Source: a bacterium
Lineage (GTDB): Bacteria; UBP15; UBA6099
DNA length: 64,000 nucleotides
Reading direction: 5' to 3'
Assembly (NCBI GenBank): GCA_041664945.1
Contig: JBAYJY010000004.1
Coordinates: 1,173-65,172, forward strand
The position numbers were made by a program, and so were the translations under genes. This document shows positions 1-64,000 of the stretch, piece by piece (positions within the stretch are counted from its first letter, which is position 1; the number at the start of each line of letters is the position of its first letter). The notes under the pieces were generated by a model. That model saw only the letters and a list, made by a program, of their open reading frames with translations. It was not told where the DNA came from and did not search any database.

Positions 1-252
1 GGCCACCGGCTCAGCTTCCAGTACCATAATGTCAAACACGAAACAATGTGCCTCATCGAGGGCAAAGTTAAATTCACGCTCGAAAACGAAAAAGGCGAAA
101 TCGAAGAGAAAATCGTGCTGCCCGGCGAATACCGAATCGTCGAACCCGGCCGCAGGCACCGAATGGAAGCCATCGAGGACAGCCGCTTCTTCGAAGTCTC
201 AACCCCGGACCTCGACGACGTCGTCCGCGTCGAAGACGACTACACGCGCTGA
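1..252 (+). CDS. Cupin-domain protein, C-terminal part (5' end lies outside the window)
   Basis: Frame 1 is open from base 1 (GHRLSFQYHNVKHETMCLIEGK...). It shows a two-motif cupin pattern (H-x-...QYH... and PGRRHRMEA), as in the C-terminal domain of type II mannose-6-phosphate isomerase. The listed ORF 46-252 is the internal-Met version. Confidence 0.65.
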   Translation, partial: GHRLSFQYHNVKHETMCLIEGKVKFTLENEKGEIEEKIVLPGEYRIVEPGRRHRMEAIEDSRFFEVSTPDLDDVVRVEDDYTR

Positions 253-346
253 GAATTCGCCGCGCAGCCGCATCACTTTCTATAATCATTCTTTTTGCGC
301 TATCATATTATATGGCTTAAAGCCTTATTGATTCGGAGGAGCGACA

Positions 347-1705
347 GTGGACATAGAAAAACTGCTTAAACTTTCACGCGAAGCATGCGCCTCAGCGGCG
401 AGCGCCGGCGCTCAGGACGCCGACGCAATCGTCGTCGACGGGCGCAGCGTTTCCGTCGAAATAGAAAAGAACAGCATCAGCTCGTGCGATGTCGAGTACG
501 ACGCGGGCTACGGCGCGCGGGCGTTCCATCACGGCGGCGTCGGGTTTTCGAGAGGCCGCGGACTCGACGCTTCCGACGCAAAAGCCGCAGGGACTGACGC
601 GGCGGCGATGTCGCGCGAGGCGCAGCCCGACCCGGACTTCATTGCCCTTCCGCAACCGCCCGGCGCGGCGAACGCTTACGCTCAGATCGGCGGCATGTTC
701 GACGAAAAAGTGGAACAGGTAGAACTGCCGGCGGTGATCGAGTGGGGCCTGCGATGCGTCGAAGCGGCGCGCGCGATCGAACCCGATGTTCTGGTGAAGT
801 GCGGCGCGGGCGCGACAGCGCTCGGCTACGCTCTCGCAAACACTCGCGGCATCGCGTCCGCCGAACGCGCCACGTTCGTTTCATTCTATGTCTTTTCCGT
901 AGTGCGGCGCGGCGACGACGTCGGCTCGTTCTACGACTATACGCAGGGACGCCGGCTTGAGGATTTGAAAACCCCGGAGGAAGTAGCGCGCGAAGCCACG
1001 GAGCGCGCGGTGTCGTTCCTCGGAGCGCGGAAAATCGAAAGCGGCAAATTCCCGACGCTGCTCGGGCCGCTCGCGGCGGGAAGCTTCATCCGCAGCGTGA
1101 TCGGACCCTCCAGCGCCGAGGAAATCCAGCGCGGCCGCTCATACCTCGCCGAAAAACGCGGATCATCCATCGCTTCCGAACGACTCACCGTCACCGAAGA
1201 CCCTCTGCTGGACGCCGGCCTGTACTCGTCCGCCTTCGACGGCGAAGGCGTTCCCCGCCGCCGCTCGAATCTCATTGACAAAGGCGTCCTGACCTCATAC
1301 CTGCATAACTCTTATACCGCGAACAAGGCGAAGGAGGAAAACAACGGCCATGCAGCGCGCGGCTCATATAACTCCGACGTCGGTATCTCCGCCTCTAACT
1401 TAACGGTAACTCCCGGCGGCAAAACTGAAGCCGAACTCATTCGCGGCATCTCTGACGGACTCTACATCTACGCCGCTTCGCTGTCCCCGAATTCCGTCAC
1501 CGGCCAGATTTCCGGCACCGTCGACCACGGCTACCGCATCATCAACGGCGAGTTCGCCTACCCTGTCCAGAACGTTATGCTCGGCGGCGATGTGTTCGAA
1601 TTTCTCAACTCGATCGAGGAGATAACTTCGGACTTCCGCGTCGAACGCGGCAACAACATGCCCTCCATTCTCCTCGGCGGAGTAACCGTCGCCGGCAGCG
1701 CCTGA
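347..1705 (+). CDS. TldD/PmbA-family metalloprotease modulator
   Basis: 452 aa with a GTG start preceded by GGAGGA. The architecture is TldD/PmbA-like: N-terminus ...DAIVVDGRSVSVEIEKNSI..., C-terminus ...GDVFEFLNSIEEITSD...MPSILLGGVTVAG. Confidence 0.8.
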   Translation: MDIEKLLKLSREACASAASAGAQDADAIVVDGRSVSVEIEKNSISSCDVEYDAGYGARAFHHGGVGFSRGRGLDASDAKAAGTDAAAMSREAQPDPDFIALPQPPGAANAYAQIGGMFDEKVEQVELPAVIEWGLRCVEAARAIEPDVLVKCGAGATALGYALANTRGIASAERATFVSFYVFSVVRRGDDVGSFYDYTQGRRLEDLKTPEEVAREATERAVSFLGARKIESGKFPTLLGPLAAGSFIRSVIGPSSAEEIQRGRSYLAEKRGSSIASERLTVTEDPLLDAGLYSSAFDGEGVPRRRSNLIDKGVLTSYLHNSYTANKAKEENNGHAARGSYNSDVGISASNLTVTPGGKTEAELIRGISDGLYIYAASLSPNSVTGQISGTVDHGYRIINGEFAYPVQNVMLGGDVFEFLNSIEEITSDFRVERGNNMPSILLGGVTVAGSA

Positions 1706-1835
1706 AGGCTCTGTTTAAAACCTTGAAAACCTTTTTCGAGAAAAAGGTTTTCATACTTTCCCAAAAGCTTTAATGACGGGTTTCTTGAAGTTTCGCTTAT
1801 TTCATGGAACCGACACCGCCAAAACAGTGTTATTC

Positions 1836-1918
1836 TTAGCGAAGCGCGCGAAGTCGCGCGAAGCGTTAAAAGTTTTGAAAGGATCTTAAGAAAAACTTTT
1901 TCAAAAGTTTTCCTTAAT
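1836..1918 (+). repeat. Dispersed ~83-bp intergenic repeat, copy 1 (partner at 58275-58357)
   Basis: TTAGCGAAGCGCGCGAAGTCGCGCGAAGCGTTAAAAGTTTTGAAAGGATCTTAAGAAAAACTTTTTCAAAAGTTTTCCTTAAT is about 90% identical to the second copy, in the same orientation. A perfect 12-bp hairpin (1725-1736 / 1741-1752) lies just upstream. Confidence 0.85.
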
Positions 1919-1948
1919 AGCGACATCATATTTTCAAGGAGCATTTAT

Positions 1949-3022
1949 ATGGAATATCCGTTTATAAACCTTGTGTTTGAAGGCGGCGGCGTGAAAGGTC
2001 TTGCGTATGCCGGGGTATTGAAGACACTTGAGGAGCGAGGCGTCATAGAAGGCGTCAGAAGATGCGGCGGCGTTTCGGCGGGCGCCATTTTTGCAACGCT
2101 GTTCGCGCTCGGCTACACCGCCGCCGAACTTGAAAAAGCCGTCATGGAAACCGACTTCAAGAAATTTCTCGACGATGAAAAAAGCCTCTCCGCCGAAGCG
2201 CTCGACATCGCGCGCCTGATCGGAAAGTTCGGCTGGTATTCCGGCGAGTACTTCCACAACTGGATCAGCGTTCTGATCTCTCGCAAACTCGGCAGCCGGA
2301 AAGCGACCTTCTGCGACCTCGCGTCGCGCGCGAAACTTCGCGACCGCCGCAACATGCGCGAGTTGTACGTCTGCTGCACGAACCTCAACACCGGCTACGG
2401 AGAGGTTTATTCCTGCGAGAACACTCCGGGCGTGATCATCGCCGACGCCGTGCGCGCCTCAATGTCAATTCCGCTCCTCTTCGCGTCGACCCACAACGAG
2501 CGACGCGACGTTATGGTGGACGGCGGAGTTGTGAATAACTACCCGGTCAAACTTTTCGATCGCTACAAATATATTGACGATTCCGACTGCGGCTCGATGG
2601 CCGTCGAAACAGACTACTACAAACAGGAGAACGAGGATTTCTTGAAACAATACCCGAATGCCAGCCCTTACGTCTACAACAAGCAGACGCTCGGCTTCCA
2701 TCTCGACAACCCGGACAAGATCGGCGTCTACCGCGACAGCCGGCAGGAGCGCGTGTTGGAAGTCCGCAACCTGCTCGAATTCTCCCGAGCGCTCACCCGC
2801 GCGCTCATGAACAGCCTCGGAAACAAACACCTTCACTCCGACGACTGGGCGCGCACCGTTTACATCGACACGCTCGGCGTTCCCGTCACTGATTTCCATC
2901 TGAACGACAAACAGAAACGCGGCTTGATCGACTCCGGCCGCCGGGGCGCCGAAAACTACTTCGACTGGTTCGAAAACTCCGACAACATGCCCCGCAACTG
3001 CCCTATGCGCGGAATAAAATAA
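1949..3022 (+). CDS. Patatin-like phospholipase
   Basis: Oxyanion-hole motif FEGGGVKG, nucleophile elbow GVSAG (GxSxG) and a catalytic Asp context (VDGGVVNNYP). AAGGAG RBS. Confidence 0.85.
   Translation: MEYPFINLVFEGGGVKGLAYAGVLKTLEERGVIEGVRRCGGVSAGAIFATLFALGYTAAELEKAVMETDFKKFLDDEKSLSAEALDIARLIGKFGWYSGEYFHNWISVLISRKLGSRKATFCDLASRAKLRDRRNMRELYVCCTNLNTGYGEVYSCENTPGVIIADAVRASMSIPLLFASTHNERRDVMVDGGVVNNYPVKLFDRYKYIDDSDCGSMAVETDYYKQENEDFLKQYPNASPYVYNKQTLGFHLDNPDKIGVYRDSRQERVLEVRNLLEFSRALTRALMNSLGNKHLHSDDWARTVYIDTLGVPVTDFHLNDKQKRGLIDSGRRGAENYFDWFENSDNMPRNCPMRGIK
2972..3022 (+). repeat. Direct repeat DR1 (last 17 codons of the patatin gene)
   Basis: 42 of 51 nt identical to 4109-4159, with the stop codons aligned (ENSDNMPRNCPMRGIK* vs NNSDNMPRICPLRVMK*). 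Confidence 0.8.
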
Positions 3023-3123
3023 TAACTCTGCGTTGAAATGAATTCATGTTTGGGATTGTTTTTAACGTTCAGCTTACAGCGCTCGAAATCTTCAGTGAAC
3101 GCTTTATCTGCCGGCGCGCCTTC

Positions 3124-3987
3124 TCAGCCCCCCGGCGAAACCGGCGGGCGGAACCAGTAAAGAAAATAATAAACTACCGGAAGCGCGAATACTATGCTGT
3201 CCATTTTGTCCAGAAAGCCGCCGTGCGTCGAGCCGAATGTGCTTCCGGAGTCCTTTATCTCGTGTTCCCTTTTAAAAACAGATTCGCAGTAATCGCCGGT
3301 CTGCGCCGCCGCCCCGGCGAGTATGCCGAGTCCGACAAGCGCGAAGAAAGAATAGCCAAGTATGAGGCCGGCAATAACGATCCCCGCCACGCAGAAGACA
3401 ATCGCGCCGAGGCTGCCTTCCACAGATTTGTTCGGGCTGACCCGGGGAAACATTTTGTGCCTTCCAAACTTCGAGCCGATAAGAAACGCCGCTCCGTCCG
3501 ATCCGTAAGCGGCCCAGAACGGCATAAAAACGCACAGATTGGTTTTAAGCGGATCGTCCGGAAAATACTTAACGCCGAGATCCCATATCAGCAAAATGTA
3601 ACTCAACAGTCCGCCCACATACACGCTCCCGAAAAGCGTCACGGCAATATCCACCGAGCTGACCGGATGCATTCCTCTCGCGGCAAAGTATAACTGGTAA
3701 ACAAGCGTTCCAAGAACGATAAACGTCACCATGAGCGCGAAATTCTGCGGCCCGAATATTTTCCCTTCCATATATATCGGCAACAAAGCCAGAATGATAA
3801 AAGAACATCCGACCGGTATTCCCAGCCATGGCAGCGCGCGAACGCCTTTCGACTTGTGTATGTCGTAATACTCCCTGAGTCCGAAAAAAGTGGCTATGAG
3901 AAGCCAGACCGCCATCGCTTTCGGCCCTATCAGGAGCAGCGCAAAAGCAAAAGAGGCAAGGGCTATTCCTATAATTGTTTTCTTCAT
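3124..3987 (-). CDS. cdsA: Phosphatidate cytidylyltransferase (CDP-diglyceride synthase)
   Basis: 287-aa polytopic membrane protein with the C-terminal CTP-transferase signature region SKFGRHKMFPRVSPNKSVEGSLGAIVF...DSGSTFGSTHGGFLDKMDS. Confidence 0.85.
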   Translation of the reverse strand: MKKTIIGIALASFAFALLLIGPKAMAVWLLIATFFGLREYYDIHKSKGVRALPWLGIPVGCSFIILALLPIYMEGKIFGPQNFALMVTFIVLGTLVYQLYFAARGMHPVSSVDIAVTLFGSVYVGGLLSYILLIWDLGVKYFPDDPLKTNLCVFMPFWAAYGSDGAAFLIGSKFGRHKMFPRVSPNKSVEGSLGAIVFCVAGIVIAGLILGYSFFALVGLGILAGAAAQTGDYCESVFKREHEIKDSGSTFGSTHGGFLDKMDSIVFALPVVYYFLYWFRPPVSPGG

Positions 3988-4108
3988 TTGATGATACTTC
4001 CCCCGTCATTCATGCGCTCAATATAGCGCTGCGGCAGCTATGCCACAATAGGCGCCATCGAACGATTGGAATAGGAGTCGAATTTCAAATAATGCCAAAC
4101 CTTAAACG

Positions 4109-4159
4109 AACAACTCCGACAACATGCCACGCATCTGCCCGCTGCGCGTAATGAAATGA
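4109..4159 (+). repeat. Direct repeat DR2, an orphan copy of the patatin 3' end
   Basis: See 2972-3022. A TAA lies immediately upstream in frame, so this is only a 17-codon remnant. Confidence 0.8.
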
Positions 4160-4180
4160 TTTGTGTTTCACAACTTGAAC

Positions 4181-6949
4181 TTATTTCTTCAAAATCCGAA
4201 TCTCGGCGTCGGCGGGCACGGTTTCGCCGATCCAGACAACGAGGCTGCTGTTGTTGAAATCTTCCTCATAGCCGGCCTGAAATTCTTTGGGCGGTTTTCC
4301 GTTCACGGTGATTCGGACGTCCGCGCGCGGATAACCGTCGATGATGAAAACCGGGTTGAAGACCGGCTCGGCGCCCTTGAACCTGACAACGATTTCCGAA
4401 TCGCCGCCGGCCCCGAGCGCATAGCCGCGCTGGTATGGATCATACTTGCCGCCAGTGGCGCCGCTCACCTCGATTTCAGCGGGCGAGAGCCACGAGCGGG
4501 CCGCGCCCAGCAGCGCGGCGTCCGGCATGTCCGTGTTGCCGATCAGCCATGCCCAGACTTTCCTGTCGGTCTTGCTGTTTATCTGCTTCGATTCGAGCGG
4601 CTCCACTCCGATCGTCGCGATCGACGCGTGACCCGCCCGCTCCCGCCATCCGGGCGGCTGCTGGCGCGTTGTCGGATAGCCGCGCTGAATCGGGAAATGA
4701 ACGCCCCAGTAGTTCGGCGATATGTAGCGGCCGTCGTCTTTCCAGCCGTCATAGACGGACCCGAAACCCTCGAACTTGCGCGCGGCGAGTATCGGCGTGT
4801 TTTTGTCCCTGAAATTATAGTTGACTCGAAAGACAACCGGTTCGCCCCCGAACGCATCGCCCGTCACGCCCGAGTCGAGAACGGCCCCGGCCTTTTTGCC
4901 GTCCGGAGACATAATTCTGAAAACCTCATGCGGATAGACATCGTACGGATTGATTCCGGGCGGAAGAATAACTATGAATTCGCTCGCCTCGTGCCACGTC
5001 ATCGGCTCCATCCGGCCTGTCGCTTTCCGCACGCCGAATCCGTCGGGATAGAACACATACTCCTCATCGCCCCATTCGTTTTTGTTGATTACGTAGTTTA
5101 GCCCGATCTCGGCGTATCGCCATTCGACAACCGCGCGCGCCGCCGTGTTGGAAACGATGTCCGCGTGCGAATACCGGCATTCCTTGTCCTGAAGCGGCTC
5201 GACGGCGTCCTGCAAAACTCCTCGGTTCTGGCCCGCTTCGAGCCACTCGTACGTCAGCCCCGTGTTCGCCTTCGACACCCAGAACGGAACGTAGTTTAAG
5301 CCGCGCCAGAATATATACCGGTTCCCGTTCGGAAAGCTCACCACGATATCCTTGTCCGGGCCGCGCTCCCACGCCTTGTTCCAACTCATCTTGGTCCACT
5401 TCTTCGTCTGATAGTCGAAAACGCCGATCTGTCCGAGGTAATCAATCGCTCCATAGAAAGCGCCGAACCCGCGAACGGCCGGTTTGCGCGCCGAGATCAG
5501 AAGCGTGCGGCCGCCGGAGTAAAGTTCCTTCCCGTTTTCCGCAATGCTGAACAGCAACTTATACGAGCCGGGCGCTATATCCGCGCAGTTGAAACCGATT
5601 TCGGCATCAGCGACCTGCCCGCTTTTGACGCTGAAATCCTTAACCGCGACTTCCCTGGCGCCGCCGGTTGAACCCTCGATTTTTATGGATGCTGTAACCT
5701 TGCGCTCCGCGCCGCTGTCGCCCGGAAACGACATCCAGAAAGACGCCTTCACGTTCTGCGCCGGAGTGGCGAGAACGATATCCATCGGCGTCAGCGCGTA
5801 TCCTATGTCGACTGAGTTAATCGACGGCTCGGCCGCGAATTCCTCGCTTGCGATAAAAGCGCTTTCGCTCAGCGCCGCAGTCGCAAGCGTGGTCTCTTTT
5901 CCGCCGCCGCCCGCTACAAGAGCGAGTTCCTCGTCCGGCCTGTATATCTGAACGCGAAGGTTCTTAATGAAATATGAGGCGCCGGCTTCCTTCTCTATCG
6001 GGATGCGCTCGAAAACTTTGTCGCCCTTGCGGATGACGAGACTGTACTGCGTCCCCGCGGGCGCTGATTCGTCGAAACGGCTAACGGTTATCTCGCGGAC
6101 GAGCCGGCCGCCTTCGCGGTGAACGAGCGGATAATAATCGCTCGGCTTATGCAGATAGATGCGCGACATCGTTTTTGCGCCGCCCGCGCCGGGCATCAGA
6201 TTAGAGACGATGTGGAAAAGTTCGGACGCCATTTCGCCATCAAAACTTTTGTCGCCGACGCTCTTGTCCCACAAACGAACGAAACCCGGCGAATCCGGGG
6301 TGAACTGTTTTGTCCATGCTGCGGCGAGGCCGTCCTTCGTCGCCGCCAGAACTTTAGTCACGCGGCCGGCCGGCACGGGAAACATGCTTTCCCAGCCGGA
6401 TTTCAAGCCGAGAGCGAACCCGTCTTTCGTCGGCTCCGCAGGCCCGCGCCCGCCCAAGTCGCCGGACGCGTCGATGCCGATCAGCGAAACGCTGCCGCCG
6501 CCGCCCCACTTCTCGTGCTGTTCGAGTTGGAAACTGATCTTATTGCCCGGATAGTCGCCGAACCAGACAACCGTTCCGCCGGCTTCGAGATATCTCCGGA
6601 TCAGCGAGTCGCCTTTCTCTTTGTCGCCCGCCACCCACTCCGGAATCGCATCAGTGTTCATCACCAGCAGCGTTCCGCGCGCGCCGCGCTCGATCGATTT
6701 ATTCATCCATTCCATCATCTGCCCGGTATGCACGGCTTCGGCGCCGAACCCGGTTAGAAAATCGCGAATCTTCTTCATAGCCGGAACCGTGACAATCGAC
6801 GGCGAAAATTTCTGGTCGTATAAAACGGCCGCGCCTTCAAAGCCGGACATCTCCTGCGCCCGGCAGACCGTCAAGCCAACGCACAGCGACGCCGCGATAA
6901 CGCATAGAAAAACAATTCGTTTCATGCCTGCAATACCTCGCCGTATCAT
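4181..6949 (-). CDS. Large secreted protein of unknown function (about 915-922 aa)
   Basis: Long ORF with coding-like composition. Signal peptide MKRIVFLCVIAASLCVGLTVCRAQE; the more likely start is the ATG at 6925. The alternative ATG at 6949 overlaps the stop of the upstream GH27 gene (ATGA). I recognise no catalytic motif. Confidence 0.75.
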   Translation of the reverse strand: MIRRGIAGMKRIVFLCVIAASLCVGLTVCRAQEMSGFEGAAVLYDQKFSPSIVTVPAMKKIRDFLTGFGAEAVHTGQMMEWMNKSIERGARGTLLVMNTDAIPEWVAGDKEKGDSLIRRYLEAGGTVVWFGDYPGNKISFQLEQHEKWGGGGSVSLIGIDASGDLGGRGPAEPTKDGFALGLKSGWESMFPVPAGRVTKVLAATKDGLAAAWTKQFTPDSPGFVRLWDKSVGDKSFDGEMASELFHIVSNLMPGAGGAKTMSRIYLHKPSDYYPLVHREGGRLVREITVSRFDESAPAGTQYSLVIRKGDKVFERIPIEKEAGASYFIKNLRVQIYRPDEELALVAGGGGKETTLATAALSESAFIASEEFAAEPSINSVDIGYALTPMDIVLATPAQNVKASFWMSFPGDSGAERKVTASIKIEGSTGGAREVAVKDFSVKSGQVADAEIGFNCADIAPGSYKLLFSIAENGKELYSGGRTLLISARKPAVRGFGAFYGAIDYLGQIGVFDYQTKKWTKMSWNKAWERGPDKDIVVSFPNGNRYIFWRGLNYVPFWVSKANTGLTYEWLEAGQNRGVLQDAVEPLQDKECRYSHADIVSNTAARAVVEWRYAEIGLNYVINKNEWGDEEYVFYPDGFGVRKATGRMEPMTWHEASEFIVILPPGINPYDVYPHEVFRIMSPDGKKAGAVLDSGVTGDAFGGEPVVFRVNYNFRDKNTPILAARKFEGFGSVYDGWKDDGRYISPNYWGVHFPIQRGYPTTRQQPPGWRERAGHASIATIGVEPLESKQINSKTDRKVWAWLIGNTDMPDAALLGAARSWLSPAEIEVSGATGGKYDPYQRGYALGAGGDSEIVVRFKGAEPVFNPVFIIDGYPRADVRITVNGKPPKEFQAGYEEDFNNSSLVVWIGETVPADAEIRILKK

Positions 6950-8976
6950 CGATTATTTTTTGCTTCGCCGATTTTAAGAAGCATAGAGCCGTGCGCGGGA
7001 ACAGCCGCGGAGAACGAACCGTCGAAAACGCCGAGATTTTTCCATTCCCAGAGATCGCGGACGGAACGCTTGCCGGAGATTCCGAGCTCTTTCCAGTCAA
7101 CAGATATCGCGCGCGCTTCAGCTTCCCGGTTGAAAAGCGCGACAGCGATCGAGCCGTCCCACAGAGGCCGCGACCAGACCTCGGCAAATCCGTCCTGTTT
7201 AACAGGGCGCCCCGCCGCGCCGAGCGGGTCGAGATTAACGTCGAGAACTTCGTCGTTGGTCAAAAGATCGAATGTGAACGAATCGATATCCGACATGCTT
7301 CCGCTGTAGATAAGCGGGGCCGCGAGCATGCTCCAGATGGTCATCTGCGTGATCTGCTCGTTTTTGCTGAGGCGCGACGGTTTCGCCGACTGCCCCCACG
7401 CGCCGCCGAGATTGCCAAACATCAACATGTCCGGGTCGTTCCAGTTGCCGGGCTTCGCAAATTTGTAATAGTTGCCGGCATTGAATCCGTAGAGCGACAT
7501 AACGCCCCAAATATCGCCGATGTCGCCCGTCGTCCGCCACATGTTGCCGCCGACCTCCGCTCCCCACTCCCAAACCCGGCCCATTCCGTACTGGCACAGG
7601 CTGTAAACGAAATCACGGCTCGTCTCCCGGATCGCCTTGCCCATAAGAATATAAGGCTTCTTAAGCTCCGGCGCCGATCTATCCTTCGCAATCGAATCAT
7701 AGCTGCACCAGTCGTACTTCAGGAAATCGAAACCCCATTCCGAATATGTTTCAGCGTCCTGCGCTTCGTGCATGTAGCTGCCTTCATAGCCGCCGCACGT
7801 CTTCGGGCCGGGCGATGAGTATAACCCGATCTTGAGGCCCTTCGAGTGCACGTAATCGGTTAGAGCCTTCATATCGGGAAATTTCTGCTTGTCGGGAATT
7901 ATTTTCCCGTTCGCATCGCGAACGCTTTCCCAGCCGTCATCGATGAGTATGTACTGATAACCGTGCGCGGAAAGCCCGCTGTTCACCATCACGTCCGCCG
8001 CCTCGCGCACTTTTGCGTCGTCAATCTTCAGGCCCCACATATACCACGAGTTCCAACCCATAGGCGGCGTGAGCGCAACTGCGTTTTCCCTGCCGACGAT
8101 TTTCAATTCTCTTTCAGCCGCGCCTTTCGGGCCGCTTACTTTTATTTTCGCAACGTATTCGCCTTCCTTTTTTATCGCGCCTGAGATAATGCCTGTCTTC
8201 GGGTCGAGCGCGAGTCCGGCGGGCAGTTTCGCCGCCGAGAATTTCAGGGGCTTTTCGCCTGTCGCCGGAATCATGAAAAGAAACGGCTTGCCGGGCGACG
8301 CGCCGACGACACGCGGTCCGTGGATAGCCGGCGCTGCCTCCGCCGGATGGTGGATGCCGGTCGTTTTTTCGTCCGGCGCCTTTTCGGCGACTGCCGGCTT
8401 TTCCTTCGCCGCCGGATCGAGAAACAGCAAAGCCCCGCCCCATATCGCGCGGTATCCGCCAAATCCGTCCGCTCCTCTGTTCGCGACCAGTTCAAGCCTT
8501 TTCGCGCCGGAAAGATCGACGGAAAACATGAACGGTTTTTCACCTCGATGCATTATCGGAGATTCCGCCGCTTTTCTCCCGTCGACCCAAACCTGAAAAG
8601 ACGCGCCGCTTACGTTCGGATCATTGCCGTCCTCGATTCCCGCGGCGGAGATAAACCTTTTCGCGGCGCCTTTCAGTTCGATCCCTATCAGCGCCTCTCC
8701 GTAAATCTGGACACTGTGGTAATAATATTTCTTGTCGAGAAATGTCGGCATCAGGGCGGAACTCCCGCTGACGCCGATCGACCAGAATTTCACCCCGCTG
8801 AAATCGAGCGTGTCAATAAAGACAGCGTTCGGCGGCGCTTTCCTCGCGGCAAGCGCGGCTTTATCCGGCGCCGCGTTCGCGCGCCCCGCGCCGATAAAAA
8901 ACAACGCGAATAAAATCGCCGTCAAAATATCTTTCAGGATTCCGGAAATCTTTCTCATAGTTAAGCCTTCTCCCAA
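6946..8976 (-). CDS. GH27 alpha-galactosidase / alpha-N-acetylgalactosaminidase with an N-terminal NPCBM-like domain and an Ig-like linker
   Basis: The GH27 core reads PPMGWNSWYMWG...GYQYILIDDGWE...GLKIGLYSSPGPKTCGGYEGS...WGFDFLKYDWC. The N-terminal block (...FISAAGIEDGND...ASFQVWVDGRK...LELVANRGADG...) resembles NPCBM. KLPAGLALDPKTGIISG resembles a dystroglycan-type Ig motif. Signal peptide present. Confidence 0.8.
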   Translation of the reverse strand: MGEGLTMRKISGILKDILTAILFALFFIGAGRANAAPDKAALAARKAPPNAVFIDTLDFSGVKFWSIGVSGSSALMPTFLDKKYYYHSVQIYGEALIGIELKGAAKRFISAAGIEDGNDPNVSGASFQVWVDGRKAAESPIMHRGEKPFMFSVDLSGAKRLELVANRGADGFGGYRAIWGGALLFLDPAAKEKPAVAEKAPDEKTTGIHHPAEAAPAIHGPRVVGASPGKPFLFMIPATGEKPLKFSAAKLPAGLALDPKTGIISGAIKKEGEYVAKIKVSGPKGAAERELKIVGRENAVALTPPMGWNSWYMWGLKIDDAKVREAADVMVNSGLSAHGYQYILIDDGWESVRDANGKIIPDKQKFPDMKALTDYVHSKGLKIGLYSSPGPKTCGGYEGSYMHEAQDAETYSEWGFDFLKYDWCSYDSIAKDRSAPELKKPYILMGKAIRETSRDFVYSLCQYGMGRVWEWGAEVGGNMWRTTGDIGDIWGVMSLYGFNAGNYYKFAKPGNWNDPDMLMFGNLGGAWGQSAKPSRLSKNEQITQMTIWSMLAAPLIYSGSMSDIDSFTFDLLTNDEVLDVNLDPLGAAGRPVKQDGFAEVWSRPLWDGSIAVALFNREAEARAISVDWKELGISGKRSVRDLWEWKNLGVFDGSFSAAVPAHGSMLLKIGEAKNNR

Positions 8977-9143
8977 ATATGCGCTTTCCCGCCGCGCTGT
9001 TATTAACCGCCAGCATTACATTCTATAATATTACAAATAAAAATGCTCATTCCGGGCGACGCAAAATTCCCGGCAAACAATTCGGCTTCTCTTTCCTCAA
9101 GCCAACTTCCTTATAATAAATTGATATGTTATGATTACATGAA

Positions 9144-9503
9144 ATGGAACCGATGTTGCGAATAATCATTTTGCTGCTGGCAAACGCGCTGATGGCGGTT
9201 GCGGCCTGGCGCGCGGGGCGCGCGCTCGGCGGCTCACGCTGGGCGGACGTCATGCTCGGCGCCGGAGTTTCGTTTTTCGCCGGCGTTGTCGCGATAACCG
9301 CCTCGCTCGGTTTCGCCGGAGCGCTCGACTGGCGCTGGCTGCTCGCCGCCGCATTCGCGGTCTGCGCCGCGAGTTTCGTTGTGTTCCGCCCTAAGGCCCC
9401 CGCGCCGCCTGCTCCGGCCATACCTTGGCGGCTCGCGCCCGTAGGTTTTTTTTTGTCTTCGCGGTGCTCGCTCTCGCGGGCATTCTCCTCTGGGATTTCA
9501 TAA
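9144..9503 (+). pseudogene. N-terminal 3-TM fragment, probably the 5' part of the downstream GT-C-like gene, separated from it by a frameshift at a T9 run
   Basis: The ORF encodes three hydrophobic helices. It changes frame relative to 9425-11284 exactly at the T9 run (9446-9454). One extra T would read ...APVGFFFVFAVLALAGILLW..., joining the two ORFs. Confidence 0.5.
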
Positions 9504-11284
9504 CCCCGCCGCCTGCCGGCGGAGATCCGTTCATATATCACCTGACATTTCCGGCGACCTGGCTTAAAGCGGGCCGCATCGTTTACGTTCCCCTGCCCTA
9601 CGGCGCGCAGGCGGCGACATACTATCCTCTGAACACTGAACTGTTTTATGCGTGGCTTATGGCGCCGCAAATGTCGGACCTGCTCGTGAACGCCGGCCAA
9701 GTCGCCTGCTGGCTGCTCGGCGCCCTTGCCGTGGCCGCTCTCGCCCGCGAAACCGGCATCGGCAAGCCGGGCGCCCTCGTCGGCGCGGCGGCGGTTATGC
9801 TCGCCCCAGGCCTGATCCAGCAGGCGACCGTTCCGCGCGTCGACATCGCCTTCGCGGCCTGGTTCCTAATCTCTCTCTACTTCGCGTTCCGCTGGGCCCG
9901 AACGCGCCGCGCTGGGCATCTCATTCTTTTCGGCGCCGCCCTCGGGTTGCTGATCGGCTCTAAATCCATCGGCCTAATGTACGCCATCCCTATCGCCCTG
10001 CTCTTCCTCTTTCAGCTTCGCGGGCGCGGCGCAAAACGCGCCGCTTCGGACCTCCTCGCCGTCTTCGCTCTCGCTCTCGCTTTCGGCGGCTTCTGGTATC
10101 TCCGAAACTGGACAGCGACAGGCAACCCGATCTTTCCGCTCGACGTCAATCTCTTCGGACTTCACATATTTCCGGGCGCCTACGGCCGCGACGCGATGCG
10201 CGCTTTCCACTCCGACAAACCCTTCGATCTGGCGAACATCGGCCTGTTCTTTCTCGGTTTCTGGCTCGAAGCGTTTCTGATATTTTCCGGCGGCGTTGCG
10301 ATGCTCCTGGCCTTCCCTCTCGGCCGCCGCCCCCTACGCGGCAGACTTTTCATTCTCGCAATGCCATGGGTCCTTATCGCCCTTTTCTGGTTCGCGAATC
10401 CGTATAACAACTTAACCAACGGCCGGTTCCTCTTTCCGGCATTTTTGCTTTTCGGCTATTACTCGGCGCTGATTATCGACAACGCGCAGGATAAAACCGC
10501 CAAAATCTGGATGTGGCTCGCGATTCCGGCGGTCATTGCAACAGGCTACCCTGCGATGTCCGTGAGCCTGACAGAGAACGCCGACCATCTTTTCCTGTTG
10601 TCCCGGAGTCTGTTCAGGCTCGCTTCCGGCCACGGCGGCGTTCTGCTCTCGCCGGCGGCGTCCGCTATGTTCCTTCTCGCGGACGCGCTCGCTTTCGCCG
10701 CTGTCGCCCTGTTGCTGAAGCGCAGGCCGATTTCACGCATTATCGCTGCGGCGGCTTGCGCCGTCTTTCTCGTCGCGGGCCTGAACGCATCGTGGAAATA
10801 TCAGCGCGACCATAAATACGATTGGTATAGAGGATTCGTGGCTGGAAACGCCTGGGCGCAACTCGACAAAACCACAAGCGGGAAATCGCTTCGAATCGCA
10901 TCCGTCGGCAACGAACGCTCTTACGGTCTGTTCGGAACCGGCTTTCGCCATGATGTCATGACCGTTAATATCGACCGCCACACGGACTGGCAGTTTCACG
11001 ATTACTGGCGGGCGGCGCGCCGCGCGGGCGAAAAAATGCCGTCTGACTCCGAGCGCCCTCAGTGGCACCGCGAGAACGGAACGCCCGTCGCGTGGATCGA
11101 CAATCTGCGCAGAAAAAAAATCGATCTCGTTTTCATTACGGCGCTCGAACCGATCGCGCTCGAGTCGATGGTTCACGACGATATTAATTTCCCTGTTGAA
11201 GCCGAATGGGCCGAAAAGCGGCCGGATTTGTTCAAGCTTCTTTACGCAAACAGCGAAGCGCGCATTTTTGCGTTCAAAAAATAG
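9425..11284 (+). CDS. Polytopic membrane protein, GT-C fold / family-39-like glycosyltransferase (ArnT/PMT-like)
   Basis: About 12 predicted TM segments followed by a soluble C-terminal domain. The motif style (...FIYHLTFPATWLKAG...YYPLNTELFYAWL...) is typical of PMT_2/ArnT-like proteins. As listed, the only available start is a TTG at 9425. Confidence 0.6.
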   Translation: MAARARRFFFVFAVLALAGILLWDFITPPPAGGDPFIYHLTFPATWLKAGRIVYVPLPYGAQAATYYPLNTELFYAWLMAPQMSDLLVNAGQVACWLLGALAVAALARETGIGKPGALVGAAAVMLAPGLIQQATVPRVDIAFAAWFLISLYFAFRWARTRRAGHLILFGAALGLLIGSKSIGLMYAIPIALLFLFQLRGRGAKRAASDLLAVFALALAFGGFWYLRNWTATGNPIFPLDVNLFGLHIFPGAYGRDAMRAFHSDKPFDLANIGLFFLGFWLEAFLIFSGGVAMLLAFPLGRRPLRGRLFILAMPWVLIALFWFANPYNNLTNGRFLFPAFLLFGYYSALIIDNAQDKTAKIWMWLAIPAVIATGYPAMSVSLTENADHLFLLSRSLFRLASGHGGVLLSPAASAMFLLADALAFAAVALLLKRRPISRIIAAAACAVFLVAGLNASWKYQRDHKYDWYRGFVAGNAWAQLDKTTSGKSLRIASVGNERSYGLFGTGFRHDVMTVNIDRHTDWQFHDYWRAARRAGEKMPSDSERPQWHRENGTPVAWIDNLRRKKIDLVFITALEPIALESMVHDDINFPVEAEWAEKRPDLFKLLYANSEARIFAFKK

Positions 11285-11305
11285 CTCGCCGGAAAAGGAT
11301 GAATC

Positions 11306-11707
11306 ATGAAAGGCTTATCAATAATCGAGTTGGAAGTATCGCGCGACGCGCGCGGCTGGAACACGCATCCGCTGGACGAAACTGCGTTGCGTGACGGCAA
11401 ATTCGCTAACGTGCACATTGTCAGCATGGAGCCAGGCGCGATACGCGGCAACCACAGGCACGGCAGACAGACCGAACATGTTCTGATAGTCGGCGGGCCG
11501 ACGCTGTTGGCGGTCGAAGACGAGGATACCGGCGAACGGTTCGAACGGATATTTTATTCGCACGAGCAGTTCCGGCTCACATTCGAGCCGGGCATCGCGC
11601 ACGCGTTCAAAAATATCGGCGAGGGCGCTGTGTACCTGCTCTGCGCGAGCGACCTCGCTTTCAACCCGGACAGTCCGGACACCGAGCGGGCGGCGCTCAT
11701 CGAGTAA
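11306..11707 (+). CDS. Small cupin / RmlC-like (dTDP-sugar epimerase or isomerase fold) protein
   Basis: 133 aa. ...EVSRDARGWNTHP...GAIRGNHRHGRQTEHVLIVGG...GIAHAFKNIGEG... fits the cupin beta-barrel His motifs. Confidence 0.55.
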   Translation: MKGLSIIELEVSRDARGWNTHPLDETALRDGKFANVHIVSMEPGAIRGNHRHGRQTEHVLIVGGPTLLAVEDEDTGERFERIFYSHEQFRLTFEPGIAHAFKNIGEGAVYLLCASDLAFNPDSPDTERAALIE

Positions 11708-11945
11708 TGGCGTTTGAGGCAATAGAATAGTGTCCCGAATAAACCTTTGAATGTTCATTTTTGCCAACGTATTTCGAGTCCTTGAAAAAAAACTGCGGCG
11801 CGGTTATCCTATTGCGACGATGATATCCGCCCGGAAGCCGACCCCGCATGGAGTCCGGGCGGAATATATCTAACCGCTTTCTTAGAATTTTTGTGAATCG
11901 AAAGGCTCACAGGCTGTCCCCGCGGCTTGTTGAGGAGGCCGGAAA

Positions 11946-13232
11946 ATGGAAAATAGCAGACCCGCTGTTAAAGTCGTCTATAAAAATCTGCAGGAACGGC
12001 TCGACAAGTATCCCATCGGCGCCCCGCCGAAACCCGAATTTTTCGAACTTCTGCAAATCCTGTTCGACGAAGAACACGCTCGCGTGGCGTCGCTGATGCC
12101 GATCAAGCCGTCACCGATTGATAAACTTTCAAAGCGCACCGGAGTGCCGGAAGACAAGCTTCGCGTCATGTTCGAGAAAATGGCCGGCCGCGGGCTTGTC
12201 ATGGACTTCAAACACGGGGCGTCGGGAAAAACCTATTACATGCTCGCGCCGACGATCGTCGGTTTCTTCGAGTTCTCGCTGATGAAGGAACGCGACGACT
12301 TCGACCAGAAACGCGTCGCCGAGCTGATGGACAAATACGAACACGGCGATTTCGCGACCGAAGTTTTTCAGGGCCGCACTCAGATCGGCCGCGCGCTCGC
12401 GTCCGAAACGGCGCTCGATGAAAGCGCTCTTTCAACAGCGCTCGACAACGACCGCGCCTCGAAACTCATCGAGTCGGCCGGATACCTCGCCGTCTCGCAC
12501 TGTTTCTGCCGCCACAAAACGCGCCTTATGGGAAAACCTTGCGGCAAGACCGAAGAAATATGCCTCGCGCTGGGACAAGGCTCGGATTTCCTCGTTCGCA
12601 ACAAACTCGCGCGCGAGATATCCGTTCCCGAAGCACTCGATTTGCTCGAACAGGCGCGCTCGGAAGGCCTCGTCCAGATCGCCGACAACATCGCGAGCGG
12701 CCCGACTTTCATCTGCAACTGCTGCGGATGCTGCTGCGCAATGCTGCGCGCGATCAACGACAAGGGCCTCACATACGCCGTTCACACGAGCGGCTTCATC
12801 GCCTCTGTTAAAGAAGCGGCTTGCACAGGCTGCAGCAAATGCAAGAAAATCTGCCCGGTCAATGCGATCTCCATCAGCGAGGAAATCAGCGCCGGCGGCA
12901 AGAAAATCCGCAAGGCCGTGATCGACGAACAAATCTGCCTCGGCTGCGGAGTTTGCGAGCGGTCGTGCAATTTCGAATCTCTGTGGATGCGGCCGCGCGA
13001 GAAGCGCACCCTCACTCCGGCCAACACTCTCGAACGCATTCTCATGATGGCCGTCGAACGCGGCAAACTGCACCATGTCCTTTTCGACGGCTCCGAAGGG
13101 CCGACCGCCGATTTCCTGAAAAATATCACCGGCGCCTTCCTGAACATGCCTGTTTCCAAACGCCTGCTTCTCAACAAGGAAATCCAGTCCCGTTTTCTGG
13201 AATTCGCTAACAAGGCCACCGGAAGAAAATAA
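11946..13232 (+). CDS. Multi-cluster Fe-S protein (2x 4Fe-4S ferredoxin motifs plus extra Cys-rich motifs) with a wHTH-like N-terminus
   Basis: CTGCSKCKKICP and CLGCGVCERSC are classical CxxCxxCxxxCP motifs. Upstream lie CFCRHKTRLMGKPCGKTEEIC and the unusual FICNCCGCCCAML. Confidence 0.7.
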   Translation: MENSRPAVKVVYKNLQERLDKYPIGAPPKPEFFELLQILFDEEHARVASLMPIKPSPIDKLSKRTGVPEDKLRVMFEKMAGRGLVMDFKHGASGKTYYMLAPTIVGFFEFSLMKERDDFDQKRVAELMDKYEHGDFATEVFQGRTQIGRALASETALDESALSTALDNDRASKLIESAGYLAVSHCFCRHKTRLMGKPCGKTEEICLALGQGSDFLVRNKLAREISVPEALDLLEQARSEGLVQIADNIASGPTFICNCCGCCCAMLRAINDKGLTYAVHTSGFIASVKEAACTGCSKCKKICPVNAISISEEISAGGKKIRKAVIDEQICLGCGVCERSCNFESLWMRPREKRTLTPANTLERILMMAVERGKLHHVLFDGSEGPTADFLKNITGAFLNMPVSKRLLLNKEIQSRFLEFANKATGRK

Positions 13233-13332
13233 TATCCGCCCGTTTTCGGCTGCGCCGCATTAACATGCTTTTATCGCATTCGCATATCTCCCGCGCTTCA
13301 CTTCAATCAATTATTGCTATATATTTATTGCG

Positions 13333-15933
13333 ATGATCGAAAAACCGAACACGCTGAAAGCGAAGGCTTCAACCGTTCTCTCGCGCTTTGCGTTCGCCGC
13401 GGCGTTTTTGTTTTTTGTTTTCTCAGGGCCGGCGCTCGCTCAAAATTCGACTCCTCTCCCCAACATGCCCGACCCCGAAGAATTCCGCATGCTTAACGAC
13501 ATCCAGCCCGGCCTCGACGCCTATCAGCAGAAAAAATTCGACGTCGCCGCGCGCGTGTTCGAAGACTACCTCGCGGCTCATCCCGGCAACTCTAAAATCC
13601 TCGGCCTTCTCGGCGCCTGCCACCTTCAGTTGAAACGATACACCACGGCGGAATCGCTTTTCCTGTCGGCTATCGCGAGCAACCCGGACCAGACGGACGC
13701 CTTCCTCGGGCTCGCCAACGCGCGCATTAATCTCGAAAAATATAAAGAAGCCGCCGAGGCGCTTGAAACTTACGTCTCCAAGCAGCAGAACGTCGAGATA
13801 TCCGTCGTCGGCGTTCTCGCGTCGCTTTACTTTCAACTCGGCAAATACGATCAGACGATTGAACTGTTTCAAGCGATACTGACGAAGAAACCGAACTCGG
13901 CGGAGATATGGTTCAACTATGCTGTCGCTCTGACGCGGATGGAGAAATGGCCTGAAGCGCTCAAGGCTTTCGTTCGCGTCAGGTCTCTGTCGCCCAAATA
14001 CCCGAAACTCAGTTCGTATATCGGAATTGTCGCGTTTCAGTTGGGGGACTACGCGAAAGCGGAACCTGCGCTTCAGAAAGCGCTTCAGGAGGATCCCAAA
14101 TCTGCGCCGATTCTTTCCGCTCTCGGCGCTATGGCCGGCCAGCAGAAGAAATACGAAACGGCTTTGAGCTACATGCGCCGCGCGCTCACGATCGATCCGA
14201 ACGAAAAAAAGACGGTCGCCAACTACATTGCGATTCTCTCGCAAAGCGGCAAATCCATGGAGGCGGCGGCGGAAACCGCGAAGGCGCTCAGGAAGTGGCC
14301 GAACGAACCTGACCTGCTCTACGCGCAGGCTGTCATGTTCACACAAAATTCGAGATGGGCCGATGCGATGAAGCTGCTGAATAAATTGAAGCTGTACGCG
14401 CCGGCATATCCGCGTCTGAATTATTACATCGGCGTGGTCGCGTTTCAGTTGAGAGACGTTTATACGGCGGAACCGGCTCTCGAACAGGCGCTCCTGGAAA
14501 TGCCGAACTCGGCGGCTGTTCTCGCTTCGCTCGGCATCATCGCCGGGTCCAAAAAGGACTTCAAGGCTGCCGAGGACTACTTCCGCCGCGCAATCAAAGC
14601 CGAACCGGGCAATAAAAAAGTCCTCATGAATTTCGTCGCGATTCTCGTTCAGAACGAAAAAATCGACGACGCTACGACCGAAACGCTGAAAGCTCTCAAG
14701 AGGTGGCCGAAAGACGACGAACTGGTCTATTCGCTCGCTGTTCTGAAAATCAGGAAAAAGAAATACGACGACGCCGAACAGACTCTGCTGGACATGCTGA
14801 AGCGCAAACCGGACAACATGCAGGCGATGCGCCTGCTCGCGTCGATGTACGAGTCGCGCTCTCAGACCGACAAGGCTGTCGCGCAGTACAAAAAGATTCT
14901 CGCGAAAGAACCTAAGGACACTGAATCGAGAATGGCGCTCGCCGGGCTGCTGCGGCGCGGCGACAAGAAAGACGAAGCGCAGGCGCAATACCAGCTCGCT
15001 CTGAAATACGACCCGAAAAACGAAGACGCCTGGAAAAACGCCGCAACCCTTCTCGAAGACCTGAAGAAAAAGGATGAACTCATAGCTCACTATAAAAAGA
15101 TGGCGGCGGCGCTGCCCGAGAGCGGATACGCCTATGCCCGGCTGGGTTACATCGCTGAGGCGGACGGCGATGCGAAAACGGCGGTCGAATATCTGGACAA
15201 GTCGCTGGAACGCAAAAATCCCGCCGAGTTCGGCGTTTACTCGCGCCGCGCGAAATACTACGAGGATGCCGGAGCGGCCGTGACCGCCGAGGTTCTCTAC
15301 CGGCAGGGGCTTGAAGTTCTTCTGGAGCACTCGCAGGAAGTCTACACGCAACTTATGGATGACCTGCAGAAGAACAGCGGCCAGCTCGACCTCGCGCGCC
15401 TGATGGAGATCGGCGAGCGCGAGAAGGACCTCGACTCCAGTCTCGACACCGCCATGGACGGAGTAATGAAATCATTCGCGCGGCGCGAGGACCGCGACGG
15501 CGCGATCTCTTATCTTAAGGAACAGATGGAGAAGTATCCGAAGAACAAAAAACTTATAAAAGCGATGGGCGGCCTGGAGCGCGACGCCTCTAACGTCGAC
15601 CGGGTGATGCGTCTGTCGCAGGAGTTGCTGGACGTTGACGTAAAGGACGCGGACGGCCACCTGTGGATGGCGTGGGCGTTCGAGCAGAAAGGCGAAACGA
15701 AAGAGGCGGGACTCGCCTACATGCGCGCCGCCGAGGCCGACCCGAAACGCGAAGAAGCCTACGACGGCCTTTTGAGAATGTACCGCGCGCAGAACAAAAT
15801 CGCCGACATCGTTCCGTTCCTTTCCCGGAAACTGGAATTGGACAAAGACATCGAAGTCCTAAGGAAAGCTTACACGCAGGCGGCGACCGAAGCCGGCCTG
15901 CCGGTCATATTGCCTGATGACGACAAAAAGTGA
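13333..15933 (+). CDS. Secreted TPR-repeat protein (866 aa)
   Basis: Signal peptide ...FLFFVFSGPALAQ, then more than 15 recognisable 34-residue TPR units (e.g. AEIWFNYAVALTRMEKWPEALKAFVRVRSLSPKYP). Confidence 0.85.
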   Translation: MIEKPNTLKAKASTVLSRFAFAAAFLFFVFSGPALAQNSTPLPNMPDPEEFRMLNDIQPGLDAYQQKKFDVAARVFEDYLAAHPGNSKILGLLGACHLQLKRYTTAESLFLSAIASNPDQTDAFLGLANARINLEKYKEAAEALETYVSKQQNVEISVVGVLASLYFQLGKYDQTIELFQAILTKKPNSAEIWFNYAVALTRMEKWPEALKAFVRVRSLSPKYPKLSSYIGIVAFQLGDYAKAEPALQKALQEDPKSAPILSALGAMAGQQKKYETALSYMRRALTIDPNEKKTVANYIAILSQSGKSMEAAAETAKALRKWPNEPDLLYAQAVMFTQNSRWADAMKLLNKLKLYAPAYPRLNYYIGVVAFQLRDVYTAEPALEQALLEMPNSAAVLASLGIIAGSKKDFKAAEDYFRRAIKAEPGNKKVLMNFVAILVQNEKIDDATTETLKALKRWPKDDELVYSLAVLKIRKKKYDDAEQTLLDMLKRKPDNMQAMRLLASMYESRSQTDKAVAQYKKILAKEPKDTESRMALAGLLRRGDKKDEAQAQYQLALKYDPKNEDAWKNAATLLEDLKKKDELIAHYKKMAAALPESGYAYARLGYIAEADGDAKTAVEYLDKSLERKNPAEFGVYSRRAKYYEDAGAAVTAEVLYRQGLEVLLEHSQEVYTQLMDDLQKNSGQLDLARLMEIGEREKDLDSSLDTAMDGVMKSFARREDRDGAISYLKEQMEKYPKNKKLIKAMGGLERDASNVDRVMRLSQELLDVDVKDADGHLWMAWAFEQKGETKEAGLAYMRAAEADPKREEAYDGLLRMYRAQNKIADIVPFLSRKLELDKDIEVLRKAYTQAATEAGLPVILPDDDKK

Positions 15934-16897
15934 CGGAAAAACATTCAGAATAATAGCGCCGCTGTCGAATCCGGACGAAGCGCGCACGCTGCCCGGCCTC
16001 GGCGCGGACGAATTTTACTTTTCCATTCAGCCGCCGGGCATGAACAGCGCGTTCAGCCGGCGCGAACTGCCGCGCGCCAATTTTCACAGTTTCGAGGACA
16101 TCGAACTTGCGGCGCAGATAGCCGCGAAACGCGGCGTCCGCCTTTTCGCCGCCGTCAATAAAACATATTACACAAACGACGAACTCGGCCCCGCGAAGAA
16201 GATTTTAGACCGCTGCCTCGATGCCGGCGCGGCGGGCCTTATCGTCGCCGACGCCGGCCTTCTGCGCCTATTGCGCAAAGGCAACTACGGCGCCCGCGCC
16301 GAAATCGCTCTCAGCACGGTCGCCGCGCCGACAAACGGCGACGCCGTCGAATTCTTCTCACGCCTCGGAGTCTCGAGGGTCATTCTGCCACGCACGGTCA
16401 GTCCGAAACAGGCGGCGCGCTTCGTCAGGAGATTCCCAAAGCTCAGGTTCGAGGCGCTGATCTTCAACTGGTATTGCGCGAACGTCGACGGCGTGTGCCG
16501 GTACCAGCACGACATATCGGACCCTGCGGCCCCGCCGGACCTTGTTCGCAACGGCTGCTGTTTCGACTATGAAGTCACTTGCCCGAACGGCGCGCCCGCT
16601 CCTGATTCCGTACGGCGCGGCTTAACAAACGCGCAGCGGCGATCCGAAACCGCCTGCGGCGTCTGCTCCATTTATGACTTCATGCAGGCCGGCGTGAGAG
16701 ACTTCAAGGTCGTCGGACGCCTGCTCGGTTACAAGGCGAAAGCGAACAGCGTTAAATTCCTCGACGGATGCCGCAAAATTTATCAGGAATCCGACAGCCG
16801 GGAGGGCTACATCCGCCTCTCGCAAAGATATTACGAACAATTCTTCGGAGCCGCTTGCTCCGGCGTCTGCTATCATCGGATACGAATGACTGATTAG
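15917..16897 (+). CDS. Peptidase U32-family protein (UbiU/RlhA/TrhP-type fold)
   Basis: U32 N-terminal pattern ...IIAPLSNPDEARTLPGLGADEFYFS...NFHSFEDIELAAQIAAKRGVRLFAAVNK...AGLIVADAGLLRLL. Cys cluster CANVDGVC (C-x6-C) plus downstream Cys residues. Overlaps the TPR gene by 17 nt. Confidence 0.7.
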   Translation: MTTKSDGKTFRIIAPLSNPDEARTLPGLGADEFYFSIQPPGMNSAFSRRELPRANFHSFEDIELAAQIAAKRGVRLFAAVNKTYYTNDELGPAKKILDRCLDAGAAGLIVADAGLLRLLRKGNYGARAEIALSTVAAPTNGDAVEFFSRLGVSRVILPRTVSPKQAARFVRRFPKLRFEALIFNWYCANVDGVCRYQHDISDPAAPPDLVRNGCCFDYEVTCPNGAPAPDSVRRGLTNAQRRSETACGVCSIYDFMQAGVRDFKVVGRLLGYKAKANSVKFLDGCRKIYQESDSREGYIRLSQRYYEQFFGAACSGVCYHRIRMTD

Positions 16898-16900
16898 GCG

Positions 16901-17701
16901 ATGAAAAAAGTAAACTGCAAAGAAATCACGGCTGCGGCCCCCGGCGGCGCGGCGCTCGAACGCGCTTTGAAATATGCCTCGCAAGGCGTCGAAACTGCCC
17001 TATTCGCGGACACGCCCGCCGGGATACTCTCCTGCCCCGCCGGAATCCGCCGCATATATTTCGGCTGCGAATTCGACGAACGGAATATCCCGTCGGCGCG
17101 AAAAGCGGCCGCTGCTATCGAGGCGAGCGCCGGGCGAAAGCTCAAGTTCACTCTCGCGACGCCGATTATGACGGACGCCGGAACGGCGCGGCTGAAGCGT
17201 CTGCTTCGGGCGCTGAGCGAATACGCGCCTTTCGAGGCGGTCGCAAACGATTTCGGCGCGATCGCTATAATCCGCGATGCCGGCCTGATTCCTGTCGCCG
17301 GACGGCTGCTGATCAAACAGAAAAGCGACCCGCGGCTGGCGGCGCTGAAATCACCGCGCCTCCGCAATTATTTTAAAAAATCAGCGGCTGACAACGCCGA
17401 GTTCGCCGCCCTGCTCCGCGACCTTGGTATCAAACGCGTCGAACTCGACAACCCGCTTTGCGGCCTTGCCCCGCCAGCCGGCTTCTCGGTTTCGCTTTAT
17501 TATCCTTTTGTTTTTATGACGCTTTCCATGCGCCAAACGGAATCCGAACACGACGGAGCTGTCTATTTCCTCAAAAACAAGGCTTTCCCGGTGGACATCA
17601 TTTTGTCCGGCGCCGCACAGTTCTATATGAATCAGGAACTGAAAGCCTTGAAAGCCGGAGGCGTCAACAGGCTGGTTATCCAGCCTTTGCCGCCCCGTTG
17701 A
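16901..17701 (+). CDS. U32-like protein (divergent second subunit?)
   Basis: Starts 3 nt after the previous stop. ...IRRIYFGCEFDERNIPSARK...KLKFTLATPIMTDAG...FEAVANDFGAIAIIRDAGL... resembles the U32 N-terminal barrel but lacks the C-x6-C motif. Confidence 0.45.
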   Translation: MKKVNCKEITAAAPGGAALERALKYASQGVETALFADTPAGILSCPAGIRRIYFGCEFDERNIPSARKAAAAIEASAGRKLKFTLATPIMTDAGTARLKRLLRALSEYAPFEAVANDFGAIAIIRDAGLIPVAGRLLIKQKSDPRLAALKSPRLRNYFKKSAADNAEFAALLRDLGIKRVELDNPLCGLAPPAGFSVSLYYPFVFMTLSMRQTESEHDGAVYFLKNKAFPVDIILSGAAQFYMNQELKALKAGGVNRLVIQPLPPR

Positions 17702-17755
17702 CACCGCTTCCGCGCCAAATTTGAATCATATCGCCAAAACAGATGTTTTCACCAT

Positions 17756-17783
17756 TTGATCTTATTCTGTATTTATGTATAAT
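17756..17783 (+). promoter_or_regulatory. Candidate sigma70-type promoter of the HGS-peptide/rSAM operon
   Basis: TTGATC (17756-17761), 16-nt spacer, TATAAT (17778-17783). It sits inside a 160-nt strongly AT-rich gap in otherwise GC-rich DNA, about 80 nt upstream of the ATG at 17863. Confidence 0.35.
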
Positions 17784-17862
17784 ATTTATGAACAAATTAT
17801 TTATTAACCGTGTTACATGATGTATGTTTTTAATTACTTAGAATTATATTGGGGAGAGCCGC

Positions 17863-18201
17863 ATGAAAACCAAGAAAGATTTGGAAAGCGCCCAAAAAGG
17901 ATTCTATCCTAAAGCTAAGAAGGAGCTTAAGCTCTTTTTCAGCAGCGAAGAAGGCAAAATTACCCGGAAAGCCATCGTCAAAACATCCGTGATGACGGCC
18001 ATTGTCGGCATGATGGTTGAAGGCTCTCTCGTGCATGCCCAGCACACAAGCGGCAATTCTTATCTTCACTATAACTGTTCCAATCCTGTCGCCAACACCG
18101 GCTGCACCGGCACACACGCCTCTCACAGTTCACACGGCTCGCATGGCTCTCACGGCTCACATGGTTCGCACGGCTCGCACGGCTCGCACGGAAGCTGGTA
18201 A
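17863..18201 (+). CDS. His-Xaa-Ser repeat precursor-like peptide (HxsA-like), 112 aa
   Basis: SD GGGGAGAG lies 5 nt upstream of the ATG. Basic N-terminus, hydrophobic segment TSVMTAIVGMMVEGSLVHA, then ...NCSNPVANTGCTGT-HAS-HSS-(HGS)x7-W*. Confidence 0.8.
   Translation: MKTKKDLESAQKGFYPKAKKELKLFFSSEEGKITRKAIVKTSVMTAIVGMMVEGSLVHAQHTSGNSYLHYNCSNPVANTGCTGTHASHSSHGSHGSHGSHGSHGSHGSHGSW
18115..18195 (+). repeat. Nine in-frame His-Xaa-Ser codon triplets (peptide-level repeat)
   Basis: CAC GCC TCT / CAC AGT TCA / CAC GGC TCG / CAT GGC TCT / CAC GGC TCA / CAT GGT TCG / CAC GGC TCG x2 / CAC GGA AGC. Synonymous codons vary between units. Confidence 0.95.
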
Positions 18202-18250
18202 CTGTCTTCCCTCACCGTAAAGAACAACCCGAAAGGACGTCTGCGTCGTC

Positions 18251-18811
18251 ATGGAAAAGCGGAATTTTTTCTTTAAGGTTGAGAACGACGCCTTACAACT
18301 CAGAATCCCCGGCAAAATTTATCCGTTGGAAGCCGCCCTCAGCGCGACATATTTTTTCATAGATGATTTTTACATCTTTCTCGCGCCCGACGGCCCCGCC
18401 GGCGTCATCGTCGAACTGAAGCCGAAGAAGAAAATGTCCAAGGCCAGACTCGACGCCGCCGCGGGCGAGTTCTTCAACTCGCTTCTCGCCGAAACCCTGC
18501 GTTTGAACATGAACGAAACGAACAAAAAGTTCAGGGAGAAGTTGCTCGAACAGGCCCTCGCGTCCGCGCTCAGCCCGGCGAAACCCTCCGATCCGGACGG
18601 CCCCCTCGGCCCATCTCCCGCCTGCGACGAAACGCTCGAACTGGAACTCGACGCGGAACTGAAACTCATCATCGAGCGCACGAAAGACGCGAGCTATACA
18701 GACGACCCGCTCGGCATCTGCGTTCCGTTCGGAACCGCCGCGCCCGCAAAAACCGCCGCGAAATCCGCGAAGCCGAAACCCGCCGCAAAGCGGGCTCCGC
18801 GCAGAAAATAA
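18251..18811 (+). CDS. Small accessory protein, HxsD-like N-terminal domain plus a Pro/Ala/Lys-rich tail
   Basis: 186 aa. ...KIYPLEAALSATYFFIDDFYIFL...AAGEFFNSLLAETLRLN... recalls the LLNDYxLRE-type motif of HxsD as I remember it. Paralogous to the next ORF. Confidence 0.5.
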   Translation: MEKRNFFFKVENDALQLRIPGKIYPLEAALSATYFFIDDFYIFLAPDGPAGVIVELKPKKKMSKARLDAAAGEFFNSLLAETLRLNMNETNKKFREKLLEQALASALSPAKPSDPDGPLGPSPACDETLELELDAELKLIIERTKDASYTDDPLGICVPFGTAAPAKTAAKSAKPKPAAKRAPRRK

Positions 18812-18854
18812 ATCGCCGCTATTCCCCCCGGCCACGCGCCGGCAAAGGTTGGCC

Positions 18855-19085
18855 ATGTCGACAAAAAGCGAATCCGGAACGGTTGAATACTCGTTCGACA
18901 AAAAAATTTACAAACCAGCGGCCGTGAAGAAAGCGGTCGAGGACTACTCCGGCGCCGCGCTCTTCGATGTCGCCGAAAATAAATCAGCCGTCCGCGTCTC
19001 GATCTCCGGCATTCCGTCCGCCGGGAACGCCGAACTCACCGGCGAGTTCCGCAATTACGTTCTCTATCTGAACAAGATTCTGTAG
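18855..19085 (+). CDS. Small accessory protein, second HxsD-like paralog (76 aa)
   Basis: ...KKIYKPAAVKKAVEDYSGAALFDV...LTGEFRNYVLYLNKIL aligns with the KIYP...A..A.Y.F... and GEFFN..L blocks of the preceding ORF. I prefer the ATG at 18855 over the TTG at 18849. Confidence 0.5.
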   Translation: MSTKSESGTVEYSFDKKIYKPAAVKKAVEDYSGAALFDVAENKSAVRVSISGIPSAGNAELTGEFRNYVLYLNKIL

Positions 19086-19096
19086 GAGCTTTACGA

Positions 19097-20542
19097 ATGC
19101 CCCGATCTAAAACAAAAATCGAATCCGCACGGCGCGGCTTCTTCAGGTTCCGCGAACTCGGCGACATGGTTGTCGTCACCAACGACGCCGGACAACACAT
19201 CACGCTCGATAAAGCGGACTTCGATCTCCTATCCGCCGGAAATATCGGCGAAAACAACAAGAACTATCTCGACCTCAAGGCGATGGGCTGCATTCACTCC
19301 GGCGACGGCGAACCCTCGCCCGTCACTGTCGAAAAATTCAAGCGCCGCAACATGTTCATCTATCAGGGGCCGCTCCTCTTCATTGTTATCCCCACCCTGC
19401 GCTGCAATATGAAATGCGCCTATTGCCACGCCAGCGCCTGCGGGCCGAAGGCTTACGATTACGATATGAGCATCGAGACCGCGAAACGCGTGGTGGACAC
19501 GATTTTCGAATCTCCGGGCATCAACTTCGGCATCGAATTTCAGGGCGGCGAGCCGATGCTTCACTGGGAAGCCGTGAAATTCACTTCCAACTACGCGATC
19601 GAACGCAACAAGATGCACAAACGGAATCTTCAGTTGACGATCGTCAGCAACCTGAGCCTCATGGACGACGAGAAGCTGGAGTTCCTGATTTCGCGCAAGA
19701 TCGGCGTCTGCACGTCGCTCGACGGCCCCGCTTTCGTTCACAACAAAAACCGCGGCGGCGGCCACGCCAGGCTGATCAAAAACATTAAAAACATCATGCG
19801 CCGCTACAAAGTCGAGTTCGACCGCTACACACCCGGCGCTCTCACTACCATAACCCGCCATTCGCTTCCCTTCCACAAAGAGATTGTCGACTCGTTCGTC
19901 GACCTCGGCATGGAAGGCATCCACCTGCGCCACTACAACCCGATCGGCTCCGCGCAGTCAGCCATCCCGGACATCGGCTACTCCCCCGAGGAGTTCCTCG
20001 ATTTCTACGCTAAGGCGCTCGACTACATTATCGACCTGAACAAACAGGGAACCCTGCTTATCGACCGCACCGCCTGGCTGTTCCTTCTGAAGATTCTCGG
20101 CGAGTTCGACCCGAACTTCATGGACCTTCGCTCCCCCTGCGGCGCCGGGATCGGGCAGATCGCCTTCAACTACGACGGCAGCGTTTACACTTGCGACGAG
20201 GGCCGCATGCTCGCCATGCAGGGCGACGAATCCTTCCTCATGGGCAATGTCCGCGAAAACAACTACGACGAATTAGTCGGCGCCGAGATCGTCAAACAAA
20301 CCTGCCTCGCTTCCATCCTCGACGGAATCCCGCGCTGCTGCGACTGCGCTTATAAGCCCTACTGCGGCGTCTGCCCGCTCCTCAACTATGTCGAGGAAGG
20401 CAGCCTCTTCGCCAAAATTCCGCAAAACAGGCGCCACAAGATCAATCAGGGCGTTCTCGATATTGTCTTCACTAAGCTACAGGACGAGTCCTCAAAAAAA
20501 GTCTTCATCAACTGGCTGGAACGGGGGATCAATGTCGTTTGA
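19097..20542 (+). CDS. Radical SAM / SPASM-domain maturase (HxsB-like), 481 aa
   Basis: AGGAG RBS. About 100-aa N-terminal extension, then CNMKCAYC (CxxxCxxC) and GGEPML. The C-terminal auxiliary-cluster region reads CGAGIGQIAFNYDGSVYTCDEG...CCDCAYKPYCGVCP (CxxCx5Cx2C). Confidence 0.85.
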   Translation: MPRSKTKIESARRGFFRFRELGDMVVVTNDAGQHITLDKADFDLLSAGNIGENNKNYLDLKAMGCIHSGDGEPSPVTVEKFKRRNMFIYQGPLLFIVIPTLRCNMKCAYCHASACGPKAYDYDMSIETAKRVVDTIFESPGINFGIEFQGGEPMLHWEAVKFTSNYAIERNKMHKRNLQLTIVSNLSLMDDEKLEFLISRKIGVCTSLDGPAFVHNKNRGGGHARLIKNIKNIMRRYKVEFDRYTPGALTTITRHSLPFHKEIVDSFVDLGMEGIHLRHYNPIGSAQSAIPDIGYSPEEFLDFYAKALDYIIDLNKQGTLLIDRTAWLFLLKILGEFDPNFMDLRSPCGAGIGQIAFNYDGSVYTCDEGRMLAMQGDESFLMGNVRENNYDELVGAEIVKQTCLASILDGIPRCCDCAYKPYCGVCPLLNYVEEGSLFAKIPQNRRHKINQGVLDIVFTKLQDESSKKVFINWLERGINVV

Positions 20543-21453
20543 GCCTTCTCGACACCCAAGCCAAAATCATAGATGTTAAAATAACATTCCGATGTAACAA
20601 CTACTGCCTGTTCTGCGCCGCCGGCGACAAGCGGATGATTTACGCCGACCTGCCGCCGGACTCTATCCGCGACGCGCTCGCCGCCGCCGCCGGGGAACGC
20701 GACTCCGTTCTTTTCACAGGCGGCGAACCGACAATGCGCGATGACCTCGCCGGTCTCGTCCGCTTCGCCCGCGAATCCTGCGGCTACAAAAACGTCATCA
20801 TTCAAACCAACGGCCGCCGCTTCGCTTACCGCGACTATGCAGTGTCGATCGCCGATGCCGGAGCCCGCCAGTTCATGGTCTCCATCCACGGCCATACCGG
20901 AGCCCTTCACGATTTCCTGACCGGACAAAAAGACAGTTTCGCCGAAACCGTCATCGGCATTAAAAACCTGCTCGCGCTCGGACTGACCGTAGCCACAAAC
21001 ACCGTTATCACTAAATCGAACTATCGAAACCTGCCCGACATCGCGAGAATGCTCTGCTCGCTCGGCGTCGGACAGATGCAGTTTGCTTTTCCGCACATCG
21101 ACGGCAACGCCAAAGCGAACGCCTCTCGCGTCGCGCCGCCCATGACTCTCGCCGTCCCCTATCTGTTCCGCGCGCTCGACATCGCCGCCGCCTCGAAACG
21201 CGTCGCCCTCACCGAGGGATTCCCGCTCTGCATGATCCCCGGCCGCGAGCAAAACGCCGTCGAATCTCTTCACAAAAAAATTAAAGTCATAGACGAAGGC
21301 GGCAGCATCGACGACTTCGACGGCCACCGCGCGACACGGCTCAAAACAAAAGGTCCCGCCTGCCCGCCCTGCCGGCATTTCAAACTCTGCGAAGGCCCCT
21401 GGGCGGACTATCCAGAACTGTTCGGCTGGAAAGAGTTCAAACCGGTAAAATGA
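20539..21453 (+). CDS. Radical SAM enzyme, short paralog 1 (304 aa)
   Basis: CNNYCLFC, FTGGEPTM, SIHGHTGALHD, and a C-terminal CPPCRHFKLC (CxxCx5C). The TTG start overlaps the upstream stop (TTGA). Confidence 0.8.
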   Translation: MSLLDTQAKIIDVKITFRCNNYCLFCAAGDKRMIYADLPPDSIRDALAAAAGERDSVLFTGGEPTMRDDLAGLVRFARESCGYKNVIIQTNGRRFAYRDYAVSIADAGARQFMVSIHGHTGALHDFLTGQKDSFAETVIGIKNLLALGLTVATNTVITKSNYRNLPDIARMLCSLGVGQMQFAFPHIDGNAKANASRVAPPMTLAVPYLFRALDIAAASKRVALTEGFPLCMIPGREQNAVESLHKKIKVIDEGGSIDDFDGHRATRLKTKGPACPPCRHFKLCEGPWADYPELFGWKEFKPVK

Positions 21454-22388
21454 AAAAGTTCGACTTCTACATATCCTACCTATGCGCGAGCAAGTGCGCG
21501 TTCTGCTGCGTACTCGATAAAATAAACTGGTTCAGGGACAACAAAGTCCCGCCTCATATTCCGTTTCAGCAGGTGAAGGACGTTCTTGATGAAAAACACG
21601 CCGACGGTTACGGGCACGTCACGCTCACCGGCGGCGAACCCACCCTGCACCCCCGATTCGCTGAGATTCTCGCTTACGCAAAAAAGCTACGCATGCGCAC
21701 AAGCGTCAATTCCAACATGATGATGTTCGCCGACGAGCGCTTCTGCCGCGCGGCGATGCCGTACGTAGACGAGATTGTCGCCTCCGTCCACGGCCACACC
21801 GCCGAATTGCACAACTCAATCACCGGAACGAAGGACGGTTTCGAGCGGTTCGTCAAAGGCATGGAAAACGTCGTCCGCATGAAACCCGATTTATACCTGA
21901 TCACGGACACGGTGCTGGTTACGCCGAACATCGTCGACATTTCCGGGATCGTGGATTTTCTGCTCTCGATCAAAGGACTGCGGCACATTCTTTTTTCAAA
22001 TGTTAATCTGCCGCCGGACAAACTCGACGGCCGCGAATATCTCGTGCCGACTCTCCCGCAAATCGAAGAGATTCTCCCGGAGATCGTCGAGCGCATAGCT
22101 TTCAAATCGGACAAAATTTTGCGCTTCTACGGCATCCCGTTCTGCGCGCTCAAGGACTATCACGCATATTCGAGCGACCTGTATTTCGAGCCGAAAATGG
22201 TTTGGGAGCGCGTCCGCCGGGAAGACGACATGGTCGACCGCGAGTACGCCGCGCCGAAACCGAACATGGCGAAAAAGAAGACCAAAAAGTGCGCCGGATG
22301 CCTCTACGAAAAAACCTGCGGCGGCTTCTTCAACAGTTACTACACGCTCTTCGGCGACAAACATATTAAGCCGATTCTGAAAAAATAG
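21450..22388 (+). CDS. Radical SAM enzyme, short paralog 2 (312 aa)
   Basis: CASKCAFC, LTGGEPTL, SVHGHTAELHN, and a C-terminal CAGCLYEKTC (CxxCx5C). ATGA overlap with the upstream gene. Confidence 0.8.
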   Translation: MKKFDFYISYLCASKCAFCCVLDKINWFRDNKVPPHIPFQQVKDVLDEKHADGYGHVTLTGGEPTLHPRFAEILAYAKKLRMRTSVNSNMMMFADERFCRAAMPYVDEIVASVHGHTAELHNSITGTKDGFERFVKGMENVVRMKPDLYLITDTVLVTPNIVDISGIVDFLLSIKGLRHILFSNVNLPPDKLDGREYLVPTLPQIEEILPEIVERIAFKSDKILRFYGIPFCALKDYHAYSSDLYFEPKMVWERVRREDDMVDREYAAPKPNMAKKKTKKCAGCLYEKTCGGFFNSYYTLFGDKHIKPILKK

Positions 22389-22409
22389 TCTAATCCGCCC
22401 ATACGAAAA

Positions 22410-24047
22410 ATGGATTGGAGTCAAAACATAGTTATTATGCTCGACGGGAAAACATTACAAAAAGAAACGGCGGCGTCGGAAAAGCATCTCTGGGTCCGAC
22501 TGACAAAGCTGTGCAACAACAACTGCATTTTCTGTCTCGATAAAGAGAGTCAGGACGGAACCTCAATTCCGACTCGCGAGATTTACAAGCAGCTTGAAAA
22601 CGGGCGCGCGGACGGCGCTTCGCGCCTCATCCTTTCCGGCGGCGAAGCCACTCTACACCCGGAATTCTTCAGCATCGTCCGGCGCGGAAAATCGCTCGGT
22701 TTCCGCCGCGTTCAAGTCGTCTCCAACGGCAGAATGTTCGCTTACCCGGACTTTCTCGCGAACGCCGCAGCAGCAGGACTCGACGAAATTACTTTCTCAA
22801 TGCACGGACACACTCCCGAACTGCACGACGCCCAGACACGCGCCCCCGGCAGCTTCAGTCAGGCGCTCGCCGGCCTCACTAACGCGCTCAACTCCGGCCG
22901 CTTCATCGTCAACGTCGATATCGTCATTAACCGCTTCAACTACAATGTCATAGACAAAATTATGGACTATTTTATCGGCCTCGGCGTCCATGAGTTCGAC
23001 CTCCTTCACGTCACTCCTTACGGCGAGGCGTGGAATCATAAGAATAAAGTGTTCTATGATATCGCCGACGGAATAAAATTTCTTAACAAGGCGTTCGCCT
23101 ACTCGCGGCGCGATGATCTCTTTGTCTGGACCAACCGCTTCCCGCCCTCTTACCTCGCCGCGTTTCCCGAACTGATCCAGAACCCTCTGAAGATCAAAGA
23201 CGAGGTTCGCGGACGCATGGATTTGTTCGACGCGTTTCTGAAAGGAGACGCGGAACTGCCCTGCCGCGGCAAACGCTGCGATTTCTGTTTTCTGCGCGGC
23301 TTGTGCGACGATCTCTTCCGGTCGAAAGAAGCCGCCGACTCCGGCTCCACAGCCGCTCTACGCGTTCCGGCGTCCGGCCTGAGCGCCGCGAAACGGTTCA
23401 TCAACAACTCGCTTCGCCTGCTCATAGTTCACGGCTCCTCCGTCGACGATATGAATCTGAGCCCCTCCGCTTTTCCCGCCGGCGCAGCGCTCCGCTTCGA
23501 GCTTGCGGACTATTCAGGTTTCACTTCGTTCAGGAACCGCCTGCCGAACAAAAACGTTACCGCATGCGCGCCCGACGCAAAACAGCTTGAGGCTGTCCTC
23601 TCAGCAACCGGCGTTACGCCTGCGCTCGAACTGAACGCTCGCGGCGCGCCGCTTATCAAAATCGAATTCAACTTCGTTAAAAAACACGGCATCCGGCTAT
23701 ATAACAAAAACAGGGCGTCGCTCGCGGAAAGCGCTGAGAACGACGTCGAGCTTCGCGGGTTCTTCAGGGGCGCGCTCGGGAAAAGTCTGAAAACCGAAAA
23801 CATTCCGGCATGCGTCGCGGACGCCTCGCAGGGCCTCCAGACATGGTTCCTCGATTTTGAAGCGCTCGACCGGCGCGGCGGCATCGACATGCAGAAATTA
23901 GCCGATTCATTCGTCATGAACCGCTATTACATTTTTCCGTTCGAATGCGGCTCGTGCGCGAAAAAGAACCTCTGTCCCGGCATTCACGTGAATTACTGCC
24001 GCGCGTTCGGTTTCAAACCGAAACCATTCGCGGCGGCGAAAAAATAA
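22410..24047 (+). CDS. Radical SAM enzyme, paralog 3 with a ~250-aa C-terminal extension (545 aa)
   Basis: CNNNCIFC, LSGGEATL, SMHGHTPELHD. A mid-protein CRGKRCDFCFLRGLC motif and a terminal CGSCAKKNLC (CxxCx5C). Confidence 0.8.
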   Translation: MDWSQNIVIMLDGKTLQKETAASEKHLWVRLTKLCNNNCIFCLDKESQDGTSIPTREIYKQLENGRADGASRLILSGGEATLHPEFFSIVRRGKSLGFRRVQVVSNGRMFAYPDFLANAAAAGLDEITFSMHGHTPELHDAQTRAPGSFSQALAGLTNALNSGRFIVNVDIVINRFNYNVIDKIMDYFIGLGVHEFDLLHVTPYGEAWNHKNKVFYDIADGIKFLNKAFAYSRRDDLFVWTNRFPPSYLAAFPELIQNPLKIKDEVRGRMDLFDAFLKGDAELPCRGKRCDFCFLRGLCDDLFRSKEAADSGSTAALRVPASGLSAAKRFINNSLRLLIVHGSSVDDMNLSPSAFPAGAALRFELADYSGFTSFRNRLPNKNVTACAPDAKQLEAVLSATGVTPALELNARGAPLIKIEFNFVKKHGIRLYNKNRASLAESAENDVELRGFFRGALGKSLKTENIPACVADASQGLQTWFLDFEALDRRGGIDMQKLADSFVMNRYYIFPFECGSCAKKNLCPGIHVNYCRAFGFKPKPFAAAKK

Positions 24048-24059
24048 AACGGACTGATT

Positions 24060-24992
24060 ATGGCAAACCTCGGATACATGCAGGTCACGCGGCGCTGCAA
24101 CCAGAAGTGCCGGTTCTGCTCCAACCCGGAGCGGGAAGCTGACATGCCGTTGAAAAAAGGGCTCGCCTACATTGACGATTTGAAAGAAAAAAGATTCCTG
24201 TGCGTGCTGTTCACCGGCGGCGAACCGACTCTCTCGGAGAACCTTCCGCGTTTCCTCGCCCACTGCCGCGAGACGGATTTTATGAGCAAGCTTTGCACGA
24301 ACGGCCAGAAACTCGCCGACCCCGATTACCTCAAGTCGCTTATCGACAACGGCCTCACGCACGTCTGCGTCTCGCTGCACTCGCATCTGCCGGAGGTTCA
24401 GGCCGCCCTCACCCAAAACCCGGACTCGGCGGCAAACATCTTCAAGGCGCTCGATAACCTTTCACGACATCCGGATGTCACTCTCGACATCCTGACCACC
24501 ATCAACAAATACAACTCCGGCCACCTGAGCGAAACGACAAAATTCCTGCTCGGCCGCTTTCCCTCTTTCTCGCATGTAACGTGGAACAATCTCGATCCGC
24601 GCATGAACCGCACGGCGGAGAACCCGGACACGATCCCGCGCCTTTCCGATTTCCATCTCGAACTCGCTCTCGCCATGGACCTGCTCGCCGCGAACGGCAA
24701 ACCGTTTCAGGTCGAGCGCGTTCCGCTCTGCTACATGGCCGAACACGCGAGTCGCTCGACGGAAACGCGGCGCATCGTCAAACGCGAGGAGCGCCTGACA
24801 TACTTTCTCGACGAGCGCGGCTGCCTCCGCTGGAAAGACTGGGAACACGACAAAGCGGACTGCTGCGCCATCTGCTCGCTGAACGAAATCTGCGCCGGCC
24901 TCTATCAGATGAACGCTTATTATTTCTCGAATGAACTTTTCCCGGTGTTCGTGCGCAAAGAGCCGATAATTGATAAAATTATCAACGAATAG
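24060..24992 (+). CDS. Radical SAM enzyme, short paralog 4 (310 aa)
   Basis: CNQKCRFC, FTGGEPTL, SLHSHLPEVQ, and a C-terminal CCAICSLNEIC (CxxCx5C). Confidence 0.8.
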   Translation: MANLGYMQVTRRCNQKCRFCSNPEREADMPLKKGLAYIDDLKEKRFLCVLFTGGEPTLSENLPRFLAHCRETDFMSKLCTNGQKLADPDYLKSLIDNGLTHVCVSLHSHLPEVQAALTQNPDSAANIFKALDNLSRHPDVTLDILTTINKYNSGHLSETTKFLLGRFPSFSHVTWNNLDPRMNRTAENPDTIPRLSDFHLELALAMDLLAANGKPFQVERVPLCYMAEHASRSTETRRIVKREERLTYFLDERGCLRWKDWEHDKADCCAICSLNEICAGLYQMNAYYFSNELFPVFVRKEPIIDKIINE

Positions 24993-25043
24993 AAAGGCGT
25001 CAGCATTGCGGCTGCCTCAAACGCGGCGGCTGCGTGAACTTTT

Positions 25044-26990
25044 ATGAAGAAGCGCCTCCTTCTCGTCTCATTCGTCGGCGGTTTCCGATCGGACCGGAAG
25101 CTACACCGCGCCATGGCGCCTTTCACTCTCGTAAATTTCCTGAAAACTGATCCGCAGGTCGCCCTTGATACAGACGCCGAGATCGAAATATTCGACGCCG
25201 CCGATAACGATGAAGTCGTCCTCAGAAACATCCGCCGGCGCAAACCAGACGTCGTCGGTTTCACTTGTTTTTACTGGAGCGTGGAGAAGTGCCTGAACGT
25301 CGCGAGAAAGCTGAAACTCGTGTCGCCGGAAACGATCACGATCGCCGGCGGCCCGCAGATCACGGAACTTTTATTTGCTAAAACGCCATGCCTGGACTTC
25401 GCGGCGCGCGGCGAAGGAGAGATCGTCCTGCGCGAGTTCATGAAGGCCCTCACAACCGGCGGCGATCCGGCAAAGGTTCGCGGCCTTATGTATCGCAAAG
25501 ACGGCAAAGCGTTCACGGACTCCGGGCAGTCATTCGTCGAAAATCTCGATGATCTTCCGCCCCTGTCCGAATGCGTTCCGCTCCGCGAAGCCATTCTTTC
25601 GTCGTTCGAACGCAAGTTTCCTCTCGAAACGTCGCGCGGATGCCCGAACAAATGTTCCTACTGCAACTGGAACATGCACAGCGTCCGTTTCCATTCAATT
25701 ATAAACTTCGAGCGCAACCTCCGCTTCCTCATGGACAGTTTGCCGCCCCGCAACAAAACAATTATTGACTTCACGGACTCCTATCTCGACATTAACATCA
25801 AGCGGCTGAAGGATGTTTTGAAGTTGCTGATTAAATACAGGAAACCTGGCGTCGAGTTCCGCGGCTATTTCCTTTTCAACAATCTGGACGCCGAATCGAT
25901 CGATCTGCTCGACAGGGCGAATTTCCGCCGCCTGTCACTCGGCCTTCAGGCTCTCAATCCGGATGTCAGGCAGACGCTCAACAGGAACTGGTTCGATGAC
26001 GAGTCCCTTGAAAGAGCGATCTCGTTGCAGGATCGCTTTCAAATTATGATTGACCTGCTTCTCGGCGTTCCCGGAGACAATAGCGGGAATTTCAAAGATA
26101 CCATAGCGCGCCTGTGGCGGCGCGGCGCGAACGACATCACGGCAAGCGTTCTGCGCGTGTTGCCCGGAACCCGGCTCTACGATAACAGCGACGCCGGCTT
26201 TGTCTTCGACGCCGACCCGCCTCACATGGTTATTTCCTCGCCGTCATTCTCCTTCGCCGACATCCACGAAAGCGGCCGCTTCGCAATGAACTTCACCGTG
26301 ATCAATAATTTGCTGAAGCGCGCCGATATAGAACTTATCGAAAAAGAGTTCCGCGCCGATTTTTTTGATATCTGCGAAGATATTCATATCGCCATTCCCC
26401 AATGGAACGGCTTCATAACTAAGATCGGCGAAGGCGCTTCCGGCGTCGACGCGAATCCTGACATCATTCTGCTGCTGCCGGAATACCTTGCGCGTTTGTC
26501 GCCCGGCAACCCGGCGGCGCCGCTCATCGAATCTATCGTCAAACTCAGGCGCTCGGAATTCCTGCTCGCCGAATCGCTCGAAAAAACGCTGAACGAGTCT
26601 CCGCGAAACCTGCCTGTCCCGGTTTCCGGTCTCGATTCGGCAAAAGCGCGAGTCCCCCGATTCGAGAAAATCACGCTGCGCCACAATGTCTTCGGCCTAC
26701 CCGGCTCAAAACAATGGGGCGCTCCGTTCGAGGAGCCGAAAACATTTTTTATCGTCAACAATTACGCGACTCATGGATATGAAATACTCGAACCGAAAAT
26801 GCCGGAAGTCGCGGAAATTCTGTTCAAACTGCTCGCGAAACCAGCAACCTCGAAAGCCATCGCGGAATTTGCCGCCGAATCAATAAAAGGCGTGCGGCGC
26901 GAATCGGTCATCAGCTTTATAAAAATGCTTTGCGAAAAATCGGCGCTGGTCTATAGGGAATCGGCGGCGCCTCGGGACAATATTGGATGA
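25044..26990 (+). CDS. Class B (cobalamin-binding domain) radical SAM enzyme 1 (648 aa)
   Basis: N-terminal B12-binding-like Rossmann region (...PDVVGFTCFYWSVEKCLNVARKLK...ITIAGGPQ...ARGEGE), then ETSRGCPNKCSYC. Confidence 0.8.
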   Translation: MKKRLLLVSFVGGFRSDRKLHRAMAPFTLVNFLKTDPQVALDTDAEIEIFDAADNDEVVLRNIRRRKPDVVGFTCFYWSVEKCLNVARKLKLVSPETITIAGGPQITELLFAKTPCLDFAARGEGEIVLREFMKALTTGGDPAKVRGLMYRKDGKAFTDSGQSFVENLDDLPPLSECVPLREAILSSFERKFPLETSRGCPNKCSYCNWNMHSVRFHSIINFERNLRFLMDSLPPRNKTIIDFTDSYLDINIKRLKDVLKLLIKYRKPGVEFRGYFLFNNLDAESIDLLDRANFRRLSLGLQALNPDVRQTLNRNWFDDESLERAISLQDRFQIMIDLLLGVPGDNSGNFKDTIARLWRRGANDITASVLRVLPGTRLYDNSDAGFVFDADPPHMVISSPSFSFADIHESGRFAMNFTVINNLLKRADIELIEKEFRADFFDICEDIHIAIPQWNGFITKIGEGASGVDANPDIILLLPEYLARLSPGNPAAPLIESIVKLRRSEFLLAESLEKTLNESPRNLPVPVSGLDSAKARVPRFEKITLRHNVFGLPGSKQWGAPFEEPKTFFIVNNYATHGYEILEPKMPEVAEILFKLLAKPATSKAIAEFAAESIKGVRRESVISFIKMLCEKSALVYRESAAPRDNIG

Positions 26991-28486
26991 AACAGAAGCG
27001 AAAAATAGTATTTTGCGGCGTTGAAGAGCCGCTGGACGTTTCCCCGGAGCGTTACGGGCTCGCCCTCTCCTATCCGTTTGAATACCTTGCCGCGTTCGCG
27101 CTTCAAAACAAGGAGATCGCGGGTAACTTTGAATTCGAAACGCTGTTGGCAAACCGCAATGCATTCGATGAAGACATAATTTTCGACATCGCCGCCCGCA
27201 ACCCGCGCATGGCGGGCTTCTCCTGCTCAGTTAAGAACATAGGCCGCTGCCTGAGAATCGCGCGGCAGTTGAAATTGGCCTGTCCGGAAACCCTGATAAT
27301 TCTCGGCGGCCCTGAAATGTACGCCGCGGAGAGGCTGATGCAAAAACACAGCTTCATCGACCTCGCGGTTTTCGGGGAGGGAGAAGAAACTTTTTCCGAA
27401 ACGCTATTGAGCGTGCTCGCCGGCGAAACCGGAAAAATACCCGGCCTGTTCAGGCGCGCCGGCGGCAAAATCGTCTCCGGCGGGCCGCGCAAACCCATAG
27501 AGCGACTCGACTCCATTCCTTCCTTCTTCACGCCCGAAAAAGCCGCCGCCGTTTCCGGCATAGCGCTCTACGAAACCGCGCGCGGATGCCCCAACAAATG
27601 CTCCTATTGCCTCTGGTCTCCCTATAGCAAACGCTATTTCTCAATGAAACGCGTTAAAAGGGAAATCGGGCTCCTCCTCGAAAACGACGATATCGAACGA
27701 ATCTGGTTCATAGATTCCGATTTCGACTCCGACGTCGAACGCTCAAAGGAAATTCTGCGATTTGTCAAAAAGAAACGCAAGCCCGGCCTTGAACTGTCCG
27801 CCTTCCTCAACTTTCACACGCCGGACGAAGAACTCCTCGCTCTCGTCGCCGAACTCTTTCACGAGGTGCCGGTCGGCATACAGACGGTAAAGCGGAACCT
27901 TCAGAAAAACATCGGCCGGGACTGGTTCGACATCGCTGAATTCGAAAAAAATCTCGGCAAAATCCTGAGCTTCATTCCGGCTCACAAACTTTATATCGAT
28001 CTTATGTACGGGCTGCCGGGCGAAAAACCCGGCGACTTCGCCGACACGCTTATGTGGTGCCTCGCGCGCGGACTGACTCACATTAATTTCTTCCGCCTCT
28101 CGGTCTTCCCCGGCGCTCCGCTCGAAAAAATCGCCCGGAAATCCGGCCTGATCTTCGATCCCGAACCGCCTCATCTCGTTTACTCTTCAGACACGTTCTC
28201 TTTCGACGATTTGATCGCGATCGAAACTGAGATTGTTAACTACAAGGTTTTAGAGACGCTTCTGCCCCCTGAGTCGCTTTCGAAACTCGCGGCGTCAGAC
28301 GCTTTCACGGACATTCTCCGCAACCTGAGCCGCTGCGACCCGGACTTCGAAACGCGCTTCGTCTGCATCAACGAGTCGAATATATCCGATATCGACATTC
28401 GCAAACTCGCCGCGCCCGTGACGGAGTTCCTAAGAAAATACAAAATTGACAAAGAGATATTGGACTCCGCGCGTTCCCGGCGATAA
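26987..28486 (+). CDS. Class B (cobalamin-binding domain) radical SAM enzyme 2 (499 aa)
   Basis: ...PRMAGFSCSVKNIGRCLRIARQLK...IILGGPE...VFGEGE, then ETARGCPNKCSYC. ATGA overlap with the upstream paralog. Confidence 0.8.
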   Translation: MKQKRKIVFCGVEEPLDVSPERYGLALSYPFEYLAAFALQNKEIAGNFEFETLLANRNAFDEDIIFDIAARNPRMAGFSCSVKNIGRCLRIARQLKLACPETLIILGGPEMYAAERLMQKHSFIDLAVFGEGEETFSETLLSVLAGETGKIPGLFRRAGGKIVSGGPRKPIERLDSIPSFFTPEKAAAVSGIALYETARGCPNKCSYCLWSPYSKRYFSMKRVKREIGLLLENDDIERIWFIDSDFDSDVERSKEILRFVKKKRKPGLELSAFLNFHTPDEELLALVAELFHEVPVGIQTVKRNLQKNIGRDWFDIAEFEKNLGKILSFIPAHKLYIDLMYGLPGEKPGDFADTLMWCLARGLTHINFFRLSVFPGAPLEKIARKSGLIFDPEPPHLVYSSDTFSFDDLIAIETEIVNYKVLETLLPPESLSKLAASDAFTDILRNLSRCDPDFETRFVCINESNISDIDIRKLAAPVTEFLRKYKIDKEILDSARSRR

Positions 28487-28575
28487 CACTCAAATATATT
28501 ATGTGCCACGCATGGAAATTGGTTTTCCCGCTGTAAAATATTATCAGACTACATTATCGACTGGAGGTGGGAAAC

Positions 28576-28626
28576 ATGTGCAAAACATGCGCGAAACACG
28601 CCGGGAAAAAAGCTCCCAAAAAGTAA
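28576..28626 (+). CDS. Candidate 16-codon mini-ORF MCKTCAKHAGKKAPKK (not in the ORF track)
   Basis: A strong SD GGAGGTG (28563-28569) lies 6 nt before the ATG. The peptide has a CxxC motif and a Lys-rich tail. It sits 90 nt after the last rSAM stop and 45 nt before the terminator hairpin. Confidence 0.3.
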   Translation: MCKTCAKHAGKKAPKK

Positions 28627-28671
28627 GCCTGCGGTTCGATTCGGCTGGGTAAAGACGATTTAATTTGTCGG

Positions 28672-28705
28672 AAAACAACGGGATATGCCCGTTGTTTTTT
28701 ATTTT
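28672..28705 (+). terminator. Rho-independent terminator closing the rSAM operon
   Basis: AAAACAACGGG (28672-28682), loop ATATG, CCCGTTGTTTT (28688-28698), running into a T-tract TTTTTTATTTT. Confidence 0.65.
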
Positions 28706-28836
28706 AAACCGCCTCCAGTCGAAAGGCTTTTCGGAAAAGACATAAAAAACTGATTTACGCCCGGCCATTTATGATATACAAATAGGAAAGCATTGAGAGT
28801 CGGCGGATCCGGCGAATTAGGCATAAGGCGGCATAG

Positions 28837-30321
28837 ATGGAGAGTTACGAACAGGTTCCCGCGGTAATACACGTTCACTCGTCAATGAGCGGCGGGAAAT
28901 ACACGCACTCGGAGATAGCGCGAATGGCGCAGGCTGGCGGCGCGCGCGCCGTTTTGTTTTCAGACAAGGCGGAGCGGTCGTTTACATACGGAATTCCGCC
29001 CTTCAGGGGCGTCGCGCGAGTCACGATGAAACGGCCTTCGATTCCGATGGCGAAGGTCGGTGAATACCTGAAAACAATAGACGCGGCGCAGGCGGAAAAC
29101 CCGGACGTCATCCTCGTTCCCGGATTCGAAGTCGCTCCTTACTACCGGTGGGAGGGCGACCCGCGCGCCGGCAACCTCACTCTCTACAAAACCGAATGCG
29201 AGATGCTCGTTTACGGCCTGAAAAAAGAGTCCGACTGGCAACACATGCCGTTTATTTCGAATCCGAACTCCGCGCGGTTCAGCGCCGGTTCGTTTTTTCA
29301 GTTCATTTTGTGCGCGGCACTGCTCGCGGCCGGATGCGCGGCGTTCTTTGTCCGCGTCAAACACAAATTCAAAGTCGGCCTCTGGCGCAAACAGCAGATA
29401 AATTACTACTCTCATCCCTTGCGCCCGTTCGCGATTCTGGCGGTTTTGGCGGCGCTGCTTGTCGGCTTAATGTGCTATCCGTTTCGCCGTTACGCTTACA
29501 GCCAGTATCAGCCGCCCCGCCCCACGAACGCCCCCTATCGCCTGCTCGCGGACTACGTCAGCGCTCATGGCGGACTCACCGTATGGGCTCATCCCGAATC
29601 AAAAGATGTTCGCCGTTTTAAGGCGGCCCAGATATTGCCGGCCTTGTTCGCGCGGCTTCCCTTCATCCCGAAAGATTTCTCAGCCGAAGTCCGCAACACA
29701 GGCTGCGTCGAGGAAATGGAAAACACTGCCGCCTTCACCGCTTTCTCCGCGATTTATGAAGGCTACCGCGCTGTTGGCTGCGTCGGCGGCAGTTGGGATA
29801 AAGCCCTTTGCGGATACGCTTCCGGACGCGGCCGCTCCGCTCCGTTCTGGGCCGCCGGAGAGCGCGATTTCTACGGTCTCGCCGACACGTTCCCTATAGC
29901 GAATTCGCAGACCGTTTTCCTTGTCCGCGAGTTCAGCCGCGCGGGGATCCTTGAAGCGATGCGCGCGGGCAGAATGTACGCCGCCGAGGTCGACAACGGC
30001 AAAGTTCTGCGCCTTTACGACTTCAAAATAGATTCGGGCGGCTCGGCGACTCCGGCAGGCGGAACCGTTGTTTTCTCAGGCCCCGCGCGAGTCTCGGGAA
30101 CGATCGGCTCAAAGCCCATGCGAGGCATTAAGATCCGCGCCAAAATCATCAAAAACGGGAAAGTCGCCCGCACTTTTTTCGGCTCCACGCCTCTTAAATT
30201 CGATTTTTCTTTCCCGGACGCTCCCAAAGACGGCATGGATTATTACCGCGTTGTCGCCGATAACTATAGTTTCGCTTTATTAATAAGCAATCCGATTTTT
30301 GTCGACGCTCGCAAAAAATGA
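28837..30321 (+). CDS. PHP-like metal-dependent phosphoesterase domain protein with internal TM segments
   Basis: The N-terminal VIHVHSSMSGGKYTHSEIARMAQAGGARAVLFSD resembles the PHP HxH motif. Two hydrophobic helices lie mid-protein. WAHPES may be a further His motif. Confidence 0.5.
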   Translation: MESYEQVPAVIHVHSSMSGGKYTHSEIARMAQAGGARAVLFSDKAERSFTYGIPPFRGVARVTMKRPSIPMAKVGEYLKTIDAAQAENPDVILVPGFEVAPYYRWEGDPRAGNLTLYKTECEMLVYGLKKESDWQHMPFISNPNSARFSAGSFFQFILCAALLAAGCAAFFVRVKHKFKVGLWRKQQINYYSHPLRPFAILAVLAALLVGLMCYPFRRYAYSQYQPPRPTNAPYRLLADYVSAHGGLTVWAHPESKDVRRFKAAQILPALFARLPFIPKDFSAEVRNTGCVEEMENTAAFTAFSAIYEGYRAVGCVGGSWDKALCGYASGRGRSAPFWAAGERDFYGLADTFPIANSQTVFLVREFSRAGILEAMRAGRMYAAEVDNGKVLRLYDFKIDSGGSATPAGGTVVFSGPARVSGTIGSKPMRGIKIRAKIIKNGKVARTFFGSTPLKFDFSFPDAPKDGMDYYRVVADNYSFALLISNPIFVDARKK

Positions 30322-30624
30322 AATTCGCGCGGATGGCCATTTTCCACGGCGCGACTTCGCCCCTCATCATCCACACCGTTACGCCCTGTGCGCCCAACGC
30401 TTTTCTCCGGTCTCAAACGCTCATGTTTATTGATTTCCTTGTTTGATGTATAATATTGTCAAAATATAACACTTTAAAAATACAACCCTTTCCGGTGAAG
30501 CGCCATTTCGCGGTCGGCGTAAAAAGTTTGTCTTGCGAAAACCGTCCTGATTTCATTAAGCGGAACATTTTTCCCGCGCGCACGGTTTGATAGATTGTTT
30601 CTAACAAATATTAAGGAGACAATC

Positions 30625-31239
30625 ATGAAAAAAAATCACCTGTTCAAAGCGCAGATCATTTTTACGGCATTCATGCTCGTAGCGGCAACGCATGTTTTGA
30701 GCGCTCCCGCCGCTAAATCCGCGAAACCGGGGCCTGACACTTATAAAATCGACCCCGTTCACACAACGGCATTTTTCAAAGTCGGACATCTCAACATCGG
30801 ATTCGTGCGCGGCGGGTTCACGGACATATCCGGAACCGTGGCGTTCGATAAAAAGAATACTGCTCTCAACTCGGTCTCGATGACAATCAACGTCGCGAGC
30901 ATTTTCACCAACAACGCGCAACGCGACACTCACCTTAAAAGCCCGGACTTTTTCGACGCCGACAAGTATCCGACAATGAGTTTCAAGAGCAAAACAGTCA
31001 CTCATGTCCGGGGCAACCTGTATAAAGTGACAGGCGATTTCACGCTGCACGGAGTGACAAAGTCGATAACGGTGGCCGCGCAGAAGCTCGGCGAGGGCAA
31101 AGACCCATGGGGCGGTTATCGCGCCGCGTTCGAATCGTCGTTCAACATCAGGCGCAGCGATTACGGCATGACTAAGGAAATCCCCGCCGCCGGCGATCTC
31201 GTTGAGATCACGCTTATCGTCGAAGGCGTTAAACAGTAA
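30625..31239 (+). CDS. YceI-family periplasmic (polyisoprenoid-binding) protein
   Basis: AAGGAG RBS and a signal peptide. YKIDPVHTTAFFKVGHLNIGFVRGGFTDISGTVAFD...DTHLKSPDFFDADKYPTMSFKS is the classical YceI pattern. I prefer the ATG at 30625 over the listed 30595. Confidence 0.8.
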   Translation: MKKNHLFKAQIIFTAFMLVAATHVLSAPAAKSAKPGPDTYKIDPVHTTAFFKVGHLNIGFVRGGFTDISGTVAFDKKNTALNSVSMTINVASIFTNNAQRDTHLKSPDFFDADKYPTMSFKSKTVTHVRGNLYKVTGDFTLHGVTKSITVAAQKLGEGKDPWGGYRAAFESSFNIRRSDYGMTKEIPAAGDLVEITLIVEGVKQ

Positions 31240-31303
31240 CGCGCCGCGTTGTTTTCGGAGCCTTTTCAGTTTTATCGGCAAAATTTAATCAGGGAGGTTC
31301 GTC

Positions 31304-31888
31304 ATGAAACACTTGATCGTTTACAGCCATCCAAATCCTAAGAGTTTCAACCACGCAATTCTGGAAACATACACCGCAGCTCTGAAGCATAAAGGCGCCG
31401 AAATGCGGATTCGCGACTTATACACAATAGGCTTCTCCCCCGCTCTCGACGTTCGCGACTTCGATTACTACGCGCAACACAAAGTGCCGGATGAAATTCA
31501 GGCCGAGCAGGACAACATAAAATGGGCCGATTTCCTTACGTTCATATATCCGATCTGGTGGACCGGACTTCCCGCCATGGTCAAGGGCTACATAGACCGT
31601 GTTTTCACAAACGGGTTCGCCTTCGGAGTCGGCGCGGACGGCGTCAAGGGGTTGCTGCCGGGCAAAAAGGTTTTCATCTTCAACACAACCGGAACGCCCG
31701 ATCCGGTATACAAAGACAACGGAATGCTCAAGAGCCTGAGCCAGACTTCAGACGCGGGCATATTCGAGTTCTGCGGAATGGAAATGGCCGGTCATAAATA
31801 CTTCGCCGGCGTGCCCTATATAACCGACGCGGACCGCGCAGCCATGCTCGAAGAAGTTAAAGCTATCGCTGAAAACAACTCTCGCTGA
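31304..31888 (+). CDS. Flavodoxin-like-fold NAD(P)H:quinone oxidoreductase (NQO/KefF/MdaB-type)
   Basis: MKHLIVYSHPNPKSFNHAI...IYPIWWTGLPAMVKGYIDRVF... is typical of the Flavodoxin_2 family. Confidence 0.75.
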   Translation: MKHLIVYSHPNPKSFNHAILETYTAALKHKGAEMRIRDLYTIGFSPALDVRDFDYYAQHKVPDEIQAEQDNIKWADFLTFIYPIWWTGLPAMVKGYIDRVFTNGFAFGVGADGVKGLLPGKKVFIFNTTGTPDPVYKDNGMLKSLSQTSDAGIFEFCGMEMAGHKYFAGVPYITDADRAAMLEEVKAIAENNSR

Positions 31889-32013
31889 CGAATAATTCGG
31901 TTGTCATGAAACGGATTATTAAAGTCGTTTCTGCATCTTGTTACTATTCTGCGCTATCAGATTTAGAAGTCAATTTTCTGCTTTGAATCAAGTAACTTCA
32001 TCATCGTATTTTT

Positions 32014-32499
32014 CTATTTTACCTTCTTTCTTCTATGTTTGCTTTTTCTTTTTTTAGGTTTATTATTCTTAACTTTATCAAATAGTTTTTCTAATAATAT
32101 TTTATTTTTATAATGATATACAGGATAATTTATTATCGCAGCATATATAATAAAGATTATATTATAAGATTTAGTATCAGAATAGTTAATTTTATAATAG
32201 TGTTGAACAAATAATAATATTATAAATATTAATATTGTTACGGCAATAATATAAAGTTCTGATAATATTATAAAACGCAATTTTGGATATATTGTTGTTT
32301 GCAATTCGTCATTTCTGTATAAATATATAAACATCTGCGAAGTGAGAAAGGAACCATATACATATAGTGAAATGTATATAATATTAGAAGTACAATGTGA
32401 ATAATACAAAAGCGGAATCATAAGGAATAAAAACAATAATAAAGTCAATACATACCAATGTCTAAAAGTAAAGTTTTTCATATTTGTGTTCATTAGCAC
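32014..32499 (-). CDS. AT-rich cassette ORF 2: small 4-TM protein with a poly-Lys/Arg tail, unknown function
   Basis: 161 aa in DNA that is very AT-rich by eye, against the GC-rich flanks. Four hydrophobic helices rich in I/L/F/Y and a C-terminal KPKKRKSKHRRKKVK. Confidence 0.55.
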   Translation of the reverse strand: MLMNTNMKNFTFRHWYVLTLLLFLFLMIPLLYYSHCTSNIIYISLYVYGSFLTSQMFIYLYRNDELQTTIYPKLRFIILSELYIIAVTILIFIILLFVQHYYKINYSDTKSYNIIFIIYAAIINYPVYHYKNKILLEKLFDKVKNNKPKKRKSKHRRKKVK

Positions 32500-32578
32500 C
32501 TCTTATAAGCGCATTCATATGCATAAATGCTACTATCAATAGCTAGGGGATTCGTGGGACAACTTACTAATTACACCT

Positions 32579-32686
32579 TTTCTTTGGCATCGGTTCCGGT
32601 TTTTGCGGCTTCAATATACGCTAAAGCTTCTTTTCAAGGCGAGTTATGAAGCACTCGCTATCAATCCGGCCTTTTCGCGAGTCGCG
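32579..32686 (+). repeat. ~108-bp direct repeat, copy A (partner 33376-33482)
   Basis: About 86% identity to copy B (15 differences in 108). It covers the last codons plus about 80 nt downstream of a Gfo/Idh/MocA gene. Confidence 0.85.
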
Positions 32687-32754
32687 CAATCTCGCGATTC
32701 GGGCCATCCATCCATATTACTCACTATATCGCTGTCCGTCAACTGGGCTCCATT
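32644..32754 (-). pseudogene. Orphan C-terminal remnant of a Gfo/Idh/MocA oxidoreductase paralog
   Basis: The minus-strand reading NGAQLTDSDIVSNMDGWPESRDCATREKAGLIASAS* aligns with the end of the intact gene (...TGSQPITNADEAVANMRLLDAIREKAGL*). It is bounded upstream by an in-frame TGA. Confidence 0.5.
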
Positions 32755-32899
32755 TCATATATTATCCATTGTCTGTCTTAATTGAGTAAGGCGTCCCCTG
32801 AATCCCTAATCCCTGAACCCCCTGAATCCCAGCAATGTTCATTAAAAAATAGCGCACATAGAGTATTTTTTACGAAATCGATCAGTTAAACGTATTAGT

Positions 32900-33271
32900 T
32901 TAATGAATAATTATATAAATTACGTCATAAATTAGTATAATAGTAAATATTAAAATCGGAAATGAAACAATCATTAATAATATTATATTAAAATATTTTT
33001 TGCAGGTTACCTTTAATTTATTCATGTTGAGATCGTCAATATCGTCATTTTTATAAAATAATTTAATAAATTTCCAAGGTATAACTGGGTTAGTGCGATA
33101 CTTGTTAATGTCATTTTCATTTATATTATAATGTTCTCCGTAATGTTTTAACAAATATTCGATAAATACAATTGTGTTATATTTTAGTCGATTGAGCAAA
33201 ACAATTAAAATTATTACGTATATTGTCCAGACGTATGGAAACCAATTATGTTCCGGCGCTCTCATATGCAT
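32900..33271 (-). CDS. AT-rich cassette ORF 1: small 2-TM protein, unknown function
   Basis: 123 aa in very AT-rich DNA, with N- and C-terminal hydrophobic helices flanking a charged N/K/D-rich middle. Confidence 0.5.
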   Translation of the reverse strand: MHMRAPEHNWFPYVWTIYVIILIVLLNRLKYNTIVFIEYLLKHYGEHYNINENDINKYRTNPVIPWKFIKLFYKNDDIDDLNMNKLKVTCKKYFNIILLMIVSFPILIFTIILIYDVIYIIIH

Positions 33272-33375
33272 TCAGCCAGAGTAACATATTCAAATTTTAT
33301 GATCGATCTGATAATCGTATCAATAAAGTGAAATAATCTTACGTATTCGGAGGACATCCTTGCTTTATTACCCCG

Positions 33376-33482
33376 TTTCTTTGGCTTTGTCCCCGGTTTT
33401 TACGGCTTCAATATACGCTCAAGCTTCTTTTCAAGCAGAGTTATAAAACGCTCGCTATAATCCGGCTTTTTCGCGAATCGCG
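33376..33482 (+). repeat. ~108-bp direct repeat, copy B (overlaps the 3' end of the intact oxidoreductase gene)
   Basis: See 32579-32686. Confidence 0.85.
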
Positions 33483-34474
33483 TCGAGGAGTCGCATATTG
33501 GCGACAGCTTCGTCGGCGTTCGTGATCGGCTGGCTCCCGGTTCGGACCGCCTCGCAGAACGCTTCAAGTTGCGCGTGATATGAAGTTATAGACGGTACGC
33601 GTATGTTGTGGACCTTCAGCCCTTCCCGGTGGATGATCATATAAATGTCGACAACGATCTTGCCGGTCTGCACGGCGGGATTGAACGGCGACATGATATA
33701 AATTTCGCCTTTGGTTCCCTTTATGCGGGCGGACATCGGCAGGTATCTCACGAGGCTGCCGTGTATCTCGGCGTCGATTCCATTCTCGAATTTGAGATTC
33801 GCGCGGATCGTGCCGTCCACGCCCGAGCGCGTGAGTTTCGCGCGCGCCGCGGTCACCGTCGCCTCGTCGCAGCCCGCTATCCAGCGCGCGAAGTTGACCG
33901 GGTAGCATCCGATGTCCAACAGCGCGCCGCCCGCGAGACTTTTGCTGAACTGCACCTTGCTTTTGTCCATGAGCGGCACGCCGTGCACGGCGAAAATATG
34001 CTGAACTTCTCCAATGCCGCCGGACCGCACTATACTCTCAACTCTCGCGGCGAACGGATGGTAACGGTAGTGAAACGCCTCGGCGAATATTTTCCCGGTC
34101 TCTTTCACCTTCGCGGCGATCGCGCGCGCTTCATCCGCGTTGACGGCCACCGGCTTTTCGCACAACACATGTTTGCCGGCCTCCAGCGAGCGGATGGCCC
34201 ATTCGGCGTGCATGGACACCGGAAGCGGTATGAAAACGCAGTCGATTTCGGGATCGGCGAGCAGTCGCTCGTACTCGCCGTAAGCTTCAGGAATGCCGTG
34301 TTCCGCGGCGTAGCGGGCAGCTTTCTTCAGATCCCGAGAGGCGATCGCCAGCAATTCCACGCACGGCGTTTTCTTGATCGGCGGCAGAAAAGCGTATTCG
34401 TTCACGCTCGCGGTGGAGAGAATTCCGAATCTCAAATTTTCCATAGCGCTCCCCGGCATATTGTCGCGGCTCAA
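33455..34474 (-). CDS. Gfo/Idh/MocA-family NAD(P)-dependent oxidoreductase
   Basis: N-terminal Rossmann region LRFGILSTASVNEYAFLPPI..., the EKP motif (VLCEKPVAV), and a C-terminal alpha/beta domain. The likely true start is the MENLRFG Met at 34444. Confidence 0.85.
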   Translation of the reverse strand: MSRDNMPGSAMENLRFGILSTASVNEYAFLPPIKKTPCVELLAIASRDLKKAARYAAEHGIPEAYGEYERLLADPEIDCVFIPLPVSMHAEWAIRSLEAGKHVLCEKPVAVNADEARAIAAKVKETGKIFAEAFHYRYHPFAARVESIVRSGGIGEVQHIFAVHGVPLMDKSKVQFSKSLAGGALLDIGCYPVNFARWIAGCDEATVTAARAKLTRSGVDGTIRANLKFENGIDAEIHGSLVRYLPMSARIKGTKGEIYIMSPFNPAVQTGKIVVDIYMIIHREGLKVHNIRVPSITSYHAQLEAFCEAVRTGSQPITNADEAVANMRLLDAIREKAGL

Positions 34475-34509
34475 GTCCGATCCGCATTTAACTTCAGCGA
34501 TTCAATGAT

Positions 34510-34968
34510 TTATTTTTTTGCGACGGCGCCGATGCTGAGCATCACATTCGCGTACCAGCTCTGGTCGCCGGTGGCGATGGTGAGCGCGACATCCTCGCCC
34601 GCAGCCGCCGCGTAGAATCCGGCAATGTCGAGTTTTTCGAGCTTCACATTTGCGCCGTTTTTCCTGAGTATTTTACGATAGTCGTTCCATGCGGGCGGAT
34701 CGCCGGCCATCGCATACGGGCCCGTTTTCGCCGGCGCCATTACTGACGCGCCCTGGATCGGTATCGCCGACGCGAGCGCTTCGAGAACCTGCGCCACCGT
34801 GACGCAGCCCGGCGACAGGTTGAGAAAAACCAACTGCGCCTTCGGGCCGAGCGTCGTCGAGAACGGATAATTCCCGTCCGCGATCAGCACACGCGAGTTA
34901 TGCCCGGCCGCCGCCAGCGCTTCGAGTATCTCGGGATGCAGCAGTTTGTATTTCAGCATTTTAACCAC
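34510..34968 (-). CDS. RbsD/FucU-family sugar mutarotase (L-fucose mutarotase / D-ribose pyranase-like)
   Basis: MLKYKLLHPEILEALAAAGHNSRVLIADGNYPFST... is the family-typical N-terminus with the catalytic His. Confidence 0.75.
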   Translation of the reverse strand: MVKMLKYKLLHPEILEALAAAGHNSRVLIADGNYPFSTTLGPKAQLVFLNLSPGCVTVAQVLEALASAIPIQGASVMAPAKTGPYAMAGDPPAWNDYRKILRKNGANVKLEKLDIAGFYAAAAGEDVALTIATGDQSWYANVMLSIGAVAKK

Positions 34969-35013
34969 CCCTGAATTTGTTTATTGCGCCGGCCCCGCCG
35001 GCCTCCCAAAATA

Positions 35014-36213
35014 TTATCTCACATAAATCGGGTTCGAGAAAATCCACTGGATGCTTTTCTTGCCCGGCAGATACGCCTCGACCCGGTAGGCGCCGCGCTC
35101 CGTGAGTTCAATCTTCATCGCCCTGCCCGTCTCCTCTTTGTAAACAGCGCCGTCTTTCAACAACAGGATTTTGGCGTCTTTCGGAACGCCGATTTCCATA
35201 GTAGACGGCGTTTTCGGATCGAGTCTGAATTCGTCGCCCATGATGGCGGTGTTCTTGCCGTCCGAGGCGATGAAATAAAAGCCGCGGCAGGGAGCGAAAG
35301 TGTCGAAGCAGACATAGCCGTGGCCGCTCCTGATCGCGCGGTAAATTTCGGGCTGGCTCAGTTCCATCAGAAAGAGATGCGTGCCCACCAATCCGTAACT
35401 GCGCTCGTATGCGTCGAGCTGAAAGCCGTTATAGACAACGTTTTCGTGCGAATCGTTCGCGGCGACGCCGGGCGCGCGCTGTTTCTTCTGCGCTAAGTCC
35501 CACGCTTTGAAATAGACGACCGGCTTGTCGAGGATGCTGCGCCAGACGCGTTCCGGGTCTTTCTCCAGATAGGGAATTAGCGCGATAGTCTTGTCGATCT
35601 TTCCGTCGAGTATGGCGTCGTAGTGCGTGTTGTAGATTTCCATCGCGTCCCAGCCGGAAGCGGACCAGTCGGTGTGCTCCTCGACGTGGCCGAGAATGGC
35701 GAGCCCGCCCTGCTTGTGAACGTCGTCAATAACTTTCTGCAGCTTGCCGGAAGCGACAGTCTCCTGCAGGTTGATTCCGAGCACGACGCCGCCGGTTTCA
35801 AGGTTGATCTCCTGTCCGGGCATGAAAAAAACGCCGCCGTGCATTCCGCGCAGCCCGTGGTTGACCGAATACGGAGACGGGTGGTCAGTCATAAGAACAA
35901 AATTCACGCCCGCTGTCTGCGCGGCCTGCACGATGCGTGACACCGAGCCTTCGCTGTCGTGCGAGAGATAGGAGTGCGCGTGTATCACCCCTTTGAAATC
36001 GCCGTAGCCCATCGCCTCGATCGGCGACTCGATGCCCGCGGGCGCGCCCGCCGGGTTGATCGCCGGATTCGTCGGCGCCGGAATTCCGCGCGCAGGCCCT
36101 TCCGCCTTCTTGCCGGATGCGCCGGCGGATGCCGCCAAGATCAAAATCGATGCCGCCGCGATTGTCAGCGCTCTCAATCCAAGTTGTCTCTTCATGTCAC
36201 TCTCCTGCCTCAT
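35014..36213 (-). CDS. Secreted PHP-domain (CehA/McbA-like) metallo-phosphoesterase
   Basis: Signal peptide. FKGVIHAHSYLSHDSEG...VNFVLMTDHP...ILGHVEEH... are PHP His motifs. Confidence 0.7.
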   Translation of the reverse strand: MRQESDMKRQLGLRALTIAAASILILAASAGASGKKAEGPARGIPAPTNPAINPAGAPAGIESPIEAMGYGDFKGVIHAHSYLSHDSEGSVSRIVQAAQTAGVNFVLMTDHPSPYSVNHGLRGMHGGVFFMPGQEINLETGGVVLGINLQETVASGKLQKVIDDVHKQGGLAILGHVEEHTDWSASGWDAMEIYNTHYDAILDGKIDKTIALIPYLEKDPERVWRSILDKPVVYFKAWDLAQKKQRAPGVAANDSHENVVYNGFQLDAYERSYGLVGTHLFLMELSQPEIYRAIRSGHGYVCFDTFAPCRGFYFIASDGKNTAIMGDEFRLDPKTPSTMEIGVPKDAKILLLKDGAVYKEETGRAMKIELTERGAYRVEAYLPGKKSIQWIFSNPIYVR

Positions 36214-37165
36214 TTCGATTTATGGATTCATTATACTTTATATCGGCTTCATTAAAAATGCTGACTGATTTCGGGGCCTTGCACTCGACAATTGTGTAGC
36301 CGGGCGCTGTGCCCGGGCTGCCCGCCATGTAAATCGGAATGCCGTAAATCGAGTCGCGTATGAAATGATGGCCGTGTCCGAATATTGCCGCCGCCACATT
36401 TTCCTTGTTGGCTTCGAGAATTTTGAAAATGCGATCCGCAGCCGGTATCATATGGCCGCCTTTCATCAATTTCGTGACCACCGGCGTCGCCGGATAATGG
36501 TGGAAAAACAGAATCGCGGGACGCCCGCGCTTAAGCTGCGCTTCGAGCCAATCCAGTTGCGCATTGTCGAACCCGCCGAGCCACGAATCGGAATGGCTGG
36601 TCGCCTTGCTCGAAGAATCCAGCGCGATTATTGTGAATCCGCCGTTGTCGAACGAATAGTAGAGCCCCGGCATAGAACCGATCTCTTTGCGCGATTCGAG
36701 CATGATTTTCTCGATCTTCTGCCTTTTTATGGACGGATTCCACATGACATCCCAGTAAAACTCATGATTCCCCAACACGTCGTAATATGGAATTTTCACA
36801 TTGTCGCGCACGGTTTTGTTATATAGATCGAGGATGGGAATCGGCTTTTTATCGGGTCCCAAGTATTTCTCGGCGCCATGCCGGCCGGGCAGAAAAAGCT
36901 GGTCCACCGAGTCGCCGAGGTTGATGATGAAATCGAGCGCCGGCTTATGCTCGCCCATCGCCTTCAACACTTTGACGAACGCCTTGTTGTGCGGGTCGTC
37001 CGGGTCCGGCCTCGTATGAGCGTCGCTCAAAACGCCGAAATAGAAAACCGGTTTGTCTGTTTCCCCGGCGGCGAACGCGGCGGTTGCGGCAAACAGCGAT
37101 AAAATGATGATTAGAGTTCCGAGCGTTGAGTAGAGTTTTCGCATTAGGTCTCCCTGCGCCTGCAT
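36197..37165 (-). CDS. Secreted calcineurin-like metallophosphoesterase
   Basis: All five motifs are present: VLSDAHT, GDSVDQ, GNHEF, FFHH and GHGHH. Signal peptide. Confidence 0.85.
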   Translation of the reverse strand: MQAQGDLMRKLYSTLGTLIIILSLFAATAAFAAGETDKPVFYFGVLSDAHTRPDPDDPHNKAFVKVLKAMGEHKPALDFIINLGDSVDQLFLPGRHGAEKYLGPDKKPIPILDLYNKTVRDNVKIPYYDVLGNHEFYWDVMWNPSIKRQKIEKIMLESRKEIGSMPGLYYSFDNGGFTIIALDSSSKATSHSDSWLGGFDNAQLDWLEAQLKRGRPAILFFHHYPATPVVTKLMKGGHMIPAADRIFKILEANKENVAAAIFGHGHHFIRDSIYGIPIYMAGSPGTAPGYTIVECKAPKSVSIFNEADIKYNESINRNEAGE

Positions 37166-37398
37166 GTTGTCACAGAAATTATAACCAATTCGGAGTGAAC
37201 GGCGAATATATTATTTATTGCCAAGGCTACATTTTTTTCGACAGAACTTATCTTCCGCCACGGATTTGTGGCAAAATGCTATTATCTGTCCGGTTTCAAC
37301 CGTTTTTATATTGAAGATTGAGATTTGAGAAAGCAGCCCGGAACAGACAAGAATATCGAAGCGCTCAAAGCCATCAATACTTTAAGGAGAAAAATAGC

Positions 37399-37878
37399 AT
37401 GCCGACAAACAACAAGCCGCTGATTCGCTTTAACCGCTTGAATATGTCTCGTTTTGTTTTGCCGCTTCTTTTAGCGGCATTTGCATTTGTGTCCTTTTCA
37501 TGTTCTCAAAAGCAGGAAAGAAAAGTTGATCCAAATCTCTTAGCCGCTTTTGTTGAAGCGGACAAAACTCTCGAAATCGCGCGAACGTCTCAAAACACCG
37601 GTCTGAACTACGGCGGTAACGTATCATTAGCGCTGGAAAACCTGATCCGCGAACTCGGCCTGCAAGTCAGCAAATATCCGAACCCGAGGCAAGCCTCGGA
37701 ACTGAAAAATCTCACCATGGAACTCGCAGAAATCTTTGCTCATTCAGAGAATGTCGCGCAAAACACGCCCGGCTCCAGCATGGCCTCAGTATGCAATGAG
37801 TGGACCGCATTCCGGCCGAAGCTGAGACCGTTCGTCGGAAAAATCGTCGATTCCCCGCCGCCTGCCGCGCCCCAATAG
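37399..37878 (+). CDS. Small exported protein, unknown function
   Basis: AAGGAG RBS before the ATG at 37399. An N-terminal hydrophobic helix ends ...FAFVSFSCSQ, a possible lipobox-like Cys. Confidence 0.55.
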   Translation: MPTNNKPLIRFNRLNMSRFVLPLLLAAFAFVSFSCSQKQERKVDPNLLAAFVEADKTLEIARTSQNTGLNYGGNVSLALENLIRELGLQVSKYPNPRQASELKNLTMELAEIFAHSENVAQNTPGSSMASVCNEWTAFRPKLRPFVGKIVDSPPPAAPQ

Positions 37879-37954
37879 CGGATTTAAGATATTTTCTTTT
37901 CATATTCGATCCATATATTATAATCTCAACATTAAACTTTGAATTGGAGTCGTC

Positions 37955-38806
37955 ATGCGCAAAAGGCCGGATTTGTTCAAGAGAATATTGCCGCTGTTTG
38001 TAATCGCCGTTTCCTCGATAGCGTTTTTTGTTTTCGCCGAGGGGAAAGACGCCGTAAAGCCGAGACCCGTCATCGTGCGCGCCGTAACCTACAACATCTG
38101 CGGCCTGCCGGACGCTATCATCAGGGAGCGCGACCTGCCACGCGCGAAGGACAGGTTCCCGGAGATCGGCATGCAACTTCGCAAATACGACATCGCCGCC
38201 CTTCAGGAAGTCTTCGTTCCGGAGCGCACGCTGATCGAAAAGAAACTCTTCATGCGCTTCATCGCGCGCGGCACCGACTCCGGAATCATCGGCGCGCCGG
38301 GCAGCGGAATCTATATCTTTTCGCGCTGGAAGATGCCAAAGTTCATGTTCGAGCGCTGGACCGATATCACCGATTACGACGCGATGAGCCACAAAGGATT
38401 TGTCGCGGCGACGGTCGAGATAGAACGCGGACCCGTCATCGACGTTTATTCGCTTCACGCTCAGGCGGGCCACCAAAAGTACAGGATGAAAAATTACGAA
38501 CAGCTTTTCGCCGCAATGAAACAATACTCCCTCGGCTCCGGCCGGCCCATCCTTGTCCTCGGCGATTTCAATTGCGAAATGCGGGAACCAGAATGCAAAT
38601 GGATCGTCGCAAACGCCGGCCTGACTCACGTCAGCGCCAACCCGGCGCCCGACCAGATAGACCACATCTTCTACAACCAAAACGGGTCCGACTGGAACAT
38701 CTCCGTCATATCAAGCCAATTCGTTTTCGACAAACCGCTCCTGAACGGCAAGATGCTCAGCGACCATAACGGCTACGAGGCTGTTCTCCAGTTCGAGAAA
38801 AAATGA
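37955..38806 (+). CDS. Endonuclease/exonuclease/phosphatase (EEP) family protein, sphingomyelinase-like
   Basis: Signal/TM helix. VRAVTYNICGLP, DIAALQEVF, GDFNCE, DHIFYN and SDHNGYEAVL match the conserved catalytic blocks of the EEP family. Confidence 0.75.
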   Translation: MRKRPDLFKRILPLFVIAVSSIAFFVFAEGKDAVKPRPVIVRAVTYNICGLPDAIIRERDLPRAKDRFPEIGMQLRKYDIAALQEVFVPERTLIEKKLFMRFIARGTDSGIIGAPGSGIYIFSRWKMPKFMFERWTDITDYDAMSHKGFVAATVEIERGPVIDVYSLHAQAGHQKYRMKNYEQLFAAMKQYSLGSGRPILVLGDFNCEMREPECKWIVANAGLTHVSANPAPDQIDHIFYNQNGSDWNISVISSQFVFDKPLLNGKMLSDHNGYEAVLQFEKK

Positions 38807-38822
38807 TCTTGCCGTCATCCGG

Positions 38823-38850
38823 GAAATGCCGGCGCTTCGAACGGCATTTT
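38823..38850 (+). terminator. Possible Rho-independent terminator
   Basis: AAATGCCG (38823-38830), 10-nt loop, CGGCATTT (38841-38848), followed by TAATT. The T-tract is weak. Confidence 0.35.
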
Positions 38851-38869
38851 AATTCAAAAGGAGTCTGCT

Positions 38870-39448
38870 ATGAAAAAATCAATTTTTGCCGCGATCGCGA
38901 TTTGCGCGTTCGCCATGTCGTGCGCGACCTCCGCGCGGGCGCTGGACCTCACGCCCGCCGAAAACGTGCCTGAAGCGAAAGCGAAACTTATCAGGCAGCT
39001 CATCAACCAAATGAAAATGGACGAAACGATGAAGCAGGTCAGCGCCGCGATAATAGAGCGGATGAAAACACAGGCCCCGGATATGTTCAAACAAACGCTG
39101 GACCCGATAGGCCTGACCGCCGAAGAACGGTCAATGGTCGAAAAAGAGGTCGTTCCCGGCTACGTCGAAAAAACCTATAAATCGATATTCGCGATTTTCG
39201 ATGTGGACTCGCTTATCAACAAGATTTACGTTCCCATTTACGCGAAACACTTCTCCGATGACGACATTAAGGCGATGATCGCTTTTTACGATTCCCCGGT
39301 CGGCAAAAAACTGGTGGCTGAATCGCCGGCGATCGCAACCGAATCCATGAACGAAATCTCTGTGGTTTTCATTCCGCAACTGGCGATGTCGGTGAAAAAC
39401 ATAACCGAGGAATTGAAAGCGGAAATAAAGAAACGGGTCGGCAAATAA
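38870..39448 (+). CDS. DUF2059-like periplasmic protein
   Basis: Signal peptide. ...YAKHFSDDDIKAMIAFYDSPVGKKL... is the hallmark block I associate with DUF2059. Confidence 0.55.
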   Translation: MKKSIFAAIAICAFAMSCATSARALDLTPAENVPEAKAKLIRQLINQMKMDETMKQVSAAIIERMKTQAPDMFKQTLDPIGLTAEERSMVEKEVVPGYVEKTYKSIFAIFDVDSLINKIYVPIYAKHFSDDDIKAMIAFYDSPVGKKLVAESPAIATESMNEISVVFIPQLAMSVKNITEELKAEIKKRVGK

Positions 39449-39494
39449 CTAATTGCGGGGCTGGTTTCAATCCTGGCCAAAAGGAAGCGCATCC

Positions 39495-41138
39495 ATGGAA
39501 TACATATCATTTTTGCCGGATCAGGTTGCAGGCCGCGAAACAGCGGGCGATTTTCAGGCGGTCGTGTCGCCGGCTGAAGGAATAATCGTGAAAGCCGGCG
39601 CGCGCGCGGAAGTCGGCGCGTGGCTCGAAGCGGAAAAAGCGAAAGGAAACATTGTCGCCGAGGAAATCGAGCGCTGCGCGCTCCTTCCGGGCTTCACCGA
39701 CGCTCACAACCACACGCTCGTTTACGCCACGTTCGAGATGCTCAATGCCGCCTCCATGCTCGGCTGCGCCGACAAGGCGGACGCGCTCAAGCGCATCAAA
39801 TCCGCCTCCGCCCGCCTCAAGGACCCCGAAAAAACCGTCTTCGCCGTCGCTTTCGACAGCTCGAAAATCAAAGACCTCACAAATAATGATCTGGACGACG
39901 CCTCCGGCGGCCGCAGTGTCTTCATGCTCGACGTCTCGCTCCACAGCGGCATCGCTTCCTCTGTCATGATGGATAAAATCGCAGCCGCAGCCGCTTCTTA
40001 CGACAGGCCGCTCCTCGGCGAACTGCGCGATAACGGGCTCACTCTCGAAGAATTCACCATGCGCGCCCTCGAAATCGTCGAGGCCGACTACCCGCTCAAA
40101 AAAATCGCAGCCGCCATCGAACGCAAACTCCAAAACTATTTCGAAAAAGGCATCACCTCCGTTCACGACATGATGCCCGCGACGGTGAACCAGTTCATCG
40201 CCGCGCTCATGCTTCGCAAACGATGGAAAACCGGGCGCGCCTGCGATTTCCCGATCACGAAATTCTACCTGAACAAACTCCAGCTTGCGGACGTGCTAAT
40301 GCGCCTCCCCATTCTCGAAGAACACGGCCTCATCGCGAGCGGCGAGTTCGCCGACCTCGTCGGCATCAAACTCTTCGCCGACGGCGCCTTCGGGTCGCGC
40401 ACCGCTAAAGTCTCCGCCCCATACGCCGACACCGGAACTGACGGCATGTACTTCAGCGAACTGGAGGAACTTGAAGAAGACGTCGTGACTGCGATGGACA
40501 ACGGGCTGAAGCACGGCGCGATCCATGCGATCGGCGACCTGGGAATAAAAAGAGCGATTCTCTGCGCCGCCAAATGGGCCGCCGAAGCCTCGAAACGCGG
40601 GCTGCCCATGAACCTGCGCATCGAACACTACGCTCTGCCTCTGCCCCTCGACAAAACGCTCGCCGACACAAAAGCGCTCGGCGTCTGGCTCTGCATCCAG
40701 CCGAACTTCCTGCTCGATTACAACTACACCGACCGGCTCGCGGAACGCGTGCGCCTGATGTGCCCGCACAACCCGACCATCAGCTCCGGAATCCCCACAT
40801 TTTTCGGCACGGACGGAATGCCGGACAGCATTCTTTTCGCCATCTGGCTCGCCACCCACGCCGTGGAGCCGGCTCAGCGCCTCACGCTCGAAGAATGCAT
40901 CGCAGGCGCCTGCGAAACCGCCGGCCTTTTCGAAAACGACCAGCGCGGCTCTATCAGGGAAGGCTGCAAAGCCGACCTCATTGTCGCCGATTCGAAACTC
41001 ATCGGCGAGCTCACGCTTTCCGGCGATCCGGACGGCTCCATGAGCATGATGAAAATGTTCGAACTCGAGGGTTATATCAAAAAAGTGTTCAAAAACGGCG
41101 AACAGGTTTATCCGAAGAAAAAACCGGCCGCGCAGTAA
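39495..41138 (+). CDS. Amidohydrolase-family (Amidohydro_3-like) metal-dependent hydrolase
   Basis: LLPGFTDAHNHT (HxH metal motif), ...IHAIGD..., ...FGTDGMPD... and a C-terminal ...KADLIVADS.... I prefer the ATG at 39495, which has an AAAGGAAG RBS. Confidence 0.8.
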   Translation: MEYISFLPDQVAGRETAGDFQAVVSPAEGIIVKAGARAEVGAWLEAEKAKGNIVAEEIERCALLPGFTDAHNHTLVYATFEMLNAASMLGCADKADALKRIKSASARLKDPEKTVFAVAFDSSKIKDLTNNDLDDASGGRSVFMLDVSLHSGIASSVMMDKIAAAAASYDRPLLGELRDNGLTLEEFTMRALEIVEADYPLKKIAAAIERKLQNYFEKGITSVHDMMPATVNQFIAALMLRKRWKTGRACDFPITKFYLNKLQLADVLMRLPILEEHGLIASGEFADLVGIKLFADGAFGSRTAKVSAPYADTGTDGMYFSELEELEEDVVTAMDNGLKHGAIHAIGDLGIKRAILCAAKWAAEASKRGLPMNLRIEHYALPLPLDKTLADTKALGVWLCIQPNFLLDYNYTDRLAERVRLMCPHNPTISSGIPTFFGTDGMPDSILFAIWLATHAVEPAQRLTLEECIAGACETAGLFENDQRGSIREGCKADLIVADSKLIGELTLSGDPDGSMSMMKMFELEGYIKKVFKNGEQVYPKKKPAAQ

Positions 41139-41197
41139 GCCGGTTCATTTATCCCGGATCAAAACAGACGTTTTTCATTGGGGCTTTCCGTCAACCC

Positions 41198-44100
41198 TCA
41201 ACCGTCCAGAACCTCTCGCACTTTGTCCGCCATCGCCGTCGTTGAAAACGGCTTAGATATGAAATTGATCCCATGGTCGTGAAGGCCGTGCAGCACGATC
41301 GCGTCCTCGGTGTATCCGGACATAAACAGAACCTTCATGTTCGGACATATCTTCGCGAGACGTTCCGCGAGCTCGCGGCCGTTCATGTCCGGCATGACTA
41401 TATCCGTCACCATAAGCTGAATCGAATCGCCGATGCGCTCGCACAACATAAACGCCTCGCCGCCGTTCGAGGCGCCGTGAACTGTGTAGCCGGCCGCTTC
41501 GAGAACGCGTTTTGTCAGGCTGAGTACGCTCGGCTCGTCCTCGACAACAAGAATCGTTTCCGTTCCAGTCGCCAGTTTGTCTTTTGTCTTTTCGCGCGCC
41601 GCCGATTCGTTTTCGGAAAACTCGCGCGGCAGATCAATATTAAACATCGTGCCCTTGCCGGGATCGCTGTAAGCAAAAATATTGCCGCCGCTCTGTTTGA
41701 TGATGCCGTAAACTGTTGACAGCCCGAGCCCGGTGCCCTTGCCCGTCTCTTTAGTCGTATAAAACGGTTCGAATATATGCTCCATCGTATCCGCGTCCAT
41801 TCCGACGCCGGTGTCCGATATCGAAAGCCTGACGTAATGGCCTGGCGTCACTCCCGGATTGTTTGCCGCATACTCATCGCCCAGCTCGACATTGCAAGTT
41901 TCAATTATTAGTTTTCCGCCCTTAGGCATGGAATCGCGCGAGTTGACCGCCAGATTCATTATCACCTGCTCGATCTGTCCGGGATCGGCTTTAACTTTGC
42001 CGAGCCCTGCGGAGATGTTAATCTCGAGCGCGATGTCCTCGCCGATCAGCCGCCTTATCATCGGCTCGATTCCGGCGACCACAACATTCATGTCCATGAT
42101 AACTGGCGCAAGCGGCTGCCGGCGGCTGAAAGCCAGAAGCTGGCGCGTCAGGTCGGCCGACCGCTGTCCGGCCTTGGAAATCTCCTCAAGATCCTCACGC
42201 AACGGGTCGCCAGGCGCAAGCGATTCGATCGCCATTTCCGCATAGCCGTTGATTACTGCGAGCATGTTGTTGAAATCGTGCGCTATGCCTCCCGCCAGCC
42301 TTCCCACCGCCTCCATCTTCTGCGACTGCCGGAGCTTATCTTCCGACTGCCGCAGCGCCGCTTCAGAATCAAGCCGCTCAAGCTCCGCCGCGGCTCGCAC
42401 CGCCACAGTTCTCAGCGTCGCCTCCGCCAAAGCGCGGTTAGCCAGCGGGCGGCGGCCTATCACCGCTATCAGCCCGATCGGTTTCCCGGAATGGCCCCAG
42501 AGCGTGACTCCGATGTAACTCTCCGCCTTCAGATCCTTGAGCACGTCGTCTTTCGGGAAAAATTGGCAAACGCTTGCGGGAAAGCAACAGACTTCCTTCC
42601 CCACCACATCGCCGCACGGCGTGTCCTTCAGCGCGTACGTCACATTGTCCTCGAACTTGCCGTCGCACCACACAGCAAGCGTCCGCGCGTTCAGCCCGTC
42701 CCCCTCCAGCCGGTCGATGCACACGAAATCCATTCCGAGACTCCCGGCAAGATATTCCGCCAGCAGTTCGAAAAAATTCTTTTCCTGAAGCGAGACGCTG
42801 TGCTGCGCCAGAAATGACAAAACCCCTTCCGACTGCCTGCGCTCGGTGACGTCAATAAATGTTGCCAGAAAACTATCCTCGATCGTCACTCCGGATATCT
42901 CAATATTGCGAACCTCTCCATTTTTGCAGGTTACCTTATACTCAACCGGCTCGATATCCTTTTCCTCCGCGGCCGCCTTTTTCACCGCGGCATCCCAGAT
43001 TTTCATAACCTGTTTCCGGTAGCTCTCGTCGGGAAACGCCAGCCGCCACCATTCGCTGAAAGTCGGGATATCCTCATGCGTATATCCGAAGATTTCTATG
43101 AACCGTTCGTTAAAGTATTGGAGGCCGCCTTCTTTGTCGACAAAACACAACGGAATCGGCGCCAGCCTTAAAATCTTCCGCAGGCTCTCCTCGTTCTCCC
43201 TCGTCGCGTTTTCCATCCGCATGTGCCCGGTGATATCCTGATTGACCACAATCGCGCCCAAAATATTTCCCGAGTCGTCAACCACCGGGGCGGTGGAATT
43301 CAGTATGATCTTTTTCTTTCCGTCGAAAGCGTCGATTTCAAGCGTCTCGTCGATGATTGTCGCGCCTTCACGCACGGTGTGCGCGAGCGCCCAGTCGTCC
43401 GGCGCTATCTCCTCGCCCGAGGGATACCGCCGCGCCTTAAACACTCCGTATTCCTCAATTCCCACATGCGGCTCGGCGCCCCATATCGCCACTCCGGCCG
43501 GATTCCCGCGCAGCAGTTTCCCGTCCTTGTCCGCGAACCAGAGGCCGACCGGCAACACATCAAAGACTTTCTGAAGCAGCGCCTCGCGATTGTTCAGTTC
43601 GACCTCCGCCCGCTTGCGCCCGGTGATGTCGCTCACCACATGCACTGCCCCGGCATATCCGCCCTTCTCGTCCAATATTGGGTCCACTGTTATTTCAAGC
43701 CATTTTTCGCCGATCTTTAATTCCTCTTTTTCACGTTGCAGATTTTTTCGCGCACGCAATATCGGACACTCCGGGATCGGCTCCTCTGAGCCATGCACTA
43801 TTTCCCAACAGCGTTTGCCGATAAACTCCTCCGCCGGCTGATTGAAAAACCGTTCCGCCGCCTTGTTGGACCGCAACACGCGCTGGTCCGCATCCAGAAT
43901 CCAGACGGCGTCGTTCATTGCGTCGAAAGTCGTTTGCCAGTCCCGCGCCACATGCAAAATCTCTGCTTCCCTTTTCTTACGATCTGTTATGTCGGTCATC
44001 GTCGCCTTGCACAAAGGCACCGCCGGATCGCTGTTGTCCGCCACGGCGTCTATCCGCGCCCAGAACAACGAGCCGTCCGCCCTCGTCAGCCGCAGCTCGC

Positions 44101-44539
44101 ACACCTGCGGCGCTCCCGTTTCGAATAATTGCCTGCGGTGGAAGTAGTAGATGTCCTGATCTTCGATAAAAATATTGCGGGCCAGCGGCTTGCCGATCAT
44201 TGCCTTTCTCGCCATGCCCATCTGCGTCGACGCCGTGAGGTTGGCCTCTATGATAATGCCTTTTTCGCTGATATCGAAATATCCGACCGGAGCCAGATCA
44301 TATAAGTCGAAATACCGCGACCTCGAGATTTCCAGTTCCGCCTGCGCGCGGCGCAACTCCTCGTTCTGCATTTCAAGCTCGATCTGATGCACACGCAATT
44401 CATGCGTCAGCCGCCTCGATTCTCCGGCAGGCGGCGCCTCCGGATTATCAGGCGCATGCGCTGCTTTTTCCCGCGCTTTTTCCTCTGCCTTTTCGCGCAG
44501 TTCGTCCGGTGGGCCTGAACGGCCTTTTTTATCAGTCAC
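41198..44539 (-). CDS. Hybrid sensor histidine kinase (multiple PAS, GAF, HisKA, HATPase_c, C-terminal receiver)
   Basis: H-box GGIAHDFNNML, N-box NLAVNSRDSM, G-boxes DTGVGMD and GTGLGLSTVYG, and receiver ILVVEDEP...MVTDIVMPDMNG...K. At least five PAS-like blocks lie upstream. Confidence 0.9.
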   Translation of the reverse strand: MTDKKGRSGPPDELREKAEEKAREKAAHAPDNPEAPPAGESRRLTHELRVHQIELEMQNEELRRAQAELEISRSRYFDLYDLAPVGYFDISEKGIIIEANLTASTQMGMARKAMIGKPLARNIFIEDQDIYYFHRRQLFETGAPQVCELRLTRADGSLFWARIDAVADNSDPAVPLCKATMTDITDRKKREAEILHVARDWQTTFDAMNDAVWILDADQRVLRSNKAAERFFNQPAEEFIGKRCWEIVHGSEEPIPECPILRARKNLQREKEELKIGEKWLEITVDPILDEKGGYAGAVHVVSDITGRKRAEVELNNREALLQKVFDVLPVGLWFADKDGKLLRGNPAGVAIWGAEPHVGIEEYGVFKARRYPSGEEIAPDDWALAHTVREGATIIDETLEIDAFDGKKKIILNSTAPVVDDSGNILGAIVVNQDITGHMRMENATRENEESLRKILRLAPIPLCFVDKEGGLQYFNERFIEIFGYTHEDIPTFSEWWRLAFPDESYRKQVMKIWDAAVKKAAAEEKDIEPVEYKVTCKNGEVRNIEISGVTIEDSFLATFIDVTERRQSEGVLSFLAQHSVSLQEKNFFELLAEYLAGSLGMDFVCIDRLEGDGLNARTLAVWCDGKFEDNVTYALKDTPCGDVVGKEVCCFPASVCQFFPKDDVLKDLKAESYIGVTLWGHSGKPIGLIAVIGRRPLANRALAEATLRTVAVRAAAELERLDSEAALRQSEDKLRQSQKMEAVGRLAGGIAHDFNNMLAVINGYAEMAIESLAPGDPLREDLEEISKAGQRSADLTRQLLAFSRRQPLAPVIMDMNVVVAGIEPMIRRLIGEDIALEINISAGLGKVKADPGQIEQVIMNLAVNSRDSMPKGGKLIIETCNVELGDEYAANNPGVTPGHYVRLSISDTGVGMDADTMEHIFEPFYTTKETGKGTGLGLSTVYGIIKQSGGNIFAYSDPGKGTMFNIDLPREFSENESAAREKTKDKLATGTETILVVEDEPSVLSLTKRVLEAAGYTVHGASNGGEAFMLCERIGDSIQLMVTDIVMPDMNGRELAERLAKICPNMKVLFMSGYTEDAIVLHGLHDHGINFISKPFSTTAMADKVREVLDG

Positions 44540-44572
44540 TTTCTTTCTCCTTCAACGCGGCAACTATCCCGT

Positions 44573-47500
44573 TTATGCTTCCTTGTCCCGGTTCCGTTCC
44601 GTTGTCGCTATGGCATACACATGCCCTACTTCATTTACAAGCGCCGTGGCTGTCAGCCACACATCCACGATCCGGCCGTCTTTTGCTATCCGCTGCGTGA
44701 AATAGGGTTCGACAACCCCGGATTGGCTAAGCCGCTTGACAGTCGCAAGCTCTTCCTTGCGCCTGCTCTCCGGAATCAGGTCGCGCACATTCATCTTTAT
44801 CGCTTCCGCCTCGCTCCAGCCGTACATCCTCACTGCCCCCGGATTCCATTCCATTATGCGCCCGTTCAAATCCTGAACCGTGATGCAGTCGCGCGAGTCG
44901 CGCACAACTATGGCAAGCCGGCTTAATGCTTCGCTTTTTTTCAACGACTCCCTCGCCCTCTTTATCTCCGTGATGTCCACAAAAGTGATCACGGCTCCTT
45001 CAATCACATTCTCTATCGTCCGATATGGGCGGATGCGCAACTGATACCACAAGCCCGCCTTTGTCTGCGTTTCAACTTCCTTCATTACCAGATTGTCCAA
45101 CACACCCTGCACATCCTCCTCCAGCCTGTCATAGCCGGCGAGATTCGAGGCTATGTGTCCCACCGGCCTCCCGACATCCGTCGGGATCAGATTGATAATC
45201 TCCCTGACGGTCGGCGTGAACCGCTGGATGTGAAGCTTGCTGTCAACGAAGATGATGCCTATTCCCGTTCCAGCAAGTATGTTGCTCATGTCGTTGTTTG
45301 CCCGCGATAAATCAGACACCTTCTGCATCAGCTCGGCGTTAACCGTTGCTAACTCCTCGTTCACCGATTGCAGTTCTTCTTTTGACGTCTCTAATTCCTC
45401 GTTTGTGGACTGAAGCTCCTCGTTGACCGACTGCATCTCTTCGTTCGAGGATTTAAGCTCCTCATTGGATGTCTCCACCTGCTCGATCGTGGCCTGGAGG
45501 TATTCCTCCTTCACGAGCAGTTCCTTCCTTAGCGCCGCGATAAGCTCCTCAGAGTCCGAAGCCGTCAAGGCTGCGCCATCTGTAGAACCCTCAGCCTTCG
45601 TGTTTTGTTTCCGGTCCGTCTCCGGCGCTTCCTCGAAAACAACGAGAAGCAAATCGCGCGCTTCTTCAGCGCCGCCGATTTCCGCAACGGGACTTATCGT
45701 AAGATTGATTGTCGTAAAATCGCCGTTGGTTTTGACCCGCAGGCCCGTGCGCCTGACTGCCACCCGTTGGGCGGCCGCGCTTTGCATGGCTGCGGTTAAA
45801 TCACGCTTCAATCCTTCGCGCGCCATATTGAGAATATTCATTCCGGCCTCGCCCGGAGCAGGCTCGAGATATCGGCCCGTACGGCCATGGAGAAAGAGTA
45901 TGTCGCCGCGCCTGTTGATAAGCGCTCCCGCCGGAACAAATTGCTCCAACAGCGTCCGTTCGGCCAAATCGCGAAGCGACATCTTTTTTTCGCCTCGCTC
46001 ATTCTTCGAAAGCCGCGCCGCCGTTCCCTGTTCAGATATTGGCGGAATAATATTCCCCATGACAAGGCGATGAATGCCGGAAATGTCCTCTTTGCGCTGA
46101 TATAGCTTGGAATTGCGATCCAGCGTGTTGAAAATGTCGCCAAACCCGCCCACCGTCTCAGACGTGCCCAGAAAGAGAAATCCGCCCGGCTTCAAAGCGT
46201 AGTGGAACAAAGGTATGAGCTTCTTTTGAAGATCTCCATCCATATAGATTAGCAAATTACGGCAACTGATCAGGTCGAGTTTTGAAAACGGAGGGTCTTT
46301 GATCACATTCTGCTCTGAAAAGATAAGTATATCGCGTATCTTTTTCGAGACGCGGAAGACGCCGCCGTCCGCTTCCCGCGTAAAGAACTTTTCAAGCCGT
46401 TCCGGCGAAACGTCGGCTGTGATGCCCGGATGATAAACGCCGGCTCGGGCATGTTCGATGGACGAGCGATCTATGTCTGTCGCAAAAACCTGCAAAATGA
46501 AATTCTGCTTGAGAGATTCCAGATGTTCGTATAGAAGTATAGCGATGGAATATGCTTCCTCGCCGGTGGAACAGCCGGGAACCCAGACCCGCACGGATGA
46601 GCCGGAAGGCCTTCCTGCAAAAAGTTCAGGAATGACACGTTCATTGAGCGCCTTGAACGCTTCCGTGTCGCGGAAAAAGTTTGTTACTCCGATCAGCAAA
46701 TCGCGAAACAGGGCCTCCACCTCGGTTGGAGTTTGCCGCAAATAGCGAATATACTCTTCCAGACCCTCGATCTGATGAACAGCCATGCGCCGCTCGACGC
46801 GTCGTAATATTGTGCTCTGTTTGTATTGGGAAAAATCGTGCCCGGTCTGGCTGCGCAACAACACGAATATCTTCTTAAACGCGTTTTCCGCTGCGGGCGG
46901 TTTTTGAGATGCGGAGCTTTGTTTTGCTCCGAACGCTCGCGTGGAGTAGGCGATCAGCCGGGCCGGCATCTCAGCAGGCGGCAACACATAATCCACCATT
47001 CCGGTGGCTATTGCGCTGCGCGGCATGCCGTCGAATTCCGTCGATTCCGGATTCTGCGCCATCGCCATGCCGCCCTCTCCCTTGACCGCGCGCACTCCGA
47101 GCGCTCCGTCGCTTCCGGTTCCCGAAAGGACAATGCATATAGCCCGCTCGCGCTGGTCGTGAGCGAGAGTTCGGAAAAAAAAGTCTATCGGCATTCGTTG
47201 CCCGCGCGACTCGACCGGTTCGAGCAACTGCAATGTCCCGTCCATGAAAGCCATGTCCCGGTTGGGCGGAATGATATATGCGCAATTAGGCTTCACCCGC
47301 ACGCCGTCCTCGACTTCAAACACCTGCATCCGCGTATATCGCTTGACCAAGTCGGTCAGGATGCTCTTGTGGTCCGGCGCAAGATGCTGCACAAGCACAA
47401 ATGCCATGCCGGGATCGGCGTCGGCTGGCATTCCTGAAAAAAATGCTTCAAATGCCGCCAGCCCCCCGGCAGACGCGCCTATGCCGACAACCGGAAATCC

Positions 47501-47605
47501 GGCGCCCTCTTTACTTTCTTCAGCCTCCGCCGCTAATTCAACCCCTGTCACTTTTTCGCCCTTCTTTGCCTCTTCTTCCATATCGTTTTTTTTCTTAACT
47601 GCCAT
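44573..47605 (-). CDS. CheB-like methylesterase / CheR-like methyltransferase fusion with coiled coil and C-terminal PAS domains
   Basis: FPVVGIGASAGGL (CheB-type), TNFFRD and RVWVPGCSTGEEAYSIA (CheR SAM-binding region), the heptad-like coiled coil ...NEELQSTNEELETSKEELQSVNEEL..., then two PAS-like blocks. Confidence 0.85.
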   Translation of the reverse strand: MAVKKKNDMEEEAKKGEKVTGVELAAEAEESKEGAGFPVVGIGASAGGLAAFEAFFSGMPADADPGMAFVLVQHLAPDHKSILTDLVKRYTRMQVFEVEDGVRVKPNCAYIIPPNRDMAFMDGTLQLLEPVESRGQRMPIDFFFRTLAHDQRERAICIVLSGTGSDGALGVRAVKGEGGMAMAQNPESTEFDGMPRSAIATGMVDYVLPPAEMPARLIAYSTRAFGAKQSSASQKPPAAENAFKKIFVLLRSQTGHDFSQYKQSTILRRVERRMAVHQIEGLEEYIRYLRQTPTEVEALFRDLLIGVTNFFRDTEAFKALNERVIPELFAGRPSGSSVRVWVPGCSTGEEAYSIAILLYEHLESLKQNFILQVFATDIDRSSIEHARAGVYHPGITADVSPERLEKFFTREADGGVFRVSKKIRDILIFSEQNVIKDPPFSKLDLISCRNLLIYMDGDLQKKLIPLFHYALKPGGFLFLGTSETVGGFGDIFNTLDRNSKLYQRKEDISGIHRLVMGNIIPPISEQGTAARLSKNERGEKKMSLRDLAERTLLEQFVPAGALINRRGDILFLHGRTGRYLEPAPGEAGMNILNMAREGLKRDLTAAMQSAAAQRVAVRRTGLRVKTNGDFTTINLTISPVAEIGGAEEARDLLLVVFEEAPETDRKQNTKAEGSTDGAALTASDSEELIAALRKELLVKEEYLQATIEQVETSNEELKSSNEEMQSVNEELQSTNEELETSKEELQSVNEELATVNAELMQKVSDLSRANNDMSNILAGTGIGIIFVDSKLHIQRFTPTVREIINLIPTDVGRPVGHIASNLAGYDRLEEDVQGVLDNLVMKEVETQTKAGLWYQLRIRPYRTIENVIEGAVITFVDITEIKRARESLKKSEALSRLAIVVRDSRDCITVQDLNGRIMEWNPGAVRMYGWSEAEAIKMNVRDLIPESRRKEELATVKRLSQSGVVEPYFTQRIAKDGRIVDVWLTATALVNEVGHVYAIATTERNRDKEA

Positions 47606-47835
47606 AATAGTTCTCCCGAGTTCCGACTAAGACAAATATAAAATGCTCTCTCACGGCATTTCCGAATATTCATTCACGACATTTAATTATGTGATGCCTA
47701 ATATATAGTTACATATAAAATAACAACAAAGTCATAAATATTGTTTTAATTATAATATATTCTGATTGAATCGAAAATGCGCCGGTGGAATTCGACTTTT
47801 CGTGTCTGCCGTTTAATTGCGAGGAATCTTTATCC

Positions 47836-48543
47836 TTATTCCGTGACGCCGAGATAAGCGTGGCGGACGCGGTCATTGTTCAATAGCGACTTTGCCGAGT
47901 CGGCGAGCGCGATGCGGCCGCTCTCGATCACATACCCGCGCGCAGCGACGGACAGCGCCATGTTCGCGTTCTGCTCGATCAGCAGAATCGCCGTGCCTCC
48001 CGCGTTTATCTTCTGAATCGTTTCGAAAATCGTCTCCACAACCTTCGGCGCCAGCCCAAGCGACGGCTCGTCGAGCAGCAGCAGCTTCGGCGCGCTCATC
48101 ATCGCCCGCCCGATCGCCAGCATCTGCTGCTCGCCACCGCTCAGCGTGCCGCCCAACTGCCCGCGCCTTTCCGACAACAGCGGAAATATCGCAAACACCG
48201 CGTCAAGCTCGCTCTTGATTTTCCCCGGCGCCCGCGTGAACGCGCCCATCTCGAGGTTCTCTAAAACCGTCATTTCGGCGAAGATGCGCCTCCCCTCCGG
48301 CGCGAGCGAGACGCCGAGCCTCACTATCGCATGCGCCGGCGTTCGCGTTATATCCCTGCCTTCGAGCGTGATCCGGCCCGTCCGGGCGCGCAGCAGCCCC
48401 GCGATCGTCTTCAGCGCCGTCGTCTTCCCGGCGCCGTTGCCGCCGATCAGCGTCACAATCTCGCCGCCGCCCACCTCGATGCTTATCCCGGACAGCGCCT
48501 CGATCTTCCCGTACGATGTGTATATGTTTTCTACTTTTAACAT
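47836..48543 (-). CDS. livF: Branched-chain amino acid ABC transporter, ATP-binding protein
   Basis: Walker A GGNGAGKTT, signature LSGGEQQML and Walker B LLLLDEPS. The size and position are LivF-like. Confidence 0.85.
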   Translation of the reverse strand: MLKVENIYTSYGKIEALSGISIEVGGGEIVTLIGGNGAGKTTALKTIAGLLRARTGRITLEGRDITRTPAHAIVRLGVSLAPEGRRIFAEMTVLENLEMGAFTRAPGKIKSELDAVFAIFPLLSERRGQLGGTLSGGEQQMLAIGRAMMSAPKLLLLDEPSLGLAPKVVETIFETIQKINAGGTAILLIEQNANMALSVAARGYVIESGRIALADSAKSLLNNDRVRHAYLGVTE

Positions 48544-48600
48544 GTTCTTTTGGCTTTATCTTTAGCCTATGGCCTAATGCCGTTTTTTCCCTTGTCTTTT

Positions 48601-48641
48601 ACCCGGGACCCGGGACCCAAAACCCGAGACCCGAGACCCGA
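48601..48641 (+). repeat. Short tandem repeats within the livG-livF intergenic gap
   Basis: ACCCGGGACCCGGGACCC AAA ACCCGAGACCCGAGACCCGA: 7-nt units doubled twice, preceded by a T/C-rich tract. Confidence 0.8.
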
Positions 48642-48646
48642 TCTTT

Positions 48647-49423
48647 TCATCCCGCCTCTTTCTTCTTTCCGAGATAGGCTTCGATCACTCGTTCGTTCTT
48701 CTGAATCTCGGCCGGCAGCCCCTCGGCGATCTTCTCTCCGTAGTCGAGCGCTATTATCCGTTCGGAGATGCCCATCACCACCCGCATGTCGTGCTCGATC
48801 AGCAACACCGCCACTCCGCAATCGCGAATCCGGCGGATCAGTTCCATGATCGATTCCGACTCCGACGGATTCATGCCGGCCGTCGGCTCGTCGAGCAGAA
48901 TCAGCGCCGGGCCGGTCGCCATCGCTCGCGCGATCTCAAGCCGCCTCTGCTCGCCATAGGGAAGATTGCGCGCAAGCTCGTTCGCCCGCGCCGTCAGACC
49001 CACGAACGCGAGCCACTCGCTCCCCTTCTCCTCCGCCTCCGCCTCACACCTCTTGAACGGCCCCGTCCTCAGCGCCGCCGACGCCATCCCGCCGCGCATC
49101 CGGCAGGTGTAGCCGACCATCACGTTCTCGGCCACCGTCATGTTCTGAAACAGCCTCAGATTCTGGAACGTTCGCGCTATCCCTATCCGTGTGATCCTGT
49201 TCGGCTTCAGATTTCCTATCTTCGTTCCCTTGAAATTTATCGCGCCGGACAGCGGCTGATAGACGCCGGTAAGCAAATTGAAAACAGTCGTCTTCCCCGC
49301 GCCGTTCGGCCCGATAAGCGACACGATCTCCCGCGCGGCCACCGCGAACGATACATTCTCGACCGCGCGAACGCCGCCGAAATGTATCGTCAGGTTTTGG
49401 ACGTCGAGAAGCGCGTCGCCCAT
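48647..49423 (-). CDS. livG: Branched-chain amino acid ABC transporter, ATP-binding protein
   Basis: Walker A GPNGAGKTT, signature LPYGEQRRLEIARA and Walker B LILLDEPTAG, with a LivG-type C-terminal extension. Confidence 0.85.
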   Translation of the reverse strand: MGDALLDVQNLTIHFGGVRAVENVSFAVAAREIVSLIGPNGAGKTTVFNLLTGVYQPLSGAINFKGTKIGNLKPNRITRIGIARTFQNLRLFQNMTVAENVMVGYTCRMRGGMASAALRTGPFKRCEAEAEEKGSEWLAFVGLTARANELARNLPYGEQRRLEIARAMATGPALILLDEPTAGMNPSESESIMELIRRIRDCGVAVLLIEHDMRVVMGISERIIALDYGEKIAEGLPAEIQKNERVIEAYLGKKKEAG

Positions 49424-49424
49424 C

Positions 49425-50531
49425 TCAGTCTCCCCCGGCCGGAACGTCGGCCCCGGTTTTCCTTACGTTAAACCGCGGCCGCTTCGGCGGTATCAGCCCC
49501 TGCGGCCGGAATATCACCATCGCTATCATTATCACGCCGAATATCAGCATCCGCGCGAGTATCAGACTGTCGTAAAATGATTTCATCGCCGACGCGCCGC
49601 CCACTCCCGAAAACTGCTGCAAAATGTCGCGCAACACTTCCGGTATCCCCACGATCAGCAGCGCCCCGAGCAGAACCCCCGCCGTGCTCCCCATCCCGCC
49701 GAGCACTATCATGCACACCAGCAGCACCGACTCCCAGAACGTGAACAGTTCGGGCGTGATGAACCCCACCCAATGCGTGTAGACACAGCCGGCCACCCCC
49801 GCGAAAAACGTGCCCGCCGCGAACGCCTGCACCTTCATCGCCGTCGTGTTCACCCCCATGATCTCCGACGCCGATTCGTCCTCGCGGATGGACACCCACG
49901 ACCGGCCGACGCGCGAGTTGTGCAGCCTCAGCAGCACGAACACCGTCCCCAGCGCCAGCAGCAGTATGAAGTAGTAATAGCCGAGATCGGTGTCGAGCTT
50001 GAGAACATGCCCGGCGAGCGTTAGTTGCGGAGCAGCTATCGTCTGCCCCACCCCCGGCAGCCCCTTCGGCCCGTTCGTTATCGAATCGAGATTGTTAAGC
50101 CCGAGACGCACGATCTCCACGAACCCGAGCGTCACTATCGCTATGTAATCGCCTCGCAGCCTCAGCGTCGTCATTCCTATCAGCGCTCCCGCCGCGGCCG
50201 CCGCGAGTCCGCTTATCGGCAACAGAATCCAGAACGACAGATGCAGATGTATGGACAGCAGCGCGGCGGTGTAGGCGCCGATCCCGTAAAACGCCGCATA
50301 TCCCAGATTCAGAATTCCTGTGTATCCGATGATCACGTTAAGCCCGAGCGCGAGAAGCGCATATATCGCGATCAGCCCGGCCACATGAATAAGATGATCC
50401 TGTTGATAATACTGAAGAACCTGCGGCAGCAGAACCGCGACGACTATCCCCAAGCCCGTCCAGAGCCGGACATACGTCCGCCGCTCCGGCGCGACTCCGT
50501 TGGCTTTGCTTTTGTTCGTTTCGTCAGTCAT
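49425..50531 (-). CDS. livM: Branched-chain amino acid ABC transporter permease
   Basis: 368-aa polytopic protein with a LivM-type conserved stretch ...GYTGILNLGYAAFYGIGAYTAA.... Its first codon lies 1 nt from the livG end. Confidence 0.8.
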   Translation of the reverse strand: MTDETNKSKANGVAPERRTYVRLWTGLGIVVAVLLPQVLQYYQQDHLIHVAGLIAIYALLALGLNVIIGYTGILNLGYAAFYGIGAYTAALLSIHLHLSFWILLPISGLAAAAAGALIGMTTLRLRGDYIAIVTLGFVEIVRLGLNNLDSITNGPKGLPGVGQTIAAPQLTLAGHVLKLDTDLGYYYFILLLALGTVFVLLRLHNSRVGRSWVSIREDESASEIMGVNTTAMKVQAFAAGTFFAGVAGCVYTHWVGFITPELFTFWESVLLVCMIVLGGMGSTAGVLLGALLIVGIPEVLRDILQQFSGVGGASAMKSFYDSLILARMLIFGVIMIAMVIFRPQGLIPPKRPRFNVRKTGADVPAGGD

Positions 50532-50551
50532 TACTTTTAAATATCACCACT

Positions 50552-50627
50552 GAGTCACGGAGTCACGGAGAAAAAACAATTCGGGCGCCACCCACAACCC
50601 TGTTGTGGGTGTTGTCCTGCAACAACC
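50552..50627 (+). repeat. Tandem 8-mer plus palindromic element in the livH-livM gap
   Basis: GAGTCACGGAGTCACGGAG (50552-50570), a hairpin CACCCACAAC-CCTG-TTGTGGGTG (50589-50611), and GTTGTCCTGCAAC. Confidence 0.75.
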
Positions 50628-50669
50628 CTTCTCTGTGTCTCTTCTCCTCCGTGGTTCTCTTTTTCTCTC

Positions 50670-51575
50670 TTACAACTTATTCGCCGCTTTCCTGCCGAGC
50701 AGTCCCTGCGGACGAAACACCAGAACGAGTATCAGTATTATAAACGCGAACACATCCTTATACGCCGACGAAATGTAGCCGGCTGCGAGACTCTCGATAA
50801 TGCCGAGCGCGAAACCGCCGATCATCGCTCCGCGCACGTCGCCGATCCCGCCAAGCACCGCCGCCGTGAACGCCTTGATGCCCGGCACGAATCCCATGTT
50901 GTACTTCACGCTTCCATAGTACATCCCGTTGAGCGCGCCCGCCGCGCCGCCAAGCGCCGCGCCTATGAAAAACGTCAGCGATATCACCGCGTTGACATTT
51001 ATCCCCATCAGCTTCGCCGTCTCCGCGTCCTGCGACGTCGCCCGCATCGCCTTGCCCAGCTTCGTGTACTTCACAAACAGGTGCAGCGTCGCCATCAGCG
51101 CCACCGACACCACGACTATGATTATCTGCAGCGACGAAATCGACGCCGTCCCGCTGATTTTGTAAACGTGCAGCGGAACAGTTTCCGGAAACGGTTTCGA
51201 TTCCGGACTGACGACTATCATCATGAAATTCTGGAGAAAAATGGAGACGCCGATCGCGCTGATGAGCGGCGCCAGACGCGGCGCGTTCCGCAGCGGCCGG
51301 TAGGCGATGAACTCCACCGCCACGCCGAGCAGCGCCGTGCAGAACATCGCCGCCGCCAACGCGCCCACAACGAGCAGCGCCGGCGAACCCTGAAACCAGT
51401 GCAGCTTCTCGAACAGCAGCAGCGCGAAGACGCCGAAGTAGGCGCCCATCATGAATATCTCGCTGTGCGCGAAGTTGATTAAAAGCAGGATTCCGTAAAC
51501 AAGCGTATAGCCAAGCGCGATAAGCGCGTAGATGCTTCCGAGCGTCAGTCCGTTGATTAACTGCTGAAGCAGCAT
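50670..51575 (-). CDS. livH: Branched-chain amino acid ABC transporter permease
   Basis: 301 aa with MLLQQLINGLTLGSIYALIALGYTLVYG, the classical LivH N-terminus. Confidence 0.85.
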   Translation of the reverse strand: MLLQQLINGLTLGSIYALIALGYTLVYGILLLINFAHSEIFMMGAYFGVFALLLFEKLHWFQGSPALLVVGALAAAMFCTALLGVAVEFIAYRPLRNAPRLAPLISAIGVSIFLQNFMMIVVSPESKPFPETVPLHVYKISGTASISSLQIIIVVVSVALMATLHLFVKYTKLGKAMRATSQDAETAKLMGINVNAVISLTFFIGAALGGAAGALNGMYYGSVKYNMGFVPGIKAFTAAVLGGIGDVRGAMIGGFALGIIESLAAGYISSAYKDVFAFIILILVLVFRPQGLLGRKAANKL

Positions 51576-51680
51576 TAATTCTTCAATCTATCCGTTAATA
51601 TTTGATCCGGCGCGAGAAAAATGGGGACTGGCAACGCGGCTTTTTCGCTGTGCCTGTGCCCGATTATTCTTGCTGTTGCG

Positions 51681-52832
51681 TTATTTCAACGTTTCAAACT
51701 TCCCGTTCTTTACAACGTACACCGTGACCGCCTTGTTCAGCGTGTCGCCGTTCGCGTCGAACTGCGTTTCGCCGATCACCCCGTTGTATTTGATTCCGTG
51801 AACGTAGTCCGCGATCTTCTTGCGGTCCGGCCCGACGTTCATCACGGCGTCGATGATAATCCCGGTCGCGTCGAACGTGTAGGCGTCGTAAGGCTGAAAC
51901 GCAACATTCGGGAACCGTTTTTTGTACGATTCGATGAACTTCTCGGCGGTCGGCAGCCGCTCCGGCGGCGCGCCGATCATCGTCGCGATGTCGCCCGCCG
52001 TCGCCCTGCCGCCTATCTTCATATACTCCGGCGAAAACATCCCGTCGCCGCTGACTAACGGTATCGTCATTCCGAGTTCCTTCGACTGCTTCGCGATCAG
52101 GCCGCTCTCGCTGTACATGCCCCCGTAATATATCGCCTGCGGGTTCTCGCTCTTTATCTTCGTCAGCACCGCCTTGAAATCCTTGTCTCCGAGCGTGATT
52201 CCGTTGAACGACGTCACGACGCCCTTGTCCCTGATAAACTGTTTCTGGAATTCCTCGGCGAGCCCCTGCCCGTACGTCGTTTTGTCGTGCATCACCGCGA
52301 CCCGTTTAATTCCTTTTTCATTCATTATGAAATCCGCCGCGAAACTGCCCTGCACGTTGTCCGTCGTGCACACGCGAAACACGTTTTTCAAACCCTGCTG
52401 CGTCAGCTTCGGATTCGTCGACGCCGGCGAAATCATTATGATGCCCCTGCGCGCGTAAACCTGCGACGCCGGGATCGAGCACTGGCTGTTCAGATGTCCG
52501 ACGACTCCCACGAGCGCCTGGTCCGAAATCAACAGGTTCGCGCCGTTCACCGCTTCTTTCGGGTCAGCCCGGTCGTCGACCGAACTCAACACGAATTTGA
52601 TCTTTTTCGCCTTAACGTCAGCGCGCGCGTTCGCCTGCTCCACCGCCAGCGTCGCCCCGTTGTTCATCCCCTGCCCCATCGCCGCTATGTCGCCCGTCAA
52701 CGGCACGATCAGCCCTATCTTAACTATCTTGTCACCGCCGGCCTTCTTGCCCGCGCAACCCGTCACGCCAGCCAAACACGCGACGCTCAGAATCACACAT
52801 GCTATTAGAACAGGAATTCGTTTCGACACCAT
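51681..52832 (-). CDS. Branched-chain amino acid ABC transporter substrate-binding lipoprotein (LivK/LivJ-type, type I PBP)
   Basis: Lipobox LAGVTGC, then ...KIGLIVPLTGDIAAMGQGMNNGATLAVEQAN..., typical of Leu/Ile/Val-binding proteins. Confidence 0.8.
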   Translation of the reverse strand: MVSKRIPVLIACVILSVACLAGVTGCAGKKAGGDKIVKIGLIVPLTGDIAAMGQGMNNGATLAVEQANARADVKAKKIKFVLSSVDDRADPKEAVNGANLLISDQALVGVVGHLNSQCSIPASQVYARRGIIMISPASTNPKLTQQGLKNVFRVCTTDNVQGSFAADFIMNEKGIKRVAVMHDKTTYGQGLAEEFQKQFIRDKGVVTSFNGITLGDKDFKAVLTKIKSENPQAIYYGGMYSESGLIAKQSKELGMTIPLVSGDGMFSPEYMKIGGRATAGDIATMIGAPPERLPTAEKFIESYKKRFPNVAFQPYDAYTFDATGIIIDAVMNVGPDRKKIADYVHGIKYNGVIGETQFDANGDTLNKAVTVYVVKNGKFETLK

Positions 52833-52982
52833 ATTTGCCTCCAGATACTCAATTAATTCACGCCTATTCTACATGCGCCCGCGCGAAATAACAACCGGTG
52901 TTTTCATGTTGTTTTCTCACATAATATTCCGTCGCCCGCCCCGGCCAACGCATGCGCGGCAACATGCAATGTCTGATTGAAA

Positions 52983-53041
52983 TGTAGGGGCGGGATTAAA
53001 TCCCGCCCCAGTCAGGGGCAGGTTTGAAACCTGCCCCTACA
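52983..53041 (+). repeat. Nested double-hairpin GTAGGGGC-type palindromic element
   Basis: TGTAGGGG-CGGGATTAAATCCCG-CCCCAGTCAGGGG-CAGGTTTGAAACCTG-CCCCTACA: two internal stem-loops enclosed by an outer 8-bp stem. Confidence 0.8.
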
Positions 53042-53272
53042 TCGGAACATGACATTAGCGCCTTGTTCTCGTTGCCACGCTTCGCGTGGTAATTCAGACA
53101 AGACCGTTCAGCCGGCTGCTTTGCCCTCGATGCTCGCTACTGCATTTCACAACCGTCATACCCGCCGGAGAACCGGAACCCATTTTCTAATATGTGGTTG
53201 TTGCCGTATGGCGCTATGTGGTATGATGAAAAATAGATGAATCAGAGGATACAACTCGAAAGTTGAACTTTT

Positions 53273-55150
53273 ATGAAAACTCCGAGAATATTTTTTACCG
53301 GCAGATTATTTGCGCTGACCCTCGCGCTGACAGCATTTTTATCCATGCTGGAAATTCTGCCCATGTATATATCAGGGGATTATGATATTTATTGGAGATT
53401 TATCGGAGTTCAGTTTTATGGCGTTCTTATCACAATTCTAATTGTATCCATCCTAAACTTCATACATCGCATTTTGAATAGAAATGATAAAAAAGCATGG
53501 AAAATCGCGTCGGTAATTGTTCGTACGGCAGTATATTTGGCTTTATTTATCCTGACAATTCAAATGAATTACGACGAACATCTGTGGAGTAACAAATCCG
53601 ATTACGAACTTTTCAATCTGATTTTCGTGTTGGCGCCCGCGATATATATTGCCTCCTGTTTTATTGCCGATTCCAAGTCAATAAAAAAGCCGGTTATCGG
53701 GTCGGTCCTTTCCCTGATCGCCGGCGGCATCATCATGACGGCATTAATTTTTATTAAAGGCCGCCCGGGCTTATACGGCGATAGTTCCTTCGGCACGTTC
53801 GGCCTTATATATGCAGGCGCTTTTTTCGGGTTTAACGCCGCCGTCATACGTTCTGTATTGCTCCGCCATGTTTTTGCCGAGGAGTCCGAACGCTGGGCTC
53901 TCAAGCATTCGCCTGATACACCGCGAACGGTCAATGTTAAAGCGCGAAGGATATTGAAGAAAACAGCCAAATGGATACTTGCGCTTGCGTTTTTGGTCTT
54001 TGCCGCCGGTTGGATTTTTACATTGCCTCGGCCCGATTATTACATGACTACATCGGCTGGACCCGGTTCCGGAAAAGTTGTAATTGTCAGAAGCTGGTTT
54101 GCCTATTCGCTGGATGATCCTATGAAAAATATAGTCGATTTCTATAATCATTTCCATTGGATAAAAAAGGCAGATGTGTGGCTGTACGATTTAGATAAGG
54201 ACAAATTAGAAAAGAAGAATTGGCGGTTGCCTTATGTAGGTATTCCTAAATACAAGTATGCCGCAAAAACCGACCGGCTTGTCACAAACGGCTTGATAAA
54301 AACACATGGAAATGTCATAAGCGCTATATGCGTTCTTAATAATAACGGAAAAAAAGATTTCGAATATAAGCATCCCACAATGATCACCAGCTTGCTTATG
54401 TCGCCGGATGAAAGCAAGCTCTTTTTTCAAGACTACAACCAGAAAAAATGGATATATAACATTAAAACAAGAGAGGCGCGCGAATTAACAGATTTTCCTA
54501 CAGGCGCCAACTCGTTTGTCTGGCCGCAAGGATCAAGCATATATTTCATTAGAATGCCGGCAATCGAAAAAGAAAAAGAAAATGAACGGGGCATTTACAG
54601 TTACGACATTGAATCCGGAGCGACCAAAATGTTGTTGCGGCACATAAGCTTCATGAGCATTGACTCCAAAGGGAAAGTTCTTGGCGTCTTAAGCGGCGTC
54701 GAGCAACCTGAAAAAAACAATGCCGAAAGAGTGAATGAGGCATTAATTTTTTCGCTTCCATCAATGAAGCAGACAAGCCGCTTTATTGTGATAGGTTATA
54801 ATCCTCATTTGACGCTTCTTCCCACGGGCAAAGCGGTTATTATACGGGAACTTCTGAAGTCAAAAAGCGCTGAGGATTCAGCCGTTTTACGGGCTGCGAA
54901 AGCAATATATAAGCGTTTTGATTTGAACGGAAAATACTTGGGTGAGGCGGACGTCACAGGTTTTTTCGGCGATCCATTTGAAGAAGATCGTGTATCGGAA
55001 GACGTAATACTCGGTTGGCGCCATGGTTCCAGGCGCTTCTTAGGAATTAATTCATCAGATGACTCTTCAATGGAGGCCGCTCTTTTTAATGTGAAAACGG
55101 GAAAGATAGAGACAATGAGCAAAATCCTTCTGAGGCATGGCGTGCGCTGA
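53273..55150 (+). CDS. Membrane-anchored protein: N-terminal polytopic domain plus a C-terminal beta-propeller-like (TolB/DPP-IV-N-like) domain
   Basis: 625 aa with GC that looks lower than its neighbours. About 7 hydrophobic helices, then repeated ...SPDESKLFF...IYNIKT...YFIR... strand patterns. Confidence 0.6.
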   Translation: MKTPRIFFTGRLFALTLALTAFLSMLEILPMYISGDYDIYWRFIGVQFYGVLITILIVSILNFIHRILNRNDKKAWKIASVIVRTAVYLALFILTIQMNYDEHLWSNKSDYELFNLIFVLAPAIYIASCFIADSKSIKKPVIGSVLSLIAGGIIMTALIFIKGRPGLYGDSSFGTFGLIYAGAFFGFNAAVIRSVLLRHVFAEESERWALKHSPDTPRTVNVKARRILKKTAKWILALAFLVFAAGWIFTLPRPDYYMTTSAGPGSGKVVIVRSWFAYSLDDPMKNIVDFYNHFHWIKKADVWLYDLDKDKLEKKNWRLPYVGIPKYKYAAKTDRLVTNGLIKTHGNVISAICVLNNNGKKDFEYKHPTMITSLLMSPDESKLFFQDYNQKKWIYNIKTREARELTDFPTGANSFVWPQGSSIYFIRMPAIEKEKENERGIYSYDIESGATKMLLRHISFMSIDSKGKVLGVLSGVEQPEKNNAERVNEALIFSLPSMKQTSRFIVIGYNPHLTLLPTGKAVIIRELLKSKSAEDSAVLRAAKAIYKRFDLNGKYLGEADVTGFFGDPFEEDRVSEDVILGWRHGSRRFLGINSSDDSSMEAALFNVKTGKIETMSKILLRHGVR

Positions 55151-55238
55151 CAGGCGGCGCCTGATTGTTATATACATTAACTCCAACTAATTGGCATTGA
55201 GTCCGGGATTGATGTGTTTCTGCGATGAGATGTGAACT

Positions 55239-55372
55239 GAGTCCGGGATTGCTTCGTCGCTACGCTCCTCGCAATGACGTTTTTCTTTATTTTCTTTCGC
55301 TATATTCTGTATTCTGTATTCTGTTTTTATGCTTTTCCCTGTCTACTGTTTGCTGTCTGCTGTCTACTGCCT
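55239..55372 (+). repeat. Composite intergenic element: ~40-bp palindromic head plus a T/C-rich tract with short tandem repeats
   Basis: Head GAGTCCGGGATTGCTTCGTCGCTACGCTCCTCGCAATGACG, then TTTTTCTTTATTTTCTTTCGC, (ATTCTGT)x3, and CTGTCTACTG/CTGTCTGCTGTCTACTGC. Confidence 0.8.
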
Positions 55373-55825
55373 TTAAACAGTTATTTCCACTACCTTCTGA
55401 AAGCTGCTTACATAATAATATTTCTCAATTTCGATTTTCATCAGGACAGTAGTCGGAACGTCGAGGAATCCGGCGAGATGCGGATGGCGGGCAAGAAAGG
55501 CGAGCTTGAAACCGTCAAATTCGTCAGGCGTCGCCTCGGAAGCTTTCCCGATCGCTGTGACGGCTACCGCATCGCTGAAGTCGGCGGCCTGGTTGGACCG
55601 GCTGTCGATCAGCATCGCCACGCGCGGGTTCTCAATCATGTTGTTGTGCTTGCGGGTTCCGCGCTTTGTAGCGAATAGCAGACAGGCGAGATCGTCCGTC
55701 GCCGCGCAGCCGACGAGACTCGTGTAAGGTCCATCGCTCTCGCTGTCGCGCGTTGCAAGAACGCCAAGCTGCTGTTTTGAGAATAATTCCTTCAGATCCT
55801 TCTTTGCGTCGGAGACTTTTGTCAT
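55373..55825 (-). CDS. Pyridoxamine 5'-phosphate oxidase-family FMN-binding (split-barrel) protein
   Basis: ...QQLGVLATRDSESDGPYTSLVGCAAT...LFATKRGTRKHNNMIENPRVAMLID... fits the PNPOx-like fold pattern. Confidence 0.7.
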   Translation of the reverse strand: MTKVSDAKKDLKELFSKQQLGVLATRDSESDGPYTSLVGCAATDDLACLLFATKRGTRKHNNMIENPRVAMLIDSRSNQAADFSDAVAVTAIGKASEATPDEFDGFKLAFLARHPHLAGFLDVPTTVLMKIEIEKYYYVSSFQKVVEITV

Positions 55826-55960
55826 TTCTTACTCCTGCTGATTGATGTGGACTACTATAATGATAACGACACAAACCACGAAGACACAGGGATAAAGAGA
55901 AATTAACTTTAATATGCGCGCGCCACCCATCGAGCTTTCGGTCCAACGCTTGATATGGGA

Positions 55961-56170
55961 ACTGAGTTCGGGATTGCTTCGTCAGCCTTCGGCTTCCTCG
56001 CAATGACGCATTCTCCATTCGGGATTGCTTCGTCAGCCTGCGCTTCCTCGCAATGACGCATTCTACGTCCGGGATTGCTTCGGCAAAAAGCGCCTCGCAA
56101 TGACGCTTTTCTTTTTTGTTTTTTCTTTTCGCCTTCTACCCTCTGCCTTCTACCCTCTACTGCTTCCAAT
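55961..56170 (+). repeat. Three tandem ~50-bp copies of the GGGATTGCTTCG...CCTCGCAATGACG element plus a T/C-rich tandem-repeat tail
   Basis: The GGGATTGC heads start at 55970, 56021 and 56071. The tail reads GCTTTTCTTTTTTGTTTTTTCTTTTCGC, (CCTTCTACCCTCTG)x2-like, then TCTACTGC, the same layout as 55239-55372. Confidence 0.85.
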
Positions 56171-56442
56171 CTATATTACATAAATCCACCCACGCTCCCG
56201 CGCCTGCATGGTGGCGCCTATACGCAGGCAAGCCTCCCGGCCTTTGTGAAGGCATGACGCCGCATCGCAAAATATGTTCCAACCTGAATTTTAATGTCAA
56301 ATATATTTTCACTAAATGAAAAAATAATTAATTAAATTAATTTACAAATTGATTTTGTTTCATATATAATAAATTCGTAAATAAATTTCTTGTGGAAACT
56401 CCGGCGCTGTTTGGGCTCTTTGCCGGAGAGCGGGAAAAGCCG

Positions 56443-58185
56443 ATGAAGCGGCTTCGTGAAGTCGGTCTCGACATAAGAAAGCTTGCTGCGGAACCTGCGC
56501 TGCTGGCGACGATTCTCGCCCTGTTCGCTGCGCTCGCCCTCTTCGTCGTCTATCCCGTCTGGCGCGTTCTCGTCGTTTGTTTCTCAACCCCCCAAGGCCA
56601 TTTCACTTTCGCCAATCTCGCCGGCGTCGTCACCAAATCCTACAACTATGTTCCCTTCGTCCACAGCGTAGTTCTCGGCGTCGCGGTCGCCTTCTGCGGC
56701 ACGCTCATCGGCTACATTTTCGCCTACTGCCTGACGCGCGTGCGAATCCCGGCCCCCGGCTTCATCCGCATGGTCGCCACGTTCCCGATCATCTCGCCGC
56801 CGTTCGTCGTCGCGATGGCCGCCATCCTGTTGCTCGGCCGCAACGGCTGGGTCACCAACGCGCTGTTCAGCCTCGGTTTCGACTCTTACAAATCCGGTTT
56901 CGACATCTACGGCCTGTTCGGCATGACCGTCGTCGAGACGCTCTCATATTTCCCGACCGCCTTTCTCGTCATGCTCGGCGTTCTCGGCGCGATAAACACC
57001 ACGCTCGAAGAAGCGGCGATGGACCTCGGCGCCTCGCGCATCCGCGTGTTCCTGACGGTCACGCTGCCGCTCTCCCTGCCGGGCATAGCCGCCTCAATGC
57101 TCCTGCTCTTCATCGAGTCGCTCGCCGACTTCGGCACGCCGATGATTCTCTCAGGCCGCTACAACGTTCTGCCGACTCAGGCCTACCTGCTGATCACAGG
57201 CGCCCTGCACGACCTCAGCGGCGGCTCCCTGCTCGCCATCATGCTGCTCTTCCCGTCGCTCATCGCCTTCCTCGTCCAGAAGTATCTCCTCGAACGCAAA
57301 TCGTTCGTCACCGTCACCGGCAAGCCCGGCAGCGGCGCCATAAAGGAACTTCCCCCCGCCGCGCGATACAGCCTGTTCGCCGTCTGCATGACATTCGTCG
57401 CGGCGATCCTGATATTCTACAGCATGGTTCTATTCGGCTCCTTCACCAAACAGTGGGGCGCCGACCACACATTGACGTTCAGCAACTACACCGGCCTGTT
57501 CGCCAAGGGTTCCGACAACCTGCGCGCGATTTCCGTCTCGGTCTGGCTGGCCGCGATCTCGACGCCCGTCTGCGGCGTGCTCGGCATGCTGATCGCGTTC
57601 CTCGTCACTCGCGCGAAATTTCCCGGCCGCGGCGCTATGGAGTTCATTTCCCTGCTCACTTTCGCGCTGCCCGGCACCGTCGTCGGCATCGGCTACGTGC
57701 TCGCCTTCAACGAAAAACCTTTCATGCTCATCGGAACCGCCTTTCTCGTCATCGTCCAGTTCGTGTTCCGGAACATGCCGGTGGGCATCCGCGCCGGCGT
57801 GGCGAGCCTGTCGCAGATTGACAAAGCGATCGAAGAAGCGTCGCTCGACATGGGAGCGACCCGCGGGCAGACGTTCATGCGCGTGACTCTGCCGCTCATA
57901 GCGCCGGCCTTCCTCACCGGGCTGGCATACAGCTTCGTAAAAAGCATGACCGCGATCAGCGCGGTCATTTTTCTCGTGACCGGCAACCTGCCGCTGATCA
58001 CTATATCGATATTGAACGCCGTTGAAAGCAGCGACTACAGTCAGGCGGCGGCGCTGAGCGTCGTGCTGATACTGCTCGTGCTCGCCGCTCTCGGACTGAT
58101 AAACCTGCTCGTTAAGCTGATGACCAGCCGCGGGCTGGCGGCCGCGCCAGGCGCCAAACCGGCAACCGCCGCGGCAAACGGTTGA
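56443..58185 (+). CDS. Two-domain ABC transporter permease, iron(III)/thiamine-type (FbpB/ThiP-like)
   Basis: Two BPD_transp_1-like halves, each with an EAA-loop-like block (EEAAMDLGASRIRVFLTVTLP and EEASLDMGATRGQTFMRVTLP). The start could also be the GTG at 56392. Confidence 0.75.
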   Translation: MKRLREVGLDIRKLAAEPALLATILALFAALALFVVYPVWRVLVVCFSTPQGHFTFANLAGVVTKSYNYVPFVHSVVLGVAVAFCGTLIGYIFAYCLTRVRIPAPGFIRMVATFPIISPPFVVAMAAILLLGRNGWVTNALFSLGFDSYKSGFDIYGLFGMTVVETLSYFPTAFLVMLGVLGAINTTLEEAAMDLGASRIRVFLTVTLPLSLPGIAASMLLLFIESLADFGTPMILSGRYNVLPTQAYLLITGALHDLSGGSLLAIMLLFPSLIAFLVQKYLLERKSFVTVTGKPGSGAIKELPPAARYSLFAVCMTFVAAILIFYSMVLFGSFTKQWGADHTLTFSNYTGLFAKGSDNLRAISVSVWLAAISTPVCGVLGMLIAFLVTRAKFPGRGAMEFISLLTFALPGTVVGIGYVLAFNEKPFMLIGTAFLVIVQFVFRNMPVGIRAGVASLSQIDKAIEEASLDMGATRGQTFMRVTLPLIAPAFLTGLAYSFVKSMTAISAVIFLVTGNLPLITISILNAVESSDYSQAAALSVVLILLVLAALGLINLLVKLMTSRGLAAAPGAKPATAAANG

Positions 58186-58199
58186 AAGCCCGTATGGGC

Positions 58200-58267
58200 T
58201 GTAGGGGCGCAGAAGCCTGAGCAGCAGTTGTAGGGGCGCAGCATGCTGTGCCCATCATGCTGCGCCC
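58200..58267 (+). repeat. GTAGGGGCGCAG-type palindromic elements (two heads plus a 12-bp hairpin)
   Basis: GTAGGGGCGCAG occurs at 58200 and 58229. The hairpin is GGGCGCAGCATG-(9 nt)-CATGCTGCGCCC. Confidence 0.8.
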
Positions 58268-58274
58268 GACCTAT

Positions 58275-58357
58275 TTAGCGAAGCGCGCGAAGACGCGCGG
58301 AGCGTAAAAAAGTTTTGAAAGGATTCTAAGGAAAACTTTTTCAAAAGTTTCTCTTAG
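58275..58357 (+). repeat. Dispersed ~83-bp intergenic repeat, copy 2 (partner 1836-1918)
   Basis: TTAGCGAAGCGCGCGAAGACGCGCGGAGCGTAAAAAAGTTTTGAAAGGATTCTAAGGAAAACTTTTTCAAAAGTTTCTCTTAG. Confidence 0.85.
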
Positions 58358-58483
58358 ATAATTTTCAACAAACAAACGTTACAATCGCCGGCCGGGGACA
58401 AGAACACGGCCCGCGTTCATATAACATTCCGCTCCGGCGTTCGGAGTCGGGAACCGAAAAACTAACCAAGGAGACAACTGGAC

Positions 58484-59680
58484 ATGGCAAAAAAAGCAGA
58501 GACAGCAGCGGCTCCGAAAAAAGCGGCCGCTAAGAAACCCGCCGTAAAAAAAGCAGTGGTGAAAAAAGCGGTAGTGAAAAAAGCCGCCGCAAAGAAACCG
58601 GCTGCGAAGAAACCCGTGGCGGCTAAAACGACCCCGACGGCGATCGTCACAGGAGCCTGCGGATTCGCGGGCGGCCACATGGTCGATTACCTGATCGAAA
58701 AGGGTTACAAAGTCATCGCGACCGACCTCGAAAAGGCGCCCCGCGAGTACCTCAACCCGGCTGCGACTTTCATCCCGGCCGACATCACGAACATCAAATC
58801 GCTCGAACCGCTCTTCAAGACAAAAGTAGACAAGGTTTTCCACCCGGCGGCCGTTTTCGACTATGAAGCTCCGTGGGAGCTGTGCGAAAAGGTCAACGTC
58901 GGCGGCATGAGAAACATCTGCGATATCTCCCTCAAGAACAAGGTCAGCAGCTTCGTGCTGTTCTCGACCGTTTCCGTTTACGGACACCCGGAGCCGGACG
59001 AACTGCCGGTTCGGGAAGACAACGTCAAGCGCCCCGGCACGAACTACGAGCGCTCGAAACTCATGCAGGAAGAGATCGGCCTCGAATATGTCAAAAAGGG
59101 ACTTCCGGTCGCGGTCGTCCGCCCGGCGCCGGTGTACGGCCCGCGCAACACCTACGGCATGGCCACCATCCTTTTCCTGCTCGCCAAGTTCCCCATCATG
59201 CCCTTCCCGATCAACTTCGACTCCTACATCGTCGGCGTAAACGTCCGCGACGTCTGCGGCGCCGCCTACTTCGTTTCCACCAAGAAGGAAGCCGTCGGCG
59301 AATGCTACAACGTCATCGACAGCAGCCGCTACTCGATCCGCGAATTCGTCGAGTTCGTATGCCCGCTCATGAACGTCCATATCATTCCGATCTTCATCCC
59401 GCAGGACTTCCTTATGAAGCTGGCCGATCAGGCGGCGGACGTCGCCAAATCCGTTTCGAAACTGATGGGCACCCGCCCGTTCGTCGAAAAAGACATGGTC
59501 TACTACCTGAAGGCAATCTACACTTTCAGCAACGACAAACTCCGCGCGCTCGGCTATGAATTCGAGTACCCGGACATGCTCGACGGCATCCGCGAGACCA
59601 TCGAGTGGTACAAAGACAACGGTTACTTAGACCGCTGGGATCTGTGGCAGAAAGCCCTTTTCACCAAAATGGATCAGTAA
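58484..59680 (+). CDS. NAD-dependent epimerase/dehydratase (extended SDR) with an N-terminal ~50-aa Ala/Lys/Pro-repeat tail
   Basis: Rossmann motif TGACGFAGGHMVDYL and a YxxxK-like YERSK. The N-terminus is MAKKAETAAAPKKAAAKKPAVKKAVVKKAVVKKAAAKKPAAKKPVAAK. Confidence 0.8.
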   Translation: MAKKAETAAAPKKAAAKKPAVKKAVVKKAVVKKAAAKKPAAKKPVAAKTTPTAIVTGACGFAGGHMVDYLIEKGYKVIATDLEKAPREYLNPAATFIPADITNIKSLEPLFKTKVDKVFHPAAVFDYEAPWELCEKVNVGGMRNICDISLKNKVSSFVLFSTVSVYGHPEPDELPVREDNVKRPGTNYERSKLMQEEIGLEYVKKGLPVAVVRPAPVYGPRNTYGMATILFLLAKFPIMPFPINFDSYIVGVNVRDVCGAAYFVSTKKEAVGECYNVIDSSRYSIREFVEFVCPLMNVHIIPIFIPQDFLMKLADQAADVAKSVSKLMGTRPFVEKDMVYYLKAIYTFSNDKLRALGYEFEYPDMLDGIRETIEWYKDNGYLDRWDLWQKALFTKMDQ

Positions 59681-59694
59681 TCCGAACAACACCG

Positions 59695-59723
59695 GGGGCG
59701 CGGCGCAAGTCGCGCCCCTTTTT
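59695..59723 (+). terminator. Rho-independent terminator after the SDR gene
   Basis: GGGGCGCG (59695-59702), 8-nt loop, CGCGCCCC (59711-59718), then TTTTT. Confidence 0.7.
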
Positions 59724-59797
59724 GCTTATCGTCAATTCCATTCTATTAAGCGCAGTCGCTCAAACTGAATTCAATGCCGGAAATGCGGAGGTTGCTT

Positions 59798-60694
59798 ATG
59801 GTCGCTTCACAGTCAATTAACTCGGAAACCTGCAAGGGCTGCGGCCTGTGCGTTTCAGTCTGCCCCATGTGGATTCTCACGCTGGAAAACGGCGGCGATA
59901 AACAAACCGCCGCGGCGATCTCCGAAAGGGCCGGCCTTTGCATGGCCTGCGGACATTGCATGGCAGTCTGCCCGTCGGACTCGGTGTCCGTCTCGGGCCT
60001 GTCGTACGGCCGGCAGATTTTTGAAACCTCCGCAAGCGAAATGGACGGCGAAGCGTTTATGAAACTTATGGAGTCCCGAAGGTCGTGCCGCGTCTTCAAA
60101 GAGCGCCCGGTCCCGCGGGAAACGCTGGAGAATATTGTCGACGCCGTAACCTTCGCTCCGATGGGATTCACTCCGCACAAAATTGAGATCACAATCGTCT
60201 CAGGCCGTGAAAAAATCGAAAAGGCGTTGCCTGTTGTCATCGAGATGTACGAGAAACTCGCGAAAATAATCAAAAATCCGATCGCCCGCTTTTTCATGCG
60301 CCGCCAGATCGCGCCGGAAGATTTCAATTCGCTTACCGGACACGTTCTGCCGAGCCTGAAGTACCGGCTTCCTGACATGAAGGCTGGAAAAGGCGACACG
60401 ATAACGCGCGGGGCGCCCGCCATGCTGCTTTTTCACGCCGACAAAAATTCATCAAATCACACTTGCGACGCGAATATCGCGCTGACATACGGGCTGCTCG
60501 CCGCTCACGCGCTCGGACTCGGAGCGACGGCCATATCGCTCGTGCCGCCGATCGTCAACAGATCGCCTGAACTGCGGAAAATGTTTCAGATACCGGAACA
60601 GAATGAAGTCACCGCTTCAATGATCGTCGGATACCCGAAATTCAAAATCAGGAAAAACATACGCCGCGAGCTCGCCGGCGTCACATGGGTTTGA
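59798..60694 (+). CDS. Ferredoxin-domain / nitroreductase-family fusion protein
   Basis: N-terminal CKGCGLCVSVCP and CMACGHCMAVCP (2x 4Fe-4S motifs), then a nitroreductase-like region ...RRSCRVFKERPVPRETLENIVDAV...APAMLLFHAD.... GGAGG RBS before the ATG at 59798. Confidence 0.7.
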   Translation: MVASQSINSETCKGCGLCVSVCPMWILTLENGGDKQTAAAISERAGLCMACGHCMAVCPSDSVSVSGLSYGRQIFETSASEMDGEAFMKLMESRRSCRVFKERPVPRETLENIVDAVTFAPMGFTPHKIEITIVSGREKIEKALPVVIEMYEKLAKIIKNPIARFFMRRQIAPEDFNSLTGHVLPSLKYRLPDMKAGKGDTITRGAPAMLLFHADKNSSNHTCDANIALTYGLLAAHALGLGATAISLVPPIVNRSPELRKMFQIPEQNEVTASMIVGYPKFKIRKNIRRELAGVTWV

Positions 60695-60751
60695 GATTGT
60701 TGACGAGGATTTCTGTATAAATCGTTCTTCAGTCCGCCGGAAAATATCAAC

Positions 60752-62473
60752 TTAATTTTGATGTTGCGGCTGCCGCCACTTCCCGAGGTCTATGCGGGCA
60801 TAGCCGCGTTCGGATGTGAACATCAGCAGATTCAACTCCGGGCTGTATTCCATTCTTTTGATCTTTCGGCCCGCCTGTATCGAGTCTGATATCCTCCGCT
60901 TGCTCCAATCGATTTTATAAATATCGCCTGTCAGATAATTGCTCACGTACACGAAGCCGTCGGCGCCGACAGCGATGTCCTTGGCGCCGATCGGAACATT
61001 CATCCGGCCCCGCGTCGCTAAAGTGTCCGGGTCGAGTTCGATCACCTCTGAGAATCCGAACGACGAAAGCGGCGTTGTCAGGAAAAGAGAGTCCAGTTTA
61101 TTAGAATAGTTCATTCCCAATGTGAACCATGGAAGTTTGCGTTCGCGCTTCAGGCGCAATTCATCCAAATCATAAGCGCCGACGTAATTCTCGTTGAACA
61201 GGTCGAGAACATATACCATCCCGCGCCTGGGGCAAAATGCGGTTTCGCCAAGCGCCCCCCCCATTCTGTCGTGCAGCGATTCGAGCTTTAAGATCTTCAT
61301 ATCGTCCATGTCATATATGATCGCGCGGTATGATCTGGTCTCGCCGAAACCGACGAAAAGACGTCGCGTCGCCTCATCCGCTTCAAGCCAATATGGGCCG
61401 CCTGATTCGCCGTATGAGATTGAATCGATCAGGGCCAGCGATGACGAATCGTAGACATTCAGCATTTTGTCCTGCGGCGAAGCGACGAATATCCGGCCGG
61501 AAGGAGCGTCTCTGACTATTGAAAACATGCCTTTGTCCGGCTTAATCTGCATGATCGACTTGTCGGCAAAATCATAAGCGAAAGAATCTTCGATGCTCGC
61601 CCCGATAAAGACTCTGTCTTCAATCTGGAACGCCTCGCGGTGTTTTTTTCTGATCGTGTTGCGCTGCTTTTCGGAGAGGCTCGAATTCATCGTGGCCGGC
61701 GAAATCAGTTGTCTGCTCTCGTCGCAGTAATTCAGATAGTATTCCATCGCCGGATTGCTTTCAACGGTTTTGCACTGCTGAAAAAAAGTAAAAACTTCCA
61801 TAGCCGGAACGAAAGCGATACATGATGGAATTATTAATATCTGCAACGCGGCGCTGATCGCCGCGCGTTTCGTTTTCAACGCGAAAAACATGGCCGGCGC
61901 AGCAACCGCCAACAGCGCCGGAAAGAACCACCTGAACATGAAATGCACGATGTAAAACATCGGATACCACAGCACAAGCGCGTATGCTCCGATGCAATAG
62001 TATAAAAACAGCGAAACCCGTTCGCGGCGGCGCGGAAGATAGACAACGTCAAGCAGGCTGCGGAAGACGAAAACAACAATGCAGAACACTCCGAATAAAA
62101 CAACCGCCGGCTTGGGATAAATGGAAAGATTGGGGAAAACCGATGGGAAATGCGCATACAAAATAATCGGCATAATCAAGGCTACGCGAACGGCGGCGAA
62201 CACGATGAAAAGCGCGATTCTGAATAATATGCTTTTTTCATCCTCCGGAGATCGCAGCCTGCTGTCGGCGGCCTTTGCGATTAAAACGAACAGGCGCGCT
62301 ATTTTACGGCCTAAGCGCGCGCATTGCAGATAGAATTTATTGCTTCGTCCGGAAATAACTTCCTGGGAATTCGATAGAAAACCGCGAAATTTCCCCAATC
62401 GAGTGATGGCGCCGTAGACAAGCAACGACAGGAGAATAAGATAAAATATTATCCCCAGCAATTTTGTAATCAA
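60752..62473 (-). CDS. Membrane-anchored protein: N-terminal polytopic domain plus a C-terminal YncE/lactonase-like beta-propeller
   Basis: 573 aa with about 7 hydrophobic helices. After these come repeated ...IFVASPQDKMLNVYD..., ...LFVGFGETRSYRAIIYD... and ...VYVSNYLTGDIYKID... blade-like motifs. Confidence 0.6.
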   Translation of the reverse strand: MITKLLGIIFYLILLSLLVYGAITRLGKFRGFLSNSQEVISGRSNKFYLQCARLGRKIARLFVLIAKAADSRLRSPEDEKSILFRIALFIVFAAVRVALIMPIILYAHFPSVFPNLSIYPKPAVVLFGVFCIVVFVFRSLLDVVYLPRRRERVSLFLYYCIGAYALVLWYPMFYIVHFMFRWFFPALLAVAAPAMFFALKTKRAAISAALQILIIPSCIAFVPAMEVFTFFQQCKTVESNPAMEYYLNYCDESRQLISPATMNSSLSEKQRNTIRKKHREAFQIEDRVFIGASIEDSFAYDFADKSIMQIKPDKGMFSIVRDAPSGRIFVASPQDKMLNVYDSSSLALIDSISYGESGGPYWLEADEATRRLFVGFGETRSYRAIIYDMDDMKILKLESLHDRMGGALGETAFCPRRGMVYVLDLFNENYVGAYDLDELRLKRERKLPWFTLGMNYSNKLDSLFLTTPLSSFGFSEVIELDPDTLATRGRMNVPIGAKDIAVGADGFVYVSNYLTGDIYKIDWSKRRISDSIQAGRKIKRMEYSPELNLLMFTSERGYARIDLGKWRQPQHQN

Positions 62474-62689
62474 CGCCTACTCTCCAACATTTAGATGATA
62501 CAGCAGCGGCGCCCCTTTCGCAACATTGAGTCCAATACAAACCGCCGCGCCGCGCGGGAATTCAGTCGTCGGCGCCTCCTCGAATAGAGCGCGCCCCCAT
62601 AGCGTTTTACAGTTTATGCGCTGAACAGTATAATGCCTTCAGTAATCAGAGGCGAGCGGCGGCGGGCCGCAAACGAACGAGACATCTGC

Positions 62690-64000
62690 ATGAAACAGGG
62701 AAACGCGGGAAAACATATTAACGCTGCGAAAATCATTTTCCTGCTTATGGCGGCGGCAGGCTTCGCCCATGCGTTTCTTCCCGGCTCCGGCATAACCGCC
62801 CCTCTGTCTCCCGGCGAAGCGAAAACGATCCTCTTCGCCGACAATTACTTCACGATCACTTTCCTTAAATCGCTCTACGGACACTCCCTGCCCCTGTACT
62901 ATCTCGCCGCCCATTTCATCGCCTTCCTTCCGCGCGAAATCGTCGCGCTTCGCCTGTTCTCCTTTTTGTTCTTTCTCGGCGCTCTCTACTCAACGGCTAA
63001 ATTATTCGTTGAATCGGCGCCGCCAACAAACAGGAAATCCGGAATTCCAACCGCCATTTACTCCGGGCTGCTTTTCCTCGCGCTCTCGCCCCTTATGCTT
63101 TATTACTCTTGCAAGGCGGAACCGTTTTCCTTCGCCGTTTGCCTCCTGTCCTTTTCGTGCATGTTTTTTCAATCCGCGTTCGTGAACAAAACCGGAAGCG
63201 CAAAACCGTTCATTTTCATATTCGCTCTCGCTCTCTTCACGACACACGTCGCGGCGGCATTCCTTGCAGTTTTCGTTATCTATCTCGCAGCAAGGATTTC
63301 CGACGAAAAAGATCGCCCGGCCGCCCGCGCGGCCGTCAAAACATTATTGATCTGCTATATCCCCTGCGTTCTTTTTTCGCTTTTGGGCATCATTAAAACC
63401 AACTCGTTCTATATCTATGTGTTTGAAGAAGGCAAGCCCGCAATCGCTTATTTCATAAGTTACTTTCAATCGGCGCTATCCCGCATCTTCTCCGGGAATC
63501 CATTGGAAAATGATAGACTCGCCTTCGCCGCTTTAACCGCGATTGCGATTCCCGTTTCCCTCTATCGCGCTTTTGCCGGCGCGGGCCGCTCTTCAGCCAA
63601 TGTTTTTATTAAAGCTTTCCCCGTCTTTCTCGCAAGCGTCGCCCTGGGAATAATTTTCCATATTAACATCACTGTAAAATTTTCCGCCAATGTCATCTTT
63701 TCAAATGTGTTTGCTTATGCGCAGAAAAATATTGCTCGGACGGACGGATTGCTTTTTCTTGATTCCCGCGACAACGATGACTATTGGCTCTTCAAATACC
63801 ATTTCAGAAATTCCGGAGTCCCGAACCTCGCGCTATCTTCAAAAATTATGAAAGCGACTCCCTTCAACTTAGGCTCCTCTTTCAAAAAATATGAAATCAA
63901 CCGGCGCGAAACCGCCGACATGATAGCTATCAAGGAACTGTTTCTTGACGCCGGCGACATCTGGCGTTTTATAGATACTTGTCCATCGGTCGGCGGCGAA
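62690..64000 (+). CDS. Polytopic membrane protein, GT-C / family-39-like glycosyltransferase (3' end outside the window); absent from the supplied ORF track
   Basis: I translated frame 2 by hand from the ATG at 62690 to base 64000 (437 codons) and found no stop. The product is hydrophobic (...LYYLAAHFIAFLPREIVALRLFSFLFFLGALY...). An alternative ATG lies at 62633, and a TATAAT at 62629-62634 favours 62690. Confidence 0.6.
   Translation, partial: MKQGNAGKHINAAKIIFLLMAAAGFAHAFLPGSGITAPLSPGEAKTILFADNYFTITFLKSLYGHSLPLYYLAAHFIAFLPREIVALRLFSFLFFLGALYSTAKLFVESAPPTNRKSGIPTAIYSGLLFLALSPLMLYYSCKAEPFSFAVCLLSFSCMFFQSAFVNKTGSAKPFIFIFALALFTTHVAAAFLAVFVIYLAARISDEKDRPAARAAVKTLLICYIPCVLFSLLGIIKTNSFYIYVFEEGKPAIAYFISYFQSALSRIFSGNPLENDRLAFAALTAIAIPVSLYRAFAGAGRSSANVFIKAFPVFLASVALGIIFHINITVKFSANVIFSNVFAYAQKNIARTDGLLFLDSRDNDDYWLFKYHFRNSGVPNLALSSKIMKATPFNLGSSFKKYEINRRETADMIAIKELFLDAGDIWRFIDTCPSVGGE

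What the first reader, a model, noticed from the sequence alone, without database searches (positions are those of the whole stretch)
20539..24992. Four consecutive paralogous short rSAM enzymes sharing GGEPT, S-x-HGHT-x-ELH and a terminal CxxCx5C mini-auxiliary-cluster motif
The four ORFs (304, 312, 545 and 310 aa) share these motifs:
- CxxxCxxC;
- (F/L)(T/S)GGE(P/A)T(M/L);
- S(I/V/M/L)H(G/S)H(T/L)xx(L/V)(H/Q);
- a C-terminal CxxCx5C (CPPCRHFKLC, CAGCLYEKTC, CGSCAKKNLC, CAICSLNEIC).
The last motif looks like the final part of the SPASM CX2CX5CX3C signature, i.e. a truncated twitch-like auxiliary cluster. A tandem four-fold duplication of one maturase type in a single operon is unusual. It suggests division of labour across different residues or different chemistry on the nine repeats. 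The third copy carries an extra mid-protein Cys cluster (CRGKRCDFCFLRGLC) and an uncharacterised ~250-aa C-terminal extension.
Basis: partly seen in the sequence, partly recalled or inferred. Interest (0 to 1): 0.7.

Follow-up and report, generated by a model that had tools for sequence, protein, structure and literature searches.

The report
Four HxsC-like radical SAM enzymes
Four neighbouring genes encode old, distinct relatives of the radical SAM enzyme HxsC, each with a conserved four-cysteine site for a probable second iron-sulfur cluster, inside an enlarged His-Xaa-Ser peptide-maturation cluster whose relatives occur in hundreds of uncultured bacteria and have never been studied.

Summary
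The four ORFs (304, 312, 545 and 310 aa) and every quoted motif are present.

They lie in a His-Xaa-Ser (HXS) operon:
- an HxsA4-type precursor ending in nine HxS repeats plus Trp
- HxsD and an HxsD-like protein
- HxsB
- the four enzymes
- two B12-radical SAM enzymes

All four resemble HxsC4 and HxsC most closely among NCBIfam models, but score far below both cut-offs. Profile comparisons rank them closer to each other than to canonical HxsC, and closer to HxsC than to HxsB.

They are not a recent duplication. Each has its own orthologues elsewhere, in the same order. Most comparable loci carry four or more HxsC-like genes, and natural fusions of two to four such domains exist.

The C-terminal motif is a complete four-Cys site: P-x-C, about 44 residues, then CxxCx5C. 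It is invariant in the homologues sampled for each subfamily and is present in canonical HxsC. The other three motifs are generic radical SAM core motifs.

Copy 3 carries an extra invariant Cx4Cx2Cx5C, an unassigned beta/alpha insert and then the normal C-terminal module.

Most likely the four perform different reactions on the repeat peptide. The chemistry is unknown. I rate this a new variant of a known system.

The parts
13333..15933 (+). TPR-repeat protein (866 aa), first gene of the co-directional block
   Evidence: Multiple TPR Pfam families. An 865-aa gene holds the same position in the syntenic locus L001. Whether it belongs to the system is inferred from synteny only.
15917..16897 (+). 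Peptidase_U32-family protein (326 aa), an accessory gene
   Evidence: PF01136, 80 bits against a cut-off of 22.4. A U32 gene plus a homologue of the next gene recur in the related locus L028.
16901..17701 (+). 266-aa protein with no family match, partner of the U32 gene
   Evidence: No Pfam hit. Homologues in L028 and L088. No BLASTP similarity to the U32 protein.
17863..18201 (+). HxsA4-type precursor (112 aa): conserved leader FFSSEEGKITRK, a hydrophobic segment, then HASHSS(HGS)7-W
   Evidence: NF038313 HxsA4, 70 bits against a cut-off of 55. Related loci share the leader motif and the ...HGSW end.
18251..18811 (+). HxsD (186 aa; HxsD domain at residues 22-106 plus an Ala/Pro/Lys-rich tail)
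   Evidence: TIGR03976, 51.3 bits against a cut-off of 50.
18849..19085 (+). HxsD-like protein (78 aa)
   Evidence: NF038315, 57.5 bits against a cut-off of 41.
19097..20542 (+). HxsB, radical SAM/SPASM maturase (481 aa)
   Evidence: TIGR03978, 471 bits against a cut-off of 370. Pfam Radical_SAM, with a weak SPASM match below its cut-off.
20539..21453 (+). Copy 1 (304 aa): HxsC-like radical SAM enzyme and the positional equivalent of HxsC (4-nt overlap with hxsB). Cluster Cys 19/23/26; second site Cys 231/275/278/284.
   Evidence: HxsC4 158 bits and HxsC 108 bits, both below cut-off. Seven Cys invariant in 115 homologues. AlphaFold2 model pLDDT 94.8. Nearest solved folds are BlsE and SkfB.
21450..22388 (+). 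Copy 2 (312 aa): HxsC-like, the rarest subfamily. Cys 12/16/19 and Cys 232/281/284/290.
   Evidence: HxsC4 89 bits. Orthologues found only in L001, L003 and L010. The four C-terminal Cys are 100% conserved in 62 related sequences.
22410..24047 (+). Copy 3 (545 aa): HxsC-like core, extra Cys motif, insert and C-terminal module
   Evidence: HxsC4 106 bits and HxsC 94 bits. The sampled family of 87 sequences (listed hits about 37-59% identical) has 11 invariant Cys. Model pLDDT 92.5.
23262..23306 (+). Copy 3 residues 285-299: Cx4Cx2Cx5C, an extra four-Cys site
   Evidence: C285, C290, C293 and C299 are invariant in 87 homologues. The region is helical in the model, with no hairpin.
23322..23774 (+). 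Copy 3 residues 305-455: beta/alpha insert of unassigned fold
   Evidence: Alternating strands and helices between residues 316 and 431. No Pfam hit. No profile similarity to radical SAM cores, HxsD, B12 enzymes or U32. PDB fold matches cover only the core.
23775..24044 (+). Copy 3 residues 456-545: C-terminal module (P-x-C468, then C513xxC516x5C522, then a G..FG..P tail) matching the C-terminus of copies 1, 2 and 4
   Evidence: hhalign places copy 3 residues 456-541 on copy 1 residues 219-303 (E 5.5e-4, probability 30%). The Cys spacing is identical and the Cys are invariant.
24060..24992 (+). Copy 4 (310 aa): HxsC-like. Cys 13/17/20 and Cys 224/269/272/278. Has SLHSH in place of SxHGH.
   Evidence: HxsC 85 bits and HxsC4 68 bits. 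Seven Cys invariant in 52 homologues. Relatives in at least 498 species-representative genomes.
25044..26990 (+). B12-binding radical SAM enzyme (648 aa)
   Evidence: PF02310 plus PF04055. Nearest NCBIfam model is KedN5 C-methyltransferase, below cut-off. Orthologue in L001.
26987..28486 (+). Second B12-binding radical SAM enzyme (499 aa), 4-nt overlap with the previous gene
   Evidence: PF02310 plus PF04055. Orthologue in L001.

Best explanation
The four genes encode four old, functionally distinct HxsC-type radical SAM enzymes. Together with HxsB and two B12-radical SAM enzymes they mature the adjacent HxsA4 precursor, which has a leader, a hydrophobic segment, nine tandem His-Xaa-Ser units and a terminal Trp.

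Each enzyme keeps a complete SAM-cleaving site (CxxxCxxC with an aromatic residue before the last Cys, plus GGE). Each also keeps a four-Cys site (P-x-C, about 44 residues, CxxCx5C) laid out as Cys, beta-hairpin, helix, Cys triad. This most likely holds a fully ligated auxiliary [4Fe-4S] cluster used for electron transfer or substrate activation, as in twitch and SPASM enzymes. Copy 3 probably holds a third cluster at Cx4Cx2Cx5C.

None of the four has an N-terminal peptide-binding domain. Substrate is therefore probably delivered in trans by HxsD or the HxsD-like protein, as in the E. coli HxsC-HxsD complex. Copy 1 is the HxsC equivalent coupled to HxsB. Copies 2-4 add further, different reactions on the same repeats: division of labour by chemistry, not by repeat position.

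Shown here: homology, orthology, motif conservation, synteny and domain fusions. Inferred: cluster binding, the substrate, and reaction order and type.
For: System identity:
- HxsA4, HxsD, the HxsD-like protein and HxsB all pass curated cut-offs, and the genes are tightly packed on one strand.
- HxsC4 is the best NCBIfam match for copies 1-3 and HxsC for copy 4.
- Profile scores rank copies 1-4 with each other (224-548), then canonical HxsC (124-180), then HxsB (70-108), then the B12 enzyme.

Distinct, maintained functions:
- Each copy has orthologues in other contigs in the same order. L001 and L010 carry copies 1-2-3-4; L003 carries 1-2-4.
- The sampled homologues of copies 1, 3 and 4 are mostly 37-78% identical to them, and each set has its own invariant residues.

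Working together:
- Of 28 genome loci with full flanks, 20 carry a copy-1 type gene, 18 a copy-3 type gene and 14 both; 22 carry four or more HxsC-like genes.
- Natural fusion proteins join two to four such domains: copy1-copy3 type 13 proteins, copy3-copy1 type 20, plus triple- and quadruple-domain forms.

Second cluster site:
- The four Cys are invariant in every subfamily and in canonical HxsC.
- The copy 1 model (pLDDT 94.8) shows a hairpin at 247-257 and a helix at 260-268 between C231 and C275.
- Its best solved fold matches are the twitch enzymes BlsE and SkfB.

Peptide substrate:
- (HxS)n-W precursors with the conserved leader FLxSEEGKIxxK lie beside these genes in several phyla.
- In E. 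coli, HxsB and HxsC are both required for HxsA processing and defence, a +8 Da change maps to an SHRSS motif, and HxsC binds HxsD (PMC13128918).

Chemistry rather than position:
- Repeat number ranges from 3 to 29 with no relation to the number of HxsC-like genes (rho 0.08, p 0.73, n 22).
Against: - No biochemical data exist for any member of these four subfamilies.
- None of the four reaches the curated cut-off of HxsC (267.9 bits) or HxsC4 (500 bits).
Cluster binding rests on conservation and topology.
- No SPASM or twitch sequence model hits the C-terminal module.
- Only 14 of the 28 full-flank loci contain an HxS-repeat ORF within 10 kb and only 13 contain HxsB. The common Myxococcota cassette has neither nearby, so the enzymes may not always act on an HxsA peptide.
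- Many loci are cut by contig ends, which weakens the counts and the correlation test.
Confidence: 0.6

Rival explanations
1. The cassette of copy-1, copy-3 and copy-4 type enzymes (with a fourth HxsC-like enzyme) is a self-contained module whose real substrate is not the HxS-repeat peptide. The substrate could be another protein, a lipid, a sugar or a cofactor precursor. In this window the module is merely recruited next to an HxsA/HxsB/HxsD core.
For: - Half of the full-flank loci lack an HxS-repeat ORF and HxsB within 10 kb.
- The frequent Myxococcota cassette (HxsC-like gene, copy-1 type, copy-3 type, copy-4 type) has neither. In L031 it sits next to a collagen-like repeat protein.
- Copy-3 type proteins in Polyangium spumosum pair with a radical SAM-methyltransferase fusion and no HxsB.
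- The closest solved relative, BlsE, acts on a small molecule.
Against: - In the window, L001 and L010 the four genes run on directly from hxsB with overlapping or near-overlapping junctions.
- Precursors could lie more than 10 kb away or be missed by the three-repeat filter.
- Their nearest named relatives are peptide- or protein-modifying HxsC enzymes.
Confidence: 0.2
2. The four enzymes carry out the same reaction but divide the substrate by position, each serving a subset of the nine repeats or a particular residue within the repeat array.
For: The substrate is highly repetitive and all four share the same overall architecture.
Against: - Repeat number varies from 3 to 29 while the enzyme complement does not follow it (rho 0.08, p 0.73).
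- The four subfamilies are only 25-29% identical to copy 1. They differ in conserved residues around the active-site strands, for example SLHSH in copy 4 against SxHGH, and copy 3 has an extra cluster motif and an extra domain.
- The repeats are almost identical (HGS seven times), which leaves little on which to base positional recognition.
Confidence: 0.1
3. Only one or two of the four are catalysts. The others are non-catalytic scaffolds or chaperones kept for complex assembly.
For: Natural multi-domain fusions show that these modules act in physical proximity. Some fused proteins have fewer CxxxCxxC motifs than assigned domains, for example P0365 and P0386, each with three domains and two motifs.
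Against: All four window proteins keep CxxxCxxC, the aromatic residue before the last Cys, the GGE motif and the four-Cys site. These are invariant or nearly invariant in the sampled homologues of each subfamily.
Confidence: 0.07

Closest known systems
HxsC (TIGR03977) of the HxsD-HxsB-HxsC-HxsA antiphage system of E. coli, Klebsiella and Aeromonas (PMC13128918)
   Same: - Radical SAM core.
- Encoded directly after HxsB (copy 1).
- Same four-Cys C-terminal site (P-x-C then CxxCx5C), seen in the Aeromonas and Klebsiella proteins.
- Accompanied by HxsD and an HxS-repeat protein.
- One of the two best NCBIfam matches.
   Different: - Scores of 53-108 bits against a cut-off of 267.9.
- Canonical HxsC has an N-terminal domain of about 100 aa that all four lack, and it has no S-x-H-G-H motif.
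[quoted passage not shown]
HxsC4 (NCBIfam NF038332, 'rare' radical SAM protein HxsC4) with HxsA4 (NF038313) and the HxsD-like protein (NF038315)
   Same: - The precursor and the HxsD-like protein pass their HxsA4 and HxsD-like cut-offs.
- HxsC4 is the top hit for copies 1-3.
- The copy 1 and copy 2 C-terminal modules align to the last 37 positions of the HxsC4 profile.
   Different: - Best score is 158 bits against a cut-off of 500.
- None of 57 copy-1 family members scores better than E = 4e-56.
- No description of a multi-paralogue arrangement was found, and no HxsC4 sequence was available for direct comparison.
Twitch-domain radical SAM enzymes (BlsE 7vob, SkfB 6efn, MoaA, BtrN)
   Same: - Best fold matches of the copy 1 model (E 2e-13 and 3e-13, TM 0.62).
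- Best PDB sequence match is BlsE (E 2e-23 over the core).
- A single C-terminal cluster site following a hairpin and a helix.
   Different: - Sequence matches cover only core residues 12-176.
- The C-terminal module has no PDB or twitch-model sequence match.
- The Cys spacing CxxCx5C is that of the SPASM second-cluster triad, not the spacing I recall for BtrN or MoaA (my own knowledge, not tested here).
SPASM peptide maturases (anSME, SuiB, PqqE, HxsB itself)
   Same: CxxCx5C is the core of the SPASM CX2CX5CX3C signature. They act on peptides and use auxiliary clusters.
   Different: - No Pfam or NCBIfam SPASM hit.
- Only four, not seven, conserved Cys.
- No N-terminal peptide-recognition domain.
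- Profile score to HxsB is only 70-108, over the core alone.

Membership tests
Radical SAM superfamily (PF04055) | Pfam gathering score, CxxxCxxC cluster loop and GGE motif | tested here: met
   PF04055 at 65.7-74.4 bits against a cut-off of 29.5 for all four. The motifs are in the sequence.
HxsC (TIGR03977, equivalog) | Whole-protein score of at least 267.9 bits | tested here: not met
   107.9, 53.5, 93.6 and 85.4 bits for copies 1-4.
HxsC (TIGR03977, equivalog) | Encoded directly downstream of HxsB in a cluster with HxsD and an HxS-repeat protein | tested here: met
   Copy 1 overlaps the hxsB stop by 4 nt. HxsA4, HxsD and HxsB all pass their cut-offs. Copies 2-4 follow in series.
HxsC (TIGR03977, equivalog) | N-terminal domain of about 100 aa before the radical SAM core, as in the two canonical HxsC proteins examined (Aeromonas, Klebsiella); my working criterion, not a published definition | tested here: not met
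   The canonical proteins have about 100 extra N-terminal residues. In copies 1-4 the cluster loop begins at residues 12-35.
HxsC (TIGR03977, equivalog) | C-terminal P-x-C then CxxCx5C four-Cys site | tested here: met
   Aligned in all four and in Aeromonas and Klebsiella HxsC. Copy 3 lacks the P-x-C next to its core but has the full module at its C-terminus.
HxsC4 (NF038332, exception-type model) | Whole-protein score of at least 500 bits | tested here: not met
   158.3, 89.4, 105.7 and 68.3 bits. The best among 57 copy-1 relatives is E = 4e-56.
HXS system (HxsA, HxsB, HxsC, HxsD) | HxsA-type repeat protein, HxsB and HxsD present | tested here: met
   HxsA4 70 bits against 55; HxsB 471 against 370; HxsD 51.3 against 50; HxsD-like protein 57.5 against 41.
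HXS system (HxsA, HxsB, HxsC, HxsD) | [quoted passage not shown] | tested here: not met
   The order here is A, D, D-like, B, four HxsC-like genes, two B12-radical SAM genes. The canonical order is from PMC13128918.
HXS system (HxsA, HxsB, HxsC, HxsD) | Antiphage activity by blocking DNA entry; periplasmic, peptidoglycan-anchored effector | not testable with these tools
   No peptidoglycan-binding domain was found in the 112-aa precursor. PADLOC 2023 gives only generic weak viperin matches.
SPASM domain (PF13186) | Seven-Cys CX9-15GX4C ... CX2CX5CX3C ... C signature binding two auxiliary clusters | tested here: not met
   No SPASM hit for any of the four, whole proteins or isolated modules. 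Only four conserved Cys.
Twitch-domain radical SAM enzymes | Shortened C-terminal domain (hairpin plus helix) binding one auxiliary cluster | tested here: inconclusive
   Topology in the model is Cys, hairpin 247-257, helix 260-268, Cys triad. Best fold hits are BlsE and SkfB at TM 0.62. The N_Twi_rSAM model gives about 31 bits against a cut-off of 170 for copies 2 and 4. Cluster binding was not measurable.

The most novel reading that the evidence does not exclude
The HxsC-like enzymes of the copy-1, copy-3 and copy-4 types, together with a fourth such enzyme, form a conserved multi-enzyme radical SAM machine. In some organisms it is fused into one polypeptide of up to four domains. It converts poly(His-Gly-Ser)-Trp peptides into a new class of heavily cross-linked or methylated imidazole-rich product. 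Its chemistry would go beyond the single +8 Da change seen in E. coli HxsA, and its role in Myxococcota, Elusimicrobia, Omnitrophota and candidate-phyla-radiation bacteria may differ from the proteobacterial defence function: an envelope-associated phage barrier, a metal-binding peptide or a redox-active peptide.
Probability: 0.3. Interest if true: 0.75.

Novelty: new variant of a known kind. Interest (0 to 1): 0.52.

Why it matters
The HXS system was shown in 2026 to block phage DNA entry, but what HxsC does chemically is still unknown. That study describes essentially one architecture, confined to Pseudomonadota.

This locus shows a much larger, unstudied branch:
- Short HxsC-like enzymes occur as sets of three to eleven per locus.
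- Relatives are found in at least 498 species-level genomes from several phyla, all metagenome-assembled.
- They are linked to (HGS)n-W precursors with a conserved leader.

The branch offers compact enzymes of about 300 aa with a clear four-Cys second site, a three-cluster variant (copy 3), and natural fusions that say which modules work together. All of these are useful entry points for working out HxsC chemistry and for finding new peptide modifications.

Tried and rejected
- Recent tandem duplication: rejected. Between-copy scores are 58-97 bits against 304-646 bits to orthologues elsewhere.
- Copy 3 insert as a degenerate second radical SAM core, an HxsD-like adaptor, or a B12- or U32-like domain: no profile similarity (E 0.077 or worse), no Pfam hit, and no PDB fold match beyond the core.
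- C-terminal module as a SPASM or twitch domain by sequence: no such model matches. Only HxsC4 (29 bits) and a faint HxsC hit appear, and nothing in PDB sequences.
- Defence-system assignment through PADLOC: only generic weak viperin-type radical SAM matches.
- U32 protein and the 266-aa neighbour as a UbiU/UbiV-like paralogous pair: no similarity.
- Measuring Cys-Cys distances in the models: coordinates are not exposed to the scripting tool.
- Literature search for multi-HxsC clusters, HxsA4, HxsC4 or HGS-repeat peptides: nothing beyond the E. coli HXS paper and a passing mention in PMC9062424.
- Taxonomic placement of the window: the record is only 'MAG: bacterium'.

Full report
**What is there**

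The window carries a run of co-directional, tightly packed genes on the + strand:
- TPR protein, 13333-15933
- Peptidase_U32 protein, 15917-16897
- 266-aa protein with no family match, 16901-17701
- 112-aa precursor, 17863-18201
- HxsD, 18251-18811
- HxsD-like protein, 18849-19085
- HxsB, 19097-20542
- the four ORFs of the finding: copy 1 (20539-21453, 304 aa), copy 2 (21450-22388, 312 aa), copy 3 (22410-24047, 545 aa) and copy 4 (24060-24992, 310 aa)
- two B12-binding radical SAM enzymes, 25044-26990 and 26987-28486

Junctions among the radical SAM genes are 4-nt overlaps or gaps of 12-51 nt.

The precursor ends HASHSSHGSHGSHGSHGSHGSHGSHGSW, which is nine tandem His-Xaa-Ser units plus Trp. 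It passes the NCBIfam HxsA4 cut-off (70 bits against 55). HxsD (51.3 against 50), the HxsD-like protein (57.5 against 41) and HxsB (471 against 370) also pass. This is therefore a His-Xaa-Ser (HXS) system of the HxsA4 flavour.

**Check of the observation**

All quoted motifs are present at the stated places. Identity to copy 1 is 25-29%, and BLASTP scores between the copies are 58-97 bits. Profile-profile E-values run from 4e-30 to 4e-81 over 265-294 columns, so the resemblance is far beyond chance.

Three of the four shared motifs are generic radical SAM core elements:
- CxxxCxxC is the cluster loop.
- GGE(P/A)T is the GGE motif.
- S-x-H-G aligns with the SLDG strand-4 motif of BlsE, and the following H-D aligns with the T-H-D of BlsE.

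Only the C-terminal module is specific to this clade.

**The C-terminal motif is a complete four-Cys site**

- In 115 homologues of copy 1, C19, C23 and C26 are invariant, and so are C231, C275, C278 and C284.
- In 52 homologues of copy 4, the invariant Cys are C13, C17, C20 and C224, C269, C272, C278.
- In 62 relatives of copy 2, C232, C281, C284 and C290 are 100% conserved.

The same P-x-C then CxxCx5C arrangement is present in canonical HxsC from an Aeromonas plasmid and a Klebsiella plasmid. It is therefore a signature of the HxsC clade, not of these four alone.

The isolated module matches only the end of the HxsC4 profile (29 bits) and, faintly, HxsC. It matches no SPASM or twitch model and no PDB sequence.

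The AlphaFold2 model of copy 1 (pLDDT 94.8) places a beta-hairpin (247-257) and a helix (260-268) between C231 and the Cys triad. Its best solved fold matches are the twitch enzymes BlsE and SkfB at TM 0.62. A single, fully ligated auxiliary [4Fe-4S] cluster is the most likely reading.

**Copy 3**

In 87 homologues, 11 Cys are invariant: 35/39/42, 285/290/293/299 and 468/513/516/522. The last 85 residues align to the C-terminus of copy 1. The statistics are weak (E 5.5e-4, probability 30%), but the Cys spacing is identical and the G..FG..P tail is similar. In the model (pLDDT 92.5) this stretch repeats the order Cys, short strands, helix, Cys triad, whereas the 285-299 motif lies among helices.

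A full-length profile alignment instead places the 285-299 motif opposite the CxxCx5C of copy 1. The safest statement is that copy 3 carries the Cys motif twice and probably binds three clusters.

Residues 305-455 form a beta/alpha domain. It has no detectable relative by Pfam, by profile comparison or by fold search.

**Are they one family, and how old is the split?**

HxsC4 is the best NCBIfam match for copies 1-3 and HxsC for copy 4, and the other model ranks second or third. All scores are far below the cut-offs: at most 158 bits against 500, and at most 108 against 267.9.

Profile scores give this order:
- among the four copies: 224-548
- to canonical HxsC: 124-180
- to HxsB: 70-108, core only
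- to the B12 enzyme: 49 or less

They are nevertheless not recent duplicates. Each has its own orthologues at 304-646 bits in other contigs, in the same order:
- L001 has the same A, D, D-like, B, 1-2-3-4, B12, B12 layout.
- L010 has A, D, B, 1-2-3-4.
- L003 has B, 1-2-4.

Copies 1, 3 and 4 have many database homologues; the best 120 listed for each are mostly 37-78% identical. Copy 2 belongs to a rare subfamily.

**How common is the arrangement?**

A scan of species-representative genomes with the copy 4 profile found at least 498 genomes with a relative. All 80 loci kept come from uncultured organisms, nearly all labelled as metagenome-assembled genomes: Myxococcota, Elusimicrobia, Omnitrophota, candidate-phyla-radiation bacteria, Spirochaetes and others.

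Among the 28 loci with at least 8 kb on both sides:
- 25 carry three or more HxsC-like genes, 22 carry four or more, and the maximum is 11
- 20 have a copy-1 type gene and 18 a copy-3 type gene
- 13 have HxsB
- 14 have an (HxS)n ORF

The precursors share a leader (consensus about K-I-K-K-x-L-x-x-F-L-x-S-E-E-G-K-I-T-R-K), then a hydrophobic segment, and most end in ...HGSW.

Natural fusion proteins join two to four HxsC-like domains. This is independent evidence that the modules act together.

**Mechanism**

The only experimental anchor is the E. coli HXS study (PMC13128918):
- HxsB and HxsC are both needed for HxsA processing and for defence.
- A +8 Da change (+C, -4H) maps to an SHRSS motif.
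- HxsC binds HxsD.
- 99.8% of described systems have four genes, and 99.7% are in Pseudomonadota.

By analogy, copy 1 is the HxsC equivalent. It is the copy translationally coupled to HxsB and has the highest HxsC4 and HxsC scores. Copies 2-4 most likely add different reactions on the same repeats.

All four keep every catalytic motif. None has the N-terminal domain of about 100 aa found in canonical HxsC, so delivery by HxsD or the HxsD-like protein in trans is plausible.

Repeat number (3-29) shows no relation to the number of HxsC-like genes (rho 0.08, p 0.73, n 22). This argues against one enzyme per repeat.

The main uncertainty is that half of the related cassettes have no HxS precursor or HxsB within 10 kb. 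A substrate other than the HxS-repeat peptide cannot be excluded for the cassette in general.

**Novelty**

NCBIfam already holds HxsA4, HxsC4 and HxsD-like models, so curators have seen a fourth flavour. None of the four proteins, and none of 57 relatives of copy 1, reaches the HxsC4 cut-off. I found no paper describing multi-HxsC clusters. I therefore rate it a new variant of a known kind. It is real, widespread and uncharacterised, but not categorically new.

Noticed in passing
window 15917-17701; L028: A Peptidase_U32 gene and an unassigned 266-aa gene sit just upstream of the precursor and recur together in a Saccharibacteria locus (L028). The precursor's (GSH)n repeat is formally a Gly-X-Y repeat and gives a weak Pfam Collagen hit (18.9 bits, below cut-off). 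Some U32 proteins are annotated as collagenases and others as oxygen-independent hydroxylases (my own knowledge).
   Followed up: partly
L003 12952-16935: In a 3.17-Mb metagenome contig, the HxsB-like gene and the copy 1, 2 and 4 orthologues are followed by a NifH/ArsA-like ATPase and two nitrogenase-component-like (Oxidored_nitro) genes, then more radical SAM genes.
   Followed up: no
proteins P0365-P0510, e.g. P0129 (891 aa), P0368 (1070 aa), P0379 (1318 aa): Single polypeptides combine two to four HxsC-like radical SAM domains, for example copy1-copy3 type, copy3-copy1 type and triple- or quadruple-domain forms. A few carry an HxsB-like N-terminal piece.
   Followed up: partly
L031 2228-3865 and 6556-10936: In a Myxococcales MAG, a four-gene HxsC-like cassette (a 365-aa HxsC-like gene, then copy-1, copy-3 and copy-4 types) has no HxS precursor or HxsB within 10 kb. 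It lies near a 545-aa collagen-like GPQGPKGDTGA-repeat protein.
   Followed up: no
L013 15177-16482; L065 6986-9864: Some related loci carry three tandem precursor genes. In L065 the precursors are about 275 aa, rich in His, Asn, Ser and Thr, and end HASW or HSSW.
   Followed up: no
L008 8229-11737 (Polyangium spumosum, GCA_009649845.1): A copy-3 type protein (578 aa) in this Polyangium spumosum assembly is paired with a 604-aa radical SAM-methyltransferase fusion and two small ORFs, with no HxsB. If a culture of the strain is available, this organism could be a route to experiments.
   Followed up: no
window 32000-33300: A low-GC stretch (0.377 against about 0.55-0.57 in most of the rest of the window) holds two AT-rich ORFs on the - strand (161 and 123 aa) that look like membrane proteins. 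It is possibly a recent insertion.
   Followed up: no
window 28837-30321: The 494-aa ORF after the second B12-radical SAM gene has no Pfam hit. It contains an IHVHS motif near its N-terminus and hydrophobic segments. No homologue was found in the related loci examined, so its link to the cluster is unclear.
   Followed up: partly

Follow-up and report, generated by a model that had tools for sequence, protein, structure and literature searches.

A likely accessory islet of AT-rich DNA with two orphan genes and two decayed copies of a TIRYT/RAYT-type element

How did two very AT-rich segments, each with one small minus-strand open reading frame (ORF) preceded by a copy of the same sequence, come to lie between two ordinary genes, and what is the repeated sequence? 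The first-pass annotation of the window, by which we mean the whole 64-kb stretch of DNA analysed, saw in this locus a duplicated oxidoreductase 3' end, and in the repeat a possible att-like site, promoter or terminator around which cassettes had been acquired serially. Here, we describe the layout of the locus, the origin of the repeat and the explanations that can be given for both.

Layout of the AT-rich islet and its two open reading frames

The spacer between the convergent Gfo/Idh/MocA and flavodoxin-like genes, hereafter the islet, measures about 1.57 kb, including about 1.17 kb of very AT-rich DNA. Its elements and borders are the following:

33455..34474, minus strand: Gfo/Idh/MocA oxidoreductase gene (Gfo; Pfam PF01408, PF22725, PF02894), probable ATG at 34444
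32833..33341, minus strand: AT-rich segment X1, 24.8% GC, holding ORF1
33323-33294, minus strand: promoter-like site in segment X1, TTGATA-18-TAAAAT
32900..33271, minus strand: ORF1, 123 aa, or 121 aa if the second ATG is the start; hydrophobic helices at both the N- and the C-terminus
31889..32546, minus strand: AT-rich segment X2, 24.5% GC, holding ORF2 and stopping at the stop codon of the flavodoxin-like gene
32014..32493, minus strand: ORF2, 159 aa from an ATG with an AGAGG Shine-Dalgarno sequence; 161 aa from a GTG at 32499
31304..31888, plus strand: gene for a flavodoxin-like fold protein (NAD(P)H quinone reductase-type; Pfam PF02525, 2e-47), the convergent right border

The GC content of the two AT-rich segments is 21-25%, against a window mean of 54.5%, and the lowest values over 150 nt within them are 13% and 17%, which bears out the first-pass description of two AT-rich segments between two genes. 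The remaining AT-poor patches of the window are ordinary short intergenic stretches. Promoter-like matches are common in AT-rich DNA (19 observed versus 9.1 expected), and Rfam and tRNA scans over the whole window returned no matches.

ORF1 and ORF2 are real open frames, one per segment as first proposed: the stop-free run of each exceeds those found in 2000/2000 shuffles of its own segment. Their GC content is 21-24%. For the ORF2 product, four helices are predicted, and its C-terminal tail (KPKKRKSKHRRKKVK) is very basic. No homologue of ORF1 was found in 5.8 billion clusters by a word-indexed search or in 1.84 billion representatives by a full HMMER search, the latter carried out for ORF1 only, and no match was obtained in Pfam, PHROGs, PADLOC, NCBIfam, PDB, BFVD, phages, plasmids and viral contigs (IMG/VR). 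ORF2 finds only itself among the 5.8 billion clusters, and it has no match in Pfam, PHROGs, PADLOC, NCBIfam, PDB, IMG/VR, or phages and plasmids (the last two searched by tblastn). In particular, neither ORF matched an immunity or toxin family in Pfam, PHROGs, PADLOC or NCBIfam, and neither has a homologue in the fetched loci or in the rest of the window. Single-sequence AlphaFold models of the two proteins are helical and of low confidence (pTM 0.37), and Foldseek searches with these models gave no usable match. Paralogy of ORF1 and ORF2 was considered and set aside, as their likeness is not significant when compared to shuffles (p about 0.07-0.12 for the proteins, about 0.06 for the DNA of segments X1 and X2).

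The islet is missing from the two closest Gfo orthologue loci, in which other genes lie downstream of Gfo. We infer that ORF1 and ORF2 encode horizontally acquired accessory predicted membrane proteins; the initial view of them as non-core cargo holds, both being orphans missing from those two loci.

The direct repeat and the transposase relics

The direct repeat is real, as first noted: about 115-145 nt long with a period of 797 nt, it is present in two copies in the window, with 0 expected. It consists of two parts, one with 85% identity (32570-32661 versus 33367-33458) and one with 92% identity over 22/24 nt (32663-32686 versus 33459-33482), and the longest exact run common to both copies is at most 17 nt. 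Beyond these limits the similarity falls to chance level, both past the right terminal inverted repeat (TIR) into the ORF leaders and into the Gfo coding region, where 318/2000 shuffles score as well.

These limits bear directly on the oxidoreductase reading. The Gfo C-terminus at 33.4 kb, ...ADEAVANMRLLDAIREKAGL, is conserved in two orthologues (L005, L004) and in haloarchaeal homologues and, on this comparison, is the native one; the two copies had therefore been labelled the wrong way round, the copy on the true gene end being the one at 33.4 kb. Exact look-ups of the GTG-start Gfo product and of P0001 returned no record. Moreover, the other copy had been attached to a decayed 36-codon oxidoreductase remnant (...VSNM...), in which, upstream of the shared ~24 nt (REKAGL), the likeness to Gfo is that at chance level given above; the same stretch instead aligns with the left end of TIRYT (TIR-associated tyrosine transposase) elements, from the TIR through the leader to the start codon. 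The two copies belong to two distinct structures, relic A and mini-element B:

33459..33487, minus strand: end of the Gfo coding sequence, its final ~24-28 nt (AIREKAGL), of which mini-element B contains a copy
33342..33458, minus strand: relic A, a 5'-truncated TIRYT/RAYT-type transposase pseudogene (...SERFITLLEKKLERILKP-stop-KPGTKPKKRGN) adjoining the Gfo stop codon
33342-33363, minus strand: right TIR of relic A; the motif after the stop codon agrees with the right TIRs of five intact members
32807..32832, minus strand: partial tandem left-TIR copies (GGGATTCAGGGGGTTCAGGGATTA; G-tract motif), inverted-repeat pair I2
32547..32806, minus strand: mini-element B, a 260-bp internally deleted TIRYT element between ORF1 and ORF2
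32785-32806, minus strand: left TIR of B, core GGGGACGC, family pattern with 0 mismatches
32742-32714, minus strand: promoter-like site in the leader of B, TTGACG-17-TAATAT
32707-32687, minus strand: start of B, ATG plus MARIARL, 7 N-terminal codons fused in frame to the C-terminus
32686-32663, minus strand: Gfo patch of B, 24 nt of the genuine Gfo 3' end at the internal deletion junction
32662-32570, minus strand: C-terminal relic of B, IDSECFITRLEKKL-stop-RILKPQKPEPMPKKRCN-stop
32547-32568, minus strand: right TIR of B

TIRtrons are TIRYT genes enclosed between terminal inverted repeats (Di Nocera et al. 2013, PMC3733652), discussed further by Quentin et al. 2018 (PMC6006769); their TIRs bear a GGGGWSAS motif (PMC3733652; PMC6006769), and TIR families have been reported in only some genomes (PMC3733652). 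The family to which the relics belong comprises more than 8000 clusters of proteins of 220-230 aa, and in all five intact members compared, TTCCGGGGACACCATAC lies some 45 nt upstream of the ATG and GTATGGTGTCCCCGGAA follows directly on the stop codon; these motifs correspond to the GGGGWSAS TIR. Both A and B translate to the C-terminal consensus of the family, FIxRLEKxLxRxLxPQKPGPKPK, each with an in-frame stop. Specifically, relic A, reduced to its final ~33 codons plus the right TIR by loss of the 5' ~170 codons, matches family proteins with tblastn E values of 0.002 to 1e-8, and is 87% identical in nucleotides to the 3' end of a Y1_Tnp pseudogene (L062:1734-1848). Mini-element B matches family proteins with tblastn E values down to 4e-9, and its whole left end (TIR, leader, promoter and the ATGGC.CGAAT.GCG start) aligns with five intact elements. 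The TIR arms of B, 22 nt long, are 82% complementary, and the core GGGGACGC agrees with 7/8 GGGGWSAS positions and is identical to that of an intact member (L069). Doubled TIRs are also present in the intact members L079 and L069.

On sequence grounds, then, the repeat is the decayed 3' end plus right TIR of a TIRYT/RAYT-type Y1 tyrosine-transposase element, and it is simply the portion that relic A and element B have in common. The part described as conserved and noncoding corresponds to the last 33-40 codons of a Y1 (HUH) tyrosine transposase, with in-frame stops, followed by the right TIR. Outside the locus, the repeat core occurs in JGI metagenome contigs only in L062, a sequence of another organism, where it forms the 3' end of a Y1_Tnp / REP-associated tyrosine-transposase pseudogene (Y1_Tnp, 2.8e-7; NF047646, 2.4e-15, below cut-off); the coding remnants of A and B share 84-87% of their nucleotides with this pseudogene. 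Beyond the locus, the repeat thus recurs as a piece of a transposase pseudogene only, and no further copies with cassettes were found in metagenome or viral contigs. The point at which the similarity of A, B and L062 stops is the outer end of the right TIR.

A and B are relics, not functional TIRYT members: the window holds no HUH/Tyr catalytic core, and no other gene of the family lies within the 64 kb. That no transposase lies nearby, as first stated, is hence correct for intact genes and incorrect for the repeat, which is itself transposase-gene debris.

Other readings of the repeat did not stand. A structured RNA, a terminator or an attC site was rejected, since the fold shows no covariation and a stability not above that of shuffles (z = 0.06). 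Coding on the plus strand (...PVFTASIYAQASFQAEL-stop) was likewise dismissed, because by eye the substitutions are not concentrated at third positions and because the minus-strand frame matches a real protein family. In place of the conserved att site, promoter or terminator first suspected, we find a decayed transposase 3' end and right TIR with no conserved fold, and we infer that the repeat is debris without a function of its own.

The 24-nt patch of B deserves separate mention. A transposon origin was hinted at by its in-frame fusion and by a weak likeness of RDSRKGR to the RxHxRTGR of the family; it was rejected on the sole ground that identical nucleotides encode the conserved Gfo C-terminus at A. 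The patch is 92% identical between A and B, and about 56% identical to L062.

Proposed history and rival explanations

All together, these data make it fairly probable that the locus is an accessory islet, in which AT-rich foreign DNA with two orphan genes is accompanied by two decayed copies of one TIRYT/RAYT-type element. On this view, the locus is what gene acquisition and transposon decay ordinarily leave behind, and it belongs to a kind already known. From the first interpretation, a small piece of foreign-looking DNA shaped by mobile-element activity survives, while the duplicated oxidoreductase end does not.

Since both copies have 24 nt of the Gfo 3' end in common, the copies have recombined with each other. 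In the history that we propose, a full-length element would have lain downstream of Gfo and lost its 5' part by deletion to give relic A. A second copy would have been located between the two AT-rich genes, and its interior would later have been replaced by sequence copied from the A junction, either because the homologous 3' part primed break repair or gene conversion, or because a tandem duplication arose and was then reduced by a deletion between the repeated 3' ends. No intermediate forms of this putative order of events were observed. The two repeats could mediate the loss of ORF1 via homologous recombination; in the contigs of the two runs holding the locus, we found no population variants, excision products or deletion joints. 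As for a promoter in the repeat, a promoter-like element does precede ORF2, and it lies in the transposon leader, outside the 108-bp repeat; at most, this outward-reading transposase promoter of B may help to transcribe ORF2.

Mini-element B shares with non-autonomous elements of the MITE/PATE type the small size (260 bp), the bounding TIRs and the lack of a transposase, but it is seen in one copy and not in several dispersed ones. One may ask whether it is an active, MITE-like mini-TIRtron that formed at the Gfo junction, acquiring the Gfo patch there, and was then moved in trans by a full-length TIRYT transposase into the AT-rich DNA between ORF1 and ORF2. Compatible with this are its two 82% complementary TIRs, its boundaries, which are the points where similarity to A and L062 is lost, and a longer TIRYT copy (MARIVVPGYAHHIT) present in the same sample at comparable depth. 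We regard this explanation as unlikely, as B is the single copy in the 64-kb window and no additional 260-bp copy exists at >=80% identity in the contigs of sequencing run X1, and as TIRYT genes occupy fixed contexts across many samples, TIR families moreover being reported from some genomes only (PMC3733652). In addition, the Gfo patch at A lies outside any TIR pair, and simple transposition does not explain its position inside B.

Tandem duplication of an ~800-bp unit of repeat plus ORF, with ORFs that then diverged extremely fast, would account for the 797-nt period and for the near-equal lengths of segments X1 and X2 once the adjacent TIR DNA is included; weak colinear matches, a ATGCATATGA..GCGC 16-mer and a 37-aa stretch (32% identity, E=0.03), point in the same direction. 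However, the likeness of the two segments and of the two ORFs is not above that of shuffled controls, and the two copies of the repeat, which has no function to preserve, remain 80-86% identical: under neutral decay, coding sequence could not vanish from a unit in which pseudogene debris is spared. A transposon left end, furthermore, is found in unit 2 only, and we consider this duplication decidedly improbable.

Serial site-specific integration, the scheme originally put forward, would make of the ~146-nt repeat an att site at which cassettes enter as circles through a recombinase encoded elsewhere. Direct repeats with the last codons of the target gene do flank cassette 1, like attL/attR at gene 3' ends, and the cassettes are mutually unrelated and foreign-looking. 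Against this stands the nature of the repeat, which is recognisable transposase-gene debris with a TIR and no dedicated site, has no conserved or unusually stable structure, is absent in a third copy after cassette 2 in the window, and has no other copies with cassettes in metagenome and viral contigs. No recombinase Pfam match, to an integrase or otherwise, was found among the genes in ~27.0-38.3 kb of the window, that is, within about 5 kb, nor does the model agree with the absence of excision or deletion joints from the contigs of the two runs or predict the transposon left end in the left half of copy B. We therefore hold serial cassette acquisition to be very improbable, although a recombinase encoded farther away could act in trans.

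The start of each AT-rich cassette coincides exactly with the outer edge of a right TIR. On a more far-reaching reading, foreign single-stranded DNA would be captured at, or land on, the right end of the Y1 element, brought in by the HUH enzyme in an ISCR/IS91-like or integron-like manner; the leaderless-type promoter of the mini-element would express the captured genes, and the ORF products would represent membrane cargo of a new class, perhaps phage-exclusion or immunity proteins. To this reading we give very little credence.

Finally, a chimera of foreign AT-rich reads joined at the repeat, suggested by the extreme GC contrast and by the end of a Logan contig within the repeat at 33390, has a negligible probability: the locus is identical, junctions included, in three assemblies (all three of the same strain) and therefore no assembly artefact, a single 3717-nt Logan contig, from the groundwater run SRR6484324, runs at 100% identity from the flavodoxin gene through ORF2 and repeat B to ORF1, contig depth is even (4.8-6.3), a second sequencing run (2022) contains fragments of ORF2 and of the A junction, and k-mer assemblers would not confuse repeat copies whose exact shared runs never exceed 17 nt.

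In conclusion, the islet carries a caution, namely that an apparently conserved regulatory or att element beside duplicated gene ends can be pseudogene debris, here from a transposase family that is widespread in environmental bacteria (more than 8000 protein clusters) and has received little study. It also documents a TIR-complete, internally deleted mini-TIRtron with a host-gene patch, and the presence of this patch directly shows that relics of this sort undergo recombination among themselves and are able to rearrange the ends of adjacent genes. A relic transposase promoter possibly feeding an acquired orphan gene would be a further point of interest. The two membrane ORFs, with no relative among about 15 billion proteins, are clean 'dark' accessory genes in groundwater bacteria.

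Comparison with known systems

The orphan-module arrays downstream of polymorphic toxin genes, with which the layout had been compared, differ in that the upstream gene here encodes an ordinary oxidoreductase whose conservation extends to haloarchaea, and in that only 24 nt of this gene are repeated rather than a toxin 3' end. Integron cassettes and attC arrays likewise have small, promoter-poor orphan ORFs in series, each beside a repeated element of ~100 nt; here, however, the repeat is located 5' of each ORF and not 3', it has neither an attC-like imperfect palindrome nor a stable fold, and the ~11 kb searched contained neither IntI nor attI.

Cis-mobilisable elements (CIMEs) and ICEs accrete at the 3' ends of genes, such as fda in Streptococcus thermophilus. 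The islet shares with them the direct repeats with a housekeeping gene end that bracket small, recombinase-less cargo, but here the repeats are transposon debris, two of them serve two segments, no recombinase lies within about 5 kb, and no sign of site-specific recombination was found.

RAYT/REPIN systems and PATEs, the MITE-like derivatives of IS200/IS605, belong to the same Y1 HUH superfamily (Pfam PF01797; NCBIfam NF047646 below cut-off) and likewise include short non-autonomous derivatives with element ends only. Unlike these, the relics are flanked by simple TIRs and not by REP hairpin doublets, and one copy is seen here against tens to hundreds, with no evidence of mobility found.

The TIRtrons remain the nearest relatives. 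The 220-230-aa family proteins lack the HTH extension of subclass 2.1 of Quentin and colleagues, and the two copies described here differ from TIRtrons in that A lacks the 5' ~170 codons and B the whole HUH/Tyr core, so that neither is functional, and in that B holds 24 nt of a neighbouring host gene. Features in common with TIRtrons are the C-terminal peptide consensus, the promoter-like leader and a TIR core, GGGGAC[A/G]C, whose spacing to start and stop equals that in the five intact members.

Composition and gene content of the islet

The stop codons of the Gfo/Idh/MocA oxidoreductase gene (Gfo) and of a convergent flavodoxin-like gene are separated by 1566 nt, a spacer whose composition is unlike that of the rest of the window.

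31304-31888, plus strand: flavodoxin-like gene, convergent (PF02525)
31889-32546: AT-rich stretch with ORF2, 24.5% GC
32014-32499, minus strand: ORF2 from GTG; alternative ATG start at 32493 (159 aa), with an AGAGG Shine-Dalgarno sequence
32833-33341: AT-rich stretch with ORF1, 24.8% GC
32900-33271, minus strand: ORF1, 123 aa
33455-34474, minus strand: Gfo (Pfam PF01408, PF22725, PF02894)

The 150-nt GC minima of the two AT-rich stretches are 13% and 17%, compared to a window mean of 54.5%, and the remaining low-GC patches of the 64-kb window are ordinary intergenic regions, all of them short. The islet sequence is identical in the ENA assembly, in the JGI/IMG contig and in a Logan contig from a groundwater metagenome, and contig depth is uniform over the locus; therefore, an assembly chimera is very unlikely. 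Elsewhere in the window, five of the six differences from the ENA assembly of the same strain are packed into 95 nt (36130-36224), where the start of a 399-aa PHP-like gene overlaps the end of a Metallophos gene. These five variants, also present in the Logan contig of the groundwater run X1, could mark a local hotspot of strain variation or stem from the assembly consensus.

Both ORFs exceed the longest stop-free run in 2000 of 2000 shuffles of their own segment, and therefore are, or recently were, genes. Together with the GC profile, this bears out the first-pass annotation, which had described AT-rich segments with one minus-strand ORF each. ORF1 has a predicted hydrophobic helix at each end and a polar middle, and ORF2 four predicted helices followed by a strongly basic tail. 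The two proteins matched only themselves in a word-indexed search of 5.8 billion clusters, and a full HMMER search of 1.84 billion representatives with ORF1 as query returned no homologues. No match was found in Pfam, PHROGs, PADLOC, NCBIfam, IMG/VR, or phage or plasmid collections, nothing usable emerged from PDB sequences or Foldseek, and the similarity between ORF1 and ORF2 is not significant. In addition, the islet is absent from the nearest Gfo orthologue loci, namely L005 (72% aa identity), where a convergent gene overlaps the Gfo stop, and L004 (52% aa identity). With no relatives, and with the islet missing from the orthologous loci, ORF1 and ORF2 are thus non-core cargo, probably acquired horizontally from a source of very high AT content. 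That they act as accessory membrane proteins, perhaps in exclusion or immunity, is only a guess.

Downstream of Gfo in L004 (L004:5100-6178) lie two small ORFs whose translations appear, by eye, DUF4258/DUF2283-type toxin-antitoxin-like; this site seems to gather accessory genes in relatives too.

The direct repeat and the TIRYT family

The direct repeat reported in the first-pass annotation was confirmed: two copies are observed in the window versus none expected, with a period of 797 nt, a first block (32570-32661 versus 33367-33458) 85% identical and a second (32663-32686 versus 33459-33482) 92% identical. Scanning JGI metagenome contigs once with the most conserved 26 nt as probe, we found the repeat core at just one further locus, L062, from a different, lower-GC organism of the same sample. 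Its homologous stretch of 115 nt, with 87% identity to copy A (adjoining the Gfo stop) and 84-86% to copy B (at about 32.6 kb), forms the 3' end of a gene matching Pfam Y1_Tnp (IS200-like, 2.8e-7) and, below cut-off, the NCBIfam 'REP-associated tyrosine transposase' (2.4e-15). This gene, too, is a pseudogene, interrupted by an in-frame stop and a frameshift. When its reconstructed protein served as query, more than 8000 clusters of Y1_Tnp proteins were retrieved, 220-230 aa in length, whose sources include Verrucomicrobiota, Planctomycetota, Myxococcota and Bipolaricaulota, and whose C-terminal consensus is RRHERTGRPLGSxxFIxRLEKxLxRxLxPQKPGPKPK. Translated in the transposase frame, copy A reads ...SERFITLLEKKLERILKP*KPGTKPKKRGN and copy B RDSRKGR-IDSECFITRLEKKL*RILKPQKPEPMPKKRCN* (asterisks, stop codons), with tblastn E-values down to 1e-8 and 4e-9, respectively. 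The supposedly noncoding, conserved part of the repeat is thus a dead transposase C-terminus.

The surroundings of the L062 pseudogene (L062:1-6010, Ga0172379_10002158) are a mixed accessory region, with genes for a TMEM43-like membrane protein, an Imm33-like immunity domain protein and a BRO-N protein, an AT-rich 96-aa two-helix ORF, and a 72-aa ORF that is HicB-like by eye and has no Pfam match. Separately, an AT-rich intergenic patch of the window (55273-55439) carries simple heptamer-type repeats, (TATTCTG)n and CTGTCTRCTG-like runs, 80-82% similar to L062:8607-8666 and L062:10014-10095, a resemblance that probably reflects low sequence complexity and not a common element.

All five intact family members fetched in genomic context (L063, L069, L077, L079 and L082) carry, some 45 nt before the ATG, a left terminal inverted repeat (TIR), ...TTCCGGGGACACCATAC..., and its reverse complement, GTATGGTGTCCCCGGAA, directly after the stop codon. 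This is the GGGGWSAS repeat defining TIRtrons, the name for TIRYT genes flanked by TIRs (Di Nocera et al. 2013, PMC3733652; Quentin et al. 2018, PMC6006769). Within the 100 nt upstream examined, all five also show a TTGAC-type -35 box and a -10-like hexamer ending just 6-7 nt before the ATG, a spacing which suggests that such a promoter would give leaderless transposase mRNAs. The right TIR is kept in copy A, copy B and L062, and their mutual similarity ends exactly at its outer edge, beyond which A and B are similar only at chance level.

Among individual elements, the left TIR of L063 lies inside the called 3' end of an upstream fucosidase gene, while L079, L080 and L081 (positions ~1-2200) hold an intact TIRYT element with TIRs doubled on both sides; in this Myxococcales MAG, the element immediately follows a large RHS/YD-repeat toxin gene. 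A 1329-nt contig of run X1 (depth 6.6, about equal to this genome) matches the leader and start of copy B (32687-32744) at 84% and continues as MARIVVPGYAHHIT...; it is therefore a longer TIRYT copy, possibly intact.

Structure and possible history of copies A and B

33342-33458, minus strand: copy A, 5'-truncated TIRtron adjoining the Gfo stop codon
32832-32807, minus strand: partial tandem TIR copies (G-tract) preceding the left TIR of B
32802-32786, minus strand: left TIR of B, TTCAGGGGACGCCTTAC, no mismatches to the family pattern
32742-32714, minus strand: conserved leader of B, TTGACG-17-TAATAT
32707-32687, minus strand: start of B, ATG GCC CGA ATC GCG AGA TTG (MARIARL), 6-7 nt after TAATAT

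A decayed oxidoreductase C-terminus ('...VSNM...') had been proposed upstream of copy B. The similarity of this stretch to the Gfo 3' end is at chance level, with 318 of 2000 shuffles scoring equally well, and the stretch holds instead the left TIR, leader and transposase start of a TIRYT element. MARIARL corresponds to the family N-terminus MARIARV, its seven codons are joined in frame to the C-terminal relic, and the TIR arms (32785-32806 and 32547-32568) are 22 nt each and 82% complementary. Copy B is thus a MITE-like TIRtron of 260 bp, complete at both ends but with an internal deletion. ORF1 and ORF2 both lie outside the TIR pairs, and so belong to the flanking DNA and are not cargo of the transposon; taking B out would leave them as a compact pair of genes about 120 nt apart.

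Left of where L062 homology begins, A and B have about 24 nt in common (22/24 positions), a patch over which L062 is only ~56% identical to either. In A, the patch encodes AIREKAGL*, the native oxidoreductase C-terminus (DAIYEKAGM... in L005, DAIRDKTKA in L004, ADEAVANMRVIDALYESA in haloarchaeal homologues), while in B it begins precisely at the internal deletion junction, directly after MARIARL. The patch is thus host-gene sequence, which B obtained from the A junction or from a common ancestor of that junction. In the simplest histories that we infer, two direct-orientation copies would have stood either side of ORF1, A would have lost its 5' part through deletion against the Gfo end, and the B interior would subsequently have been swapped for the Gfo patch and 3' relic. 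The homologous 3' end may have primed this swap, through break repair or gene conversion; alternatively, a tandem duplication may have run from the Gfo patch to B codon 7, with a later deletion between the repeated 3' ends. The 3' relics of A, B and L062 are roughly equidistant, with few changes specific to A and B, consistent with an old event that closely followed the acquisition from an L062-like lineage.

Function of the repeat and relation to known elements

Functions as an att-like site, promoter or terminator had been suggested for the repeat. Its folding energy equals the shuffled mean, no conserved structure or compensatory changes were detected, and no deletion or circle joints were found in contigs of the two runs holding the locus. 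As the first-pass annotation had stated for integrases, the surrounding ~11 kb contain no recombinase. Apart from the transposase pseudogene of L062, no other copies of the repeat were found in the window, JGI metagenome contigs or viral contigs. We thus found no evidence for a function of the repeat of its own. The predicted transposase promoter of B faces ORF2, 214 nt upstream of its start, with no terminator predicted between them, and it is plausible that this kept promoter transcribes toward ORF2. It is likewise plausible that the ~146-nt repeats (80-86% identical) occasionally delete ORF1.

Both AT-rich cassettes start exactly at a right TIR, as they would if this were a capture point for foreign cassettes, a reading that we consider highly improbable. 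For integron cassettes, for att-site accretion (the serial site-specific acquisition first proposed) and for an array of polymorphic-toxin orphan modules, a defining feature that was looked for is in each case absent here.

The window elements share TIRs and family homology with TIRtrons; the catalytic core of intact members is missing from both, so they are not functional members. As relics, they fall within the known TIRYT/TIRtron branch of Y1 HUH transposases, the new details being a TIR-complete, 260-bp deletion derivative with a host-gene patch, placed before an orphan gene.
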